Position numbers and translations under genes: made by a program
Notes under the pieces: model-generated
Database searches by the model: none
What the model was told of the DNA's origin: nothing
Seen by the model: only the letters and a program-made list of their open reading frames with translations
Part shown: positions 1-64,000 of the stretch, in pieces
How the letters are laid out: every line of letters begins with the position of its first letter
How positions within the stretch are numbered: the stretch's first letter is position 1
Source: an uncultured bacterium
GTDB taxonomy: Bacteria; Fidelibacterota; UBA2242
Length of the DNA stretch: 64,000 nt
Direction of reading: 5' to 3'
Assembly: GCA_964576275.1 (NCBI GenBank)
Contig: CAZNUN010000004.1
Location: 28,736-92,735, forward strand

Positions 1-216
1 ACTCCGCCTGACAATACCACGCCGATTTACTACGAGGGGCAGACCGGAAAATACTGGGAAGTCGTTAATGGCGCCTGGCAGATCGTCGCTGATGACAAGA
101 TGGATCAGATTCTGGAGGATAAAGCCTATATTTTCAATGCCGGTCCCTCGACCTGGTGGTTTCTGAATCCGCGGTCAGTAACTTTCGGAGCCCGGATTTC
201 CTTCGACCTGGATTGA
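1..216 (+). CDS. 3' end (C-terminal ~71 aa) of a hypothetical protein; the 5' part lies outside the window
   Basis: Frame 1 is open from base 1 with no stop until the TGA at 214-216 (…SVTFGARISFDLD*). It is followed by the RBS and start of the next gene. It is absent from the ORF track because it has no start codon. Confidence 0.4.
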   Translation, partial: TPPDNTTPIYYEGQTGKYWEVVNGAWQIVADDKMDQILEDKAYIFNAGPSTWWFLNPRSVTFGARISFDLD

Positions 217-231
217 AGATAATGACGAGGA

Positions 232-2502
232 ATGATTATGCACAGATTAAATAATACGATTAATACTCTTCGATTGACCGGCTGGATCGTAATCGTGCTC
301 ATCGCGTTTACAGGCCTCAGTCAAGCGCAGGAAATGCGCTGGATCGTCGTAGGTGAAACCCAGTGCTTTTTTATGGATTACGGCAGCGAGCTGGAGCTAG
401 TCACCAACAATAATTTTCTCAGCTGGCCGACTCAGTATGGCGATAAGCAGCATACTATGCGGCAGAAGGGCCTTTGGCTCGGATGCACCAATTATTACGA
501 TCCTCAGGAGGGCAAACAGAAAACGGTGAAAGTCATCGGCTCAGGTCCGCGTCTGCCCTCGAATCATTATACGATGATCTTCCCGCAAAATATTCAACTG
601 GTCGCGCGTTTTAGCCATCCGGTAATTACCGTAGATAAGCAAATCGGCACCAGCAATACGCTTTACGATCTGGTGGATGATTATGAGGCGGAAATGCCTT
701 GCGACCGGATAGTCGTTTCGCAGTTCAATACCTCGATAGGAGTCAGCGTTTCCCGCAAGGTGATGGCTTTTACTCAATCGGACCACGATAATTATTTTAT
801 TCAGGAATATGTTTTTAAAAATACGGGAATCTATGACGAAGATGGAAACGAATATCATCAGGATTTGGACGATTTCTGGGTTTATTTCTGCTGGCGGCCG
901 GCCTTTGCCGGGGTTACTTCTTCCGGATGGACAGATGAACCCGCCTGGGGTGCTTTCTCGTCGGAGTGGGGTACCAGCAATCTTATCCACACTCTGGATG
1001 AGCCCGGCGGACTGCGCGGCTTTTACAGTTACTACGGGCCGACTAATGCCGACAGCCACCCCCTGACGCCGGCCGAAGACTGGGGCTGTCCGAATTACCT
1101 TGAGGATGGGGTTCTGGGCTCGGCCAAATATTTGGGCGCCGCGGTGTTGTTTGCCTCGGACCCCGATGATTATGCAGCCGATGATCCGGATCAACCGACT
1201 ACGAATATCTATATCGGCAGTGATGGGACTCCGATGGAAGCTGCGGTCAGTCAGTATGATGAGACTTTCATGCAGCAACGCTTCCATATCATGACTGAAG
1301 GGCGCCTTACCACCAGTCAGGATGAGGAAGTTTTGAGCGAGATAGGGAATGACGGCTATGTAGAAGACTGGACCACCGGTAATACTTACCGCGGCACCGG
1401 CACCACCGGCGGCAGCAGTCAGGGCTGGGGTTTTGGGCCATACGATCTGGCCGACGGTGACAGCATTCGGATTATTTATGTAGAAGGGGTGAGTGGCATC
1501 AGCTGGGAAAAATGCCGGGAAGTCGGCGCCAACTGGTATGCTTATTATAAAGGCTTGGCAACCAAACCAAGTTTGTTTATGCCGGATGGCACACCGGCTT
1601 CATCGTCCAACGAATGGGGCTATAGCGATTACAATGCCTATAAACGAGCCTGGTGTGAAACCGGTCGGGACTCGGTTCTGCAAATGTTGCAGAATGCCGT
1701 GACCAACTATAATTCGGGCTATACCCTTTCTCTGCCGCCGTCGCCACCGGCCGAATTTAACGTCGAATCCGGCGGCGATCGAATTCGTTTGACCTGGAGC
1801 GAAAATGCCGCCAGCGAACCCAATTTCGATGGTTATGTAATTTACCGCTCGGAAGGCAATGTCAAACAGTACCAGACGGTTTATCAGAAAATTTTCGAAT
1901 GCGACAAAACCAATAGCGTTACGCAATTCGATGACACCACCGCCGCCCGCGGGAATAATTATTACTATTACATACAAACTAAAAGCGACGGGCTGGAAAA
2001 TAATGGCAAACCGCAATACAGCAGTCTTTTTTATACTTTGACCAGTGTGGCGGCGTACCTGCGCCGGCCGGCCGGAAATTTCCTGGAGCATGTCAGAGTA
2101 GTGCCGAATCCCTACGATATTCGCGCCCGGATGTGGCAGTTCGGCGATGATTTTCAATATGACCGGATCGCTTTCTATGAACTGCCGCCGATCTGTCGTG
2201 TCAAAGTCTATACAGAACGAGGCGACCTGATCTGGGAAAAATTTCACGACAACGGTTCCGGCGATGAACTCTGGGATTCGATGACTTCCTCGCGGCAGAT
2301 AATTGTCAGCGGCGTCTACATTCTGCATGTGGAAGTGCCGGTGGATATTTTTTCGGAAGAAAATATCATCGCCTCCCGCGATTATATCAATCCGAAAACC
2401 GGAGAACTTGAGATAATCAAGGGCGAATTGATCTTCCACAAGGGAGATAAAATGTTCTCTAAAGGCGACTCGGTCTTCCGTAAATTTGTGGTGATCAGGT
2501 GA
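232..2502 (+). CDS. secreted protein with a fibronectin type III domain and a T9SS-CTD-like / FlgD-Ig-like beta-sandwich near the C-terminus
   Basis: N-terminal signal peptide (…FTGLSQAQE). FN3-like segment (PPAEFNVESGGDRIRLTWSENAASEPNFDGYVIYRSEG). A VVPNPYD…GVYILHVEV block resembles the type IX secretion C-terminal sorting domain pattern. It lies next to a PorV-like gene. Confidence 0.55.
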   Translation: MIMHRLNNTINTLRLTGWIVIVLIAFTGLSQAQEMRWIVVGETQCFFMDYGSELELVTNNNFLSWPTQYGDKQHTMRQKGLWLGCTNYYDPQEGKQKTVKVIGSGPRLPSNHYTMIFPQNIQLVARFSHPVITVDKQIGTSNTLYDLVDDYEAEMPCDRIVVSQFNTSIGVSVSRKVMAFTQSDHDNYFIQEYVFKNTGIYDEDGNEYHQDLDDFWVYFCWRPAFAGVTSSGWTDEPAWGAFSSEWGTSNLIHTLDEPGGLRGFYSYYGPTNADSHPLTPAEDWGCPNYLEDGVLGSAKYLGAAVLFASDPDDYAADDPDQPTTNIYIGSDGTPMEAAVSQYDETFMQQRFHIMTEGRLTTSQDEEVLSEIGNDGYVEDWTTGNTYRGTGTTGGSSQGWGFGPYDLADGDSIRIIYVEGVSGISWEKCREVGANWYAYYKGLATKPSLFMPDGTPASSSNEWGYSDYNAYKRAWCETGRDSVLQMLQNAVTNYNSGYTLSLPPSPPAEFNVESGGDRIRLTWSENAASEPNFDGYVIYRSEGNVKQYQTVYQKIFECDKTNSVTQFDDTTAARGNNYYYYIQTKSDGLENNGKPQYSSLFYTLTSVAAYLRRPAGNFLEHVRVVPNPYDIRARMWQFGDDFQYDRIAFYELPPICRVKVYTERGDLIWEKFHDNGSGDELWDSMTSSRQIIVSGVYILHVEVPVDIFSEENIIASRDYINPKTGELEIIKGELIFHKGDKMFSKGDSVFRKFVVIR

Positions 2503-2515
2503 GGAGGGCAGAGAT

Positions 2516-3532
2516 ATGAAGATGAATCTAAGAATTCCACTAATCGGTTTGGCTGTTCTGGGGGTCTTAACGGAACCGAATCTGATTGCGAAAAATGTCA
2601 AACTCGCCCAAGCCGGCTTTGAATTCCTGAGTGTAGTTTCCGATGCTCAGGCGGCCGGCATGGCCGATGCCGTCACGAGTCTGGAAATGGGTTCCGGCTC
2701 ACTTTTTTTCAATCCGGCCGGCATGGCCGATATGCAAAAATTCATTGACATCACCGCCAGCGCCAATCAGTGGATTGCCGATATTCAGCATAATACTTTC
2801 AGCCTGGCTATCAGCCCGGCGCACGGCCGGTTCGGAGTGATCGGATTTACCTATCAAAATGTGAACTACGGCGATTTTTACGGCACGCGCGTCAACATGG
2901 CGCTCGACGCCGGCTATTACGACACCGGAATATTCAGTCTGGGCGCCAACGCGCTCGGCTTAGGTTATGCCAAACGCCTGACTGAGTGGTTCAATGTTGG
3001 CGGTCAGGTACGTCTGGTGCGACAGGACTTGGGCAAGAGCATTATCCCCGAAATTTCCGACGTCCCGGACACTACCGAAGTGATTGCCGAAAATGTTTTG
3101 ACGCCGCTGTCTTTTGACTTCGGGACTCAATTTAAAACCGGTTTCCGGAGTCTGGTCTTCGGCATGTCAATTCGCAATTTCTCACGGGAAATCGAATACG
3201 TCGAAGAGCCGTTCCAGTTGCCGTTGGTTTTCAATATGGGAATCTCGATGGACTTGATGGATCTGGTCGCCAAAGGTGATTCTAAACAATCTCTGTACAT
3301 GAGTCTCGACGCGAGTCACTACCGCTCGCGGTCCGAACAATTAAAAGTCGGTTTGGATTGGCGACCGCTTAAAATACTGGCGCTGAGGTGCGGCTATATC
3401 ACCAATGAAGACGAAAGCGGATTGACCTTTGGGGTAGGGCTATCGCGGTTCGGCTTCACTTTTGATTACGCCTATACTCCCTACGGTGTTTTCAACCAGG
3501 TTCAACGTCTGACCATGCGGATTTCGCTTTGA
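2516..3532 (+). CDS. outer-membrane beta-barrel protein, PorV/PorQ-like (type IX secretion associated)
   Basis: Signal peptide. The N-terminal motif GFEFLSVVSDAQAAGMADAVTSLEMGSGSLFFNPAGMAD matches the PorV/LptO hallmark (FL…DAR..GMG…NPAGLA). The C-terminus has alternating hydrophobic residues. Confidence 0.5.
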   Translation: MKMNLRIPLIGLAVLGVLTEPNLIAKNVKLAQAGFEFLSVVSDAQAAGMADAVTSLEMGSGSLFFNPAGMADMQKFIDITASANQWIADIQHNTFSLAISPAHGRFGVIGFTYQNVNYGDFYGTRVNMALDAGYYDTGIFSLGANALGLGYAKRLTEWFNVGGQVRLVRQDLGKSIIPEISDVPDTTEVIAENVLTPLSFDFGTQFKTGFRSLVFGMSIRNFSREIEYVEEPFQLPLVFNMGISMDLMDLVAKGDSKQSLYMSLDASHYRSRSEQLKVGLDWRPLKILALRCGYITNEDESGLTFGVGLSRFGFTFDYAYTPYGVFNQVQRLTMRISL

Positions 3533-3549
3533 ACGATAGGAGGGAAAAA

Positions 3550-4719
3550 ATGAGTATTAAACACATATTATTTATTTCCGCCTTCTGCCTGTTGATGATG
3601 CGCTGCGAATATGAGGTCGCTCAACCGGTCTGGTATGATGATTTTACCGAACCGGCGACACCAACGATCTCGGTGGTCGAACCGTCCGCCGCGACCGCCG
3701 GGTGCAATTATATTACGATCACCGGTGAAAATTTCAGCGGCTCGCCGGATGTCTATTTTGATAACGTCGCTGCAGATGTTTTGTCTTTCTCCAAAACATC
3801 TTTAACTGTACGACGCCCGAATCTGGTCAGCGACTCAAGCATAGTAAAGGTGGTATGTGACAGCGCTATTGTCGTGGCAAAGTACAGCCCGTATCAAATA
3901 ACCAAAGTATTGGACAGTTATGGCAACTTTCTGGAGGATATCGTTCTGAAAGCGTTAGCTGTTGACGATCAGGAGAATCTCTATATAATTGACGCCGACA
4001 AAACTATATACAAGGTAACGCCAGGCGGTGAAAAGAGCGTTTTAACCTTGGACGCGGCTTTGTCAAAAACCCCGACCGATGCCTGCTATCGGGACGGCGC
4101 TCTCTATATTCTGGAAAACAACCGCCCAATCGAAAAAGTCGATCTAAGCACCGGCGTAAAAACCCGCTATGCCCAATTGCCCGCCGGGAAAAAAGGCGAT
4201 TTCGGCGCGTTTGATTCTCTGGGCTATTATTATGCCGGCGGCGCCGGGACTGGCTTGCTGATTGTGACCCCCGACCTTACGAGTAACAAAACCGATTATT
4301 ACCTCGCGGATACGATCAGCGCTATTCAGGTTTGTGGAGATTACTTGTATCTCGGCGTAAAGCTCCAAAACGATGCTTCTTCAGCGATCATCAGACATCC
4401 GCTCAGCAGTGGCAGCGTCGGCGATCCGGATACCCTGATTCAGTTGCGGAATACTGAATTTGCATCCCGAAAAGTTACCGGATTGGCGTTTTCAGCCGAT
4501 GGAAAAATGTATCTGGCGACCGATGCGGTCAATCCATTTCTGGTTTACGATTTTGATTCCGGTCAGCTGGACTACTTTTATAAGGAGATTCTGCCGTCTT
4601 ATTGCAAGAAAATCTATTGGGGCGGCGCGAATTATCTCTACATGATTACCGGCGACGATGCTGCCGACGAGGACTGGACGGTGTACCGCGTAGATATGGG
4701 ATTCGCCAGGAAAACCTGA
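3550..4719 (+). CDS. lipoprotein with an IPT/TIG-like domain and NHL/beta-propeller-like repeats
   Basis: Lipobox (…LLMMRCEYE). IPT-like segment (ITITGENFSGSPDVYFDNVAADVLSFSKTSLTV). Repeated Y/D-rich blade-like segments. A good RBS (aggaggg) lies before the ATG at 3550, and the gene overlaps the upstream stop. Confidence 0.5.
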   Translation: MSIKHILFISAFCLLMMRCEYEVAQPVWYDDFTEPATPTISVVEPSAATAGCNYITITGENFSGSPDVYFDNVAADVLSFSKTSLTVRRPNLVSDSSIVKVVCDSAIVVAKYSPYQITKVLDSYGNFLEDIVLKALAVDDQENLYIIDADKTIYKVTPGGEKSVLTLDAALSKTPTDACYRDGALYILENNRPIEKVDLSTGVKTRYAQLPAGKKGDFGAFDSLGYYYAGGAGTGLLIVTPDLTSNKTDYYLADTISAIQVCGDYLYLGVKLQNDASSAIIRHPLSSGSVGDPDTLIQLRNTEFASRKVTGLAFSADGKMYLATDAVNPFLVYDFDSGQLDYFYKEILPSYCKKIYWGGANYLYMITGDDAADEDWTVYRVDMGFARKT

Positions 4720-4801
4720 TTTTTTAGTTCAAATCTCTGACGATAAACCGGCCGATTTCTCTCCGAAACCGGCCGGTTGCTTTCTTCCTCACTCTGATAT
4801 T

Positions 4802-7615
4802 TTATAACCGGATAGTTTGTTGCTCACCCGTGTATTTAATGACCTTGTCGGGCTGCGGGGTGCTTTCTATTCCGGTGCCATGGCCAGGTCTGACTAATAC
4901 CACCTGAAATTGTCGTTCGGTCAGCATGCCGGGAAAAGAACCATTGCGCGGCCCGATCGTCAATTGCTTTTTAGCGTCGTTCCACTGGAAGGTAATCGTG
5001 GCGTAAATCCCTTTCTCGTAATTGTAATTATCGTTCTCGTCCTCGTAGAGCGTGAAACTGCCATCCGCGCCGGGATAAATCCGCAGTTCGAGCGGATCGG
5101 CCGGTTTTTCAGTGGCATATTGTACGAACGGTCCAAGCGGCACGACCGAACCGGCTTTAATCAACAGCGGAATTTTATCGATCGGAGCGTCAGCCGTTAT
5201 GCTTTGACCGCCGGTATAGGTTGCCCCGGTCCAGAAATCGATCCAGGCCGTTTCGGCGGGCAGGTATACCGACCGGGTTTGCGGGCGCGGTTCCATAGTC
5301 TTTTCGCGTGCGAACATTTCCGGCGTTTTCCAGTTCAGGATCATCTTAGCGGCGCCGGTGGAACGATTCTGCATTTCTAGCCGAAAATCGTATTCCCGTC
5401 CGGCTTCCAGTCTGACCGTATCCGTGTACTGTTCGACGCTGGTATAGACGATCGGAAGTTCCTTGCCGTCGATGAAAAGACGTTTGGCGTCGTAACTAAT
5501 CAGGTGAAACTGATACGAACCACTTTCCGGCGGAGACAGTTTGCTCTCCCAGCACACCGCGAATGCGGAATCGGTCATGTAATCCGGCCGGCCGGTGTAC
5601 CACAGGTGATTGATGTCGGGCTCGATTTGCTTGCGGGACAGGTCGGCGAAATCCGGATTGTGGTAATATTTGACCTTCAGGCCCGGCTTGCCGTCGGCAG
5701 TTTGGAAATATTGCGGTGAGATCAGAACGCTTTTCTCCGGCGGGCGGTGCAACATATATTCGGTGACGGGACAGACCATAACTGATGGGCCGAACATATA
5801 TTGATCGGCGATTGCATAAGTCTTTTGGTCTTGCGGGAAATCCATCGGCAGGCCGCGCATCATGGTATAACCTTCATCGGTTACCCGCCAGGCCAGCGAA
5901 TATATGTAGGGCAGCAGCCGGTAGCGCAGATTATCGAATTTGATCAGGTTTTCGGAAAACTCGCCGAATCGCCAGATTTCACGGGGCGTCTCACTGCCGT
6001 GCGCCCGGAAAATCGGGCAGAATGTCCCGAACTGGAACATGCGGGTATAGAGTTCCTGGTAAGCCGGATCCTGACCGCCGTGAATGAACACTCCGCCGTA
6101 AGCTCCGATCACGAATCCACCGATGTCGAAAGTCCAGTAAGGCACGCCCGCCATACAGAAATTCAGCCCGGCGCTGATCTGGTCGCGGTAAATCTCCCAG
6201 CTGGCGCCGATGTCGCCCGACCAGGTCGTCGCAGCGGCCCGCTGCTGTCCGGCATACACCGAACGCGTCAGCATGTAAACGCGCTTTTGTTCGGATTCCC
6301 GGCGCTGATTCTGGTAGAGTTTATCCATCATCACCAGCGAATAGGCATTCAGGTAACGCGCCCAGCTGCCGAGGTAATTATTCTCGACCTTTTTCATTTC
6401 GTATTCTTCGGCCGCTTTGGTGGTGGCATTGATGATGTCCGGTTCGGTGGAATCGATCCAGAGCGCATCAATCCCGGCGGAAATCAGCCCTGTTTTAACA
6501 TAAGACCAGTAGAGATCGTTGGCGTCCGGATTGAAGGCGTCGAAATATTTGAATGAAGCCCAGCCGACGGTATTAAACAGGTAACCGCGGGCGGCCATAT
6601 CTTTATGGATCGGCGTATTGGGTCCCAGCCCCGGCCAGATCGAGATCATGATGTGAAAGTTTTGGTCGTGGATGCGCTTAATCATGTCCTTCGGTTCGGG
6701 ATACCTTTTCGGGTCGAAAGACATCGCACTCCAATTGGCATTGTCGCCCCAGTAATTCCAGTCCTGGATAATATTGTCAACCGGAATGCGCCGCTGGCGA
6801 TACTCCTTGACAACGTCCAGCAATTCATCGCGGGTATGATAATGCTCCTTGCTCTGCCAGTAACCATAAGCCCACTTGCCGTACATGGGCGCTGACCCGG
6901 TCAGCTGGCGGTAGCCGCCAATCACCGCGTCCATATTCGCGCCGCCGATCAGGTAATAATCGAGATTGTCGCCGACTTCCGACCAGAGCGACATAGTTGT
7001 GGCGGTATCCTGGAAAACAGTCTTGGAATAATTATCCCACAGGATGCCCCAGCCGTTGGTCGAGATCAGGAAGGGCGTCACGGCGTCGGTATTGGTCTGG
7101 ACGAGCGTTACGCTCCGCCCGCGGTAATTCATATAACCGTTCTGATGCTGCCCGAGGCCGAAAAGTCCCTCGTCCGGCGTCAGTTTGAAATCTTGCTGCA
7201 CGCTGAAAGCCTTTTCGCCGCCGATGGTGAGCGGGTCGATGACGGTATTTTTCGTTTCTTTAAGGATTATTTGGCCATCGGCAGTGAAATATTCGATATG
7301 CCCGTCGCGCTTCGAGAGTTTGAGGGTCATCTGCCCGGTTTTCAGCACCACGGTGTTGCGATTATCCTTAATGTCAATCGGTATTTGCGGCAGGCTGTCC
7401 CGGATAACCATCAGGCTTACTTTTTCCGGAGATGATTCCGGCCGCCATTTCACGACCCGGGCGATGTTGCCGGCATGAAATTGAACCCGGACATTCAGGT
7501 TTTTGGTTTCTAATTGCAATCCGTTTTGTATTGACGTTGTTTTACCCGGCTGGCCGCATTGCGAGCATGCCAGCAGGGCTGTCGTAATAAGATAAATCCC
7601 GCGAGTTTTCATCAT
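4802..7615 (-). CDS. glycoside hydrolase family 31 (alpha-xylosidase/alpha-glucosidase-like) with a PA14-like insertion; lipoprotein
   Basis: GH31 catalytic block DAFNPDA…W…GIDALWIDSTEPD (cf. DFTNP…WIDMNEP). A KWAYGYWQSKEHYHTRDEL region. PA14-like segment (VKYYHNPDFADLSRKQIEPDINHLWYTG). Lipobox LLAC. 937 aa. Confidence 0.8.
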   Translation of the reverse strand: MMKTRGIYLITTALLACSQCGQPGKTTSIQNGLQLETKNLNVRVQFHAGNIARVVKWRPESSPEKVSLMVIRDSLPQIPIDIKDNRNTVVLKTGQMTLKLSKRDGHIEYFTADGQIILKETKNTVIDPLTIGGEKAFSVQQDFKLTPDEGLFGLGQHQNGYMNYRGRSVTLVQTNTDAVTPFLISTNGWGILWDNYSKTVFQDTATTMSLWSEVGDNLDYYLIGGANMDAVIGGYRQLTGSAPMYGKWAYGYWQSKEHYHTRDELLDVVKEYRQRRIPVDNIIQDWNYWGDNANWSAMSFDPKRYPEPKDMIKRIHDQNFHIMISIWPGLGPNTPIHKDMAARGYLFNTVGWASFKYFDAFNPDANDLYWSYVKTGLISAGIDALWIDSTEPDIINATTKAAEEYEMKKVENNYLGSWARYLNAYSLVMMDKLYQNQRRESEQKRVYMLTRSVYAGQQRAAATTWSGDIGASWEIYRDQISAGLNFCMAGVPYWTFDIGGFVIGAYGGVFIHGGQDPAYQELYTRMFQFGTFCPIFRAHGSETPREIWRFGEFSENLIKFDNLRYRLLPYIYSLAWRVTDEGYTMMRGLPMDFPQDQKTYAIADQYMFGPSVMVCPVTEYMLHRPPEKSVLISPQYFQTADGKPGLKVKYYHNPDFADLSRKQIEPDINHLWYTGRPDYMTDSAFAVCWESKLSPPESGSYQFHLISYDAKRLFIDGKELPIVYTSVEQYTDTVRLEAGREYDFRLEMQNRSTGAAKMILNWKTPEMFAREKTMEPRPQTRSVYLPAETAWIDFWTGATYTGGQSITADAPIDKIPLLIKAGSVVPLGPFVQYATEKPADPLELRIYPGADGSFTLYEDENDNYNYEKGIYATITFQWNDAKKQLTIGPRNGSFPGMLTERQFQVVLVRPGHGTGIESTPQPDKVIKYTGEQQTIRL

Positions 7616-8058
7616 TTTCCCTCTTTTATGACCGTTTAGAACGAACCGGCCGCATTTCCCCGTATACTCAGGTCGCTTCGTCTTTATAAAAACCGCTTAA
7701 ATCATGCCGGACTGATTTTAAAAAATTACATCCATGAAAACAAGGCTTTTACAATTTTTACCGCCGAACCAGGCGACAGTAATTTTTGCCGCGGATAAAC
7801 GCCGATATTTACTGATGTTTTTTAAAAGCATAATAGCGCATCGTTGCCCGCCTTATACCTGAAACCAGATTGGTCTGGATTGCCCGGGACTGGAAACCGG
7901 TTTTTCTGGAAATGTCTGAACGCTCCCGCGAATAGGTTTACCCGACCATTAATTCCCCCTTGAAAATCGCGCTGCGGTTGCTTAACATTAAACGTGTGAG
8001 TGATTATTGAAATCAAAGATCAGCGCCAACGCTCGATGATTCAAGCAAAGGAGGAACC

Positions 8059-10440
8059 ATGAAACCCCGCGATTTATCGAAAAGAACGCCCCTGTCTGCC
8101 AAAGAACTGTCTCTGCTCGATGCCTACTGGCGGGCCGCCAATTACCTGTCAGTCGGCCAGATTTACCTCTTAGCCAATCCGCTGTTGAAGGAGCCGCTCA
8201 AACTCGAGCATATCAAACCGCGTCTGCTCGGACACTGGGGCACGACCCCCGGCCTGAATTTCATCTATGCGCATCTCAACCGCCTGATTAAGAAATACGA
8301 CCTGAACATGATCTACATAACCGGGCCCGGACATGGCGGACCGGGGTTGGTAGCCAATACTTATCTCGAAGGCACCTACAGCGAAGTTTACCCGAATATT
8401 TCGCCGGATGCCGAAGGGATGCAAAAACTCTTCAAGCAGTTTTCCTTTCCGGGCGGAATTCCCAGCCACGTCGCCCCGGAAACCCCCGGCTCGATTCACG
8501 AAGGCGGCGAACTCGGTTACGCCCTGGTGCATGCCTACGGGGCGGTTTTTGACAATCCCGATTTAATTGCCTGCTGTGTAGTGGGAGACGGCGAGGCCGA
8601 AACGGGCGCCTTAGCCACCAGCTGGCACTCTAATAAATTTCTCAACCCGGTGCACGACGGAGCGGTTTTACCGATCCTGCACCTGAACGGTTATAAAATT
8701 GCCAATCCGACCGTGCTGGCGCGCTTAGATGACGATGAATTGATTGAACTTTTAACCGGCTACGGCTACAAGGTTTACTGCGTGGCCGGCGACGAGCCGC
8801 AGAAAATGCACCAGTTGATGGCGGCCACCCTTGAGGCGGCGATTAAAGAGATTAAAGTCATTCAGGCCGAAGCCCGTAAGAACGGCTTTACGAAGCGCAA
8901 ATCCTGGCCGATGATCGTGATGCGGACGCCCAAGGGCTGGACCGGCCCGCAATTCGTGGATGGTAAAAAGGTCGAAGGCACGTTCCGTTCGCACCAGGTT
9001 CCGCTGTCCGAATTGGCGAAAAAGCCCGATCATGTGCGCATGCTGGAAGAATGGATGCGCAGCTACAAGCCGGAGGAGTTGTTCGATGAAAACGGCAGAC
9101 TGCGTCCGGAGCTAGCGGCCCTGGCTCCGACCGGTCAGCGCCGCATGGGCGCCAATCCGCATGCCAACGGCGGTCTGCTTCTGAAAGACCTGAAGATGCC
9201 GGATTTCCGCGATTACGCTGTGCCGGTACTCAAACCCGGTACGACTGAAGCCGAATCGACCCGCGTCATGGGACAGTTTCTGCGCGATGTCATGAAACTC
9301 AACCTCGCCAGCCGCAATTTCCGGGTCATGGGGCCGGATGAAACCGCGTCCAACCGGCTCGGCGCACTCCTGGAAGTTACCGACCGCATGTCGAGCGCCA
9401 ATATTCTACCGGATGACGAACAGGTCTCACCGGACGGCCGGATCATGGAAGTGCTCAGCGAACACATGTGCCAGGGCTGGCTGGAAGGCTACCTGCTGAC
9501 CGGGCGGCACGGCTTTTTCTCCTGCTATGAAGCCTTTATTCATATCATCGATTCAATGTTTAACCAGCATGCCAAATGGCTGAAGGTCACGCGGCATATC
9601 CCGTGGCGCCGGCCGATCGCCTCGCTCAATTACCTGCTGACTTCGCATGTCTGGCGCCAGGATCATAACGGTTTCAGCCACCAGGATCCCGGATTTATCG
9701 ATCATGTAGTCAATAAAAAGGCTGAAATCGTGCGCGTTTATCTGCCGCCAGATGCCAATACGCTGCTCTCGGTCACCGACCACTGCCTCCGCAGCCGTCA
9801 TTATATCAATGTCATCGTCGCCGGAAAACAACCGGCCCTCCAATTTCTGGACATCGACGCCGCCATTAAACATTGCACAACCGGGATCGGCATTTGGGAA
9901 TGGGCCAGCAACGATCAGAACGGTGAGCCGGATGTCGTCCTGGCCTGTGCCGGCGATATTCCCACCCTGGAAACCCTGGCGGCGGTTGACCTGCTGCGCC
10001 AGAATTTCCCCGACCTGAAAATCCGGGTCATTAATGTCGTCGACCTGATGACGTTGCAGCCGTCCGGCGAACATCCGCACGGTTTGTCCGAAAAGGAATT
10101 CAATTCGCTTTTTACGACCGACAAACCGATCATTTTCGCTTTCCATGGTTATCCGTGGCTGATTCATCGCCTGACCTATCGCCGGGCGAATCACGTAAAT
10201 CTGCACGTGCGCGGCTACAAGGAGGAAGGCACCACGACCACGCCGTTCGATATGGTGGTGATGAATGACCTGGATCGCTTCCATTTAGTCATGGATGTCA
10301 TCGAACGGGTGCCGAAACTGGAACGTATCGGCGCGCATGTCAAGCAGACAATGCGCAACCGCCTGATCGAACATAAACAATATATCATGCGCGTTGGGGA
10401 CGACATGCCGGAAATCCGCGACTGGAAGTGGCCGTACTAA
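8059..10440 (+). CDS. xfp: xylulose-5-phosphate/fructose-6-phosphate phosphoketolase
   Basis: 793 aa. The N-terminus (…[19 protein letters not shown]…[11 protein letters not shown]) and TPP-binding regions are typical of Xfp. Strong RBS (aaaggagga). Confidence 0.95.
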
Positions 10441-10750
10441 TTTTTGTCATTCGTGGTCATTCGGCCCGAAGCGGGCTTGTCATTCGATAGTCATTCGATT
10501 GTCATTCAATAGTCATTAGGGCATTAAGGCATTCATGCAATCATGCAATTTGAATTCTGGAATTTGCCCCGAAGGGGCTCCAGCGGATCAACCTTCAATC
10601 TACAATTGAGGTTATGTATTGTCATTTATGGTCATTGATAGTCAGGAATTGTTAGGGATAGTCATTCAATAGTCATTAAGTCAATGAGACATTCAGCCAT
10701 TCAATCATTCAATCTACAACCTCCAACCTCCAATTAGTAAAATAGCCTTG
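10441..10750. repeat. ORF-less intergenic array of degenerate ~10-bp GTCATT(C/G)(A/G)AT units in two tandem ~150-bp halves, with small GC hairpins (ggcccgaagcgggc; gccccgaaggggc)
   Basis: At least 12 GTCATT copies are directly visible. The same motif family flanks the four-helix-bundle gene at 45007-45582. Confidence 0.8.
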
Positions 10751-10785
10751 TCTCATTGCGGTCGCAATATTAATTTGTTCCGACG

Positions 10786-11868
10786 ATGAACGAATCCAAA
10801 CGCAAGATTACCCGCACTGTGCAGGTCGGCAATGTCCCCATCGGCGGGGGCTTTCCGATTCCGGTTCAGTCCATGACGACCGCCAAAACGCACGATCTGG
10901 ATAAAATTCTGCCGCAAATCGAAAGACTCGAAGCCGCCGGCTGCCAGATTATCCGGATAACCGTTCCGGATGAAGCTGCGGTTAAAGCCCTGCCGGAAAT
11001 CCGGAAACGCATGACCGTGCCGTTGGTGGCCGATATTCATTTCGATTACCGGCTGGCGCTGGGAGCCATCGATGCCGGCGCCAATAAAATCCGCATCAAT
11101 CCCGGCAATATCGGCGGCGCTGAACGAGTAAGAGCCGTGTTGTCGAAAGCCCGCGCCGCCCGGGTGCCGATCCGCATCGGGGTCAATTCCGGTTCGCTGG
11201 AGAAGGATTTGCTGGCTAAATATGGTTCGGCGACGCCGGCCGCCATGCTGGAGAGTGCCCGCCGCCACCTGGAAATCTGCGAAGAAAATGATTTCCGCGA
11301 CGTCATCGTGGCGCTGAAATCCAGCGAAGTCGGCCTGATGATCGCCGCCAACCGCCTGTTTGCCGAACATTACGATTATCCGCTGCACCTGGGAGTGACC
11401 GAGTCCGGCCCGGCCTGGTCCGGCACGATCAAGTCGGCGATTGGGATTGGCACACTGCTGGCGGAAGGCATCGGCGACACCCTGCGGGTTTCACTGACGG
11501 CCGATCCGGTCGAGGAAGTCCGCGCCGGTTTTGAAATCCTGAAAGCCCTGGATTTGAATCCCAATGGTATTCGCTTAGTGTCCTGCCCGACCTGCGGGCG
11601 CACCTCGGTCAATCTGATTGAAATCGTTACGGAAGTCGAACAAAAGATCCGTGACATTAAGAAAAACCTCACCGTGGCCGTTATGGGCTGCGAAGTCAAC
11701 GGTCCCGGGGAAGCCCGCGCCGCCGATCTCGGCATTGCCTTTGGCAAAAACGTGGCTTTGTTGTTTAAAAGCGGCCAGGTCGTCGCCCGCCTAAAACCGG
11801 AGGAAGCTGTGCCCCGGTTATTGCTGGAAATCGAAAATTGGAACCCGACAGAAAAGGAGATTCCATGA
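10786..11868 (+). CDS. ispG: 4-hydroxy-3-methylbut-2-en-1-yl diphosphate synthase (IspG/GcpE)
   Basis: Full-length IspG-like; C-terminal 4Fe-4S motif VSCPTCGRT…GCEVNGPGEA. Confidence 0.95.
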   Translation: MNESKRKITRTVQVGNVPIGGGFPIPVQSMTTAKTHDLDKILPQIERLEAAGCQIIRITVPDEAAVKALPEIRKRMTVPLVADIHFDYRLALGAIDAGANKIRINPGNIGGAERVRAVLSKARAARVPIRIGVNSGSLEKDLLAKYGSATPAAMLESARRHLEICEENDFRDVIVALKSSEVGLMIAANRLFAEHYDYPLHLGVTESGPAWSGTIKSAIGIGTLLAEGIGDTLRVSLTADPVEEVRAGFEILKALDLNPNGIRLVSCPTCGRTSVNLIEIVTEVEQKIRDIKKNLTVAVMGCEVNGPGEARAADLGIAFGKNVALLFKSGQVVARLKPEEAVPRLLLEIENWNPTEKEIP

Positions 11869-12560
11869 TGAATAAAATTACATTTGCTTGTTTATGCTTT
11901 TTACTCAGCAGTACTATTTTGGCTCAGGAGCCGGCCGCGCCGGCGGTTACTTCGCCGGACACGACCACCCAAATTCCGGCTGCCCAAGCCCCCGCTCAAC
12001 CCGTCCCTGAAAACCAGGTCAATTTACCGCTCGAACCGTTACCAACCGAGCCGTCGGTCACGGATACGGTTGCGCCGGTTATCCCGGAACCAACTCCGCA
12101 GGAGCAGACATCGGCGCCCCGTCCGCCGGTTGCTCCGGGTTTAATTCCGCCGCAGCCAGTTCTGCCCTTGATCGCGCCCAAAACAGCCCAAATGAAACCT
12201 TCGGAGACGACCAATTACGCCCAGATGATCTATTGGAAATCACTGACTAAGGACGAGAAAAAAGTATTTCTGGATGCCTATCTTTTTAGGACTTACGAGA
12301 CGCTCGAACAAGTCAAAAGGTTACCGGAAATGAAATCAGCCATCAAATCATTTCAGAAAAAAATCGCCGATCCGGTCTTCGATCTTTTCCGTCCTCTCAA
12401 TGAAAAGCAGAAAGACGACCTGGTGTTCTGGATTGACATTTTTTACCGTAATGATCTGAACAAGGATAAAAACTTTTATGAGGCTCTGCGATATGCCGGT
12501 GAAAAAATGAAGGTCGGTCATCGCTCAATGCACGAGATTTATCAGGAACATAACGAGTAA
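11865..12560 (+). CDS. secreted proline-rich hypothetical protein
   Basis: ATGATG start overlapping the ispG stop (ATGA). Signal peptide MMNKITFACLCFLLSSTILAQ. Long P/A/T/Q-rich linker followed by a charged C-terminal domain. Confidence 0.45.
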   Translation: MMNKITFACLCFLLSSTILAQEPAAPAVTSPDTTTQIPAAQAPAQPVPENQVNLPLEPLPTEPSVTDTVAPVIPEPTPQEQTSAPRPPVAPGLIPPQPVLPLIAPKTAQMKPSETTNYAQMIYWKSLTKDEKKVFLDAYLFRTYETLEQVKRLPEMKSAIKSFQKKIADPVFDLFRPLNEKQKDDLVFWIDIFYRNDLNKDKNFYEALRYAGEKMKVGHRSMHEIYQEHNE

Positions 12561-12597
12561 CCCGCCAAAGATTCAACTTCCGGTTATTTGTGGAAAA

Positions 12598-13503
12598 ATG
12601 TCTCTACGCTTTTATATCGAGTATTGGCTGATCGGAATCTTGCGCGGCCTTCTTGGGCGTTTTTCTCCACGAGGGCGCCGTTGTCTGGCCGGTATCGCCG
12701 GAAATATGATCTATTGGTTCGCTCCTTACCGTCGGGCGACTATGCATAGCAACCTGCGAAAGGCTTTTCCGGGGAAATTACCCAAATGGCGCCGCCAGAT
12801 TATCCGGCAATGCTATCTACATTTCGCCCGGGTGTATTTCGACTTTTTCCCGCTTTATGAAGCTCCTGCCGGGAAATTCGATAATCTGGTGGAATGCGCC
12901 GATCAAAGCGTGCTGGACGCCGCTCTGACTCACAAACGCGGCGTGGTGCTGGTGCTGTTTCACTTCGGCAACTGGGAAGTCTGCGCCGACTGGTTTGCCA
13001 GGCACGGCTACCGCATCGCGGCGGTTGCCAAAAAGATGAAAAATCCGCTGGCCGATAAACTTTTTCTGCATACCAGAACACATAATGGTTTGCAGATATT
13101 ACCAAAAACCAAGGCCAACTCACTCCGTATCTGGAAATATCTCCGGGATGAAAACATTCTCTATCTTTTAGCCGATCAGGACGCCCGGCGCAACGGGATA
13201 TTCGTAAAATTTTTCGGGCAATGGTCGTCCAGCCACCGCGGCCCGGCTCTGTTTGCTTTACGCCAGAAAGCGCCGCTAATCGCCGCTCATTGCCTGCGGG
13301 AGGCCAACGGAAAGTATCTTATTCGTTTGAAACAGATCGACACCACGATTCCGCCTGAACAAAAAGGGGAACAGTTTAAGTATTTAACCCAGCAAATCGC
13401 CTCGTATTTTGAGGAATTGATCCGTAACTGTCCGGAACAATATTACTGGTTTCACCGGCGCTGGAAAACCCAGCCGCCGCCTGATATTTTAGGAGACGTA
13501 TGA
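12598..13503 (+). CDS. lipid A biosynthesis (Kdo2-lipid IVA) acyltransferase, LpxL/HtrB family
   Basis: Length and N-terminal membrane anchor fit LpxL. HFGNWE motif (the HX4D/E-type acyltransferase motif of the LpxL family). Confidence 0.65.
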   Translation: MSLRFYIEYWLIGILRGLLGRFSPRGRRCLAGIAGNMIYWFAPYRRATMHSNLRKAFPGKLPKWRRQIIRQCYLHFARVYFDFFPLYEAPAGKFDNLVECADQSVLDAALTHKRGVVLVLFHFGNWEVCADWFARHGYRIAAVAKKMKNPLADKLFLHTRTHNGLQILPKTKANSLRIWKYLRDENILYLLADQDARRNGIFVKFFGQWSSSHRGPALFALRQKAPLIAAHCLREANGKYLIRLKQIDTTIPPEQKGEQFKYLTQQIASYFEELIRNCPEQYYWFHRRWKTQPPPDILGDV

Positions 13504-14135
13504 CTGAAATAATTGCCCTTGAAAAATTGTTTCACGATGAAAAACGTACCGTCCTGACGGCTTTGCAAAGCGGTGCGATGATTGTCTATCCGACCGACAC
13601 GATTTATGGTCTGGGCGTCGATGCCTACAATGCCAAAGCCGTACAGAGCTTACTCGACCTGAAGGGCCGGCCGCCCGGCAAACCGGTCAGCGTCCTCTAC
13701 GCCGATGTCGAATCCCTGTTTCGCGATTTCAAGCATTTGAATGCTTATCAGCAAAAAGTCGTACGTAGTCTCTTGCCTGGTAAAATCACCCTGATATTGC
13801 CGACTGCTCCGCACAACCGGTTCCCCAAGGAAATCACCAGCGATAATACCCTGGGCGTGCGGGTTATCGAACTGGAGGCGCTGAACTGCATTCTGCGCCA
13901 GTTTCCGCATCCGATTACGACTACCAGCGTCAATCCGGCCGGACAGCCGCCAGCCCGCAGTGTGGCTCAAATATTAAGTTACTTTGGTGATCGAATTGCG
14001 CTAATTTTAGCCCATGATAAAACCACCGATTCAGTCCCGTCCACGCTGGTCAGGGTGAATGAAAATTCTCTGGAAATCATTCGTCCCGGCGCCGTCACTG
14101 CAACCGAACTCGAAGAAAGAATGAAGCTTTTATGA
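13500..14135 (+). CDS. tsaC: L-threonylcarbamoyladenylate synthase (YrdC/TsaC/Sua5 domain)
   Basis: YrdC motif region (YPTDTIYGLGVDAYNAKAVQSLLDLKGRPPGKPVSVL); 211 aa. Confidence 0.85.
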   Translation: MTEIIALEKLFHDEKRTVLTALQSGAMIVYPTDTIYGLGVDAYNAKAVQSLLDLKGRPPGKPVSVLYADVESLFRDFKHLNAYQQKVVRSLLPGKITLILPTAPHNRFPKEITSDNTLGVRVIELEALNCILRQFPHPITTTSVNPAGQPPARSVAQILSYFGDRIALILAHDKTTDSVPSTLVRVNENSLEIIRPGAVTATELEERMKLL

Positions 14136-15976
14136 ATATTTATCTGCGCATCCTGAAGTTGGTCCGACCTTACTGGGCGGCGCTCGGCCTCAGCTTGATC
14201 ACATCGCTGATTTATGTAATTTTCAACAGTTCGTCCGTCTGGTTGACCGGTTCGTTTGCCAAGGTCCTTTTCCCGGAGGGCGCCGGCGACGGGATCAGCC
14301 AGGTCGTGCCGCTGGGGTCAGGTCAGACCAAAGGCGGCGTCAATCAGGCTTTGAAAGATTTTACCGATCGCCTGATCCTGCGCGATACGCCGACCGGTTC
14401 GCTGAAGGCGCTCTGTCTGATGATTTTTATGACTTTTCTGCTGAAGAACATCTTTTTATACATTAAAAATGTTGCCATCGGTTTCGTTCAATTGCGTATG
14501 ATAAACGATGTGCGCAATCAAATTTATACTCATTTGCACGATCTGTCGCTGGCCTATTTCAACCGCAAACGCGGCGGCGAAATTGCTTCGATCATAATGA
14601 ACGACGTCAGCGCGATGCGTCACTCCTTCACAGTCAGTTTCGATAAACTACTGGTCGAGCCAATCAATATTCTGACTTTCATGGCGCTGCTTTTCATTAT
14701 TTCCTGGCAAATGGCGTTGATGGCGGTGGTCATTCTGCCGGTCAGCGGATTTATCATTTCCAAAATCGGTCAGAGCATCCGGCGTAAATCTCTCCGCACT
14801 TCGCGCCAGATCGCCGGCATTATGGCGATCCTGGATGAGACCCTTCAGGGAATGCGCGTCGTAAAAGCCTTCGCGATGGAAAAGTTCGAGATCGGCCGCT
14901 TCGTGGCTGAGAGTAAAAAATACTTCAAATTGCTTTTTCGCCGCAAGAAACTGCGCGAAATCTCATCGCCGGTCAACGAGACTTTCGGCGTGCTGATCGG
15001 GATTCTTTTACTATGGTTCGGCGGCAGACAGGTGTTGGGAGGAACCGGCATAGAGGCCGAAGATTTTATCCGCTTTATCATTATGCTATTCGCCATTATG
15101 ACCCCGATCAAGAGCCTGAACAATGTCACCATGGAACTGCAGGAAGGGCTGGCCTCCGCTCAGCGGGTTTTTTCCATCATTGATGAAAAGCCGGACGTCA
15201 CCGAGAAGCCGAACGCCATTGTCATTTCTGAATTCAAAAATCAGATCGTCTATGAGAATGTTTCCTTCAGGTACGAAACTTCGCGCGCCGAAGTTTTGGA
15301 TCAAATCAACCTGGAAATCAAAAAAGGCGAAATCGTCGCCATCGTCGGCCACAGCGGAGCCGGCAAATCCACGCTGGTCGACCTCCTGCCGCGCTTTTAC
15401 GATCCGACCGGCGGGCGCATTCTGATCGACGGCATTCCGAATACCGATTTGACTTTTGCCTCGTTGCGCTCCCTGATGGGCATCGTCACCCAACATACGA
15501 TCCTTTTCAATGATACGATTTTCAACAATATAGCTTACGGTATCCGCGATTTCGATCCGCAGAAGGTTCGCGCCGCCGCCGAAGCCGCCAACGCTCTGGA
15601 ATTCATCGAGGAATTTCCCGATAAATTCGAAACCATGATCGGCGACAAAGGTTTGCGTATTTCCGGCGGCCAGCGTCAGCGCCTGGCAATCGCCCGGGCT
15701 CTGCTGAAAAATCCGCCCATCCTGATTCTCGACGAAGCCACCTCGTCGCTCGACACCGAATCCGAACAAAAAGTACAGATCGCGATCGAGCGCCTGATGA
15801 AAGACCGCACCGTGCTGGTCATAGCCCATCGTCTGTCAACAATACAGAATGCTCATAAAATCATTGTGTTGGATCACGGCCGTATCGTCGAAACCGGAAC
15901 TCATGACGCGCTCTTGAACCGAAAAAACAGCGTGTACCGCACTTTCTACGAAACTCAATTCGCCAAAAACGAGTAG
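14132..15976 (+). CDS. ABC transporter, fused permease/ATP-binding protein (MsbA-like lipid exporter)
   Basis: Six-TM N-terminal domain. Walker A (GHSGAGKST), ABC signature (LSGGQRQRLAIARALL) and Walker B (ILILDEATSSLD). Confidence 0.85.
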   Translation: MNIYLRILKLVRPYWAALGLSLITSLIYVIFNSSSVWLTGSFAKVLFPEGAGDGISQVVPLGSGQTKGGVNQALKDFTDRLILRDTPTGSLKALCLMIFMTFLLKNIFLYIKNVAIGFVQLRMINDVRNQIYTHLHDLSLAYFNRKRGGEIASIIMNDVSAMRHSFTVSFDKLLVEPINILTFMALLFIISWQMALMAVVILPVSGFIISKIGQSIRRKSLRTSRQIAGIMAILDETLQGMRVVKAFAMEKFEIGRFVAESKKYFKLLFRRKKLREISSPVNETFGVLIGILLLWFGGRQVLGGTGIEAEDFIRFIIMLFAIMTPIKSLNNVTMELQEGLASAQRVFSIIDEKPDVTEKPNAIVISEFKNQIVYENVSFRYETSRAEVLDQINLEIKKGEIVAIVGHSGAGKSTLVDLLPRFYDPTGGRILIDGIPNTDLTFASLRSLMGIVTQHTILFNDTIFNNIAYGIRDFDPQKVRAAAEAANALEFIEEFPDKFETMIGDKGLRISGGQRQRLAIARALLKNPPILILDEATSSLDTESEQKVQIAIERLMKDRTVLVIAHRLSTIQNAHKIIVLDHGRIVETGTHDALLNRKNSVYRTFYETQFAKNE

Positions 15977-15987
15977 GGGAAGATTCT

Positions 15988-17412
15988 TTGGCCGGTAAAA
16001 GTCACCAAGCAAACGATCTGGCGCGCCTGCCGTCCGTCCAAAAGATTCTCGAACGCCTGGCGCAAACGCCGATCCATCTCAAACCGGCAGTCCTGACGAT
16101 GCTTGTCCGTCAGGAACTCGGCCGACTGCGGGCGGACATCCGCAGTGGCAAATTGGTTCTATCAGAGGACCTAGATCCGGTTGAAATAGTAACTGGCAAA
16201 GTCTCAGATAAAGTAAATGTCCTGATAGGCGGCCGCTTGAGGAAGGTGATTAACGCGACCGGTATTGTTCTGCACACCGGACTGGGACGCGCGCCGTTCG
16301 GCCCAGAAATGTCGCAATCACTGGCGGAATTGCTGAGCGGCTATGTCAATCTGGAATTTGATCTCGAGTCCGGCGAACGCGGCGAGCGGCTCGAACTGGT
16401 CGAGGAACAATTGCAATTGCTGACCGGCGCCGAATCGTCGGCGGTCGTCAATAATAACGCCGCGGCGGTTATGCTGACGCTCAACTCGCTGGCGGAAGGT
16501 AAGGAAGTACTCGTTTCCCGTGGTGAACTGATCGAGATTGGCGGCAGCTTTCGCCTGCCGGACGTTATGAAAAAAAGCGGCGCCAGGATGGTAGAAGTCG
16601 GTACTACGAACCGGACCTATCTTTCCGATTATCAGAAATCTCATAGCCGCCGGACCGCCGCCGTGCTGCTGGCGCATTCATCCAATTATAAAATCGAAGG
16701 TTTTACGACCAAACCAGAAACCGGCGCAATAATCACTTGGGCGCATTCAAAAAAACTGCCGGTAATTTACGACCTGGGCAGCGGCGCGCTTGTCCCGATG
16801 GATGCCGCCGGATTACCATATGAACCGGTCGTTCCGGAGGTCGTCCGACAGGGCTTTGACGTCGTCACGTTCAGCGGCGATAAACTACTGGGCGGGCCGC
16901 AGGCCGGATTGATTCTGGGGAAAAAGAGGTATGTCGAGCGCATTCGGAAAAACCCGTTGATGCGGGTGCTGCGCTGCGATAAAACGGTTTTCGCTTTAAT
17001 GCAGTACACTCTCGGACAATATTTATTAGACGGAACGATTCCGGGCCTCGGAACCTATCATTGTCTGACGGCAACTCCGGCAATCCTCCAAAAACGGGCT
17101 GAAGCAATTCTCCGGGCTGTCGACCCTGAAATAGTTCAGACGCTTGGCTTGACAGTACGGGAATCTGTAGTCGAAGCCGGCAGCGGCGCCATGCCGACCG
17201 CTAAAATTCCAAGTGTCGCAATAGTTGCCAAACCACGTGACATTGCTGAGAATCAATTAGCCCGGCGGTTGCGTTTGTACCGTATTCCGGTAATCGGCTA
17301 CTGCAAAGACGGCGAATTTTGGCTCGATCTGAAAGCCGTTTCCGCGGCTGATTTATCAGTCATTCCGGCGGCCATCAACGCCATCGGCCATTCATTAATC
17401 TCCAATCTCTGA
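15988..17412 (+). CDS. selA: L-seryl-tRNA(Sec) selenium transferase (selenocysteine synthase)
   Basis: SelA N-terminal (LPSVQKILERL) and PLP-fold regions (VNNNAAAVMLTLNSLAEGKEVLVSRGELIEIGGSFR). TTG/alternative start. Confidence 0.9.
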   Translation: MAGKSHQANDLARLPSVQKILERLAQTPIHLKPAVLTMLVRQELGRLRADIRSGKLVLSEDLDPVEIVTGKVSDKVNVLIGGRLRKVINATGIVLHTGLGRAPFGPEMSQSLAELLSGYVNLEFDLESGERGERLELVEEQLQLLTGAESSAVVNNNAAAVMLTLNSLAEGKEVLVSRGELIEIGGSFRLPDVMKKSGARMVEVGTTNRTYLSDYQKSHSRRTAAVLLAHSSNYKIEGFTTKPETGAIITWAHSKKLPVIYDLGSGALVPMDAAGLPYEPVVPEVVRQGFDVVTFSGDKLLGGPQAGLILGKKRYVERIRKNPLMRVLRCDKTVFALMQYTLGQYLLDGTIPGLGTYHCLTATPAILQKRAEAILRAVDPEIVQTLGLTVRESVVEAGSGAMPTAKIPSVAIVAKPRDIAENQLARRLRLYRIPVIGYCKDGEFWLDLKAVSAADLSVIPAAINAIGHSLISNL

Positions 17413-17416
17413 AGAT

Positions 17417-19291
17417 ATGCGCGCGCTAATTATCGGCACCGCCGGACACATCGATCACGGAAAATCGGCGCTGGTGAAAGCCCTTACCGGAACCGATCCG
17501 GACCGCCTGGCCGAAGAGCAGGAGCGCGGCATGACAATCGATATCGGTTTTGCCTTCCTGAATGACAAGATCGCTTTTATCGATGTCCCCGGGCACGAAC
17601 GTTTTATTAAAAATATGGTGACCGGCGCGGCGACGGTGGAGGTTGCCATGCTGGTGATAGCCGCGGATGACGGCGTCATGCCACAGACCCGCGAACATCT
17701 CGAGATTCTCAAATTACTGGGAATTCGCAACGGTTTAATCGTCATCAATAAAATCGACCTGGTGAAAGCCGATTGGCTGGAGATGATTACCGAAGACGTC
17801 CGGCAATTGGTCAAGGGCTCGTTCCTGGAAAATGCGCCGGTTTTCAAGGTCTCGGCCGTCACTGGAAGCGGTCTTTCCGAACTGCGTCGCTATTTAACCG
17901 AATTGCCGGCCGGAATTCCTGAAGTGCAATCTTCCGGGCTATTTCGTTTGCCGGTCGATCGCGTTTTTTCAGCCAAAGGTTTCGGCACGGTTGTAACCGG
18001 GACAGTGCTTTCCGGTGCGGTCAAAGTCGGGGATGAAGTCGAGATTATGCCGACCGGTCAGCGGGTGAAAATCCGCGGTCTGCAATCGCATAATAACACC
18101 GTTGGTTCGATTGCCAGAGGGCAGCGGGCGGCGCTCAATCTGGCCGGCGTCACGCGCTCGGAAATCGAACGCGGAATGCTGATCGTTACGCCGGGCGCTT
18201 TTCGCAAAACAAACCTGCTGACCGTTTATCTGGAATCTTTGCCGCAGTCCCCGCCGATCAAATATAATGATCAGTTGCGCTTGCACCTCGGCACCGGCGA
18301 ATATATCGTACGGATTCGTTTGATCGGGCGCGATCAATTGTTGCCGGGAACGGTTGGAATAGTCCAATTAATTTTCGGGCGACCGGTTTCCGCCGGCTTC
18401 CGGGATCGATTTATTCTGCGTTCATATTCGCCCCTTGAAACAATCGGCGGCGGCATAGTACTGGAAAACTGCCCGGAGCCGCTGCGGAAAAAAGACCTGG
18501 CGGTGGCGGCCGGACTTGAAAAGTTGGTCGCGGCCGGTTATGATGAATGGCTGAAGTGGCTGGTTCTCCGTCGCGGTAAGCAATTGACTACGACCGCAGA
18601 ATTATCGCAAGCCCTGACCGTCTCGCCGGATGAGATCGCCGCGCTGCTGACGCGATTGATTGACGGCAACGTGCTGCGCGAGATTAACGGAAAACTGATC
18701 GCCGCGGAGCAATTCAGCGCAAACACCGAAAAGATTATTACAACCCTGACGGACTTTCACCGCAAAAATCCGCTTCTGAACGGTCTGGAGAAAGCCACTT
18801 TATACGGCCAATTGCATCTGGAAGAAATGCTCGGCGACGGGCTGATTGATGAATTAAATAAGGCCGGAAAGGTTAATTTGCTTGGCGATAAATTGGCGCT
18901 GGCCGGCTTTACGCCGCAGTTGAATAACGGGCAAACCTCGCGGCAGGAACGAATTCTCGCGGAGATCGTCGGCTCCGGTCTGACTCCGCCAACGTTGACT
19001 GAACTGGCCGAAAAATTCCAGACCGACCCGGCGGAACTGCGCCAATTGATTAACCTCCTGATCGAACAACAAAAAGTGGTGCTGATCGACCGGATTTTTC
19101 CGTTCAGCACTACAACGCTTGACCAGGCTGGGGAACGGCTTACCCAATTTTTACAAAGGAAAAGCGCGGCGACGGTCAGCGAATTGAAAGATGCGCTCGG
19201 CGTTTCGCGCAAATATGCCATACCAATTTTGAATTATTTCGACCAGAAAGGAGTGACGGTGCGAAATGGTGATCTGCGCAGGCTGGGATAA
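17417..19291 (+). CDS. selB: selenocysteine-specific translation elongation factor SelB
   Basis: GTPase G1 motif (GTAGHIDHGKSALV). EF-Tu-like domains plus the C-terminal winged-helix extension typical of SelB. The last ~107 bp (19185-19291) are duplicated in divergent form at 21599-21705. Confidence 0.9.
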   Translation: MRALIIGTAGHIDHGKSALVKALTGTDPDRLAEEQERGMTIDIGFAFLNDKIAFIDVPGHERFIKNMVTGAATVEVAMLVIAADDGVMPQTREHLEILKLLGIRNGLIVINKIDLVKADWLEMITEDVRQLVKGSFLENAPVFKVSAVTGSGLSELRRYLTELPAGIPEVQSSGLFRLPVDRVFSAKGFGTVVTGTVLSGAVKVGDEVEIMPTGQRVKIRGLQSHNNTVGSIARGQRAALNLAGVTRSEIERGMLIVTPGAFRKTNLLTVYLESLPQSPPIKYNDQLRLHLGTGEYIVRIRLIGRDQLLPGTVGIVQLIFGRPVSAGFRDRFILRSYSPLETIGGGIVLENCPEPLRKKDLAVAAGLEKLVAAGYDEWLKWLVLRRGKQLTTTAELSQALTVSPDEIAALLTRLIDGNVLREINGKLIAAEQFSANTEKIITTLTDFHRKNPLLNGLEKATLYGQLHLEEMLGDGLIDELNKAGKVNLLGDKLALAGFTPQLNNGQTSRQERILAEIVGSGLTPPTLTELAEKFQTDPAELRQLINLLIEQQKVVLIDRIFPFSTTTLDQAGERLTQFLQRKSAATVSELKDALGVSRKYAIPILNYFDQKGVTVRNGDLRRLG

Positions 19292-19664
19292 GACATCGGG
19301 GGAAAAGCATTAATTGTAAAAATCAAATAGAAATGATTAAAATACTCACTAATAGTACCCGCTTTTATTAGAATTGAAGTTAAATGTAAGAAAACAGTTA
19401 TTTCCTTTAAACCAATAATGAAAGAAGGAATTTCAGTGATGTTTAACGTTGATTCGATTTTATCTGCTCCATTCTGGCCTGAGCTTGTTTGAGTAATAGC
19501 TTCAGATACGATTGATGAAGATACCATCAGAGTTCAAGCAGAGGGAATTGCCACTGGTAGATATTACAAACGGCTGATTGATTATAAGGATTTAGATTAA
19601 ATCAGCATTGAAGAAGAAACGCGCTTGAAATTCAACGAAGACGCTGAGAAATTCTTCTTATTCA

Positions 19665-20036
19665 TTGAATCACATCAAATCCGAAATGCTTTCATCGAAA
19701 GAGATTGAATTGATCGGCATGAATGTCGCGATGGAATATGAAACCGAGCGCGGGCGCAAACCAGAAGATGTATCGCTGAAAAACCTTGGTTATGATATAC
19801 ATTCTATTAGTGATACTGAAAGCGAACATCGTTATATCGAAGTAAAAGCGAGTGCCAAGGAAGGCGGAATTCTTCTGACCCAAAATGAATGGTTTATGGC
19901 ACAGAGACTAAAAGATGAGTATTGGCTTTATATAGTCAGCAATGCAATTTCAAATCCGAAACTCTTTCTTATTCAGAATCCTGCCGCTAAATTACAACCT
20001 GCCGAGGTAATTGAAACCGTGAGATACGTTATTTAA
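19665..20036 (+). CDS. DUF3883 domain protein (restriction-endonuclease-like fold), possibly the C-terminal remnant of a longer gene
   Basis: GYDIHSISDTESEHRYIEVKAS…LTQNEW…YWLYIV matches the DUF3883 core (D…EVK). Upstream 19440-19660 holds short broken reading frames, suggesting truncation. Confidence 0.6.
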   Translation: MNHIKSEMLSSKEIELIGMNVAMEYETERGRKPEDVSLKNLGYDIHSISDTESEHRYIEVKASAKEGGILLTQNEWFMAQRLKDEYWLYIVSNAISNPKLFLIQNPAAKLQPAEVIETVRYVI

Positions 20037-20081
20037 AACCGGAATAAAAGTAACATTATCACCACCGATTGAAATAACACA

Positions 20082-21449
20082 ATGAATAACGAAGAATTAA
20101 GATTATTAATCCAACAGGGAGAATCGGAAACGATTGAGTTTAAGGAAAACTTCGGGAATGAAGCTATTGAATCTGCCGGAGCTTTCGCCAATACCCGCGG
20201 TGGACTAATTCTGATCGGAGTTAACAGACATGGTCATATAAATTGTGTTCAGGCGACTCAGGAAACGTTAAAAGATTGGGCTAATCAGGTTGGACAATGT
20301 AGTGAACCCACATTTACGCCATTATTTGAAATTGTTCCGACTGACAACGGTAATGTTGTCGCTATTCACATCAGTGAATATCCGCTCAAACCGGTTTCGA
20401 TTCGCGGCAGATTCTATCGACGGGTCAATGCCAGCAACCATCAGATGATACCAGATGAAATCGCACAGATGCACCTTTATTCAATCGGTTCCAGCTATGA
20501 TGCCATCTCAAGTCCGAACGCAACTCTCGATGATATATCAGAAGATAAAATCAGAGATTATTTGCAGAAGGCTAACGCTACCGGACGCCGGAATTATGAT
20601 ATCAGTCGACCACCTCTTCAAATACTTGAAAAAGTTGAATTGATCAAATCGGGCAAGCCGACTATTGCTGCAGTTCTATTATTTGCAAAAGAACCTCATA
20701 ATAAAATTCACCAGGCTATCGTACATTGCGGGCGATTTAAGGAACTCACTACTATTATCGATGACCGATTGATAGAAGGTACAATTATTGAGCAGATTGA
20801 CGAAGTTATGGCTTTCCTGCGGAAGAACACCAGCGTTCGTTTTGTATTTACCGGAAAACCCGAACGTGAAGAAGTCTGGGATTATCCATTGGAAGCTCTG
20901 CGGGAAGCCGTAACGAATGCCATCTGCCACCGCGACTATGGCAATACCAGCGATATTCAAATTAAAGTTCACGACGATTATCTGACAATTTGGAATCCGG
21001 GCGGACTATTACCGGGGATGTCAATCGAGGAATTGTATGATCCTAATCATTCTTCCAAACCCCGCAATCGGCTAATCGCCCAGGTTTTTAATGACATTAA
21101 ATTGATCGAAAAATACGGTTCCGGCATCCAGCGTATCTTAACCGAATGTGCAAAAGTCGGCATTCCGGCCCCATCGTTTGAAGAGAAGTTCGGTGGCTTT
21201 CTGGTAACCTTCCGAAAGGATATTTACACTGAAGACCATCTTAAAGCCATGGGATTGAACGAACGACAGATAAAGGCCGTAGTATTTACAAAAAAGAATG
21301 GTAAAATAACAAATAAACAATATCAGGAAATAACCGGCATCCAGAAACGACAAGCCACTGTTGACCTTCAGGATATGGAAAATAAAGGAATACTCACAAA
21401 GGTCGGAAAAACCGGTAGAGGAACCTTTTACACCCTAAAGGGGCATTAA
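20082..21449 (+). CDS. COG2865-type ATP-binding protein: Schlafen/AlbA_2 DNA-binding domain, HATPase_c_4-like domain and C-terminal wHTH
   Basis: AlbA_2 hallmark (ESETIEFKENFGNEAIESAGAFANTRGGLILIGV) at the N-terminus. C-terminal HTH (…ITNKQYQEITGIQKRQATVDLQDMENKGILTKVG). Confidence 0.7.
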   Translation: MNNEELRLLIQQGESETIEFKENFGNEAIESAGAFANTRGGLILIGVNRHGHINCVQATQETLKDWANQVGQCSEPTFTPLFEIVPTDNGNVVAIHISEYPLKPVSIRGRFYRRVNASNHQMIPDEIAQMHLYSIGSSYDAISSPNATLDDISEDKIRDYLQKANATGRRNYDISRPPLQILEKVELIKSGKPTIAAVLLFAKEPHNKIHQAIVHCGRFKELTTIIDDRLIEGTIIEQIDEVMAFLRKNTSVRFVFTGKPEREEVWDYPLEALREAVTNAICHRDYGNTSDIQIKVHDDYLTIWNPGGLLPGMSIEELYDPNHSSKPRNRLIAQVFNDIKLIEKYGSGIQRILTECAKVGIPAPSFEEKFGGFLVTFRKDIYTEDHLKAMGLNERQIKAVVFTKKNGKITNKQYQEITGIQKRQATVDLQDMENKGILTKVGKTGRGTFYTLKGH

Positions 21450-21488
21450 TGGGGCAAAAGGGGCATTAAAGGGGCGTTAATGGGGCAC
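21440..21488. repeat. tandem ~11-bp repeat (ggggcattaat-like, ~5 units) overlapping the 3' end of the COG2865 gene
   Basis: ggggcattaatggggcaaaaggggcattaaaggggcgttaatggggcacag. Confidence 0.7.
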
Positions 21489-21598
21489 AGACCTTCTGAA
21501 CAGATTGGACATCATTGTCCGAAAAACCCGAAATGCTTCTAATAAATGATACCAAATACACCAGTAAAACAAGACAATAAAATGGATATCACTCCTTT

Positions 21599-21705
21599 TG
21601 AAAGATGTGCTCGGCGTTTCGCGCAAATACGCCGTGCCGCTCCTGAATTATTTCGACCGGAAAGGCGTAACGGTGCGCAGCGGCGACCTGCGAAAATTAG
21701 GATAA
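21599..21705 (+). pseudogene. displaced native 3'-end fragment of selB (attR-like remnant)
   Basis: 107 bp aligns to selB 19185-19291 at ~85% identity, differing mostly at synonymous third positions. It encodes …[34 protein letters not shown] versus …[34 protein letters not shown]. It has high GC like the host. Confidence 0.85.
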
Positions 21706-21724
21706 AAGTTGTAAGGATTAACAA

Positions 21725-22918
21725 ATGAATATAAAAGTATTAATTAAAAAAGATCGTGAGAAGTCGCTCCTGCGTCATCATCCCTGGCTTTTTTCGGGGG
21801 CGATCGAGAAAGTCGTCGGTGAACCGCAAGCGGGCGAGACGGTCGAGTTGCGGGCGTATGACGGTTGTTTCCTGGGACATGGCGCCTGGTCGCCGCAATC
21901 CCAGATTATCGTGCGGGTCTGGAGTTTAGATGAGAACGAAGCCATTGATGCGGACTTCTTCCGGCGCCGATTGGAACTGGCTGTCAACGAGCGCCAGTCG
22001 CTTTTAATTCCGGGTATGACCGATGCCGTGCGCCTGGTTAATGCCGAATCGGACGGTCTGCCGGGCTTGATTGTCGACCGGTACGGCGATTTCCTGGTCG
22101 TTCAATTTTTATCGGCCGGAACGGAACACTGGCGCGATACAATTCTGGCAACCTTGGCTGACCTGAAACCGGTCGCCGGAATTTACGAACGCTCGGATGT
22201 GGATGTGCGCGAGAAGGAAGGTTTACCGCTGCGCCAGGGTTTGCTCTGGGGCAGCGAGCCGCCGGAATTCATCACGATTCTGGAAAATTCGCGGCGCTTC
22301 TTAGTCGATGTGCGCCGCGGGCACAAGACCGGCTTTTACCTTGATCAGCGCGACAACCGGCAAAAGATTACGGAATTCGCCGCCGGACGCGAAGTGCTGA
22401 ATTGTTTTGCTTATACCGGCGGATTCTCGGTTGCGGCGCTGGCGGCCGGGGCGACTAAAGTGACAAACGTGGAATCTTCCGCTGATGCATTGGAATTGCT
22501 GAATCGCAATGTTGAGCTGAATGATTGCGAACCGACCAAAGTCGAGAACCTGGCCGATGACGTGTTCCTGGCGTTGCGCAAATTTCGCGACCAGGGACGC
22601 TCTTTCGACCTGATCGTGCTCGACCCGCCCAAGTTTGCCGAATCGAAGAGCCAACTCGAACGCGCCAGTCGCGGCTACAAGGACATCAACCTGCTGGCCT
22701 TCAAACTCCTGCGCCCGGGCGGAGTGCTGTTCACCTTTTCCTGTTCGGGGCAGATGACGCCGGAACTTTTCCAGAAGATCGTGGCCGATGCCGCTCTGGA
22801 TGCCGGAAAAACCGCCCAGATTATCGCGCGGCTTGAGCAGTCCGCCGATCATCCGACGGCGCTAAATTTCCCGGAAGGCCATTACCTCAAGGGACTGGTC
22901 TGTAGAACTGTTAAATAG
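21725..22918 (+). CDS. rlmI: 23S rRNA (cytosine1962-C5)-methyltransferase RlmI-like (PUA + class I SAM MTase)
   Basis: N-terminal HHPWLFSGAI (YccW/RlmI). SAM motif (VLNCFAYTGGFSVAA) and DPPKFA motif. Confidence 0.85.
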   Translation: MNIKVLIKKDREKSLLRHHPWLFSGAIEKVVGEPQAGETVELRAYDGCFLGHGAWSPQSQIIVRVWSLDENEAIDADFFRRRLELAVNERQSLLIPGMTDAVRLVNAESDGLPGLIVDRYGDFLVVQFLSAGTEHWRDTILATLADLKPVAGIYERSDVDVREKEGLPLRQGLLWGSEPPEFITILENSRRFLVDVRRGHKTGFYLDQRDNRQKITEFAAGREVLNCFAYTGGFSVAALAAGATKVTNVESSADALELLNRNVELNDCEPTKVENLADDVFLALRKFRDQGRSFDLIVLDPPKFAESKSQLERASRGYKDINLLAFKLLRPGGVLFTFSCSGQMTPELFQKIVADAALDAGKTAQIIARLEQSADHPTALNFPEGHYLKGLVCRTVK

Positions 22919-23016
22919 TTTCGGATTGCCTGCCCGACTGTTGACGCAGTCATACAGGCGGGCGAGTTACGAGTTAAGGCGAGTCATCACACCTGACGTT
23001 TTACGCCTTACGTGCA

Positions 23017-23343
23017 TTACCCGCGAATCATCGTCAGCAACATTTTGAACTGGCGAACGGCTTGCACGGCATGCGGCTGATTGGCGGGCATGATGATCAT
23101 TTCGCCGGCTTTAACGCTGAACAGTTGACCGGCGATCGTGATCCCGGCTTCACCATCCAAAACATTGACTAAGGCGTCGAACGGCGCGGTATGTTCGCTC
23201 AGGCGCTGACCTTCATCGAAGGCGAAAAAAGTCACATTACCGACCGGTTTGTCGATTAAAGTGCGGCTGACGATCGCACCGGCCTGGTAATCGGCCAGGT
23301 CGAGAAGATTACGGGGATTTGGGCTGGTTTGGTCGGTTGTCAT
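23017..23343 (-). CDS. cupin domain protein
   Basis: 108 aa; cupin motif region G(X)5HXH-like (…SEHTAPFDALVNVLDGEAGITIAGQLFSVKAGEMIIMPANQPHAV). Confidence 0.65.
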   Translation of the reverse strand: MTTDQTSPNPRNLLDLADYQAGAIVSRTLIDKPVGNVTFFAFDEGQRLSEHTAPFDALVNVLDGEAGITIAGQLFSVKAGEMIIMPANQPHAVQAVRQFKMLLTMIRG

Positions 23344-23607
23344 AATTAACTCTCTCTGTTTATTCAGATTCTACGTCATAAATTAAAATTAGTCAACTGT
23401 AAATTGCGCCGACTGGCCCAGGGCTGTCCGGTCTCCCAACTGCAAACTGAAAAACAGTAAACTGTAAGCTTAGCTGTGTCCCTCTTTCTCCCGGCGGGCT
23501 TTCATCCGGGCGGCGATTTCGGGATAATATTTATCCAGGCAGTCAGGGCAGATGCCATGGGAAAAATCGGCGTCGGAATGAGATTGAATATAGCTTTCAA
23601 CGTCATT

Positions 23608-24786
23608 TCAGTAGCCTTTATCGTCGCGGATTTTTTTACAATGGGCGCAGATCGGCAGGAGGCCGCTGAGCGTCTTGACCTGGTTGAGGGCTTCCCGAAG
23701 CTCGCGGATTAGTTTTTCGCGTTCCGCTTCGGCTTTTTTCTTCTCCGTGATGTCGCGAAGAACGATACTTTTGCCAATGGTCTGGGATAATTGATCGCGT
23801 AGTACCGAGAGGCGCAGTTCGAATTGCCGATCCGGTTGAACCTCACCCAGATCAATTTCGACCTGGGCATAATCTTGTGATTTTAGAAAATCGTCCAGAT
23901 TTTTTACCAGCGGAAAGAATCGGGTGATATTCTGCCCGATCATCTGTTTCGGGGTAAGCTGGAAAGTAGCCGCCGAAGCCGGGTTGATATCAACGATCAG
24001 GTCGTCGGTATCTAAGACAATCAGACTGTCAACCATATTTTCAACTAAGAAAGTGTGGGCGATCGGAGCCAGTTTGAGCAGTTTCAGGCGCAGGATACCC
24101 CAGGTAAGTACGATTCCCGATAGAACAAATCCCACCGGCGCCCAGTCTAATCCCGGAATCGGATTCGGGCCGAAAACATAGATCAGATTGCCGGAAATCG
24201 GGATAAGGGCTCCGATGATTATAGACAGGTTATGCGGGGCGTAAAACGAACCGGATTTGAAGGCCGACTTAAGCAGGAAAAACAGCGCCGGCAGAATTAG
24301 GGTGTATTGATAAGTGTAGTAGAACCACCAGACGATGCCATGTCCGTAAACCGCAATGTTCGTTCCGGGAGTGATTGTGACTGTCGGCCAGAGCCAGTAA
24401 TGCCACGGATTGGTAAAGGCCAGCAAGGTCATGCTGATCGGTACAAACAGGAGCGGCCAGATGATTTTACGTGGGAAGGATTTCTGCCCGCGATTGTAAT
24501 CGATGGAGAACAGGAAAAATGCCGGTGGAACCAAACCGGTTCCGATGTAGGCAACCGCCGACCAGAATTGTTTGAGCGGAATTGTGGTAGCGGCGACTTC
24601 GAACATCAATCCGAAAGCCCATTCGGCGGCGGCCAGTTCCAGAATAATCATCCAGAAAGCGGCCTTGAATTTGCGATGCGGCCACAGCACAATCGCAATG
24701 ATGATGCCGATCAGCATCGTGGCGATTAAAATGTAACTATAGAAACCGAAAATATAAGTCTGCATGTCTCTTATAAAATACGTCAT
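23608..24786 (-). CDS. 7TM (HisKA_7TM-like) – PAS – coiled-coil sensor protein lacking a kinase domain; the Cys-rich C-terminal domain is interrupted by an in-frame TGA, and the open frame continues to 23470
   Basis: Seven N-terminal TM helices and a PAS-like segment (VDINPASAATFQLTPKQMIGQNI). The protein ends …ICAHCKKIRDDKGY-TGA. In the same frame it continues NDVESYIQSHSDADFSHGICPDCLDKYYPEIAARMKARREKEGHS*. Confidence 0.6.
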   Translation of the reverse strand: MTYFIRDMQTYIFGFYSYILIATMLIGIIIAIVLWPHRKFKAAFWMIILELAAAEWAFGLMFEVAATTIPLKQFWSAVAYIGTGLVPPAFFLFSIDYNRGQKSFPRKIIWPLLFVPISMTLLAFTNPWHYWLWPTVTITPGTNIAVYGHGIVWWFYYTYQYTLILPALFFLLKSAFKSGSFYAPHNLSIIIGALIPISGNLIYVFGPNPIPGLDWAPVGFVLSGIVLTWGILRLKLLKLAPIAHTFLVENMVDSLIVLDTDDLIVDINPASAATFQLTPKQMIGQNITRFFPLVKNLDDFLKSQDYAQVEIDLGEVQPDRQFELRLSVLRDQLSQTIGKSIVLRDITEKKKAEAEREKLIRELREALNQVKTLSGLLPICAHCKKIRDDKGY

Positions 24787-25046
24787 TAACCTAAAAAAGA
24801 AATTTCATTTAACAAAGAAATTATCGGACTGATCCGTCTTTTCCACTATCACGTAAATTTAGGACTGGCAACTCGCAACTCGTAACCCGCAACCCGCAAC
24901 TTCAACGGAACATGTTTCCCGGGCGGGACAATATTTTCCGTGGCAAATCTTACCCGCGAGATTTTTCCCGACAGAAAAATGCTGGCATAACCTTTGTCAT
25001 GATGAAAAAGGTGATTCTTTGAAAAAATAATAAGAAAGGAGCCCCT

Positions 25047-26237
25047 TTGAAAAAGCTATCCCTATCAAAGTTTGCAACCCGTGGGTTAATAGCGGGGTTG
25101 ATACTGGTATTACTAACCGGAAATGCCTTCAGCGCCATTACGCTGTCGACCGATCCGATCAAAGTTCAACTATACGGTTTTGTCAAATTGGATGCGTTTT
25201 ACGATAATACCGAGGTTTACCAGGGCGACTGGATGTTGTTCGCCCGTCCGGAAGGCACGATCCAATCCGAAACCAATGTATTTTCAATGAATGCCCGCGC
25301 CAGCCGCATGGGGCTGAAGTTCACCGGCCCGGCCCTGACGCCGAAAATCGGTCTCAATGCTTTGCTGGAAATGGATTTCAGCGGCGGTTTCCCGAATTCA
25401 TCCTCGGCCGCCCGCCAGCCGCAACTGCGTCTGCGGCATGCCTGGGTGGAATTAAACCACGCGGTCTGGGAATTGCGTCTCGGTCAGGATTGGGGCTTGA
25501 TTACCGGGCCTTTCCCAAATACGACTGACGCGGTGGTCGGCGCCGCCAAAGGTAACCTCTGGATGGCGTACAGCCAGGCTAAACTAACCCTGAAGCATGA
25601 TCCTTTAAAACTCGCCGTTAGCGTCAATCGTCCGATGTCCGGTAATGTCAAGTACGACAGTTTTACAGGCGGTGACCTCGATATTGTCGACGATGGCGAA
25701 CGCAGCGGCCAGCCGTGGCTGATGGGGCGCGTCTGGTACAGCTCTAAAATGTTAACGGCGTCGGTTTCCGGCCATTACGGCCAGGAAAGCATCGCCGATT
25801 TATCAGCGAAAACGCACGAGGTCACGACGTATTCGGCCAACGCGGATGTAATTCTGAATCTTGGCAAATTATCGCTGACCGGCCGGGTCTTCAGCGGCGA
25901 AAACCTGAATACCTTTTTCGGCGGTATAGTTCAGGGTTATGTGACCGACTCAACTTCCGTGACAAATATCGCGGCGCAGGGCGGCTGGGCGCAGGCAGTC
26001 TTCCAGGTAGATCCGAAATGGGCGCTGACCGCCGGCGCCGGATTGGACGACCCGGACGACACTCACCTGGCCTCGGGTGCCCGCTCGCGCAATTTCTGGA
26101 AGTACGGCTGTCTGACCTGGAAACCGGCCGGCGAACTGGCGTTTATGTTCGAGGTCAACCACCTGACGACCGATTACATCGCCAAGGACAGCGGCTCGAA
26201 CCTGCGCGTGCAATTCACGACGACCTATACGTTTTAA
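25047..26237 (+). CDS. outer-membrane porin-like beta-barrel protein
   Basis: Signal peptide (…LTGNAFSA). Alternating amphipathic strands and a terminal aromatic (…QFTTTYTF). Confidence 0.45.
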   Translation: MKKLSLSKFATRGLIAGLILVLLTGNAFSAITLSTDPIKVQLYGFVKLDAFYDNTEVYQGDWMLFARPEGTIQSETNVFSMNARASRMGLKFTGPALTPKIGLNALLEMDFSGGFPNSSSAARQPQLRLRHAWVELNHAVWELRLGQDWGLITGPFPNTTDAVVGAAKGNLWMAYSQAKLTLKHDPLKLAVSVNRPMSGNVKYDSFTGGDLDIVDDGERSGQPWLMGRVWYSSKMLTASVSGHYGQESIADLSAKTHEVTTYSANADVILNLGKLSLTGRVFSGENLNTFFGGIVQGYVTDSTSVTNIAAQGGWAQAVFQVDPKWALTAGAGLDDPDDTHLASGARSRNFWKYGCLTWKPAGELAFMFEVNHLTTDYIAKDSGSNLRVQFTTTYTF

Positions 26238-26359
26238 CGTTTCTCGTAAAACGTAAGATGTAAATCGTGATGAGATTATTCTGACTTCCTGTCGGTTCAA
26301 AAAACATTTGCATAATCTTGCTACTGTGCTTAAAATTCGCGCTGTAATTGAGAATTGAA

Positions 26360-26425
26360 ATGAAAATTAGTCTGCATCATATCCATCATGTTCATCATTC
26401 CAAAACAGGAACCGGGATGAAGTAG
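26360..26425 (+). CDS. hisL: his operon leader peptide (MKISLHHIHHVHHSKTGTGMK)
   Basis: 21 codons with 6 His codons within 8 positions (26375-26398), immediately upstream of the terminator hairpin and hisG. Confidence 0.7.
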   Translation: MKISLHHIHHVHHSKTGTGMK

Positions 26426-26450
26426 ACGATTTATTTAAGATGTAAATCAA

Positions 26451-26486
26451 CCCGGTTCAGGTAAAACGAACCGGGTTTTTTATTTT
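26451..26486 (+). terminator. intrinsic terminator / attenuator of the his operon
   Basis: Stem cccggttc (26451-58) pairs with gaaccggg (26468-75) around a 9-nt loop, followed by TTTTTTATTTT. An identical gaaccggg 8-mer inside the leader (26409-16) can pair with the 5' arm as an antiterminator. Confidence 0.7.
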
Positions 26487-26498
26487 ACAGGAGCACAA

Positions 26499-27353
26499 AT
26501 GATTACGTTAGCAATTCAAAAATCGGGGCGGCTGAGCGAATATACAACTAAACTTTTAAACGAATGCGGCCTGCTGGTCGGGAATGGCGGCGAACGCCGC
26601 CTGAAGGCCGAATCCACAAATTTTCCGATGAGAATTCTTTTTCTGCGCGATGACGATATTCCGGAATGTGTCGCCGATGGCATCGCGGACCTCGGGATTG
26701 TCGGCGAGAATGTCTATTACGAGAAAGCCCGTCCGCTGAAAATCGTCGAGCGGCTTGGTTTTGCCAAATGCCGCCTGGCGATCGCCGTGTCGAAAGATTT
26801 CGTTTGCGAAAATTTATCCGATCTGAACGGTCTGAGCATTGCGACTTCCTATCCGCATATCCTACAGCGCTTCTTAGATGAAAACCAGTTGACGGCCGAA
26901 ATTCACGAAATCAGCGGTTCGGTAGAGATTGCCCCGGGAATCGGTCTGGCGCAGGCGATTTTTGATATTGTCAGCACCGGCAGCACACTGTTAGCCAACG
27001 GTCTGAAAGAGGTTGTGACGGTTTTGAAAAGCGAAGCCGTGCTGGTGGCTGGAGAAAGCCTGAGTGCCGCAAAATCCGCCTTGCTGGAGCAATTATTGTT
27101 GCGCATCCGGGCGGTGCAGGCCGCCAAAAACCGTAAATACATTCTGTTGAATGCCCCCAACTCCGCCATCGATAAGATCAGCGCCATTTTGCCGGGCATG
27201 AAAAGTCCGACCGTCATGCCGCTGGCCGAACCAGGCTGGAGTTCTTTGCATTCCGTGATCGAAGAGGATCAGTTCTGGGAGCGGATTTCCGCCCTGAAAA
27301 CCGCCGGCGCGCAGGGCATTTTGGTCATCCCGATTGAAAAAATGATCCTATAG
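26499..27353 (+). CDS. hisG: ATP phosphoribosyltransferase (long form with C-terminal regulatory domain)
   Basis: MITLAIQKSGRLSE… is a typical HisG start; 284 aa. Confidence 0.95.
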   Translation: MITLAIQKSGRLSEYTTKLLNECGLLVGNGGERRLKAESTNFPMRILFLRDDDIPECVADGIADLGIVGENVYYEKARPLKIVERLGFAKCRLAIAVSKDFVCENLSDLNGLSIATSYPHILQRFLDENQLTAEIHEISGSVEIAPGIGLAQAIFDIVSTGSTLLANGLKEVVTVLKSEAVLVAGESLSAAKSALLEQLLLRIRAVQAAKNRKYILLNAPNSAIDKISAILPGMKSPTVMPLAEPGWSSLHSVIEEDQFWERISALKTAGAQGILVIPIEKMIL

Positions 27354-27361
27354 GTGATAGT

Positions 27362-28663
27362 ATGCAGATCGTTAAATATCCTCCGCGTAATCAATGGCCT
27401 GAACTCGTCAAGCGGCCGGCAATCGAAAGCAAATTTCTGCAGAACGCCGTGCGCGAAATCCTGGACGCGGTCAAGGCCGACGGCGATGCCGCGTTGAGGC
27501 AATTTTCCCGTAAATATGACGGCGTGCGTTTGGTCGAAATAGAAGTGCAACGCGCGGAATTTGAAACCATCCTGACACAAGTGGACGACGATCTCCGATT
27601 GGCGATTGAGACCGCTCGTGAAAATATCACCAAGTTTCATGCGGCACAGGTCGAGAATGATCGAAAGATCGAAACCAGTCCGGGTGTGGTTTGCTGGCGG
27701 AAAAGCGTCCCAATCGAACGTGTCGGCTTGTATATTCCCGGCGGGTCTGCTCCGCTGTTTTCAACGGTTCTGATGTTGGCGATTCCGGCGCGTCTCGCCG
27801 GTTGCCGTGAAATCGTCTTATGCACGCCGCCAAACCGCGACGGATACATTCATCCGGTAATTCTTTATACCGCCCAAATGCTGGGCATCGAACGCATTTT
27901 TAAAATCGGCGGCGCTCAGGCTATCGCGGCGATGGCATACGGGACGCAAAGCGTTCCGCAGGTCGATAAAATTTTTGGTCCCGGCAATCAATATGTCACG
28001 CTCGCTAAGCAGATCGTCAGCACCCAGGGTGTGGCGATTGATATGCCCGCCGGACCTTCGGAGGTAGCCGTTGTGACTGATGGCTTTGCCAATCCGGATT
28101 TCGTGGCGGCCGATCTGCTGTCACAGGCCGAACACGGCGCCGACAGCCAGGTGGTTTGTCTGACGGATGACGCCGAATTGGTTACGAAAATCAGGCAGGC
28201 GGTCACAGAGCAGCTGGAATTGTTGCCGCGTCGTGCCATTGCTGAAAAATCACTGGCCTTCAGCCGCGTGATTTTGCTTAAAGATTTGGATGAAGCCATG
28301 GATTTTGCAAATAAATATGCTCCCGAACATCTGATCCTGCAAACCCAGAACGCCGCGCAACTGGCGGAAAAAGTCGTCAACGCCGGTTCGGTTTTTATCG
28401 GAGCTTATTCACCGGAATCGGCCGGCGATTATGCTTCCGGAGCCAATCATACTTTGCCGACCAATGGCTACGCCCGCAGTTACAGCGGGGTTTCGGTTGA
28501 CAGTTTCGTTAGGAAAATCACCTTTCAGTCGATTTCTGCCGACGGTCTGCGCGGCCTCGGCCCGACCATCGAACGCATGGCAGCCGAAGAAAAATTACAG
28601 GCGCATCGCAATGCCGTGCGGGTGCGCTTGAATGCCATTGCGAAAGGAGCCGAACGTGGTTGA
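27362..28663 (+). CDS. hisD: histidinol dehydrogenase
   Basis: 433 aa; HisD-typical regions (…IPGGSAPLFSTVLM…, …SQAEHGADSQ…). Confidence 0.95.
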   Translation: MQIVKYPPRNQWPELVKRPAIESKFLQNAVREILDAVKADGDAALRQFSRKYDGVRLVEIEVQRAEFETILTQVDDDLRLAIETARENITKFHAAQVENDRKIETSPGVVCWRKSVPIERVGLYIPGGSAPLFSTVLMLAIPARLAGCREIVLCTPPNRDGYIHPVILYTAQMLGIERIFKIGGAQAIAAMAYGTQSVPQVDKIFGPGNQYVTLAKQIVSTQGVAIDMPAGPSEVAVVTDGFANPDFVAADLLSQAEHGADSQVVCLTDDAELVTKIRQAVTEQLELLPRRAIAEKSLAFSRVILLKDLDEAMDFANKYAPEHLILQTQNAAQLAEKVVNAGSVFIGAYSPESAGDYASGANHTLPTNGYARSYSGVSVDSFVRKITFQSISADGLRGLGPTIERMAAEEKLQAHRNAVRVRLNAIAKGAERG

Positions 28664-29699
28664 CCTGAATCGGCTGGTGCGGCGCAACGTCGCCGGACTG
28701 AAACCATATTCAACCGCCCGGGATGAATACAGCGGTTCGATCGGTGTCTTTCTGGATGCCAATGAAAATTCGCTGGGCAGTGCCACGGAAAGAAATTTCA
28801 ACCGCTATCCCGATCCGCATCAGCGCGAGCTGAAAGAGCGTCTCGCGGAAATCAAGAATGTATCAGCGGAGCGCATATTGCTGGGTAATGGCAGCGACGA
28901 GGTCATCGACCTTGCGATCCGGGCTTTTTGCGATCCGCGCCTCGACCGGATGATGATTGTTCCGCCGACTTACGGTATGTACGCCGTCAGTGCCGCTACG
29001 AATGATGTCGAAGTCATCGCCGTTCCGCTGACACCCGATTATCAATTGGATCTCCCGGCGATTCTGGCTCAGGCCGGGCGGGTCAAAATGATTTTTCTAT
29101 GTTCGCCGAATAATCCGAGCGGCAATTGTTTGAAGGCTGAAGCCGTTTGGGAACTATTGAATAAATTCAACGGGATTGTGGTCGTCGATGAGGCCTATGC
29201 CGATTTTACGCCCGGGAAAAGCCTGGTGCCCGAATTGGCGAACTATAACAACTTAATCATCATACAGACTTTTTCGAAAGCCTGGGGACTCGCGAATCTG
29301 CGCCTCGGGATGGCATTTGCCGACCCGCAAATCATCGCATGGCTGTCGCGCATTAAATATCCGTACAATGTCAACGGTCTGACGCAGAAAATGGCTTTGA
29401 CCGCCCTGCAGCGCGTCGCTGTAAAAGACCGGATGGTCGCTACCCTGCTGGCCGAGCGCGAGCGGTTGGTTAAATTACTGCCGGACTTAGCTGTGGTTGA
29501 AAAAGTATTTCCGTCCGACGCTAACTTTTTATTGGTTAAATTTCACGACGCGCGCCGGGTGTTCGATTATCTAATCTCGCAGAAAATTATCGTGCGGGAC
29601 CGTTCGCAGATGGTGCATTGTGAAAATTGCCTGCGTATTACGGTCGGCACCCGCGCTGAAAATGATATTTTAATTGCCAAACTGAAGGAATTAGAATAG
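28656..29699 (+). CDS. hisC: histidinol-phosphate aminotransferase
   Basis: GTG start at 28656 with RBS aaaggag 7 nt upstream, overlapping the hisD stop. Class II aminotransferase with PLP-lysine region ([13 protein letters not shown]). Confidence 0.9.
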
Positions 29700-30790
29700 T
29701 GAAGAAAGTTTTATTTATCGACCGCGACGGAACGCTGATAATCGAGCCGACCGACGAGCAAATCGATTCGCTGGAAAAATTAGAATTCGTGCCGGGCGCT
29801 ATCACGGCCATGTCCCGCATCGCGAAGCAACTTGATTTCGAGTTGGTCATGGTGAGCAACCAGGATGGTCTGGGAACCGATGCGTTTCCGGAAAAAGATT
29901 TCTGGCCGGCGCACAATAAAATGCTGCAAACGCTGGCGGGCGAGGGCGTGGTTTTCGCTGAAATTTTAATTGATCGCAGTTTTCCGGCGGACAATGCTCC
30001 GACGCGTAAACCGCGCACCGGTCTGCTTACCAAATATCTGGATGGCGACTACGATCTGGCTAATTCATTTGTGATTGGCGATCGGGCGACCGATGTGGAA
30101 CTGGCCCGCAATCTGGGCGCCAAATCGATTTACCTCGGAAAAGACGAAAAGGTTTCCGCCGATTTCAAAACGCAGAACTGGGCGGAAGTATTAGATTACC
30201 TTTTTAATGCTAACCGCACCGCCACGATTGCCCGTAAGACCAACGAGACCGACATTAATTTGAAAATTAACCTGAACGGCGCGGGACGGAACCAAATTGA
30301 TAGCGGCATCGGTTTTCTGGACCACATGCTGAACCTGTTCGCGGCCCATTCCGGTTGCGATCTCGAACTGACCGCCAAAGGCGATCTGGCGGTCGACGAA
30401 CATCACACCGTGGAAGACATTGCCCTGGTTTTGGGTGAAGGTCTGCTGAAAGCGCTGGGCGACAAGAAAGGCATTGAGCGTTACGGATTTCTGTTGCCGA
30501 TGGATGAATCGCTGGCGCAGGTGGCCTTGGATTTTTCCGGCCGGCGCGAATTTGTCTGGGAATGTGAATTCAAACGTGAATACGTCGGACAGATGCCCAC
30601 CGAATTAGTGCGGCATTTTTTCAAATCGTTTTCCGATGCGGCCGCCTGCAACCTGCATATTAAAGCCACGGGCGGGAACGAGCATCACAAAATCGAAGCG
30701 ATTTTCAAGGCGGTCGGACGGGCGGTCAAAATGGCCGTGCGCCGCGATCCCGATCGCCGGCAAATCCCAAGCACAAAAGGAGTGCTGTGA
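29699..30790 (+). CDS. hisB: bifunctional histidinol-phosphatase / imidazoleglycerol-phosphate dehydratase
   Basis: N-terminal HAD phosphatase (FIDRDGTL). C-terminal IGPD ([17 protein letters not shown]…HHTVED…HHKIEA). Confidence 0.95.
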
Positions 30791-31368
30791 AAGTGGTAAT
30801 GGTCGAATATAACGCCGGAAACGTTCATTCCGTGCGTCTGGCGCTGCAGCGGTTGGGGATCGAGCCGGTGGTCAGCAGCGATCCGGCCGTGATCAAATCG
30901 GCCGACAAAGTAATTTTTCCGGGAGTCGGTGAAGCCTCCTCGGCAATGCAATACATCCGCGCCAGTGGAGTTGCCGAACTGCTGCCGACTTTACGCCAGC
31001 CGATTCTGGGAATTTGCCTCGGATTACAACTTATGTGTCGTCATTCCGAAGAGAATAACACCGACTGTCTCGGCATCTTCGATGTCGCGGTCAAGAAATT
31101 TCCGCCTTTGGATAAAGTGCCGCACATGGGTTGGAACACGCTCGGCCAACTGCGTGGCGAACTTTTCCGCGCCGTATCGGAAAACGCCTATGTTTATTTC
31201 GTACACAGTTACTACGCCGAGATGAGTGAATTCACCATCGCGCAAACCGGTTACATCGTGCCGTTTTCGTCAGCTTTGCAGAAAGATAACTTTTTCGCGG
31301 TGCAATTTCACCCGGAAAAGAGCGGTTTAGTAGGCGAACAAATTTTGAGGAATTTTCTGCAATTATGA
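30787..31368 (+). CDS. hisH: imidazole glycerol phosphate synthase, glutamine amidotransferase subunit
   Basis: Class I GATase catalytic Cys ([10 protein letters not shown]). Typical HisH start ([12 protein letters not shown]). Confidence 0.95.
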
Positions 31369-32087
31369 TTACGATAATTCCGGCAATCGATATTATTGGC
31401 GGCAAATGCGTACGCTTAAGCCGCGGCGATTTTGCGACGCAGAAAATTTATAATGAGAATCCGCTGGAAGTCGCCCGGCAATTCGCCGATGCGGGCATTA
31501 CGCGCCTGCACTTAGTCGATCTGGATGGCGCCCGCCATAAACATGTAGTCAACTGGAAAGTGCTGGAAAGCATCGCGGCCGGAACACCCTTGCAGATCGA
31601 TTTCGGAGGCGGTATTCGAAGCGATGAAGATGTCCGCATTGCCTTCGAAAGCGGTGCGCGCCAGATTACGGCGGGCAGTATTGCGGTCAACCAGCCCGAT
31701 AAAGTCTGCGACTGGCTGAAAAAGTTTGGTGGCGAGAAAATTATCCTCGGCGCCGATGTCAAAGACCGACAAATCGCGATTTACGGCTGGCAGGAAAAAG
31801 CAGCGCTGGATGTGCTGGATTTCCTGCGTGATTATCAGCAAAAGGGCGCCCGGCAAACGATCTGCACGGACGTGGCCTGCGACGGAATGCTGACCGGCCC
31901 GGCCTTTGAATTGTATCGCGAAATTAAACGCGAATTCACTGATCTTTACCTGATTGCCAGCGGTGGCGTCGGGCGTTTTGATGATGTCCTGCGTTTGCAG
32001 GAAGACGGCATCGATGGCGTAATAATTGGCAAGGCGCTTTACGAGGGCCGCATCAGCCTGGCGGAACTGAAAGGTTTTTTATGTTAG
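31365..32087 (+). CDS. hisA: ProFAR isomerase (1-(5-phosphoribosyl)-5-[(5-phosphoribosylamino)methylideneamino]imidazole-4-carboxamide isomerase)
   Basis: [15 protein letters not shown]…GGGIRS… HisA motifs. Confidence 0.95.
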
Positions 32088-32836
32088 CCAAACGCATAAT
32101 TCCCTGTCTCGATATCAAAGACGGACAGACTGTCAAAGGGGTCAATTTTGTCAATATCCGGCACGCCGGCGATCCGGTCGAACTTGGGGCGGCTTATGCC
32201 GGGCAGGGCGCTGATGAACTGGTGTTTCTCGACATAACGGCTTCCGTTGAAAAACGCGGGACGTTCGTCGAATTGGTACGCGACATCGCGAAACATCTGA
32301 ACATTCCGTTCACCGTCGGTGGCGGAGTGCGCGATGCCGATGACGTGGCGCGACTGCTGAACGCCGGCGCCGATAAAATTTCGGTCAACACCGCGGCGGT
32401 CAACAACCCGGGATTGATCGAAAGACTGGCCAACCGCTTCGGCAGTCAATGCGTGGTGGTGGCGATCGACACGCGCCACACGCCGCAGGGCGATGTGGTT
32501 TATATTCATGGCGGACGCACGCCGACCGATAAAATTACCCAGGATTGGGCGCGGCAGGTCGTCGAACTGGGAGCCGGTGAAATTCTGCTGACTTCCATGG
32601 ATCACGACGGTACGAAAAACGGTTTTGCGCTGGATATAACGCGGGAATTATCGGAAAGCTTACCAATTCCCGTGATTGCCTCGGGCGGTGCCGGAACACT
32701 GTCGCACTTCACGGATGTTTTCCGGGAAGGCAAAGCCGATGCGGCCCTGGCTGCCAGTATTTTTCATTTCGGCGAAATCCCGATCCCGACCCTGAAACAT
32801 TATCTTAAAACGAATGGAATAGAGGTGCGCTTATGA
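32081..32836 (+). CDS. hisF: imidazole glycerol phosphate synthase, cyclase subunit
   Basis: [11 protein letters not shown]…VGGGV… HisF motifs. Confidence 0.95.
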
Positions 32837-33429
32837 ATATAGATTTCGATAAAAATGACGGGCTGGTTCCGGCTATTATCCAGGATGAAACGACCGGAAA
32901 GGTGCTGATGCTCGGTTACCTGAACCGCGAGTCTTACGAGAAAACCCTGGCAACCGGCCGGGTGACGTTTTTCAGCCGCAGCCGCCAGACGCTCTGGACA
33001 AAAGGCGAAACATCCGGGAATTTCCTGGATGTCAAAGATATTTTGATAGATTGCGACGGTGATACGCTATTGATCAAAGTCCGGCCGACCGGCCCGACCT
33101 GTCATACCGGAGCGGACACCTGCTTCAATGAGGAAAATGTGGTTGCTCAATCATTTATTTATGAACTGGAAAAAGTCATCACAGATCGCAAAATTCATCC
33201 GCAGGCCGGCTCATACACCAATACATTGTTCGAGGCTGGAATCAAACGTATCGCCCAGAAAGTTGGAGAGGAAGCCACGGAAGTCGTCATCGACGCTGTC
33301 TCGGACAATGTGCCGTGTATGCAGGAAGAGGTCGCCGATTTGCTTTATCACTTGCTGGTGCTGTTAGCCGCGAAAAACATCGCATTCGACGACATCATGC
33401 AAGTGCTGGAAAAACGGCATAAAAAGTGA
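32833..33429 (+). CDS. hisIE: bifunctional phosphoribosyl-AMP cyclohydrolase / phosphoribosyl-ATP pyrophosphatase
   Basis: N-terminal HisI ([22 protein letters not shown]…CHTG). C-terminal HisE ([13 protein letters not shown]). Confidence 0.95.
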
Positions 33430-33430
33430 C

Positions 33431-33545
33431 TATCTGTTAGTTGCGAGTTACGAGTTACGAGTTTACAGTTTCCGGTTTACAGTTACCAGTTTACAGTTTG
33501 TCATCACGCTTTACGACTTACGCCTTACGAATTCACCTTTTACCA
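33431..33545. repeat. dispersed intergenic repeat element built from GTTACGAG and GTTTACAGTT short tandem motifs
   Basis: gcgagttacgagttacgagtttacagtttccggtttacagttaccagtttacagtttgtcatcacgctttacgacttacgccttacg. Related copies lie at 22941-23016, 23391-23468 and 24866-24905. Confidence 0.7.
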
Positions 33546-33733
33546 GCCGCTCGTCACTTACAAAGAATGACCATTGAATGATCCCGACAAGTCGGGACTT
33601 CGCTTTGCTCAGCAATTGAATAACAATCGAAACAGATTTTCTTGGAAGTATTCAGCCGCGAAAGTAAATTGCTTGTCAGCTTTTTGAAAGTAAATAATCG
33701 TTTGTGAAAAAAATGTTTAAACAAACAAAGTAA

Positions 33734-34765
<1,032 letters not shown>

Positions 34766-34784
34766 TCAGTTCGGCAATAAATAG

Positions 34785-36905
34785 TTGAAAACCGTAAACT
34801 TTATTTTCGGAATTCATAACCATCAGCCGGTAGGCAACTTCGACTATGTAATGGAGTATGCCTACCGGCAAAGTTATTTGCCGTTCATTGAAATCGTCGA
34901 AGAATTCAGCGACATCCACATTACTTTTCACTTCAGCGGTTGTCTGCTGGAATGGTTGGAGGCGCATTATCCGGATTACCTCGACCGGATCGCCGCCTTA
35001 GTGGCGCACGGCAACGTCGAGATAATTTCCGGCGGGTTCTTCGAGCCGGTGCTGGCAATGATTCCCGATGCCGATAAGGTCGGCCAGATCAAGATGATGA
35101 ACGACTATATTCAGAAGCGTTTCAATTATCCCGCCAAAGGACTTTGGCTGACCGAGCGCGTCTGGGAGCCGCATTTAGCCAAACCGATCGCCGAAGCCGG
35201 AATCAAGTATATCACCGTTGATGATTTTCATTTTCTCAGCAACGGCAAACAGGAAAGCGAACTTACCGGTCATTTTCTAACGGAAGAGCAGGGCAAAACG
35301 CTGGGCATTTTCCCGATCAGTCAGCGGCTGCGTTATACAATTCCTTTCCAGGATCCGCAGGCGACGATTGATCACCTGGCGCAATTTGCCACGGATGACG
35401 GCGAAACCGTCGTGGTCATGGCCGACGACGGTGAGAAATTCGGCGTCTGGCCTGGTACGCACGACCAGGTTTTTACCAATGGTTGGCTGCGCAATTTCTT
35501 CACGACTTTGCGGAAAAACAGCGAGTGGCTGAAGACCCTGACCTTTGCCGAATGGTACGAAAATCATCCGCCCAAAGGTCGCATTTACCTACCGACGGCT
35601 TCGTATTTCGAGATGAGCGAATGGTCGTTGCCGGCGGCTTCCGGTGAAAAATTCGCCGACTTGGTGCATGAATTCGAGCACAAGAAGCGCATTGATGAAG
35701 TCCGCCCCTTTGTCAAAGGCGGCATCTGGCGCAATTTCCTGTTCAAATACGATGAGAGCAATTGGATGCAGAAAAAAATGCTGCACCTTTCGGAACGGTT
35801 AAACAGGGTTAATCCGACCGAATTGCCGGAAAAACAGCGTCAGGAACTGGAAGAGGTGCGTTTACATCTCTGGCGCGGTACCTGCAATTGCGCCTACTGG
35901 CACGGGATTTTCGGCGGACTGTATCTGCCGCACCTGCGACATGCCATTTACAGCGAATTGCTGACCGGTGAACGCCTTTTAGATAAAATCACCGGGGCGA
36001 AAGGTTTCCGCAGCGAGATAGTTGATTTCGATGCTGACGGCGAGCCGGAATATTTGATCGATTACGGTAATCTGCATACGGCGATTGCGCCGCACCGCGG
36101 CGGCATGATCACGGAATTGTCACTGATCGATAAATCCTTTAACCTGCTGAATAACATCCAGCGTTATCACGAGTCTTATCATCGCAAGGTAACTCTGGCC
36201 GATCAGGAAGACGGCGCCAATGCCAGCGGCAGTATTCACGATCTGGTGCTCTCCAAGGAAAAAGGCCTGGAGAAATATCTCAAATACGATAAATATCCGC
36301 GCAAGAATCTGCTCGATCATATCATTCACCCGGCGGTTTCGCTGGAACGTTTCCGCAACGGCGAATACTATGAAGACAGCGATTTCATCGCCGGGCGATA
36401 TGCTCCGGAATTTGAGGAAAAAACCCGCACACTGACGCTATCCAAAGACGGTTGGATCAATTGGCAGAAATTCAGTATCAAAAAGGCGATCACTTTCGAA
36501 AAAACCGGTTTGCAAATCACTTATACATTAACTAATAACGATATAAAAGAGAATATCTTCCGCTTCGGACCGGAGTTCAATTTTGCCTTGCTGGGCGGTA
36601 ACTCGCCCGATCGTTATTATATCGCGGATGGAGAGAAGACCGCCGAGCCGGCTTTGAATTCGGACGGAGTTTTACCAGGAATCAAATCTCTGGGCGTCGT
36701 AAATGAGTGGGACAAATTCAAAGCCGAGGTGATCGCGCCGCAAGCTGTGGAGTTCTGGCGTCTTCCGGTTGAAACGGTTTCGCTGTCCGAAGCCGGGTTC
36801 GAGCGCATTTACCAGAGTTCGGTTATCATCCCGTGGTTCGATGTTAAACTGCAAGGCGGCGAGACGCTTGCTATTTCCGTTGAAATAAAAACAACCGGTA
36901 TTTAA
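34785..36905 (+). CDS. glycoside hydrolase family 57 protein (4-alpha-glucanotransferase / alpha-amylase-like)
   Basis: The GH57 N-terminal signature (FIFGIHNHQPVGNF…, …GGFFEPVLAMIPD…WLTERVWEP) is directly visible; TTG start. Confidence 0.75.
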   Translation: MKTVNFIFGIHNHQPVGNFDYVMEYAYRQSYLPFIEIVEEFSDIHITFHFSGCLLEWLEAHYPDYLDRIAALVAHGNVEIISGGFFEPVLAMIPDADKVGQIKMMNDYIQKRFNYPAKGLWLTERVWEPHLAKPIAEAGIKYITVDDFHFLSNGKQESELTGHFLTEEQGKTLGIFPISQRLRYTIPFQDPQATIDHLAQFATDDGETVVVMADDGEKFGVWPGTHDQVFTNGWLRNFFTTLRKNSEWLKTLTFAEWYENHPPKGRIYLPTASYFEMSEWSLPAASGEKFADLVHEFEHKKRIDEVRPFVKGGIWRNFLFKYDESNWMQKKMLHLSERLNRVNPTELPEKQRQELEEVRLHLWRGTCNCAYWHGIFGGLYLPHLRHAIYSELLTGERLLDKITGAKGFRSEIVDFDADGEPEYLIDYGNLHTAIAPHRGGMITELSLIDKSFNLLNNIQRYHESYHRKVTLADQEDGANASGSIHDLVLSKEKGLEKYLKYDKYPRKNLLDHIIHPAVSLERFRNGEYYEDSDFIAGRYAPEFEEKTRTLTLSKDGWINWQKFSIKKAITFEKTGLQITYTLTNNDIKENIFRFGPEFNFALLGGNSPDRYYIADGEKTAEPALNSDGVLPGIKSLGVVNEWDKFKAEVIAPQAVEFWRLPVETVSLSEAGFERIYQSSVIIPWFDVKLQGGETLAISVEIKTTGI

Positions 36906-37003
36906 CCTAAACTCAAATTATAACGCAGGCGGGTCTGCCACTTCAGGTTTGCTTTGTGATATCCAGGGTTAAAATAATACGATCCAGCTGCGCAATCTTT
37001 TAC

Positions 37004-37502
37004 TTATAAAAACGTGGCCACGCCAACTTCAAATTTTATATTAGATAATTGTTGATTGGTGGTGCTGATCCCGTGCGCGTAATCCAATCCGAGATCAAGA
37101 AAAATTTTTTGATTTAGTCTTACAAGATAGCCAGACTCGATCAGCAGGACATTACGATCAGGCAAGTCATTATATTTTTTAAATACGAATGAGGTACCGA
37201 GGTAAAATTGATAGAGGTAGAATTTTTGCCCCAATCCAAAACCAAGGTCACATTCGGGAGAATCGTTCCCTTCGGGTGGATATATATTTAAAGCAGTCAA
37301 TACTGTCAACTGCAGGGAAATTTTTTTTTTAAATGAAATAACCGCACTGAGGTTTAATATCCAAGACCGAACGTACCAATTCATTTTTCCAGTAATCACG
37401 TTCGTATGAAAATGAACCTCCGATTCGCAGACTTCCGCGATCGAATTGGGCTGAAGCCGAAATTGATAAAAATAAAATCAATGATGCGATTTTTCTTACC
37501 AT
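37004..37502 (-). pseudogene. small outer-membrane beta-barrel-like gene split by a frameshift: a signal-peptide ORF (37329-37502) and a C-terminal ORF (37004-37399) in different frames
   Basis: The N frame encodes MVRKIASLILFLSISASAQFDRGSLRIGGSFSYER… and ends at a TAA abutting a T10/A10 homopolymer (37321-37330). The C frame is the 131-aa ORF ending …KFEVGVATFL. The region is AT-rich. Confidence 0.35.
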
Positions 37503-37510
37503 AATACTCT

Positions 37511-38485
37511 CTATTCAAATAATAGGGATAGATCGAATTTTTGGAGAGCAATTCCCCAGGTTCCGTCGAGACTTCTGAATGAGAACCAGACTGCGAGAAG
37601 ATTTACGCTGACAATACCAGTGCTACGATAGACCCGGTCACATGGCCCGAAAAAAGTATCAACGTGATCAATAATTGGCTCCTGATGAAATTCCCAGTTT
37701 AGTAAATCTGAACTTTTTGCCAGATATAGATCGGTGTTTGGATAAGGAGCAGATACGAGCATATAATAATTGTCCTTATTTCCGAAAATGTCAATATGCC
37801 ACGGCATTAGATCCATAGGGAATGAATAATTAATAGAATTAATGCTATCAGGATTCCATTCCAGAGGATTATAGCTTACTAAATACTGGATTGGGCGTTT
37901 TTTTTCCGAAGCGTTGACATAAAATAAATAGTACTTTGGTTTGATATAAATACAAGCTGGAGAAAGCACAAAAGGTTCGGCTTTTTTCAAATCGTAATGA
38001 ATTTTTGATTTGCGTTCCCATTTGATGCGGTTTTCTGAAGTCAGGATTACGATATTTTGAGAATCAGGCCGCAGTGTCTCATTGTAATATAGATAAAACC
38101 GATCCGTATTTGGATCATAAAGTATGTCCGGGTCGTTGTTATATCCATTTGGGGGTGCCGAAACAAGTGGGTTTAACCCTTCGGATTCTTCATAAAAATC
38201 CGTGCCATTGTCACTAACCACAATGGAGGGATTTTCATACTGAGTGCGGCTGTAAGGGTAGGGCGTGAAAGCCATTACAAAGTAATGCCCATCTATTCCG
38301 TTTTCGAAGTAAATGACATCCGGATGCATAGCCTGAAAAGAGCCGTCATAGGTCGGAATTCTTAGCACTTTCTGATTGGGAAGATGCTCAAAATCAAAAC
38401 CTGAATCTTCACTGCCACAGTTGCTCAATACCAGCATGCAAATTAATATGAATGTTAATGTTAATATGTTGTTGAGGTTTTTCAT
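37511..38485 (-). CDS. secreted lipoprotein, probable beta-propeller glycoside-hydrolase-like (GH43/GH32-clan-like) protein
   Basis: Lipobox (…LVLSNCGSE). Repeated D/W/Y-rich blade-like segments. AT-rich codon usage distinct from neighbouring genes. The family assignment is weak. Confidence 0.35.
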   Translation of the reverse strand: MKNLNNILTLTFILICMLVLSNCGSEDSGFDFEHLPNQKVLRIPTYDGSFQAMHPDVIYFENGIDGHYFVMAFTPYPYSRTQYENPSIVVSDNGTDFYEESEGLNPLVSAPPNGYNNDPDILYDPNTDRFYLYYNETLRPDSQNIVILTSENRIKWERKSKIHYDLKKAEPFVLSPACIYIKPKYYLFYVNASEKKRPIQYLVSYNPLEWNPDSINSINYSFPMDLMPWHIDIFGNKDNYYMLVSAPYPNTDLYLAKSSDLLNWEFHQEPIIDHVDTFFGPCDRVYRSTGIVSVNLLAVWFSFRSLDGTWGIALQKFDLSLLFE

Positions 38486-38657
38486 GTATCAAAATACAAG
38501 TCCCGCAAATTCTCAAGACCGGGGGTTGATTGGCAAACCTGCTTTCAAATTACAGGATAAACTGTCAGAGCTTACATAAAAAATAACTACATGGTAAATA
38601 ATATAGAAAAAAATTGAAAAAACAATTAAAAAATATTGAGTAGATGCTTTTAGGGGG

Positions 38658-38727
38658 TGTGAGTGCAGCAGGGATCATTGCCCGACTGCTGACGCATTCA
38701 CGCAGGCAGGGAACCTGCTCGCAGGTT
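38658..38727. repeat. tandem partial copies of the tRNA-Lys 3' end
   Basis: A 19-bp exact repeat tgtgagtgcagcagggatc lies at 38658-38676 and at 38785-38803 (the tRNA 3' end). A third degenerate copy cagggaacctgc lies at ~38706-38720. Confidence 0.7.
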
Positions 38728-38786
38728 CTTTCTTATAAAGAAAAATGCTGTTGGAAAAACGCACTTTTAGGTTAGTTGGGATTTTG

Positions 38787-38859
38787 TGAGTGCAGCAGGG
38801 ATCGAACCTGCGACCCACGGCTTAAAAGGCCGTTGCTCTACCTACTGAGCTATGCACCC
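38787..38859 (-). tRNA. tRNA-Lys (anticodon UUU)
   Basis: The reverse complement gives GGGTGCATAGCTCAGTAGGTAGAGCAACGGCCTTTTAAGCCGTGGGTCGCAGGTTCGATCCCTGCTGCACTCA. The 7-bp acceptor stem, D-arm, anticodon stem ACGGC/GCCGT with loop CTTTTAA, and T-arm GCAGG-TTCGATC-CCTGC are all present. Confidence 0.9.
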
Positions 38860-38950
38860 TGAAAAAAAGCCTGAAAAATTAGTATTTTATCGAAAATATT
38901 CCAAGAAAAACGTTACATTGCTGACGCTAAAATAGCTACTATAACTCAAT

Positions 38951-39928
38951 TTATGATGACAAAATGTGATAGATTTTCATTAATTCTGCATCAAGAGGCT
39001 TTTTCTTTTCCCAGGTTTCCGGCAATGGGATAAAGGTCGCTGCGTTGTTGGCCCAGCCGACCATAATGTCAGTTTTACCGTCCTCTAATGCTTTTACGGC
39101 GTGGTAGCCTAACCGGCTTGCAAGCAGTCGATCAGTTGCTGAAGGACTGCCGCCCCGTTGAGTATGACCGAGGACGCAGACATGGCAAAGCGTATGGTAT
39201 TGCTGACGCAGCTTTTCGGCGATTTCATGCGCGTTGCCGAGTTCGTCGCCTTCGGCGATTACTATCAGACTGCTGGTTTTGCCGGCCGCCGACCAGGTCT
39301 TTACCAAATTGCCAAGATTATCCAGTGAAAGATGAACTTCCGGAACCAAGATTTCTTCAGCGCCGCCACAGATGCCGACTTCCAGGGCGATGAATCCGGC
39401 ATGTCTTCCCATTACCTCGACGATAAACAGCCGGTCGTGGGAAGCGGCGGTGTCGCGGATTTTATCAATTGAATCGAGTGCGGTGGTAATGGCCGTGTCA
39501 TATCCGATTGTCAGGTCAGTGCCCCAGATGTCATTATCAATCGTTCCGGGCAGGCCTACGACCTGAACATTGTGCTCTTCATATAAAGCATGCGCGCCGT
39601 GGAAGCTACCATCGCCGCCAATCACAACCAGACCATCAATTTTCCACTCTTTTAGAATATCAGCAGCTTTTTGGCGTCCGGCTTTATGCATGAAAGTCTC
39701 GCTCCGCGAAGTCTTTAGAAAAGTGCCGCCTTTTTGGATCATATTGCTTACCGAGCGCCGCTGAAGTGGCATGATGTCGCCATTAATCAGGCCTTCGTAG
39801 CCACCGTAAATGCCGAAAACTTCGAGGCCATCATAGATCGCAGTCCGTACCACCGCCCGGATACAGGCATTCATGCCCGGCGCGTCGCCGCCGCTGGTCA
39901 GCACGGCGATTTTTTTCATTTTTGACAC
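38951..39928 (-). CDS. pfkA: ATP-dependent 6-phosphofructokinase
   Basis: IAVLTSGGDAPGMNACIRAVVR… and GGDGS motifs are typical of PfkA; 325 aa. Confidence 0.9.
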   Translation of the reverse strand: MSKMKKIAVLTSGGDAPGMNACIRAVVRTAIYDGLEVFGIYGGYEGLINGDIMPLQRRSVSNMIQKGGTFLKTSRSETFMHKAGRQKAADILKEWKIDGLVVIGGDGSFHGAHALYEEHNVQVVGLPGTIDNDIWGTDLTIGYDTAITTALDSIDKIRDTAASHDRLFIVEVMGRHAGFIALEVGICGGAEEILVPEVHLSLDNLGNLVKTWSAAGKTSSLIVIAEGDELGNAHEIAEKLRQQYHTLCHVCVLGHTQRGGSPSATDRLLASRLGYHAVKALEDGKTDIMVGWANNAATFIPLPETWEKKKPLDAELMKIYHILSS

Positions 39929-39942
39929 AGTAACCCCTTAAT

Positions 39943-40203
39943 CTAATTTTTAACGGGAATTTCAAGATACTGGGCGTTAATTCCTTCCAACAGATTCAGC
40001 TTACGGGTCAGTTCGACATGCTTTTCTTTTTCGCCGACTAATTCCAGAATGATCGAGCCGACTTCCGAGCATTGATCCAATACGCCTTCATGCAGACCGA
40101 GCCGGGTCTTGATAAAACAGCCCCATTCGGTCAGGATTTTCTGAACGGTAACGGCTTCTTTCTTCCGCAGATTGACGACGATAATCATAAAATTCTTGGT
40201 CAT
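39943..40203 (-). CDS. small ACT/NikR-C-like domain protein, TM1266-like (putative iron-only hydrogenase system regulator family)
   Basis: 86 aa; pattern MIIVVNLRKKEAVTVQKILTEWGCFIKTRLGLHE…ILELVGEKEKHVELTRKLNLLEGINAQYLEI resembles the TM1266 family. No hydrogenase gene is nearby. Confidence 0.4.
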   Translation of the reverse strand: MTKNFMIIVVNLRKKEAVTVQKILTEWGCFIKTRLGLHEGVLDQCSEVGSIILELVGEKEKHVELTRKLNLLEGINAQYLEIPVKN

Positions 40204-40218
40204 ATTGCCTCCTTGTGG

Positions 40219-42261
40219 CTATTGATTGTTCGCGTCCAGAATTAATTTCTCAACGGCGGGTGTTATCATTAATTCAACCTGTCCGGCCGGTTGCCGGGCG
40301 GCTTTAACGATTTCATCCGCCGCAACCGACCAATCCGCATCCGGTTTCGTATTAGTCTGGATAAAGTTCACCGCCTCCAGCCCGGTTTGCGCCAGGCGCG
40401 CGCTGGTTTCGGAAAGCCCGGCGATTTCCTGTAATATCGGCGAATTATTGATAATTGGCATCAGCTTCTCATGATTAGCCTGCCAGGTTTTCAGCATCGC
40501 GACGAGTTCGGACTTTGCCTGTTCATCATTTTTCTCAAGGTAACACGTAACAAGTTTATTAAAGCGCCGGGCGGTCACCGACTCAGGCCGGGCAGCGTCC
40601 ACCAAACGTGTATACGGTGAATAGGATGTATATCTCACACCCTGAAAATGGCGATTGTAAATCTTAACCGGTTCGACGATGTCAGCGAAGGTTTTCAGCA
40701 CCGTAATATCCTGGTTATTCGTCAGACGGCGGAGCATCATATCATAATTTTTAATATGAGTTAATTCGAGTTCTTCCATCTGGTGACTGATGACATCCAT
40801 CCGGCGATACATATCTTCGACGTCGCGCACCGACTGCGGCGACCAGAAACGTTCGGCAATCGCGATGGTGCGCGGCCAGATGCGCGAATCTACGGTTTCA
40901 TAGGTGACCAATTCCGCCCAGCTGGTGGCCTCACCCCCCAGGATGAATTCCTTCTCGGCGTCGCTGAGTTTGGAATCCGGCGGAATCGGATCGTTCAGAT
41001 AGTGAAACTCGGCAGGCTGGATCAGATCGATGTAATAGCCGTTGGACAGAATTCCCATGTAGCCTTTTTGCGCCGACTCGGCCAGATACTGATAACCGCG
41101 CCAGGAATGAATTACGATGTCTTTCGGCAGACCGGGCTGAAAAATCTCGTCCCAGCCGATCATTTTTTTACCGTGCTTTGTGAGAATTTTAAGAACACGC
41201 TGGTTGAAATAGCGATGCAGTTCATGATTATCCTTGAGTTTGTTTTTCTTCATAAAGGCTTGGATTTCAGGATTGGCATTCCAGTCGTTGCCGGTGTTTT
41301 CGTCGCCGCCGATATGAATATAGTCGTCCTCAAAAAGCCCGGCCATTTCTTGGAAAAATTTGTCCAGAAACTGATAGGTAAAATCTTTGGCCGGATTCAG
41401 GGTCGGATCCAATACACCCCAACTGCGCTCGACTTTAGTCGGCGTCGTCCAACTGCTGAGTTCGGGATAGGCGTAAATCCAGGAGCTGGTATGGGCCGGG
41501 ACGTCGAATTCCGGAATGACGCGGATACCGCGATCATTAGCATAGGCGATGATTTCTTTAATCTGGCTTTGGGTATAATAAAATCCATCTGAGGCTTTTT
41601 CATGCAAGAGCGGCCAGGATTTACATTCTACCCGGAAGCCCTGATTATCGGCTAAATGCCAGTGGAAAACGTTAAGTTTTATAGCGGCCATGCCATCCAG
41701 GTTACGCTTAATGACTTCGACCGGCATGAAATGGCGGCTGACGTCGATCATCAGACCGCGCCAGGTAAACCGCGGAGCATCCTTGATTTTTACTGCCGGG
41801 AAAAAATAACCTCCCGCATCGGATTGCATTAATTGTAAAAAAGTTTCCAATCCGCGCATAGCGCCCAAGTCGGTTTCGGCCTTTAATTCTATTTTCGCCG
41901 GACTGACAGTCAGTTGATAAGATTCGTTCTCATTGACGACTAATTTGCCCGGTCGGTTAATGGTAATGACGAAATTGGCCGTATCGTTTGGACTATTGGC
42001 ATAAATATAATCCTGCGGGAAAAACAGACCGGTGCGACCGGAAAGCCGCCGTAAAACCTGGGTAGCGTAACGCGCTAGGCGCTCGCCTTCCGATCCGTTG
42101 ACGGCTATACTGAATTTTGCATCCAGCCGGAATTTACCGCCACTAATCTGAACCTGAGCCGGAACCGGCATCAATATCATATTGGATGGTAGGTTATTAT
42201 CAGCGAAAAGAAAACTGATGCTGAGAAGGCAAAGTGACGCGACTAGCGGGGTCTTTTTCAT
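40219..42261 (-). CDS. beta-N-acetylhexosaminidase, glycoside hydrolase family 20
   Basis: Signal peptide. GH20 catalytic region (RGLMIDVSRHFMPVEVIKRNLDGMAAIKLNVFHWHLADNQGFR…IHIGGDE). Confidence 0.85.
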   Translation of the reverse strand: MKKTPLVASLCLLSISFLFADNNLPSNMILMPVPAQVQISGGKFRLDAKFSIAVNGSEGERLARYATQVLRRLSGRTGLFFPQDYIYANSPNDTANFVITINRPGKLVVNENESYQLTVSPAKIELKAETDLGAMRGLETFLQLMQSDAGGYFFPAVKIKDAPRFTWRGLMIDVSRHFMPVEVIKRNLDGMAAIKLNVFHWHLADNQGFRVECKSWPLLHEKASDGFYYTQSQIKEIIAYANDRGIRVIPEFDVPAHTSSWIYAYPELSSWTTPTKVERSWGVLDPTLNPAKDFTYQFLDKFFQEMAGLFEDDYIHIGGDENTGNDWNANPEIQAFMKKNKLKDNHELHRYFNQRVLKILTKHGKKMIGWDEIFQPGLPKDIVIHSWRGYQYLAESAQKGYMGILSNGYYIDLIQPAEFHYLNDPIPPDSKLSDAEKEFILGGEATSWAELVTYETVDSRIWPRTIAIAERFWSPQSVRDVEDMYRRMDVISHQMEELELTHIKNYDMMLRRLTNNQDITVLKTFADIVEPVKIYNRHFQGVRYTSYSPYTRLVDAARPESVTARRFNKLVTCYLEKNDEQAKSELVAMLKTWQANHEKLMPIINNSPILQEIAGLSETSARLAQTGLEAVNFIQTNTKPDADWSVAADEIVKAARQPAGQVELMITPAVEKLILDANNQ

Positions 42262-42284
42262 GTGGATTCCTTATTAATTAATAA

Positions 42285-43631
42285 TTACTTAATTTTCAGA
42301 TATTCCTTCCAGACGCGCGGACTGGCCTTTTGAGCTTCACCGCGAATTAATTCTTCATCGAGAGTCAAAAATGTTCCGTCGTCATAAATGCGCTGGCCGG
42401 CGACCATGACCATCGTGGCCCGGGAATTATACATTCCGTAAATGAGGTGGCCGTTGAGATTTTCAGTGTGGAATGGCGTGACCGGGACATAGTCGAAAAC
42501 GGCAATATCAGCCGCCACGCCGGGCACGATCTGGCCTAATTTAACGTCGAGGAAGCGGCTGGCGATTGCGGCGTTGGTTTTAAAAAGACAGCGCGGCAGA
42601 TAATCGAAAATCAACGGACTGGCGATTTGTGCCTGGCGTTGCGCCAAATAACCGGCGCGCAAGGTTGCCAGCATGGAAGAGGTCATGCCGTCTGTGCCCA
42701 GCCCGACTGGAATCTCCTCCGCCAGCGGCAAATCCAGGCGACCGACTGCATTATTTTGATTCGATTCCGGATTGTGAACTATCGTCGCGCCGGAGCCGGC
42801 GACTTCGGCCAGTTCGTCTGAGTCGAGATGTACGCCGTGCGCCAGGAGCGTTTTCTTTCCCATCAATCCAAAGTGTTTCAGGCGGCTGACCGGTCCGGCA
42901 TAATCCAACTCGCGGCAATGCTCCACGTCGCTTTTATCTTCGGCGCAGTGAATATGAACGCCGACTTCCGGATCGTAATGCCGGGCGATTTCCGCCATTG
43001 AATTTTCCGATAAAGTCAGATTGGCATGTAAACCGAGTGTGCCTCGCAGGCGCTTGTTTTCACGATGCGCTTCGATGAAATTCAGATTTTCCTGCAAGCC
43101 CTGGTCGAATACTTTCTGACCGTCGCGGTCGGAAATTTCATAACACAGGCAGGCGCGCAGGCCGCTGCGATCAACGACGGAAGCAATATTATCGAGACCG
43201 CCTTTGAGGTGCCGCGGCGAGGCGTGATGATCGAAAATCGTCGTCACGCCCGCCTGAATACTGTCTAAAAGCGAAAGAAGGGCGGATAATTGGACGGCCT
43301 CCGGATCGAGCGCTTTATCGAGCCGCCACCAGAGATTTTCCAGACATTCCCTGAAATTTGTAATCGGCGCGACCGGCGCGAGTCCTTTCGACAGCGCCGA
43401 GTAAAAATGATGATGCAGATTGATCAATCCCGGAAAGATCACCTTGCCCTGCGTGTCGTAAATATCCACCTTCTCCGAGTCCGTGATTTTCGGAAAAACA
43501 TCGGATTCATCGCCGACCAGTCTGATTTTCCCGGCGGCAATATAGACGGCGCCGTCCTCATAAATTTTATTGAGACCGTCGAACAGCGGGCCGCCGTAAA
43601 CGACGATCGGATTATTTTCGCTTTTGTCCAT
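42285..43631 (-). CDS. amidohydrolase-family aminohydrolase (SsnA / chlorohydrolase-like)
   Basis: Metal-binding HxH (GLINLHHHFYSAL) and downstream His/Asp ligands of the TIM-barrel amidohydrolase fold; 448 aa. Confidence 0.65.
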   Translation of the reverse strand: MDKSENNPIVVYGGPLFDGLNKIYEDGAVYIAAGKIRLVGDESDVFPKITDSEKVDIYDTQGKVIFPGLINLHHHFYSALSKGLAPVAPITNFRECLENLWWRLDKALDPEAVQLSALLSLLDSIQAGVTTIFDHHASPRHLKGGLDNIASVVDRSGLRACLCYEISDRDGQKVFDQGLQENLNFIEAHRENKRLRGTLGLHANLTLSENSMAEIARHYDPEVGVHIHCAEDKSDVEHCRELDYAGPVSRLKHFGLMGKKTLLAHGVHLDSDELAEVAGSGATIVHNPESNQNNAVGRLDLPLAEEIPVGLGTDGMTSSMLATLRAGYLAQRQAQIASPLIFDYLPRCLFKTNAAIASRFLDVKLGQIVPGVAADIAVFDYVPVTPFHTENLNGHLIYGMYNSRATMVMVAGQRIYDDGTFLTLDEELIRGEAQKASPRVWKEYLKIK

Positions 43632-43640
43632 GAATTCCTC

Positions 43641-45032
43641 TCAAATATTGCGTTTGATAAATTGCCCCGACCGCGTATCCGCCAGGCCGTTTACATCGTC
43701 ATAAACCAAATTGCCGCGCAGATAAACGGATTTGATTTTGCCCTGAAACTGGAGGCCTTCGAACGGCGTAAATTTCCCTTTCGAGAGGAAATTGGCTCCG
43801 TGAATAATCGTTGTTTGCGTTTCGTCAATGCAAACCAGATCGGCGTCGCTGCCAACCTGCAAAGTACCTTTTTGCGGGTAAAGCCCAAAGCGTTGGGCGG
43901 CGTTGGTCGAGGTCACTGCGACCAGCTGAGTCAGAGTAAGCCGCCCCTTTCGAAAACCTTCGGAATACATAAAGGGCAACAACGTGCCGACGCCGGAGAT
44001 GCCACCGTAATCGCTCCAGATCGAGCCGGTTTGTTTTTGTGGCAGAGGACAAGGCGCGTGATCGCTGGCGATGAAAGCCAGTGTGCCGTTCGCCAGCGCC
44101 TGCCAAAGCTGTTCGGAATCGGCTTTGGCCTTGACGACGGGTGCAGTTTTTAAAATACTGCCTATTTTCAGAAAATCCTCGATTGAAAAAGCCAGATAAT
44201 GCGGGCAGGTTTCGCCGGTAATGGCGGCGCCCTGAGATTTGAAATCGGCGATCAGTTCCGTGCCGCGACCGGAAGAGACATGCACGATGTGCACCGGCGA
44301 GCCGCTTTTTTCCGTCAGTTCGCCGATCCGGCGAATGGCGGCAATTTCTCCTTCTACCGGACGGGATAGCGCATAAGCGCCCGGATCGGTGCGGCCTTCC
44401 GCTACTAAGTTTTCTGTTAATGGTAGTACGATTTCAGCGGCTTCAGCGTGATGTCCGATTAAGACTCCCAATTTACCGGCGAACTTAATGACTTCTGCGA
44501 GTTCGTGCGGCGTCAAATGCGTGAAAGTCGGCATCCCGGAAAGAGAATAGGTCTTGAATCCGACGACTCCGGCATTCCATAAAGCTTGCATATTGGCCTG
44601 CCAGTTCGCTTCCTTTATACAGTTCCCAGAAACGCCACCCCACAGCGCATAATCGATATATGAACGGCCGCGAATCGCCGAAAGTTTTTTTTCTAGATTT
44701 GAAATATTCGTGACCGGCGGCAGAGAAGTGCAGGGCATGTCAATTACGGTTGTGATCCCGCCGCTGGCCGCGAAAGCCGAGCCGGCCTCGAAAGTCTCGC
44801 GCTCCTCAAAGCCTGGCGTATTGAAATGCACATGCGGGTCGATGCCGCCCGGTAGGACGAGCATCTCATGCAGGTCAACGATCTGGCAATTTTCCCCGAC
44901 ATTGAGATTAGTTCCGATAGCGGCGATTTTTCCGTTTTCGACTAAAATGTCAACTATAACACTTTCGTTACCATGCAAGGTCGGGATTCGGGTGTTTGTA
45001 AAGAAGGTCATACGATTGTCATTTAACGTCAT
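43641..45032 (-). CDS. cyclic amidohydrolase (D-hydantoinase/dihydropyrimidinase/allantoinase family)
   Basis: GGIDPHVHF metal-binding motif; 463 aa. The annotated N-terminus (MTLNDNRM) is encoded by the GTCATT repeat array, so the true start may be the internal Met at ~45011. Confidence 0.7.
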   Translation of the reverse strand: MTLNDNRMTFFTNTRIPTLHGNESVIVDILVENGKIAAIGTNLNVGENCQIVDLHEMLVLPGGIDPHVHFNTPGFEERETFEAGSAFAASGGITTVIDMPCTSLPPVTNISNLEKKLSAIRGRSYIDYALWGGVSGNCIKEANWQANMQALWNAGVVGFKTYSLSGMPTFTHLTPHELAEVIKFAGKLGVLIGHHAEAAEIVLPLTENLVAEGRTDPGAYALSRPVEGEIAAIRRIGELTEKSGSPVHIVHVSSGRGTELIADFKSQGAAITGETCPHYLAFSIEDFLKIGSILKTAPVVKAKADSEQLWQALANGTLAFIASDHAPCPLPQKQTGSIWSDYGGISGVGTLLPFMYSEGFRKGRLTLTQLVAVTSTNAAQRFGLYPQKGTLQVGSDADLVCIDETQTTIIHGANFLSKGKFTPFEGLQFQGKIKSVYLRGNLVYDDVNGLADTRSGQFIKRNI

Positions 45033-45078
45033 TGATGGTCATTGATAGTCATTTATAGTCATTTGTGGTCATTGATGG
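45007..45078. repeat. left GTCATT repeat array (7 × ~10-bp units) flanking the four-helix-bundle gene
   Basis: gtcatacgattgtcatttaacgtcattgatggtcattgatagtcatttatagtcatttgtggtcattgatgg. Confidence 0.8.
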
Positions 45079-45552
45079 AGACTGATTGTTACTATTAAGA
45101 AGAGGATTTGCCGGATTATCGGAATTTTCTGCTGATGAATCGGCGCCATACTTCGATGATGGTTCATCGACCTGTTTACCGATAATGCTGATATAGTTAT
45201 TTATTTTTACGGATAATTTCTCAATATCGTTTGTCAACTTTAAATATTCACTCTCAGTTATCAGTTTCCGATTATTAGCCTTTTTAAGCCAGCATTTTGT
45301 TTCTGACAAAGAACCTCTGGCATAATAACAAAAATGCTTATTTTCATTAAAGTGATAACGTCCAAAACCTTCCGCCAGATTCGCGGCTACTGAATCAATA
45401 GCATCAATTAATTGAATCCCGACGGTCTGTTTTTCTAAATAACTCCATTTTTGTACGATTTGCCAGATTTGTTCGCCTATCTCATTTGCCAGATTGTAAA
45501 CAATTAAATCATCTAATTGCATGAGAATAATCCTTCTGACAATAAATGACAA
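45049..45552 (-). CDS. four-helix-bundle protein (23S rRNA intervening-sequence protein family, TIGR02436/PF05635)
   Basis: …YNLANEIGEQIWQIV…SVAANLAEGFGRYHFNENKHFCYYARGSLSETKCWL… is the characteristic family core. It is inserted between two catabolic genes and flanked by inverted GTCATT arrays. Confidence 0.75.
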   Translation of the reverse strand: MSFIVRRIILMQLDDLIVYNLANEIGEQIWQIVQKWSYLEKQTVGIQLIDAIDSVAANLAEGFGRYHFNENKHFCYYARGSLSETKCWLKKANNRKLITESEYLKLTNDIEKLSVKINNYISIIGKQVDEPSSKYGADSSAENSDNPANPLLNSNNQSPSMTTNDYK

Positions 45553-45582
45553 TTCATGACAAACAATGACAACTAATGACTT
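45543..45582. repeat. right inverted ATGAC repeat array (4 units) flanking the four-helix-bundle gene
   Basis: aatgacaattcatgacaaacaatgacaactaatgac is the reverse complement orientation of the left array. Confidence 0.75.
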
Positions 45583-47039
45583 TTCTCCACAAGTTCATTG
45601 AATTGGATGATCAGTTCGTCGATTTTGTCGGCGAGACCATGTACCCGACCCCAGTACTTTTCGGCGTCGTACCACTGGGCATTGATTTCTTCGACGGTTT
45701 TACCTTGCTGTTCGATCCAGGTGAAATATTTCAGGTTGTGAATGCGCCGGCGGTCGTAGTAATTGAGTTCTTGCATAGTGTCGGTGCGCAGACCGATGAG
45801 ATGCTGATAAAAATCGCGTTCGGCGCGGGAGAGAGTGTAAGCACCATTGGCTTCTTCGTATTCTTTCAGGCGCGAGTTGTACATTTCCATAGAATCTGTA
45901 AAAACGGTCAGGATAATGTCTTTGGAAGTCAGCTCGTAATATTTGGCGAATTTGATGGCGCTGAGCAAGTTGGCAATGCTGGAAATTCCAAGCAGATCCA
46001 GTTGCCCGACCAGACTTTCGGGGACGCCGGCTTTGACCAGGTAATCGCGTCCGGTTGGGGTATTGAAGAGCGGGAGGAGATTCATCGGGTCGTTATCGTC
46101 AATGGCAATGACCATGTCGGTGTTGCGGACATTGTGAATCCAAGGCACATGCTTGTCGCCGATGCCTTCGATGCGGTGACCGCCGTAGCCGTTCAACATC
46201 AGCGTCGGGCATTGGAGAGCCTCGCTGGCGGCGATTTTAATAGCTGGGAAGCGTTCTTTGAGAAAGTCGCCGCTGGCCAGGGTGCCGGCTGAACCGGTGG
46301 TGAAAACGGCACCGGCAAAACGTTCTTGCGGGCGGCGGATTTGCTCCAGAATCTCCTTAAAGGCGTGACCGGTCACTTCGTAATGCCAAAGATAATTTCC
46401 GAATTCGTCAAATTGATTGAAAATGACAATGTCCTGCCGGGTTCGGCGCAATTCGTGACATTTATCGTAGATTTCCTTGACATTGCTCTCACAGCCGGGC
46501 GTGGCGATGATCTCGCCGGCGACGGTTTTCAACCACTCGAAACGTTCGCGGCTCATGCCTTCCGGCAGAATAGCGATCGACTCGCAGCTCAGCAAAGCCG
46601 CGTCGTACGCTCCGCCGCGGCAATAGTTGCCGGTCGAAGGCCAAACCGCTTTCTGATAGGTCGGATCGAACTGGCCGGTCACCAAACGCGGAACGAGACA
46701 GCCGAAAGTGGCGCCGACTTTATGCGCGCCGGTCGGGAACCATTTGCCGACTAAGGCGATGATCCGCGCCGGCACGCCGGTCAGGGCTGGTGGCATTTCC
46801 ATAAAGTTCACGCCGTTGAAACCTCCGCCGCTTTTCACCGGTTCATTTTTCCAGGTGACGCGGAAAAGATTGAGCGGATTGACTTCCCAGAGGCCGACTT
46901 TTTTCAGGTCGGCTTTGATATTGGCTGGAATTTTGGTTGGATCTTTGTGCTCAGCAAAAGTCGGGATGGTTATGTTACGTTCACGGCAACGCTGAGCGGT
47001 GCGTTTTAACTGCTTTTCATTAACGGTCAGATCAATCAT
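45573..47039 (-). CDS. PLP-dependent enzyme, fold type II (TrpB/CysK/threonine dehydratase superfamily) with N- and C-terminal extensions
   Basis: Lys-containing motif PTGAHKVGATFG. Glycine-rich PLP-phosphate loop (STGNYCRGGAYDAALL). 488 aa. Confidence 0.55.
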   Translation of the reverse strand: MIDLTVNEKQLKRTAQRCRERNITIPTFAEHKDPTKIPANIKADLKKVGLWEVNPLNLFRVTWKNEPVKSGGGFNGVNFMEMPPALTGVPARIIALVGKWFPTGAHKVGATFGCLVPRLVTGQFDPTYQKAVWPSTGNYCRGGAYDAALLSCESIAILPEGMSRERFEWLKTVAGEIIATPGCESNVKEIYDKCHELRRTRQDIVIFNQFDEFGNYLWHYEVTGHAFKEILEQIRRPQERFAGAVFTTGSAGTLASGDFLKERFPAIKIAASEALQCPTLMLNGYGGHRIEGIGDKHVPWIHNVRNTDMVIAIDDNDPMNLLPLFNTPTGRDYLVKAGVPESLVGQLDLLGISSIANLLSAIKFAKYYELTSKDIILTVFTDSMEMYNSRLKEYEEANGAYTLSRAERDFYQHLIGLRTDTMQELNYYDRRRIHNLKYFTWIEQQGKTVEEINAQWYDAEKYWGRVHGLADKIDELIIQFNELVEKSH

Positions 47040-47323
47040 GGAGTGTTTATCCTTTGGTGAAAATTTGTTGGTGTCGATTTCAGTATAATCACGTCATAAA
47101 ATAGCGGAAAGTTTAAAACATTCAAAGAGCGACTTATCTATTTATCAAAGATTATGCAATTCCATCTGAATCCTATTTTCCGTAGATTTATGCCGATGGA
47201 AATTCATTCACCACGGATAACACAGAGAGCCCGGAAGATTATTTATTACACTCCTTAAATTCTCTGTTATTTGGTGTAACTGATTGGATTTCAGAATTAA
47301 CCGAATAATTGACGGAACGAAAA

Positions 47324-48544
47324 ATGAAAAAGAAATTACTCAAAACTCTCAGCGTTCTCAGCATTCTCAGCGGTTTAATTAGTGCCCAAACGCTGGTAAA
47401 GCCGGGCGTTGAAGTGCTGTTGACGGAACGTCTCGATCTGATCATGGGCAAGGGCGTCGGCTTAATCACCAACCCGACCGGTGTTAACGGCAATCTGGAA
47501 TCAACGGTTGACCTTCTGCATCGCACTCCCGGCGTGCGTCTGGTGGCGCTTTTTGGACCGGAGCATGGTGTGCGCGGCGATGTGGCGGCCGGCGACGTCA
47601 TCACGGATGCAATTGATCCAAAGACGAAAATTCCGCTGTATTCGCTCTATGGTAAAAACCGGGCGCCGAACGCCGAAATGCTGAAAGGCGTAGATGTTCT
47701 GTTGTACGATATTCAGGACATCGGCAACCGAACTTACACTTACGTCTCGACGATGGCGCTGGCCATGCAGGCCGCTAAGGACAACCATATTCCCTTCGTT
47801 GTTCTCGATCGGCCCAATCCACTGGGTGGCAATCTGGTCGAAGGTCCGATGCTCGATCTGAAATTCAAGTCTTTTATCGGTTATTATCCGATACCATATT
47901 TGTATGGTCTGACGGCTGGTGAGCTGGCGCGATTTTTCAATGCTGAATTTGACATTGACTGCGATCTTACCGTCGTGCCCATGAAAGGTTGGAGCCGCGC
48001 TATGAATTTTACCGAGACCGGTCTGGAATGGGTGCCGACTTCACCGCACATTCCCCAGAAAGAAACGGCCTATTATTGCGCCGCAACCGGCGCGATTGGT
48101 GAACTGCAAACGGTCAATGTCGGGATCGGTTATACACTGCCGTTCGAGTTGGTCGGCGAGGAATGGATCGACGGCGATGATTTAGCCAGCGAGCTTAACG
48201 GACGCCATTTACCCGGTGTAGTTTTCCGACCGATATTTTATCAGCCTTTTTATGGCAATCGTCAGAAAGTTGCCCTGCAGGGCGTCCAGATTCACGTAGT
48301 TAATTATCGCCAGTTTCAGCCGATCCGGACTCAAATCCATATCCTGACCGCGTTGCAGAAGCTTTATCCCGGACATAATATTTTCGACCCGAAACGCATC
48401 GGCTCTTTCGATAAAGCCTGCGGTACGGACCGGGTGCGTCTGGCTGTTTTGGATAATAAAGACGCCGAGAGTATCATCGCCGGCTGGCAGAAGGATGTGG
48501 AAGGGTTCAAACAAAAGAGTCGTCAGTATTATCTGTATAAATAG
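47324..48544 (+). CDS. namZ: exo-beta-N-acetylmuramidase NamZ family (DUF1343)
   Basis: Signal peptide. DUF1343 core (GLITNPTGVNGNLESTVDLL…LFGPEHGVRGD…LYDIQDIGNRTYTY…VVLDRPNPLGG). Confidence 0.8.
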   Translation: MKKKLLKTLSVLSILSGLISAQTLVKPGVEVLLTERLDLIMGKGVGLITNPTGVNGNLESTVDLLHRTPGVRLVALFGPEHGVRGDVAAGDVITDAIDPKTKIPLYSLYGKNRAPNAEMLKGVDVLLYDIQDIGNRTYTYVSTMALAMQAAKDNHIPFVVLDRPNPLGGNLVEGPMLDLKFKSFIGYYPIPYLYGLTAGELARFFNAEFDIDCDLTVVPMKGWSRAMNFTETGLEWVPTSPHIPQKETAYYCAATGAIGELQTVNVGIGYTLPFELVGEEWIDGDDLASELNGRHLPGVVFRPIFYQPFYGNRQKVALQGVQIHVVNYRQFQPIRTQIHILTALQKLYPGHNIFDPKRIGSFDKACGTDRVRLAVLDNKDAESIIAGWQKDVEGFKQKSRQYYLYK

Positions 48545-48733
48545 GATCGGCGTCCGATTAATCCTATCCTTTGCGGTTAAAGAAATAAACCGCTATGGTC
48601 GCGAAGGAGTGCCAAGAAATACAAAGAAGATAAAAACATAAAAAGCCTTAGCGAATCTTAGCGTACTTTGCGGTTAAACACAGGTTTTGAAAATAACGGG
48701 AATAAGTCTATATTTCCAAAGTTGAATTATTTT

Positions 48734-49420
48734 ATGGAGCGTATGATGAATCCTTTGAGTAAAACCGAAAAAATCTGGATTGCGGTAGTCATTGGCGCTG
48801 TTTGGGGACTATCCGAAGCATTGGTCGGAATGTATATGCGAACCACGGTGGCTTATGGTATGACCGGCTCGATCATGACCGGAATCGTCGCGCTTTGGCT
48901 TGCCTTCGGATACGGCGCGATCCGACAGAGTGGGTTACTGTTCATTTCACTGGCGATGGTGGTTTTATTCAAACTTTTAGACGCCTGGCTTTTGCACTTG
49001 CCGGTAGTGCACGGCGCGGTCGGCAATCCGATTTTTGCCATGATTCTCGAAATGCTGGCATTTGCGCTGGTAGTCAACATTATCCGCCCGGAACTCAAAT
49101 CCAAAATTCACGGGCAGGCTCTGGTTGGTGGATTTTACGCTCTGATCGCCGTCAGCGCTTTTCCACTGGTGAAGCATTTCACCGGCTTGCCGGCTTGCGT
49201 CGTGCCGGGCACGACCTACCCGCTTTCGCTCTATTATGCGCCGCTGGCGATCGGCATTTCGCTGGTAACCTGTCCGGTGGGCTTATTTCTCGGTGAACGT
49301 CTGTCGGCTCTATTAATAGCTGAAAAACCATTCGCCGTAGCTCTGCACGACCGCCTGCGTCTGGTTCTGCCCGGAATAGCGGCCATGCTTTTCGTGATAG
49401 CTGTCCTGATTCGCTTATAG
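48734..49420 (+). CDS. integral membrane protein (6 predicted TM helices), unknown function
   Basis: Hydrophobic helices throughout. The start was chosen at MERMMNP. It overlaps the start of the downstream NTPase gene. Confidence 0.45.
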   Translation: MERMMNPLSKTEKIWIAVVIGAVWGLSEALVGMYMRTTVAYGMTGSIMTGIVALWLAFGYGAIRQSGLLFISLAMVVLFKLLDAWLLHLPVVHGAVGNPIFAMILEMLAFALVVNIIRPELKSKIHGQALVGGFYALIAVSAFPLVKHFTGLPACVVPGTTYPLSLYYAPLAIGISLVTCPVGLFLGERLSALLIAEKPFAVALHDRLRLVLPGIAAMLFVIAVLIRL

Positions 49421-49426
49421 CCGGAC

Positions 49427-49939
49427 TTGCCGGAACTAACTTCCAGTTCTCAAATCATCCTGACCGGCGGCATTGGAGCCGGTAAATCTACTTATGCCAA
49501 AAAATTACTTCAAAAAGCCAATCTGCAAGTCGCCGGTTTGGTAACTGAAAGAGTAATTGAAGATAGTGTCACTGTTGGTTATGCTATGCGAGAAATTGGC
49601 GGCGAAAGCCACATCTTCGCCCACCGCAAGTTTATCGATAAACCGCAATTTTATGAATACGGTCTCGATTTAACGGTCTTTGAAAATATCGGTTGTGATA
49701 TATTAAAACGAGCGGTGCATTCCGGCTTGCCAATCCTGATAGACGAACTGGGCGTGATGGAGCAAAATGCCGCGAAATTCTGTAAAGCAGTCCATGAAAT
49801 TATTTCCGGCGACAAGCCTTATTTTATTGTCATTCAGCAACGCGCCTTAAATTTCTGGCTGGGCGGGATCAGGCATGGGGAAGTGGTAGAAGTAACGAGG
49901 GAGAATCGCGAACAATTGGTTATTTATCACGCTGATTAG
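49427..49939 (+). CDS. THEP1-like P-loop nucleoside-triphosphatase
   Basis: Walker A (ILTGGIGAGKSTYA). ~170 aa. Walker B-like (ILIDELG). The 3' end is duplicated at 50621-50743. Confidence 0.65.
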   Translation: MPELTSSSQIILTGGIGAGKSTYAKKLLQKANLQVAGLVTERVIEDSVTVGYAMREIGGESHIFAHRKFIDKPQFYEYGLDLTVFENIGCDILKRAVHSGLPILIDELGVMEQNAAKFCKAVHEIISGDKPYFIVIQQRALNFWLGGIRHGEVVEVTRENREQLVIYHAD

Positions 49940-50231
49940 GTTCGATATCGGAATCAGGTAAAATTTGTCTGAGATGCCGAACCGTTAAAATCGAAATCTG
50001 TTTTAATTCTATCCGATAAATGATCCGGTAGTTGCTAAATATTAATTCCCGGATCGAGTTATCGTTTATTTCAGGAACGATGCGGCCACTATACGGAAAG
50101 GACTTCAATTGCGCCACTAATTCGAACAATTGTTTAACCCAGACACGTGCGGCTTTAGGCTTATCGCTTGCGATGTACCTGGCAATTTCAGTTACACGTT
50201 CAACGGACAGAGGAGACCAGATTATCTTCAC
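49920..50231 (-). CDS. type II toxin, ParE/RelE family
   Basis: 103 aa. The pattern (…VERVTEIARYIASDKPKAARVWVKQLFELVAQLKSFPYSGRIVPE…REL…YRIIYRI…ILTVRH) is typical of ParE/RelE. It is translationally coupled to the upstream Phd gene. Confidence 0.8.
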   Translation of the reverse strand: MKIIWSPLSVERVTEIARYIASDKPKAARVWVKQLFELVAQLKSFPYSGRIVPEINDNSIRELIFSNYRIIYRIELKQISILTVRHLRQILPDSDIEPNQRDK

Positions 50232-50521
50232 TGGCTGATTCTGTCAAGAATTGTCGCTTTTGCCACAGAGTCAGAAATTCCCTGACCTTCCTCGATTTGT
50301 GATTTGGCTAATTGAATATCCTTCAATAATTCCAATTTATCGAGGAGCGCCTCATATTCTGAAACGTCCATCAAGACGGCACTGCTTTTACCATTCTGAG
50401 TTATCAGTAACGGTCTTTTGGTTTTTTGGATATGATCCAGATAAGATTTGATGTTAGAGCGAAATTCGCTGAGCGGCTTTATATCTTTATCAAGTTGTAT
50501 TCTTTGCATCACGTTCTCCAA
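50228..50521 (-). CDS. type II antitoxin, Phd/YefM family
   Basis: 97 aa; Phd/YefM pattern (…LSEFRSNIKSYLDHIQKTKRPLLITQNGKSSAVLMDVSEYEALLDKLELLKD). Confidence 0.85.
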   Translation of the reverse strand: MENVMQRIQLDKDIKPLSEFRSNIKSYLDHIQKTKRPLLITQNGKSSAVLMDVSEYEALLDKLELLKDIQLAKSQIEEGQGISDSVAKATILDRISQ

Positions 50522-50620
50522 ATTAACGCTTAAATGTACGCTATATTGTACGATATTTCAACCTTTATCTCGATCTTTTGCGCTGATGGCGGAAAGGTTC
50601 AGCCGCGACGTGTGCTCCTC

Positions 50621-50743
50621 GCCGGTGAAAAACCATACCTGATCGTCATCCAGCAACGTACTTTAAATTTCTGGCTGGGCGGGATCAGGCATGGGGAAAT
50701 GAGCATTATCGGCGGTGGCTCTGTTTCTTGGAATAACACGTAA
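50621..50743 (+). pseudogene. displaced 3'-end fragment of the THEP1-like NTPase gene
   Basis: It encodes …GEKPYLIVIQQRTLNFWLGGIRHGEMSIIGGGSVSWNNT*. A 36-bp exact core (ttaaatttctggctgggcgggatcaggcatggggaa) is shared between 49847-49882 and 50663-50698, and the flanks diverge at synonymous sites. Confidence 0.75.
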
Positions 50744-50745
50744 AA

Positions 50746-51735
50746 TCAACCAAATATTTCCTCGTCGGAATGCTTACGGCATTGCCGGCAGTAAAGTCCG
50801 GAATTCTGTACAAAGAGCCGCTTTTCATAGCGCTTCAACTGCCGCAGGTAGGCGTTGCCGGTTACCGCGCCGCAATGCGGGCAAATGTGATTGACGATGC
50901 GCTGTTTGTCACCTGGGCGGATAGTGTCGCGCAGGAAGACGCCCTCTTGCCGGATAATACGACGATCGCGATCAGAAAATAGGTCCGGTCCATAGATATG
51001 ACCGTCAATATCGAGGAAGGCTAAGTTCAGCGGCGCGCCGCAACGCCAGCATTTGCCCGGTAGAACGTAAAGCGCTTTCCGGTACAAAGGCCCTCCGCAT
51101 TCCGGGCAACGCCTTTTGGAACAATGAATAATCAGCTCCGGGTTGATTGTCGGGCTGGCAACCATTTCTTCGAGGTCTTCCGCCGACCGGACGCGGAAAA
51201 TCAGCAGAGGGATTTGACGCTGACTGGTGAATAGCAAAACATTCTCATCCGGTGAGTGCGCCACGACGATTTCGATCAGAACGTTCGGTTCGCCGCGCTC
51301 ATCCAGCAGACTGATGTCCGGGCGACATGCGCCCAATTCCTGCTCTGTGACGATCGTTTTCACCTTATCAAAGAAATCAAGAGAGTGTTGGTCACCGCAT
51401 AGTTGGCATTTCCAACGCAGAACGAGAGCGACTTGCCGACTCAGCAGATTTTGCAGTTTTTCGAACAGCAGGCGTTTTGCTAGATAATGCAGAACGGTTT
51501 CAGCATTGCATTTCGCGCCGGGAGAATGCGCAAAGTGGTGACGCTTTTGATCGCCTTTGCGGGCGATGACCGACTGACGGCAGACCGGACAAACACAGCC
51601 GCAGGCCAGCCCTTTTCCGACCTGCGACACATGCCGCAGGAAACCTTCCTTCTCGGCAAAAGGGATTTTAATCGCACCGGTTTCGCCTGGCTGATTATAC
51701 CGGGCAACGATGGCTTTTATCTGGGAGATGTCCAT
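50746..51735 (-). CDS. Cys-rich CoiA-like protein (N-terminal CPxC…HFAH zinc finger, PD-(D/E)xK-like core, three C-terminal CxxC ribbons)
   Basis: CGCVCPVCRQSVIARKGDQKRHHFAHSPGAKC resembles the CoiA N-terminus. PDISLLDERGEPNVLIEIVVAHS is nuclease-like. CPECGG…CWRCG, CPHCG and CRQCR are also present. Confidence 0.45.
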   Translation of the reverse strand: MDISQIKAIVARYNQPGETGAIKIPFAEKEGFLRHVSQVGKGLACGCVCPVCRQSVIARKGDQKRHHFAHSPGAKCNAETVLHYLAKRLLFEKLQNLLSRQVALVLRWKCQLCGDQHSLDFFDKVKTIVTEQELGACRPDISLLDERGEPNVLIEIVVAHSPDENVLLFTSQRQIPLLIFRVRSAEDLEEMVASPTINPELIIHCSKRRCPECGGPLYRKALYVLPGKCWRCGAPLNLAFLDIDGHIYGPDLFSDRDRRIIRQEGVFLRDTIRPGDKQRIVNHICPHCGAVTGNAYLRQLKRYEKRLFVQNSGLYCRQCRKHSDEEIFG

Positions 51736-51837
51736 CAGTTAAGACCGGTTTTATTCACGACAGAATTTTAAACAATTGCCGGATTAATTGGAAGAATTTT
51801 GTCTGATCGGTTGAGCACTTCCGACTGGCGGCTTTAA

Positions 51838-52209
51838 TCAGGTGGATTGTGTGGTAAGAGTGTCCAATAAGTCCGATTGAGTTGTGACCGCGCATTTAAA
51901 ACCGTAAACCTCCGCCATAGTACTGATAATTTTAACGGCAAACAGGTTTCTTTCGGTCGTCATAATCGTAACGCCGCCCAGGAAATTTGATTTCAACATA
52001 ATGAGGGTGTCTCTGATCCTGAAAAGGTCGGAAGGCGGCGGGGTGGATTCAATTTTTCGTAAATCCACGATAATATGGAAATGGGGATCGAACTTTTTCG
52101 ATTTGATGAGGCTTTTAATTGAGGCGGAAATGGAATGCAAATCAGCGGCGCCTTCTTCCTTGACCACGACGGTTCGGTGTTGCTGAAATATTTTATAGGA
52201 GTAGCCCAC
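51838..52209 (-). CDS. small conserved hypothetical protein, paralogue 2 of a tandem pair downstream of copA
   Basis: 123 aa. It is ~40% identical to the adjacent 122-aa ORF (MxYSYKIxxxxxTVVVKxEGA…FDPHxxIIVDLRK…KIISTMA). It has no Cys/His metal-binding motifs. Confidence 0.45.
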   Translation of the reverse strand: MGYSYKIFQQHRTVVVKEEGAADLHSISASIKSLIKSKKFDPHFHIIVDLRKIESTPPPSDLFRIRDTLIMLKSNFLGGVTIMTTERNLFAVKIISTMAEVYGFKCAVTTQSDLLDTLTTQST

Positions 52210-52249
52210 TATCTGAAAATCTCTAAAAATGTATCCTTAAAGACTTCAT

Positions 52250-52618
52250 TTAATTGTCTGCTTCCAGTCTGTCTAATATGGGCGAGTTGGTGACAACCTT
52301 AACTGTCATCCCGTGAACCGCCGCCATGGTAGAGATAATTTTGGCGACGGCAAGAGCCGTTTCCTTTTGTACTATGGTGATTGAGGCGCGAAAGGCGGAT
52401 TTCATGCTAATTAAAGTATCCTTGAGCATAAGAGGATTGGGCGCGTAAAATTGCAGCTCCATTTTTCTTAAATCAACGATAATGTCATAATGCGGGTCAA
52501 AATTTTCATCAGCCGCCAGGGATTTCATCGTGGCGACACTGGCTTTGATGCTTACGGCTCCTTCAGCCTTTACCACAACGGTTTTTTGCTCCTTATAAAT
52601 TTTATATGAATATGGCAT
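52250..52618 (-). CDS. small conserved hypothetical protein, paralogue 1 of a tandem pair downstream of copA
   Basis: 122 aa, paralogous to 51838-52209. It lies on the same strand directly downstream of copA. Confidence 0.45.
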   Translation of the reverse strand: MPYSYKIYKEQKTVVVKAEGAVSIKASVATMKSLAADENFDPHYDIIVDLRKMELQFYAPNPLMLKDTLISMKSAFRASITIVQKETALAVAKIISTMAAVHGMTVKVVTNSPILDRLEADN

Positions 52619-52686
52619 GCGTTTTTATTTTAATGTCTGAATTAGTTTTTCCTTAATCACTCGTGATAATATATAGTATCTCAGAT

Positions 52687-54900
52687 CTAATAATCGGCTT
52701 TAAATTTTCTTAAACCAAGCGAGAGTGTGATTACAGTCACAGAAGAAAGCGCCATTGCCAGACCGCCGAGCTCCGGTCGGAAGGTGATTCCGAAAAAGGG
52801 GAAAAGCAGACCGGCGGCGACCGGCACCAGCGCCGTATTGTAGGCAAACGCCCAGAAAAGATTCTGGCGAATCCGCCGTATGACCTTGCGGCTGAGTTGC
52901 AGGGCTACGCTGACGTCTTTCAGATCGTTCCGGATCAGAACAATATCGCCGCTCTCAAGCGCCACATCGGTTCCCGAGCCGATCGCTATCCCGATGTCAG
53001 CCTGAGCTAAGGCGACGGCGTCGTTAATGCCGTCTCCGACAAAAGCCACAACTTCACCTTTCTGCTGAAGTTCATAAATAGCGTCCGCCTTATCCTGCGG
53101 CAGGACTTCCGCAAGCACATTATCAATCCCGACCTGCGCCGCGATGGCCTGCGCAGTGTGTTGATTATCGCCGGTAAGCATGGCTACTTTCAGGTCGTCG
53201 GACTTCAATTTGTTCACGGCAGAAATGGCGGAATCTTTCAAAGTATCGGCGATGGCGATCGCCCCGCTGATCATTTTATCGATGGCGATTAAAACCGTCG
53301 TCTTGCCGGCGGCGTTGTATTGCTGAACAACTCCGGCGATTTCCGCAGAAATTGTTTTCCGGTTTGCGCGGCAAAATGCTTCCGTGCCGATGAGCACTTC
53401 ATGATTTTCCACGTAACCCGAAATGCCCCGACCGCCGAAAGCCACAAAATTTTCGGCGGCTGGAATGGCAATTTTTTGCTCTTTGGCATAATTGACTATC
53501 GCGGCGGCCAGCGGATGCTCGGAATTGCTCTCGAGTGCGGCGGCAAAACGCAGTAATTCTTCCGATGAAATTCCGACCGGAAAAACATCGGTAACGCTCG
53601 GTTTGCCATTCGTCAGTGTTCCGGTTTTATCAAAGACAACGCTTGTGATACGCGGCGCGATTTCCAGAGCCGTGCCGTTTTTAATCAGAATGCCGAGTTC
53701 CGCGCCGCGCCCGATGCCGACGGTCACGGCGGTCGGAGTCGCCAGTCCGAGAGCGCATGGGCAGGCGATCACCAAAACGGAAATCAGAGTCGTCAGCGAA
53801 AAAAGTAAAGTTTGTCCGACAATGAAATACCAATAGGTAAATGCAAGTGTGGCAATCGTTAAAATCACCGGAATAAAATAACTGACCGCCACGTCCGCCA
53901 GGCGTTGAACCGGAGGACGACTGCCCTGCGCCTGTTCGACTAAGCGTATGATTTGCGCCAAAATCGTATCGCGACCGACGCGTTCAGCCCGGAATTGCAG
54001 GACGCCGTTCTGATTTAAAGTGCCGCCGCTGACCTTGTCGCCGGTCTGCTTGTAAACCGGTAAGGATTCGCCGGTCAGCATGGATTCGTCGATGTAACTT
54101 TCGCCGCTAACCACGATTCCGTCAACCGGAATGCGTCCGCCTGGTTTGACTATTACGACGTCGCCCGGCACGACCGTTTCGAGCGGAATTACCGTTTCAA
54201 TACCGTCGCGGATCACGCTGGCGGTTTTAGGCTGGAGACCGAGCAGGCGTTTGATGGCGCCGGAAGTTTTACCTTTGGCGCGGGCTTCCAGAAAACGACC
54301 GAGCGTCAGAAAAGTCGCCAGAAAAATCGCCGTCTCGTAAAACATATAATCGCGGGTCAGCACAATCTCGAAAGTGCCCAGCAGGCTGGCGAGAAACGCC
54401 ACGCCGATACCCATGGCGTACATAACGTCCATGTTCAAACTACGATTGCGGAGCGCCTGCCAGGCGGCTTTGAAAATCGGGTAACTCAGGTAAATGAAAA
54501 CCGGCGTGGCTAAAATAAGCATCAGATAGGAAATCGCAAATGGCAATCTGAAATCGACAAACATCGGAATCATTAAAATGACGCCGGCGATGAAACCGAT
54601 AATTATGCGGCGCATTTTGATCCGCAATTCCCGGCGGAGAACTTCATCCTGATCGGTTGCGAGTTCTTCTTCCCGGCCAAGATACTGATAGCCGGCGGAT
54701 TCGATGGCGGTTTTGGCGGCTTCCACAGAAAAATGTTGGCTATCGAAAGTCAGGTAGGCTTTCTCGTTAGCCAGATTGACACTTACGCTTTGAATTCCTG
54801 CGATTTGGCTGACTGCATTTTCAACGGCTTTGGCGCACATGGCGCAATGCATGCCGCCGATTTTGATAACTATCTGGTCTTTTATTTGTGTTGATGGCAT
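52687..54900 (-). CDS. copA: copper-translocating P-type ATPase
   Basis: N-terminal HMA domain ([12 protein letters not shown]). CPC motif ([11 protein letters not shown]). DKTGTLT phosphorylation site. [10 protein letters not shown]. Confidence 0.9.
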
Positions 54901-54964
54901 AATCGTTTACTTTCAGTATTGATGTACCAGAAGTTAGATATAGAACGGCAATTATAGTTACGGT

Positions 54965-57820
54965 TTAAAATTCTATTCCGAGTATCAATGGACTTACCTG
55001 GTGACTCTGATCCGCGAAGCGGTAGGCGATCCGCACGCCCGCATACAGTTCGGCGTACAAGTCAAAAACGCAGAAGTCGAAATTCAAATCCACTCCGACG
55101 GAATTATACTGTTGGCGAAAAGCGCCGGTCTTGCCGAAATTGAAATCGCCGAAAAGTGCACCCCGCAGACGCTTGAAATAAATGAGCGAACCGAATGCCA
55201 AATCCGGGTAGGCGAGCGGCATTTCATAGGTAGCGCCTGCTCCGGTAAACAGATCGTGATAGAGGTAATCGTAACTCTTGGCGTATGAAACTAGACTCGC
55301 GAACCGGTAATTCACCGGATCCTGCCATTCGAGTTTGGCGTCGAGCATCAGGCTGTGATGTTTGGCGAACCCCGGCAGATAATAATTGCCTTGGAGGGAG
55401 ATTATGCGGCTTTTATAATCGCCTTTCAGGGGAGTGTGTCTGAAATTGATCTGGGTAGTATAACCGGCAATCGGTTTGACGTCCCGCGGTGCGGGAGTTT
55501 GGTAATTTTTATAGGCGATCCCGTACGAAAACGGCAGGAGGCAGCCATGTCTGGATTCGTCAGGTACGATTGAGAGTATTTCAGTTACATGGGTATAAGC
55601 GCCGCTCAGACTCATCTGCAGTATGCGGTTGGTGGCGCCTTCAGAGAAATCCAGCGGCAGGTCGGCGCCCAGCGAGAACGCCGTTTCATTCGAGGTACCG
55701 GTCGTCAAGTCATCAGAAATTTCTCCGAAGTAGCTGGCTCTTTTACCAAGGTTAACGCCGGCGCTCAGGATCGGATAAAAACCGGCGTAGCAGATTTCCG
55801 AACCAAGCGAGAAAACTTTTTCAGTGGAATTGAAACTCACTTTGGTATTGACCGCCGCCGTATTCAGGATATCGTTGGAATACAGGCCGATGTCCGCCGA
55901 AGTTGAGGAAATTAAATAATACCAGCTATGAATGTTCATCAGGTGTTTTAACGGATGATAATCCGTCACAGCGAATCGCTTTTGGGGAATTTTATCAGTG
56001 ACGAATAAATTGCCGCCCTGTTCCTGCTGGACGAGCGGTTCGTAATAGCGGATGTCGCGCCGTTCGACTGTTTCAAGCGGTTGCCAGTTCTGCGGATCGA
56101 AGGGCATTTCGCAGACGTCCAGTCCATTGACGTCATAATCGCTGAATAAGAGACGTGTGCCGTCCGCGGAGACCGATGGGTAATAGGCGCCGAATTTGCG
56201 CGAAGTCACCTGAAAGCGTCGTCCGCTTGGAATTTCGACGGCGTAGATATTGTCAATGCCCGACCAGGCTGAATTGTAAAGTATAAACCGGTCGAAAAAT
56301 TCCGGGAATTCGTCGAAAGGATGACATTCGGCGGTGATGATTTCTTCGGCGTCGTTTTCCAGATCGTAAAGCGCCAGCGATTTGCCGGTTGAGCCTTGTT
56401 TGAAGTACACGAGCCGGCGACCGTCGGGCGACCAGGCCGGATTCTTGATAAAACCGTTGTCGGGATTGGACAAAGCGCGGAGCTCTGCGCCGGTCGCAGG
56501 ATCCATCAGGACGAGGTGGCATCTGCGCTCCGGAGTAAATTTCACGACGGCGAGAGCGCTTCCGTCAGGCGAAATGGCCGGCGAAAAGTATTTGCCTTCC
56601 GATGTGATTTGCCGGGCTTTCCCGCTTTTCCGGTCAAATAAATAAATATCCGAGAATACTTCCGCTCCCCAACGTGGATCGGGATTCAACTCGTCCCAGG
56701 CGATTAAGTCTCCGGCGACGCTGATGCGATTGTCGCCGTTGATTTTAGCCAGTTCGGATTGACTGCCGTCCGGATTAAGCCTTATTAGGGTGTGAGTATC
56801 GGCCAGTCCGTAGATAACGGCTACCACCGAGCCGTCGGGTGTGTATTGCGGCCAGCGGTATTGCGTCCAGACTTTTTTCGGCGTCAGGTTGATTTTTTGA
56901 GCTGAAGTGAATTCCAATCCTTCGAGCTGTGTGCGCCAGAGCGAATCGAGTTCGGTCATGGTGTCAGTATATAAACCTTTGGTGTTGCGGCCGGTTAGGA
57001 TCCGGCTGGCTTTCGAGAAGCCGAATGGATTCCAGGATCGTCGCGTCGAAATATGGGCGGCTCGATCCCAAAAATTGGCGCCGTAAGAGCGCCGCCCGTG
57101 AGTTGTCATCAGGAAGCCGAGATGATAATAGTCTGGGTAATAATCTTTATACGAACCGAGATAGGCTTTATCATAAGAGTAGAGCTGATTATTGAGCAGT
57201 AAAGTCCGGATTGCCAGGTCGAATTCCGGTTGGCGTCCGCGTCCGGCTGAGCTTAAAGCGGTTTCGATTCCGACGGCGTCGCCTTCAAAAAACCACATCG
57301 GCGTATGCCAGACGGTCAATCCCAGAACGGCATATTCGCCTGCCAGCAATCCAGCCAGTCGCGTAAAACCGGAATTAAAGCGGTCGAACTGAACCATGTG
57401 ACGCCCTTCGTGGATGGCTAAAAGATTATACCATTCAATACTGCCGGCCATAGAAGATTGAGTTGGCGTTGTAAACCATTCACTCTTGCGCGGCGCCAGC
57501 GTGACGTAGCCGTTAGCCTCGGCGCTCCGGTTGGACAGAACCAGCGGCCAGCGGCAGCTGTTCGGAGTAAGCGTTTTGCGAAGTGGAAAATACAAGTATT
57601 CCACCGTGTTGGCAACGCGCTGACCTTCGGAGGCAATTTCGGCCGGGAAAATAATTCGGAAATGCCGGGTTTCAATTTGCTGCCAGTCAATCCCTGGCCG
57701 CGGTTGATCGGAGTCGAGCAGTTGGGCGTGTACGTCGCTTGCCAGAAATGACAGGCAACCGATGAACGCGGTCAGGATTTTCAACGTCGAAAAACAGTGT
57801 ATCTGGCAAATTTTCTTCAT
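54965..57820 (-). CDS. large secreted/outer-membrane protein: N-terminal HExxH-containing domain, PD40/TolB-like beta-propeller repeats, C-terminal beta-barrel
   Basis: Signal peptide. HEGRH at LLAIHEGRHMVQ. Repeated SPDGS/WSPDGRRL PD40 motifs. C-terminal alternating strands ending …LILGIEF. Confidence 0.45.
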   Translation of the reverse strand: MKKICQIHCFSTLKILTAFIGCLSFLASDVHAQLLDSDQPRPGIDWQQIETRHFRIIFPAEIASEGQRVANTVEYLYFPLRKTLTPNSCRWPLVLSNRSAEANGYVTLAPRKSEWFTTPTQSSMAGSIEWYNLLAIHEGRHMVQFDRFNSGFTRLAGLLAGEYAVLGLTVWHTPMWFFEGDAVGIETALSSAGRGRQPEFDLAIRTLLLNNQLYSYDKAYLGSYKDYYPDYYHLGFLMTTHGRRSYGANFWDRAAHISTRRSWNPFGFSKASRILTGRNTKGLYTDTMTELDSLWRTQLEGLEFTSAQKINLTPKKVWTQYRWPQYTPDGSVVAVIYGLADTHTLIRLNPDGSQSELAKINGDNRISVAGDLIAWDELNPDPRWGAEVFSDIYLFDRKSGKARQITSEGKYFSPAISPDGSALAVVKFTPERRCHLVLMDPATGAELRALSNPDNGFIKNPAWSPDGRRLVYFKQGSTGKSLALYDLENDAEEIITAECHPFDEFPEFFDRFILYNSAWSGIDNIYAVEIPSGRRFQVTSRKFGAYYPSVSADGTRLLFSDYDVNGLDVCEMPFDPQNWQPLETVERRDIRYYEPLVQQEQGGNLFVTDKIPQKRFAVTDYHPLKHLMNIHSWYYLISSTSADIGLYSNDILNTAAVNTKVSFNSTEKVFSLGSEICYAGFYPILSAGVNLGKRASYFGEISDDLTTGTSNETAFSLGADLPLDFSEGATNRILQMSLSGAYTHVTEILSIVPDESRHGCLLPFSYGIAYKNYQTPAPRDVKPIAGYTTQINFRHTPLKGDYKSRIISLQGNYYLPGFAKHHSLMLDAKLEWQDPVNYRFASLVSYAKSYDYLYHDLFTGAGATYEMPLAYPDLAFGSLIYFKRLRGALFGDFNFGKTGAFRQQYNSVGVDLNFDFCVFDLYAELYAGVRIAYRFADQSHQVSPLILGIEF

Positions 57821-57950
57821 CGTTTTTCCGGTTAAAGCATTTGAAAATTACGGGTTGAATGAAGATAAACCAAAATTAAATGTTGAAATAGAATAGAGCA
57901 TACTAATTATTCGCCTTTTATGAATATTTTATGTAAAATAATAGCAGTTT

Positions 57951-58919
57951 TTGAAGATGATGAATATGAAAGTAAAAGAACTACTATTTGATTATATAAA
58001 TCCTTCGATTGAATACCGGATATTGAACATGGATGCTTATCATGCTCTTGGAGTTATACCAAATGGAAAATTCGACTTAATTATAACTTCTCCTCCTTAT
58101 AACATTGGCAAAGAGTACGAAACTAAAACTTCTATCGAGAAATATCTTGAAACACAAGAAGATATCATTAGAGAATTAATACGTGTTTTATCTGAACGAG
58201 GAAGTCTCTGTTGGCAAGTTGGAAATTTTGTGGACAAGGGAGAGATATTTCCTCTTGATATTTATTACTATCAGATATTTAAGAAATATGGATTGAAACT
58301 TCGCAATCGTATTATCTGGCATTTCGGGCATGGATTACATGCTTCTAAACGGTTTTCTGGTAGATATGAAACCATTCTATGGTTTACCAAAACTGATAAA
58401 TACATTTTTAATCTTGATGCCGTTCGAGTTCCTTCGAAATATCCAGGAAAGTTGCATTTTAAAGGACCTAATAAAGGAAAGCCTTCAGGAAATCCACTAG
58501 GTAAGAATCCATCTGATATATGGAAAGTCGTGATTAAAGATTGGGAAAATGAGTTATGGGACATTCCAAACGTTAAATCCAATCATCCCGAAAAAACTGA
58601 ACATCCATGTCAATTTCCTATTGAGTTAGTAGAACGTTGTGTTTTGGCTCTAACTAACGAAAAAAGTTGGGTTCTTGATCCTTTTGCTGGAGTTGGTTCT
58701 GCAATAATTGCAGCATTAAAAAATGGACGTAATTGTATAGGGATTGAGAAACAATATCACTATTGTGAAATCGCAAATAAAAGAATTGAAGATTTAAAGG
58801 AAGGAATGTTAAAAATAAGACCAATTAACAAACCTGTTCATAAACCTTCTGAGAACGATAAAGTTGCTCGAGTTCCAAAGGAATGGATGAAATTAGCAAA
58901 GAATGGTTATCTCATATGA
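57951..58919 (+). CDS. DNA methyltransferase, beta-class N4-cytosine/N6-adenine (motif IV SPPY)
   Basis: DLIITSPPYNIGKEY motif IV, followed by a SAM-binding motif I near the C-terminus (DPFAGVGS), the beta-class order. AT-rich composition. Confidence 0.85.
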   Translation: MKMMNMKVKELLFDYINPSIEYRILNMDAYHALGVIPNGKFDLIITSPPYNIGKEYETKTSIEKYLETQEDIIRELIRVLSERGSLCWQVGNFVDKGEIFPLDIYYYQIFKKYGLKLRNRIIWHFGHGLHASKRFSGRYETILWFTKTDKYIFNLDAVRVPSKYPGKLHFKGPNKGKPSGNPLGKNPSDIWKVVIKDWENELWDIPNVKSNHPEKTEHPCQFPIELVERCVLALTNEKSWVLDPFAGVGSAIIAALKNGRNCIGIEKQYHYCEIANKRIEDLKEGMLKIRPINKPVHKPSENDKVARVPKEWMKLAKNGYLI

Positions 58920-59530
58920 AAATAGCACAAAAATATTCGCATTTAAATGGTGAAGAATATCTTATTGTTCACCATCCGGGTCTGTATAAAGAAATAAAGG
59001 CCGTCATTAAAAATATAGACGCCGATAAAATTAAAACAAAGGTGAGTAAAGAGATAAGAAAAAAAGGCAACAAACTCTATAGTCCGAAAGAATTGAATAG
59101 AACATTTAATCGCGAATTCTCTACGAAAAATTGGACGGAAAGTCGCTATAATTATTATATTACTCTCAACCGAGAATTAATGGAAAAAAGTATCTCGATG
59201 TCTGCTTCGGAGCAGAAAAAATTTCTACTAGAGAATGGTGAAAATACTCCAATATTTAGTTATAATCAGACTGATTTTGTCAAAGAAAAGGTCGCTATCG
59301 AGGTACAGTTTGGAAAATATTCATTTGTGGCTTATGATTTGTTTGTTAAGCATATGCTGTTTTATTCAGGTGGTGTAATAAATTTAGGTATCGAGATACT
59401 TCCCACGAAAAATATGCAATGTCAAATGTCAAGCGGAATAGCATACTATGAAGGAGAAGTATATAATGTCATGAGGCAGGGACGAAATAATCCTCCGGTT
59501 CCCCTGCTAATCTTAGGAATCGAACCTTAA
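58916..59530 (+). CDS. type II restriction endonuclease, BglII-like family
   Basis: The start overlaps the MTase stop (ATGA). DFVKEKVAIEVQFGKYSFVAYDLF parallels the BglII catalytic block DFGKRDTLVEVQFSNYPFLL (E-x-Q). C-terminal PLLILGIE parallels PIRLVGLIE. Confidence 0.65.
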   Translation: MKIAQKYSHLNGEEYLIVHHPGLYKEIKAVIKNIDADKIKTKVSKEIRKKGNKLYSPKELNRTFNREFSTKNWTESRYNYYITLNRELMEKSISMSASEQKKFLLENGENTPIFSYNQTDFVKEKVAIEVQFGKYSFVAYDLFVKHMLFYSGGVINLGIEILPTKNMQCQMSSGIAYYEGEVYNVMRQGRNNPPVPLLILGIEP

Positions 59531-59699
59531 GTATTACTCAAAATTAAAACTTATTAATAGTAAAAACCACATAACCATTGTGCGCACCTAACATCCAGAG
59601 ATGCTCGATTGTTTGAAGTTTTTTCCAGGGTTTGGAAAGGTAAAAGTCCAAAGATGGCGCGTGATCATCAGCTTTTGATAGCTCTGATCCGCTTTCCCG

Positions 59700-61187
59700 T
59701 TAGAAGCTGATTTTCAGCCTTACATACGGCCAGAGGTTTTCCATCAGGTCGATTTCTTTTACATCGTAAAGGGTATAACGACCGTCAAATTCCGACCCTC
59801 TGGGGCCACCAAGCAGAAAAGCGCCGACGGTGATATCGAAATTATTATAGGGCGAATAGCTGTATCCCGGCAGGAAAGCATAACTGCCGTCGTCCAGATT
59901 ATTGAAAAGCGCCAGACTGAATTTATGGTAGTCCTGAACGGTTTTTTCCAGAAATAAAAAAGAATAATTACGGGCGTTGACCAGTTTTTCGCCGGAGAGA
60001 ACGGTCAGCAAATTATAGTCTTTTTTACTCTTGGCGCCGACGCCCTGGTAGTAATATTCCATACGGGTATCGAGCTCGATTCCGGGAATCTGATAGTCGA
60101 AACCGGCACACATTTCCAGATTATCAGCCAGGCTGTAGTTTTTTAGCGCGAATTTCTTGTCATCGCTGTCGCGCGGCATGCGAAAGGCGAATTCGCCGTA
60201 AACGCCAAAGTCCCAAATCGCGCCGGCAAAGTCGAAGCCGGTATAGTAACTGCGTTTATAATACGGGTGAGTCGGGGTGTCCGCGGTCATTTCCGCCAGC
60301 GCGCCCTGCCTGAACATTTCCAAAACAGAATCGATCTCGCCCGCCGCCAGCAGGTCTGCCATCATTTGGTTGGCGACAATCCCTTGAATATATTCCATTC
60401 CGGCTTGGGTGAGAATCTCGTCAATCGGGCGGTAATCCAGATCGTTGTAAAGGACTTCCTTGATCCAGCTCAGTGACAGATCGAAAGAACCCATAATCGT
60501 GTTCAGTTTAATGCCGTATGGTAGATTGTTAACGTCGCTGTCTTCCTGATAGGCGGTCTTTTTCTGGGTCTTGTCCTGAAAAGCAAGGTAAGCTTCGAGC
60601 GAAAGACGGTTGGAGAGCGCATAGCTGGGCAAAATCGCCAGCGTGCCGGGCGTATCTTCGGTAACCATATCCAGAAAGGGCGGAAAAGCCACCCGCGCCG
60701 TGGGATTGAAAACATAGCCGGTGCCCCACGCAACCGGAAATTTGCCGAACTGCAGATCGAAGTTGCCAAAATTTGCCATGCCCCAGACATGATCGAAAAA
60801 CATCCGCTGATTGAAATCCTCCAGCGGGTAATCGCTCTGTGTGAAGCCCGAAACGCCTAATTTTTCGTAAAGAACATACGGATTCTGATTGCCGACATTG
60901 GACAAATATGAGAATTCCATATGAAAACGCAGATTAGGCTCCGGACGCCAATCGCCTTTCAGACGCAGTAACAGCGCATTGCCGAAAGTCGGTCTGGAAA
61001 ATTTGCGGTCGCTGTAATCCAGACTGGACTGAAAATAGTCGATCAGATAACCATACAAACCGGAAGTCTCCTCATTCCAGCCGCCATCCTGCGAATCGCC
61101 CGCCCGGAGTGACGCAATCGATATTATCATCAGCATTATGATCATCAATGTAGAATGTTTTTTCAGCATTAGAGGCACCTTTCCCAA
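59700..61187 (-). CDS. outer-membrane beta-barrel protein (DUF1302-like partner of a LolA-like/MMPL cluster)
   Basis: Signal peptide. C-terminus …YVRLKISF. It sits in a gene cluster with an outer-membrane lipoprotein-sorting (LolA_3) gene and an MMPL exporter gene. Confidence 0.4.
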   Translation of the reverse strand: MGKVPLMLKKHSTLMIIMLMIISIASLRAGDSQDGGWNEETSGLYGYLIDYFQSSLDYSDRKFSRPTFGNALLLRLKGDWRPEPNLRFHMEFSYLSNVGNQNPYVLYEKLGVSGFTQSDYPLEDFNQRMFFDHVWGMANFGNFDLQFGKFPVAWGTGYVFNPTARVAFPPFLDMVTEDTPGTLAILPSYALSNRLSLEAYLAFQDKTQKKTAYQEDSDVNNLPYGIKLNTIMGSFDLSLSWIKEVLYNDLDYRPIDEILTQAGMEYIQGIVANQMMADLLAAGEIDSVLEMFRQGALAEMTADTPTHPYYKRSYYTGFDFAGAIWDFGVYGEFAFRMPRDSDDKKFALKNYSLADNLEMCAGFDYQIPGIELDTRMEYYYQGVGAKSKKDYNLLTVLSGEKLVNARNYSFLFLEKTVQDYHKFSLALFNNLDDGSYAFLPGYSYSPYNNFDITVGAFLLGGPRGSEFDGRYTLYDVKEIDLMENLWPYVRLKISF

Positions 61188-61355
61188 ATATTAATGGTTA
61201 TAATCCTCCACGACCTTGGCAGTAAAAAAGCGCTTAACCGCAAAGGTCGCAAAGAATACGCAAAGAGCGTTGTTGTAATTAAAAACCTTAGCCTGTTTAG
61301 CGATTAACTTTGCGTCTCTGCGGTTAATTTTTCCGATCTTCACCCGGTCGCTCCA

Positions 61356-62098
61356 TTATTTATAAAACCGCATCGGGTTGAAATACTTGTCATCAATGGG
61401 AACGTCATACTGGGTTTCGTGCATAATGACAACGGTCTTGCTCTGCTTGATCAGGTTCAGCATCGTCATGCGGGTCGGCATCAGGCGTCCCGAAATGGTT
61501 TTGTAATCTTCCATGATCAGGTCTTTTTTGTGCCCGTCGGCGGTGGTATAATATTCGATTTTCGGCGTCTGATAATTTTCCTTTAAAACCGTGACGATGA
61601 CCTTGGAGTAGGAAGATTCTTTGATTGGAATGCCTTCCAAAGTCCAGCTTTTAGCGTCGGATTTGGCAATATTAAAGGTGTAATTCTCCTCCATGGAACC
61701 GCCGCCGAGGTCTTCATAAGAGAAATCGCCGCCGACGCCCTGCACCGACTGATCTTTCGATTTGGCGGCGATTTTACGCACGCGCCCGGTGGAAGGGAAG
61801 TAAACCCACTGGTCGCCTTCCAGCGACAGGATGCGCAAGCCCTGAATAGATTTGGGCGTGATGAATTCCATATAGCTGTTGTCGTCGCCTTTGCCATAGG
61901 CTAAGACTTGCATTTCGCGGTAATTGGCGTTGTCTTCGGCGTATGGGTAAGTCAACATGCTCATTTTGGAGACGCTGGTGTTCGTTTTAGCCAATTCATC
62001 CACTTTGCGGATGATGTCTAGCGCATTATCCTGGGCGAAAGATTGAACTGCAGTGATGAAAAATATTTCCGTTAAGAAAATCCCAAATTTTTTAATCA
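61356..62098 (-). CDS. outer membrane lipoprotein-sorting protein (LolA_3 family)
   Basis: ILSLEGDQWVYFPSTGRVRKIAAKSKDQSVQGVGGDFSYEDL and KIEYYTTADGHKKDL match the LolA_3 family pattern. The start was chosen at MIKKF with a GGAGG RBS. Confidence 0.6.
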
Positions 62099-62124
62099 TA
62101 ACTAACTCCTCATATTTTTTTTCT

Positions 62125-62796
62125 TTACCAAACAAAAGGTATCAGGCGATATTTGACCCGGGCGGCATATTCGCGATAACCCGCCAGCTCATTGAATAAG
62201 GTCTTGTCTTCCAGGACGGTGCGGATTATGAAAAGGATGCTGATAACAATTGAAAAGGGCAGGGCGTACCAGGTTCCCAGGGCGACCGGTGTAGCTAAGA
62301 CCATCAAGAAATAGCCTACATAGCCCGGATGGCGCACATATTTATACGGACCGCCGGTAGCGACCTGGTGACTACGTTCGTCCTGGATTCTGACTTTAGT
62401 CGAGAAATAAATATTTGAAACCATCGCCCAGGTGAAAAGCAGTGAGCCGGAATAGGTAATAATCAAGCCGATAACGTGAATGATTCCGGAGACCTCACCG
62501 CTCCACCCGAGCCGGAAATCCAATCCCGCAACGATATACATGCCGAGAAAAGGAAATATGGCAAGGTTGGTCAGAATCTTATCCCATTTTTTGACGTTGG
62601 TTTTCCGGCTGCCACGCTCCTCGATCACCTCGCGCGGCAGAACGATGCCATTGAAAATCAAAATGACCACACCTACGGCAATAAATATCCAAGCCCACTT
62701 CCACTTGACAGTTCCAGCCGCCAGGAATAATATCGCGCCCTGTAAGAACATTGTCGAGAAGACCTGGAAGTAGCGACGAATAACGACGGTTTTCAT
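62125..62796 (-). CDS. membrane methyltransferase, ICMT/PEMT-like (isoprenylcysteine carboxyl methyltransferase family)
   Basis: Multi-TM. C-terminal GPYKYVRHPGYVGYFLMVLATP…E motif typical of ICMT/PEMT. Confidence 0.6.
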   Translation of the reverse strand: MKTVVIRRYFQVFSTMFLQGAILFLAAGTVKWKWAWIFIAVGVVILIFNGIVLPREVIEERGSRKTNVKKWDKILTNLAIFPFLGMYIVAGLDFRLGWSGEVSGIIHVIGLIITYSGSLLFTWAMVSNIYFSTKVRIQDERSHQVATGGPYKYVRHPGYVGYFLMVLATPVALGTWYALPFSIVISILFIIRTVLEDKTLFNELAGYREYAARVKYRLIPFVW

Positions 62797-62812
62797 GCGG
62801 GACCTCCTTATC

Positions 62813-64000
62813 TCAACCGGTTTTCTTTTTATCTAAAGTCAATAGCGCCGGCAAAACGAGTAGAGCCGTCAGCAGGCACATCAAAATACCGACGAAGAGA
62901 ATGCGTCCCATAGAATTGACCGAACCGAATTTGCCGATCAATCCCAGTGAACCGAAGCCAATCATGGTAGTGAAAGCCGAAAGAAAAACGCCCTTTCCGG
63001 TGTAGCGATAAACGGTCTCGATATTTTGTTCGATCCGGAAGCGATGCGCGAGATGAATTCCGAAGTCAATTCCCATACCGATCACCAGCGGGATCACGGC
63101 GATATTGATAATGTTCAATTTCTGCCCCAGCAATGGATAGATTCCCGCCATCCAGATTAAGCCGACGATCAGCGGAACGGATGCGAAGACGACATATCTG
63201 AAGTCGCGGAAATTCAGAACCAGGAAAAAAATCACGGCGATGAAAATATAAATGCCGGCTTTTCCGGAGGCACTGATGACTTCATCCAGCCACGCCGTCA
63301 GGATCTGACTCGAACCGGTTATCCTGACCGACGCTTGGGCGACCGAACTGTTAAAATGGCGAATGTTGTCAATGTTTTCCAGAACGCCGTCTTTGGGATA
63401 AAGTGTGACCAAATTGCGCTCACTGGTTCCATCAAACATACTCTTTCGAATATTTTCCGGCAGGTCGTCAATCGTCATCGGACGCTTAGCCTGTGACATG
63501 CGGGTGACGATCGCGTCCATCTCCCGGGCGAAATGATAATCCAGATTGTTAAGTCTGGCGGCATACAGCGCCGGATCGCTTTCAATCAACTTGATCAGCT
63601 TCTGAAAGACTTCACGTCCCGGCTGACCGACTTCCGCGCCGAAAATCTCGCGGATCATGGCATTGCGCTTTTTGACGATCTTATTGTTTTCGCCCAGTCC
63701 GGCGACGGAGAGATCGCCCATTTCGATAATGTTCCATTCCGTGCGTTGAACTTCGCCGGCAAATCTTTCCATATCTTCGATTGTATATTTGATATTACGA
63801 TAACGCGGCGGCATTCGGCGAATTTTTGCGATAGCGTCAAGGCGCGCCTGTTGTTCGTCTTCCGGCGGGAAAAAGTAAGAAACTGAATTAATATCGGCGA
63901 CCAGCGGGGTTTTTTCCAGTTTTTCGGTAATGTCACGGGCTTCAGCGACGCTGTTGGCAATTACCATCGAGGCAAAAGGCGTCATCTCGAATTTATCCAT
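62813..64000 (-). CDS. MMPL/RND-superfamily exporter (HpnN-like), C-terminal part; the 5' end lies beyond the window
   Basis: Periplasmic domain followed by a 6-TM bundle (…LIVGLIWMAGIYPLLGQKLNIINIAVIPLVIGMGIDFGIHL…). The reading frame runs off the window end. Confidence 0.7.
   Translation of the reverse strand: MDKFEMTPFASMVIANSVAEARDITEKLEKTPLVADINSVSYFFPPEDEQQARLDAIAKIRRMPPRYRNIKYTIEDMERFAGEVQRTEWNIIEMGDLSVAGLGENNKIVKKRNAMIREIFGAEVGQPGREVFQKLIKLIESDPALYAARLNNLDYHFAREMDAIVTRMSQAKRPMTIDDLPENIRKSMFDGTSERNLVTLYPKDGVLENIDNIRHFNSSVAQASVRITGSSQILTAWLDEVISASGKAGIYIFIAVIFFLVLNFRDFRYVVFASVPLIVGLIWMAGIYPLLGQKLNIINIAVIPLVIGMGIDFGIHLAHRFRIEQNIETVYRYTGKGVFLSAFTTMIGFGSLGLIGKFGSVNSMGRILFVGILMCLLTALLVLPALLTLDKKKTG

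Follow-up and report, generated by a model that had tools for sequence, protein, structure and literature searches.

A toxin-antitoxin operon between heteroallelic copies of an NTPase gene end in an uncultivated bacterial phylum: a possible single-crossover insertion

The window, by which we mean the whole 64-kb stretch of DNA analysed here, contains an intact NTPase_1 (THEP1-like) gene of 170 aa (49427..49939, forward strand; PF03266, E 1e-30, profile positions 1-163 of 168), whose syntenic orthologues are 61-83% identical to it and which converges on a CoiA_N-like gene (50746..51735, reverse strand; PF25164) and a P-type ATPase gene. Between these convergent genes lies a toxin-antitoxin (TA) pair on the reverse strand, in which a Phd/YefM antitoxin gene (50228..50521; PF02604 PhdYeFM_antitox, E 4.2e-20) stands directly upstream of, and in the same operon as, a ParE/RelE-family toxin gene of 103 aa (49920..50231; PF05016 ParE_toxin, E 7.9e-16, residues 3-90), the two overlapping by 4 nt (50228-50231). 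An earlier reading of this DNA, made without database searches and hereafter called the sequence-only reading, had placed such a translationally coupled pair between two copies of the NTPase gene end, and both the Pfam matches and the overlap bear it out; the antitoxin, which it gave as 97 aa, is probably 93 aa long, with its start at the ATG at 50509, in agreement with gene calls and homologues. A promoter-like site (TTGAAA, 17 nt, TACATT; 50533..50561, reverse strand) precedes the operon, and to judge from these features the cassette is a self-contained type II Phd/YefM-ParE operon with a predicted promoter of its own and translationally coupled genes.

The operon recurs elsewhere as a discrete unit. 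A segment of ~640 nt (49936..50575, reverse strand), starting just 5' of the -35 box and reaching the penultimate codons of parE, is 73-76% identical to positions 1443-2084 of contig L088 and 4662-5296 of contig L094; the ends of the three units coincide, whereas their flanks are unrelated, and the antitoxin-toxin order, the promoter-like site and an operator-like CGTACA...CGTACA repeat are common to all three. The canonical length of the ParE family is 97-99 aa, and the last four residues here are specific to this context. Each of the other two units lies between direct repeats of unrelated local sequence, of 30 nt in L088 and of 150 nt, comprising a promoter and a gene 5' end, in L094; the L088 repeat is the weaker evidence of the two. 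The L088 repeat falls within a GC-rich hairpin region where several contigs break, and it may belong to a multicopy element. Among 682 ParE homologues, the best outside this lineage are 74-75% identical and carry the names Marinimicrobia or Fidelibacterota, the group to which the present bacterium probably belongs as well, and a search of IMG/VR viral contigs for relatives of the family found none. We also considered an integron gene cassette and rejected it, as attC, IntI and an array are all lacking, and the shared unit ends inside the last parE codons with unrelated sequence beyond.

The cassette is bracketed by a direct repeat of 80 nt (49806-49885 and 50622-50701; 84% identity, spacing 816). 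The first copy lies within the intact NTPase gene and has an orthologue-like left flank; the second is part of a 5'-truncated NTPase fragment (50578..50701, forward strand) whose weak protein-level homology, with a 6-codon indel, reaches back to 'FCA' (~50578). Both contain an exact core of 36 nt, TTAAATTTCTGGCTGGGCGGGATCAGGCATGGGGAA, at 49847-49882 and 50663-50698, and their reading frames run ...NFWLGGIRHGEVVEVTREN... to a stop codon and ...NFWLGGIRHGEMSIIGGGSVSWNNT to a stop codon, as had been read before. The repeat is thus real, although the ~120 bp that the gene end was said to share is an overestimate: the gene's true last 54 nt (49886-49939) have no counterpart in copy 2, and the divergence described as synonymous on both sides of the core is mostly synonymous on the left and gives way on the right to unrelated sequence. 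The 69-codon open reading frame around copy 2 (50534-50743) is probably not a gene.

The distribution of differences along the repeat indicates that the copies are not simple duplicates. In the 42 nt left of the core, the two copies differ at 13 positions; copy 1 differs from the closest relative, L006, at 5 of these 42 and copy 2 at 8, the latter ranging from 8 to 13 across the other lineages, such that outside the core the distance between the two copies is as great as that of copy 2 from other lineages. Within the core, by contrast, the copies show no difference in 36 nt, against 5-10 of 36 with every relative (P ~2e-6 for no mismatch in 36 nt, given 13 of 42 in the left flank). Because the core holds synonymous variants that occur in these two copies only, we regard it as a recombination patch and not as the outcome of conservation, and the contrast of 13/42 with 0/36 mismatches led us to reject simple neutral divergence of a fresh tandem duplication. 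These data support the derivation of the two copies from different alleles, and an identity patch bordered by diverged flanks is suggestive of reciprocal chimerism, without amounting to proof of it.

Beyond the core, the two copies part. Copy 1 mismatches L006 at 2 of the next 12 positions, and copy 2 mismatches at 9 of 12. The tail of the intact gene (49883..49939, forward strand; VVEVTRENREQLVIYHAD and a stop codon) is ancestral-like as far as NREQL (49918), corresponding to the VVxVTxxNRxxL... tails of P0003, P0009 and L028, although homology to the closest relatives ends at 49887-49896, and it overlaps the 3' end of parE by 20 nt. This NTPase-like tail (VVEV..NREQL) therefore runs straight into the cargo behind copy 1. 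Copy 2 continues instead into 50699..50745 (forward strand; MSIIGGGSVSWNNT and a stop codon), which abuts the stop codon of the CoiA_N-like gene; the 42 nt after its core show no similarity to NTPase tails or to any relative.

Comparison with relatives identifies the cargo as an insertion, since they have a single NTPase copy and no TA pair. Relative to L006, homology breaks off at 49893 and returns at 52714, which defines a variable segment (49894..52713), and in L006 the P-type ATPase gene directly follows the NTPase gene. Three other relatives (L014, L016 and L024) carry different genes in this position, and in these sequences the space 3' of the NTPase gene is a variable hotspot whose content differs in every lineage. 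The CoiA_N-like gene is an older resident of the hotspot, with a homologue bearing an internal deletion in L024, next to the ATPase gene, and it is this resident DNA that follows copy 2. No remnants of an NTPase tail were seen at the right end of the hotspot (51700-52760).

These comparisons bear on two simpler accounts. Copy 2 could be a decayed tandem NTPase paralogue, with the TA pair having landed between paralogues and the core having been homogenised by gene conversion, and NTPase pseudogene fragments do occur in another lineage (L028). We consider this very improbable: tandem NTPase genes occur in none of 38 metagenomic and 30 genomic loci, all syntenic relatives having a single gene; the fragment abuts the TA promoter and retains no residual 5' sequence; and the parallel case at selB, a single-copy gene, would be left out. 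Still further from likely, to the point that we give it hardly any weight, is an assembly artefact in which two strain variants were joined at the shared 36-mer. Short-read contigs L100-L102 do end within or next to 50663-50704, yet at least 13 contigs, derived from several samples and assemblers, show the cassette-repeat arrangement, JGI contigs of 235-262 kb from several samples and an NCBI assembly span the repeat in identical arrangement, and a k-mer join cannot create the junction between TA promoter and stub.

The same architecture at selB, which the sequence-only reading had also reported, is confirmed. The intact selB gene (17417-19291) ends in 108 nt (repeat copy 1, 19184..19291, forward strand) that recur with 81% identity at 21598..21705 (copy 2, forward strand), and copy 2 stops 19 nt 5' of an RlmI-like methyltransferase gene (21725-22918). 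The 2.3-kb islet between them (19292..21597, forward strand) carries a NOV_C-domain gene (19665-20036), a Schlafen AlbA_2/HATPase_c_4 gene (20082-21449) and, at its right end, phased GGGGC repeats (21436-21490). In relatives, this site holds a methyltransferase (L103) or a defence island (L105), and similarity between the window and either relative is negligible 3' of the selB stop codon. Over 80-92 nt, copy 2 shares 92% identity with the selB ends of these two relatives, compared with 77% for selB overall and 77-81% for the flanking genes. At repeat positions 1-83 the relatives are matched by copy 2 at nine sites and by copy 1 at two, whereas at positions 98-102 they are matched by copy 1 at four and by copy 2 at none (Fisher P 0.011 at the best breakpoint, uncorrected for the choice of breakpoint, from ~15 informative sites of which four lie in two adjacent codons); after the switch point, the copies differ from each other at 6 of 18 positions. 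The sequences are thus suggestive of a reciprocal mosaic in which foreign lineages are matched by copy 2 over most of its length and by copy 1 at its end, in line with the earlier statement that a displaced native end had been left behind. Together, the mosaic and the contrast between 92% and 77-81% identity lead us to suggest that a single import brought in the islet along with the end of copy 1 and most of copy 2.

Of 51 genes surveyed at the protein level, only the NTPase and selB genes have C-terminal duplicates, and two such sites in 64 kb, each an island between direct repeats that include the 3' region of the target gene, with a single copy in the empty sites of relatives, recall the decayed remnants of integrative and conjugative or mobilizable elements (ICE/IME) known as CIMEs. 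In such an account, a tyrosine or serine recombinase would have acted at a 3' att site and supplied a replacement gene end, the integrase having since been lost or acting in trans; CIMEs and their accretion at gene 3' ends are documented, and they retain attL and attR at the 3' end of the target gene (PMC5704250). The layout is classical, with an exact core between diverged arms, and the selB islet offers candidate arm-type sites in the GGGGC repeats at its right end. Moreover, the junction of NTPase copy 2 (50669-50708) and that of selB copy 1 (19272-19312) match in 33 of 42 columns, the best of 1472 window segments, and a motif, GGGATMAGRCAT(N0-2)GGGG, occurs in only three places in the window, albeit as a pattern written from those same sites. 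A shared junction motif, for which the sequence-only reading had advised a search, is accordingly present in these sequences but weak. A 16-nt match to the selB junction at 41.8 kb was set aside as an AT-rich chance match outside the motif.

Several observations make this account unlikely in our view. No recombinase or transposase family was matched by any called or scanned open reading frame of the window, which upholds the earlier observation that no recombinase accompanies the cassettes, and no integrase was found in the relatives' loci at the NTPase and selB sites. Neither core has recombinase-type dyad symmetry above that of shuffled sequences. A search of IMG/VR viral contigs for an attP, with degenerate patterns built on the selB end and on the NTPase core region, gave 0 matches, and the NTPase and selB stubs appear on no viral or element contig. 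The motif extension lies in copy 2 at the NTPase gene and in copy 1 at selB, which misfits one simple att logic, and the relatives' islands lack the motif. Restoration of a gene by a site-specific element requires no extended target homology, whereas at least 85 nt lie upstream of the crossover at both genes; the 0.64-kb cargo bears no trace of other element genes; and the related TA cassettes are bracketed by unrelated repeats. The proposal of dedicated machinery that targets gene ends consequently fares poorly: beyond the asymmetric cores and the superfluous homology, one of the repeats bracketing the related cassettes is a gene 5' end, and the restriction-modification pair at 57951-59530, which forms a third islet of the window, lacks flanking direct repeats, while the position at gene ends can be accounted for by selection. 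Given the weak junction motif, a trans-acting site-specific system or mobilisation in trans may nonetheless be involved.

The reading that we judge best, and that we hold with somewhat less than even confidence, is a Campbell-type single-crossover insertion of imported cargo together with a 3'-terminal stub of the adjacent gene. The sequences themselves show the anatomy of the locus, its status as an insertion in comparison with relatives, the mosaic of two alleles in the repeats and the lack of any recombinase gene in the window, whereas a circular intermediate, an order of events and a kind of enzyme are what we infer. Incoming DNA from a related lineage would have carried the TA cassette and a ~190-nt 3'-terminal NTPase stub (from 'FCA...' to the stop codon) and, as a circle, would have recombined with the resident NTPase gene inside the present 36-nt core through one reciprocal crossover. 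The products would be an intact gene (copy 1), in which the core joins the resident 5' part to an imported tail; the cargo in the middle; and a dead stub (copy 2), in which the core joins an imported 5' stub to the tail of the resident gene. The exact core would then represent the crossover or heteroduplex tract, ending where homology ends, and recombination would most likely have been driven by homology (RecA-type, on a short arm of ~80% identity) and not by a dedicated integrase; at both loci, homology flanks the proposed crossover on either side. The selB islet may have arisen in the same mode. Because the host gene stays intact only if the insertion runs through a terminal fragment of it, the position at gene ends would reflect survivorship and selection, and because popping out from repeat to repeat would delete the antitoxin gene, the TA pair would stabilise its own insertion.

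Single-crossover insertion makes specific predictions. The TA circle should have the junction ...CAGCAACGTACT + core + GTGGTAGAAGTA and the popped-out NTPase allele the junction ...CAGCAACGCGCC + core + ATGAGCATTATC; at selB, the circle should read ...GCGGCGACCTGCGCAGGCTGGGATAAGACATC and the empty site ...GGTGATCTGCGAAAATTAGGATAAAAGTTG; and a donor should carry an NTPase gene with a ...VVEVTRENREQL tail beside the TA pair. The donor arrangement, an NTPase gene with the VVEV tail next to the TA pair, was not found elsewhere, the best ParE relative being only 74-75% identical, and the predicted popped-out or pre-insertion NTPase ending in ...HGEMSIIGGGSVSWNNT was absent from the homologue search, the 90% cluster and an exact look-up of 15 billion proteins. 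The reading also has its costs: it requires that the resident NTPase already had the odd tail (MSIIGGGS...) that is present in no relative; RecA-type recombination works very inefficiently with ~100 nt of ~80% identity; and a circular intermediate presupposes an earlier repeat-flanked state in the donor. At the NTPase locus alone, gene conversion after insertion accounts for the core equally well.

That last point bears on a further account, in which an illegitimate or one-sided insertion (homology-facilitated illegitimate recombination, HFIR, or insertion with long target duplication) was followed by local recombination between the copies. Either the TA pair was inserted with a foreign NTPase stub, or the resident 5' part was overwritten by a donor gene with its TA pair, and short-patch gene conversion, or an allelic replacement ending inside the repeat, later produced the 36-nt identity. 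Restriction-modification addiction modules with target duplications of ~30-500 bp and without mobility genes are found in many bacteria (PMC2853133, PMC3874152) and offer a documented precedent, as do HFIR and the merodiploids generated by transformation (PMC3240628, PMC3784515). This account is also consistent with the resemblance of copy 1 to the uninterrupted orthologue through VVEV (the 2 of 12 mismatches to L006 past the core) and with the position of copy 2 beside the resident CoiA-like gene. It would, however, take two or three separate events where a single crossover takes one, and conversion between 100-nt repeats of ~70-80% identity is itself unlikely; the 6 of 18 differences between the selB copies after the switch point contradict a shared origin of those segments. 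A plain target duplication is further disfavoured because the native tail would then follow copy 2, not copy 1, and because its repeats are expected to be nearly identical, with 93-100% documented (PMC2853133) against 81-84% here. We therefore assign insertion of this kind a low probability.

Among known systems, the insertion of restriction-modification units with long target duplication (Nobusato et al. 2000; Furuta, Abe & Kobayashi 2010, PMC2853133) is defined by a unit of <20 kb without mobility genes between direct repeats of >30 bp that align once in an insert-free genome (PMC2853133), all of which we find here, with the comparator genomes being other lineages and not the same species. 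The likeness lies in a small addiction or defence unit that lacks mobility genes and in its flanking direct repeats, which are tens to hundreds of bp long, are single in insert-free relatives and often overlap the 3' end of a neighbouring gene, and a repeat-based life cycle has been hypothesised for such units (PMC2853133). The cargo here, in contrast, is a TA pair (NOV_C and Schlafen-like genes at selB) and not a restriction-modification unit, and in place of near-identical duplicates the repeats, at 81-84% identity, form a reciprocal mosaic, being heteroallelic with an exact 36-nt patch and with the gene tail behind the upstream copy. CIMEs share with the present loci a recombinase-less island between direct repeats that include a gene 3' region, for which mobilisation in trans is conceivable, and their accretion logic could account for the hybrid copy 2; they differ in that no att core features were found here, the homology arms are much longer than the core, the cargo is only a 0.64-kb operon, and the host phylum is uncultivated, with no cognate integrase or ICE system known. 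Campbell integration of laboratory suicide plasmids likewise leaves an intact copy if the fragment is 3'-terminal, then the cargo and then a 5'-truncated copy, with the two copies being reciprocal chimeras around the crossover, although the homology here is short (~100-190 nt) and diverged (~70-85%), and no natural source of circles is known. Finally, TA 'genomic islets' such as ccdO157 also consist of a bare type II TA operon between core genes in some lineages only (PMC2654758).

We know of no description of flanking heteroallelic gene-end repeats for islets of the ccdO157 type. Bare TA and defence units are often chromosomal without mobility genes, and the route by which they arrive is poorly understood. 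The present case introduces no new principle; it is a well-documented instance, from an uncultivated phylum, of an event of known kind, encountered twice in the window. A more general and doubtful hypothesis is that small addiction and defence cassettes of this lineage behave as 'gene-end hitchhikers', using a stub of the adjacent core gene as a portable homology arm, popping out by recombination between the repeats, and re-entering related genomes by single crossover with no recombinase of their own; the ~40-nt motif that the junctions weakly share could be a sign of a factor acting in trans. Were this true, the long-unexplained insertion of addiction modules with long target duplication would gain a concrete mechanism and its first heteroallelic footprints from these loci, as the repeat copies would be reciprocal chimeras of two lineages' alleles instead of duplicates and thus the footprint of the insertion event itself. 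If general, insertion of this kind would explain islets at gene ends, hotspots beside particular core genes, and the transfer of addiction modules between diverged genomes without recombinases.

Downstream of the intact THEP1-like NTPase_1 gene (49427-49939; PF03266, E 1e-30), and on the opposite strand to it, lies an ordinary Phd/YefM-ParE toxin-antitoxin (TA) module, in which the ParE-family toxin gene (49920-50231) overlaps by 4 nt an antitoxin gene (50228-50521) that probably starts at an ATG giving 93 aa. An 80-nt piece of the NTPase gene (copy 1, 49806-49885) is present again beyond this module in a 5'-truncated fragment (copy 2, 50622-50701), at 84% identity and with an exact 36-nt core (49847-49882 and 50663-50698); at the protein level, similarity of copy 2 can be traced upstream to 'FCA' (~50578). 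The sequence-only reading had correctly recognized the repeat around the TA pair and its exact core, but the boundaries needed correcting: the last ~120 bp of the gene had been said to occur twice, whereas the final 54 nt have no second copy, and the supposed NTPase end in copy 2 is a post-core sequence (MSIIGGGSVSWNNT*) unlike any NTPase tail, with mismatches at 9 of 12 positions right after the core, whose right edge coincides with the end of homology between the copies. The arrangement is no assembly artefact, since it recurs unchanged in 13 or more contigs, some of them 235-262 kb long, that derive from several samples and assemblers; contigs built from short reads simply end at the 36-mer. 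Such bracketing repeats are rare in the 64-kb window, with C-terminal duplicates for 2 of 51 genes. Repeats of other kinds include a 14-nt unit (AGTTACGAGTTTAC-like) that forms a short tandem array after his-operon-like genes (33439-33536) and an intergenic 47-nt pair spaced 160 nt apart (10497-10703); a 23S_rRNA_IVP (four-helix-bundle) gene (45049-45552) sits inside a conserved sugar/amino-sugar catabolism cluster and is kept in relatives.

The distribution of differences along the NTPase repeat indicates that it is a mosaic, not a duplicate. In the 42-nt left flank of the core, copy 2 has 13 differences from copy 1 and 8-13 from other lineages, and copy 1 has 5 from the relative's contig L006, as a normal orthologue. 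Within the core the copies show no differences, yet 5-10 of its 36 sites differ from every relative, and it carries synonymous variants found in the two copies only; given the flank divergence, the probability of 0 differences in 36 nt is ~2e-6. Because the flanks are diverged, the core identical and its variants unique to both copies, we interpret the core as the stretch over which two different alleles recombined or were converted. Taken by itself, this locus could also reflect an insertion with later short-patch gene conversion; a pre-insertion NTPase allele was looked for and not found.

Eight related NTPase lineages (61-83% identity), located in contigs, each have a single NTPase, share an upstream synteny of PALP enzyme, NamZ and a 224-aa membrane protein, and lack the TA module. 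Downstream, L006 has nothing inserted and a P-type ATPase directly next, L014 has short-chain dehydrogenase genes, L016 an HSDR_N/DUF5655 gene, and L024 (1-2854) a RAYT-like (IS200-type) transposase gene between 34-nt REP-like repeats, along with a DUF1016-like gene and a CoiA-like gene missing ~670 nt internally. Since this content differs per lineage and homology between the window and L006 ends at 49893 and restarts at 52714, we consider the space after the NTPase gene a hotspot. Between the window's CoiA-like and ATPase genes lie tandem paralogous genes of 123 and 122 aa (51838-52209 and 52250-52618; 48% identical), absent from L006 and L024 and without Pfam or PADLOC match. Each lineage has lost the end of the NTPase C-terminal tail from a different point: the ancestral form (VVxVTxxNRxxL...) is kept in the homologues P0003 and P0009 and in a pseudogene on L028, and window copy 1 keeps it up to NREQL. 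The family evidently decays repeatedly; the L028 pseudogene (9926-10260), from a more distant lineage, is 5'-truncated and frameshifted and adjoins an unrelated gene.

At selB, the final 108 nt (copy 1, 19184-19291) are present again at 21598-21705 (copy 2; 81% identity), stopping 19 nt short of an RlmI-like methyltransferase gene, and the copies enclose two genes that resemble parts of defence systems, one with a NOV_C domain and one of the Schlafen AlbA_2/HATPase_c_4 type. The same site holds a methyltransferase in the relative L103, and in L105 (1911-7914) a defence-type island of a HATPase_c_3 protein, two unknown genes and an MmeI-type methyltransferase directly follows selB, which marks the selB 3' end as a hotspot across the clade. 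Copy 2 matches the end of selB in L103 and in L105 at 92%, compared with 77% for whole selB against both and 81% for the downstream genes against L103. Agreement with the relatives changes along the repeat: within positions 1-83 they share the base of copy 2 at 9 sites and that of copy 1 at 2, and within positions 98-102 the count is 4 for copy 1 and 0 for copy 2 (Fisher P = 0.011, taking the best breakpoint). The pattern appears to be reciprocal chimerism of the kind that a single crossover would leave if the end of the resident selB recombined with an imported selB stub; the islet would then have arrived together with the end of copy 1 and most of copy 2. At the right end of this islet, five phased GGGGC(A/G)TTAA-like units with a period of 10-11 nt (21436-21490), starting in the last Schlafen-like codons ~110 nt before copy 2, may be protein-binding sites.

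The TA cassette is a discrete ~640-nt unit (49936-50575), 73-76% identical to its nearest relatives, found in two different genomic contexts on other Marinimicrobia-like contigs (L088 1443-2084 and L094 4662-5296); names on the closest ParE and SelB homologues point to Marinimicrobia/Fidelibacterota. Its ends coincide across the three contexts, from ~15 nt upstream of the -35 box to the penultimate parE codons, and each context separately supplies the final ParE residues and stop codon. Upstream of phd there is a promoter-like sequence (TTGAAA, 17 nt, TACATT), together with a CGTACA...CGTACA repeat that is conserved. Both related cassettes also sit between direct repeats of local, unrelated sequence: 30 nt in L088 (1285-1314 and 2100-2129), within GC-rich, hairpin-forming DNA at which contigs break, and ~150 nt in L094 (4360-4507 and 5373-5520; 88-94% identical), covering the promoter of an HTH gene and its first codons.

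A Campbell-type single crossover, in which circular DNA enters a resident gene, would account in one step for the copy bearing the gene-like tail, the copy adjoining resident DNA and the identity patch; next to NTPase copy 2 the resident DNA is a CoiA-like gene, also found in L024. Plain target duplication fits less well, as it would predict the reverse tail arrangement and near-identical repeats; repeats at documented restriction-modification insertions are 93-100% identical (PMC2853133). We think that the crossover was more likely homology-driven than site-specific because no recombinase genes were found within the 64-kb window, no dyad symmetry was found in the NTPase or selB cores, homology at both loci reaches 85 nt or more upstream of the crossover point, the related TA cassettes have unrelated flanking repeats (one a gene 5' end), and the window's restriction-modification islet has none. 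This last islet, an N6_N4 methyltransferase and BglII-like endonuclease pair (57951-59530) between a Tricorn-like protease gene and a 495-aa gene, is absent from L006 and, unlike the TA and selB islets, lacks flanking direct repeats. A site-specific, trans-acting system is kept alive by one result, a ~40-nt likeness between the junctions of NTPase copy 2 (50669-50708) and selB copy 1 (19272-19312), identical in 33 of 42 columns and the best-scoring of 1472 window segments. The shared junction motif that the sequence-only reading had proposed to seek is to that extent present, but it is missing from the relatives' islands, its extension is not in the copy where a simple att logic shared by both loci would place it, and it occurs at three window places only, a count that is not independent because the pattern was derived from those very sites. 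The donor states were looked for and not found, nor were element-borne stubs in viral contigs.

Of the three closest known architectures, one is 'insertion with long target duplication', in which restriction-modification units, addiction modules that carry no mobility genes, lie between ~30-500-bp repeats often overlapping a gene 3' end, by a mechanism described as unknown (PMC2853133, PMC3874152); the present repeats differ in being heteroallelic chimeras. CIMEs, decayed integrative elements retaining attL and attR at a gene 3' end (PMC5704250), are close in architecture, but their att or integrase features were not found here; bare TA 'genomic islets' (PMC2654758) are also close. The gene-end-targeting integration first proposed is partly borne out, in that selB shows the same architecture and no recombinase was found in the window, but no targeting is needed: entry through a terminal fragment would leave the gene whole, whereas an internal fragment would destroy it, and a gene-end bias would therefore follow from this difference itself. 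Once inserted, the TA module would penalise pop-out between the repeats.
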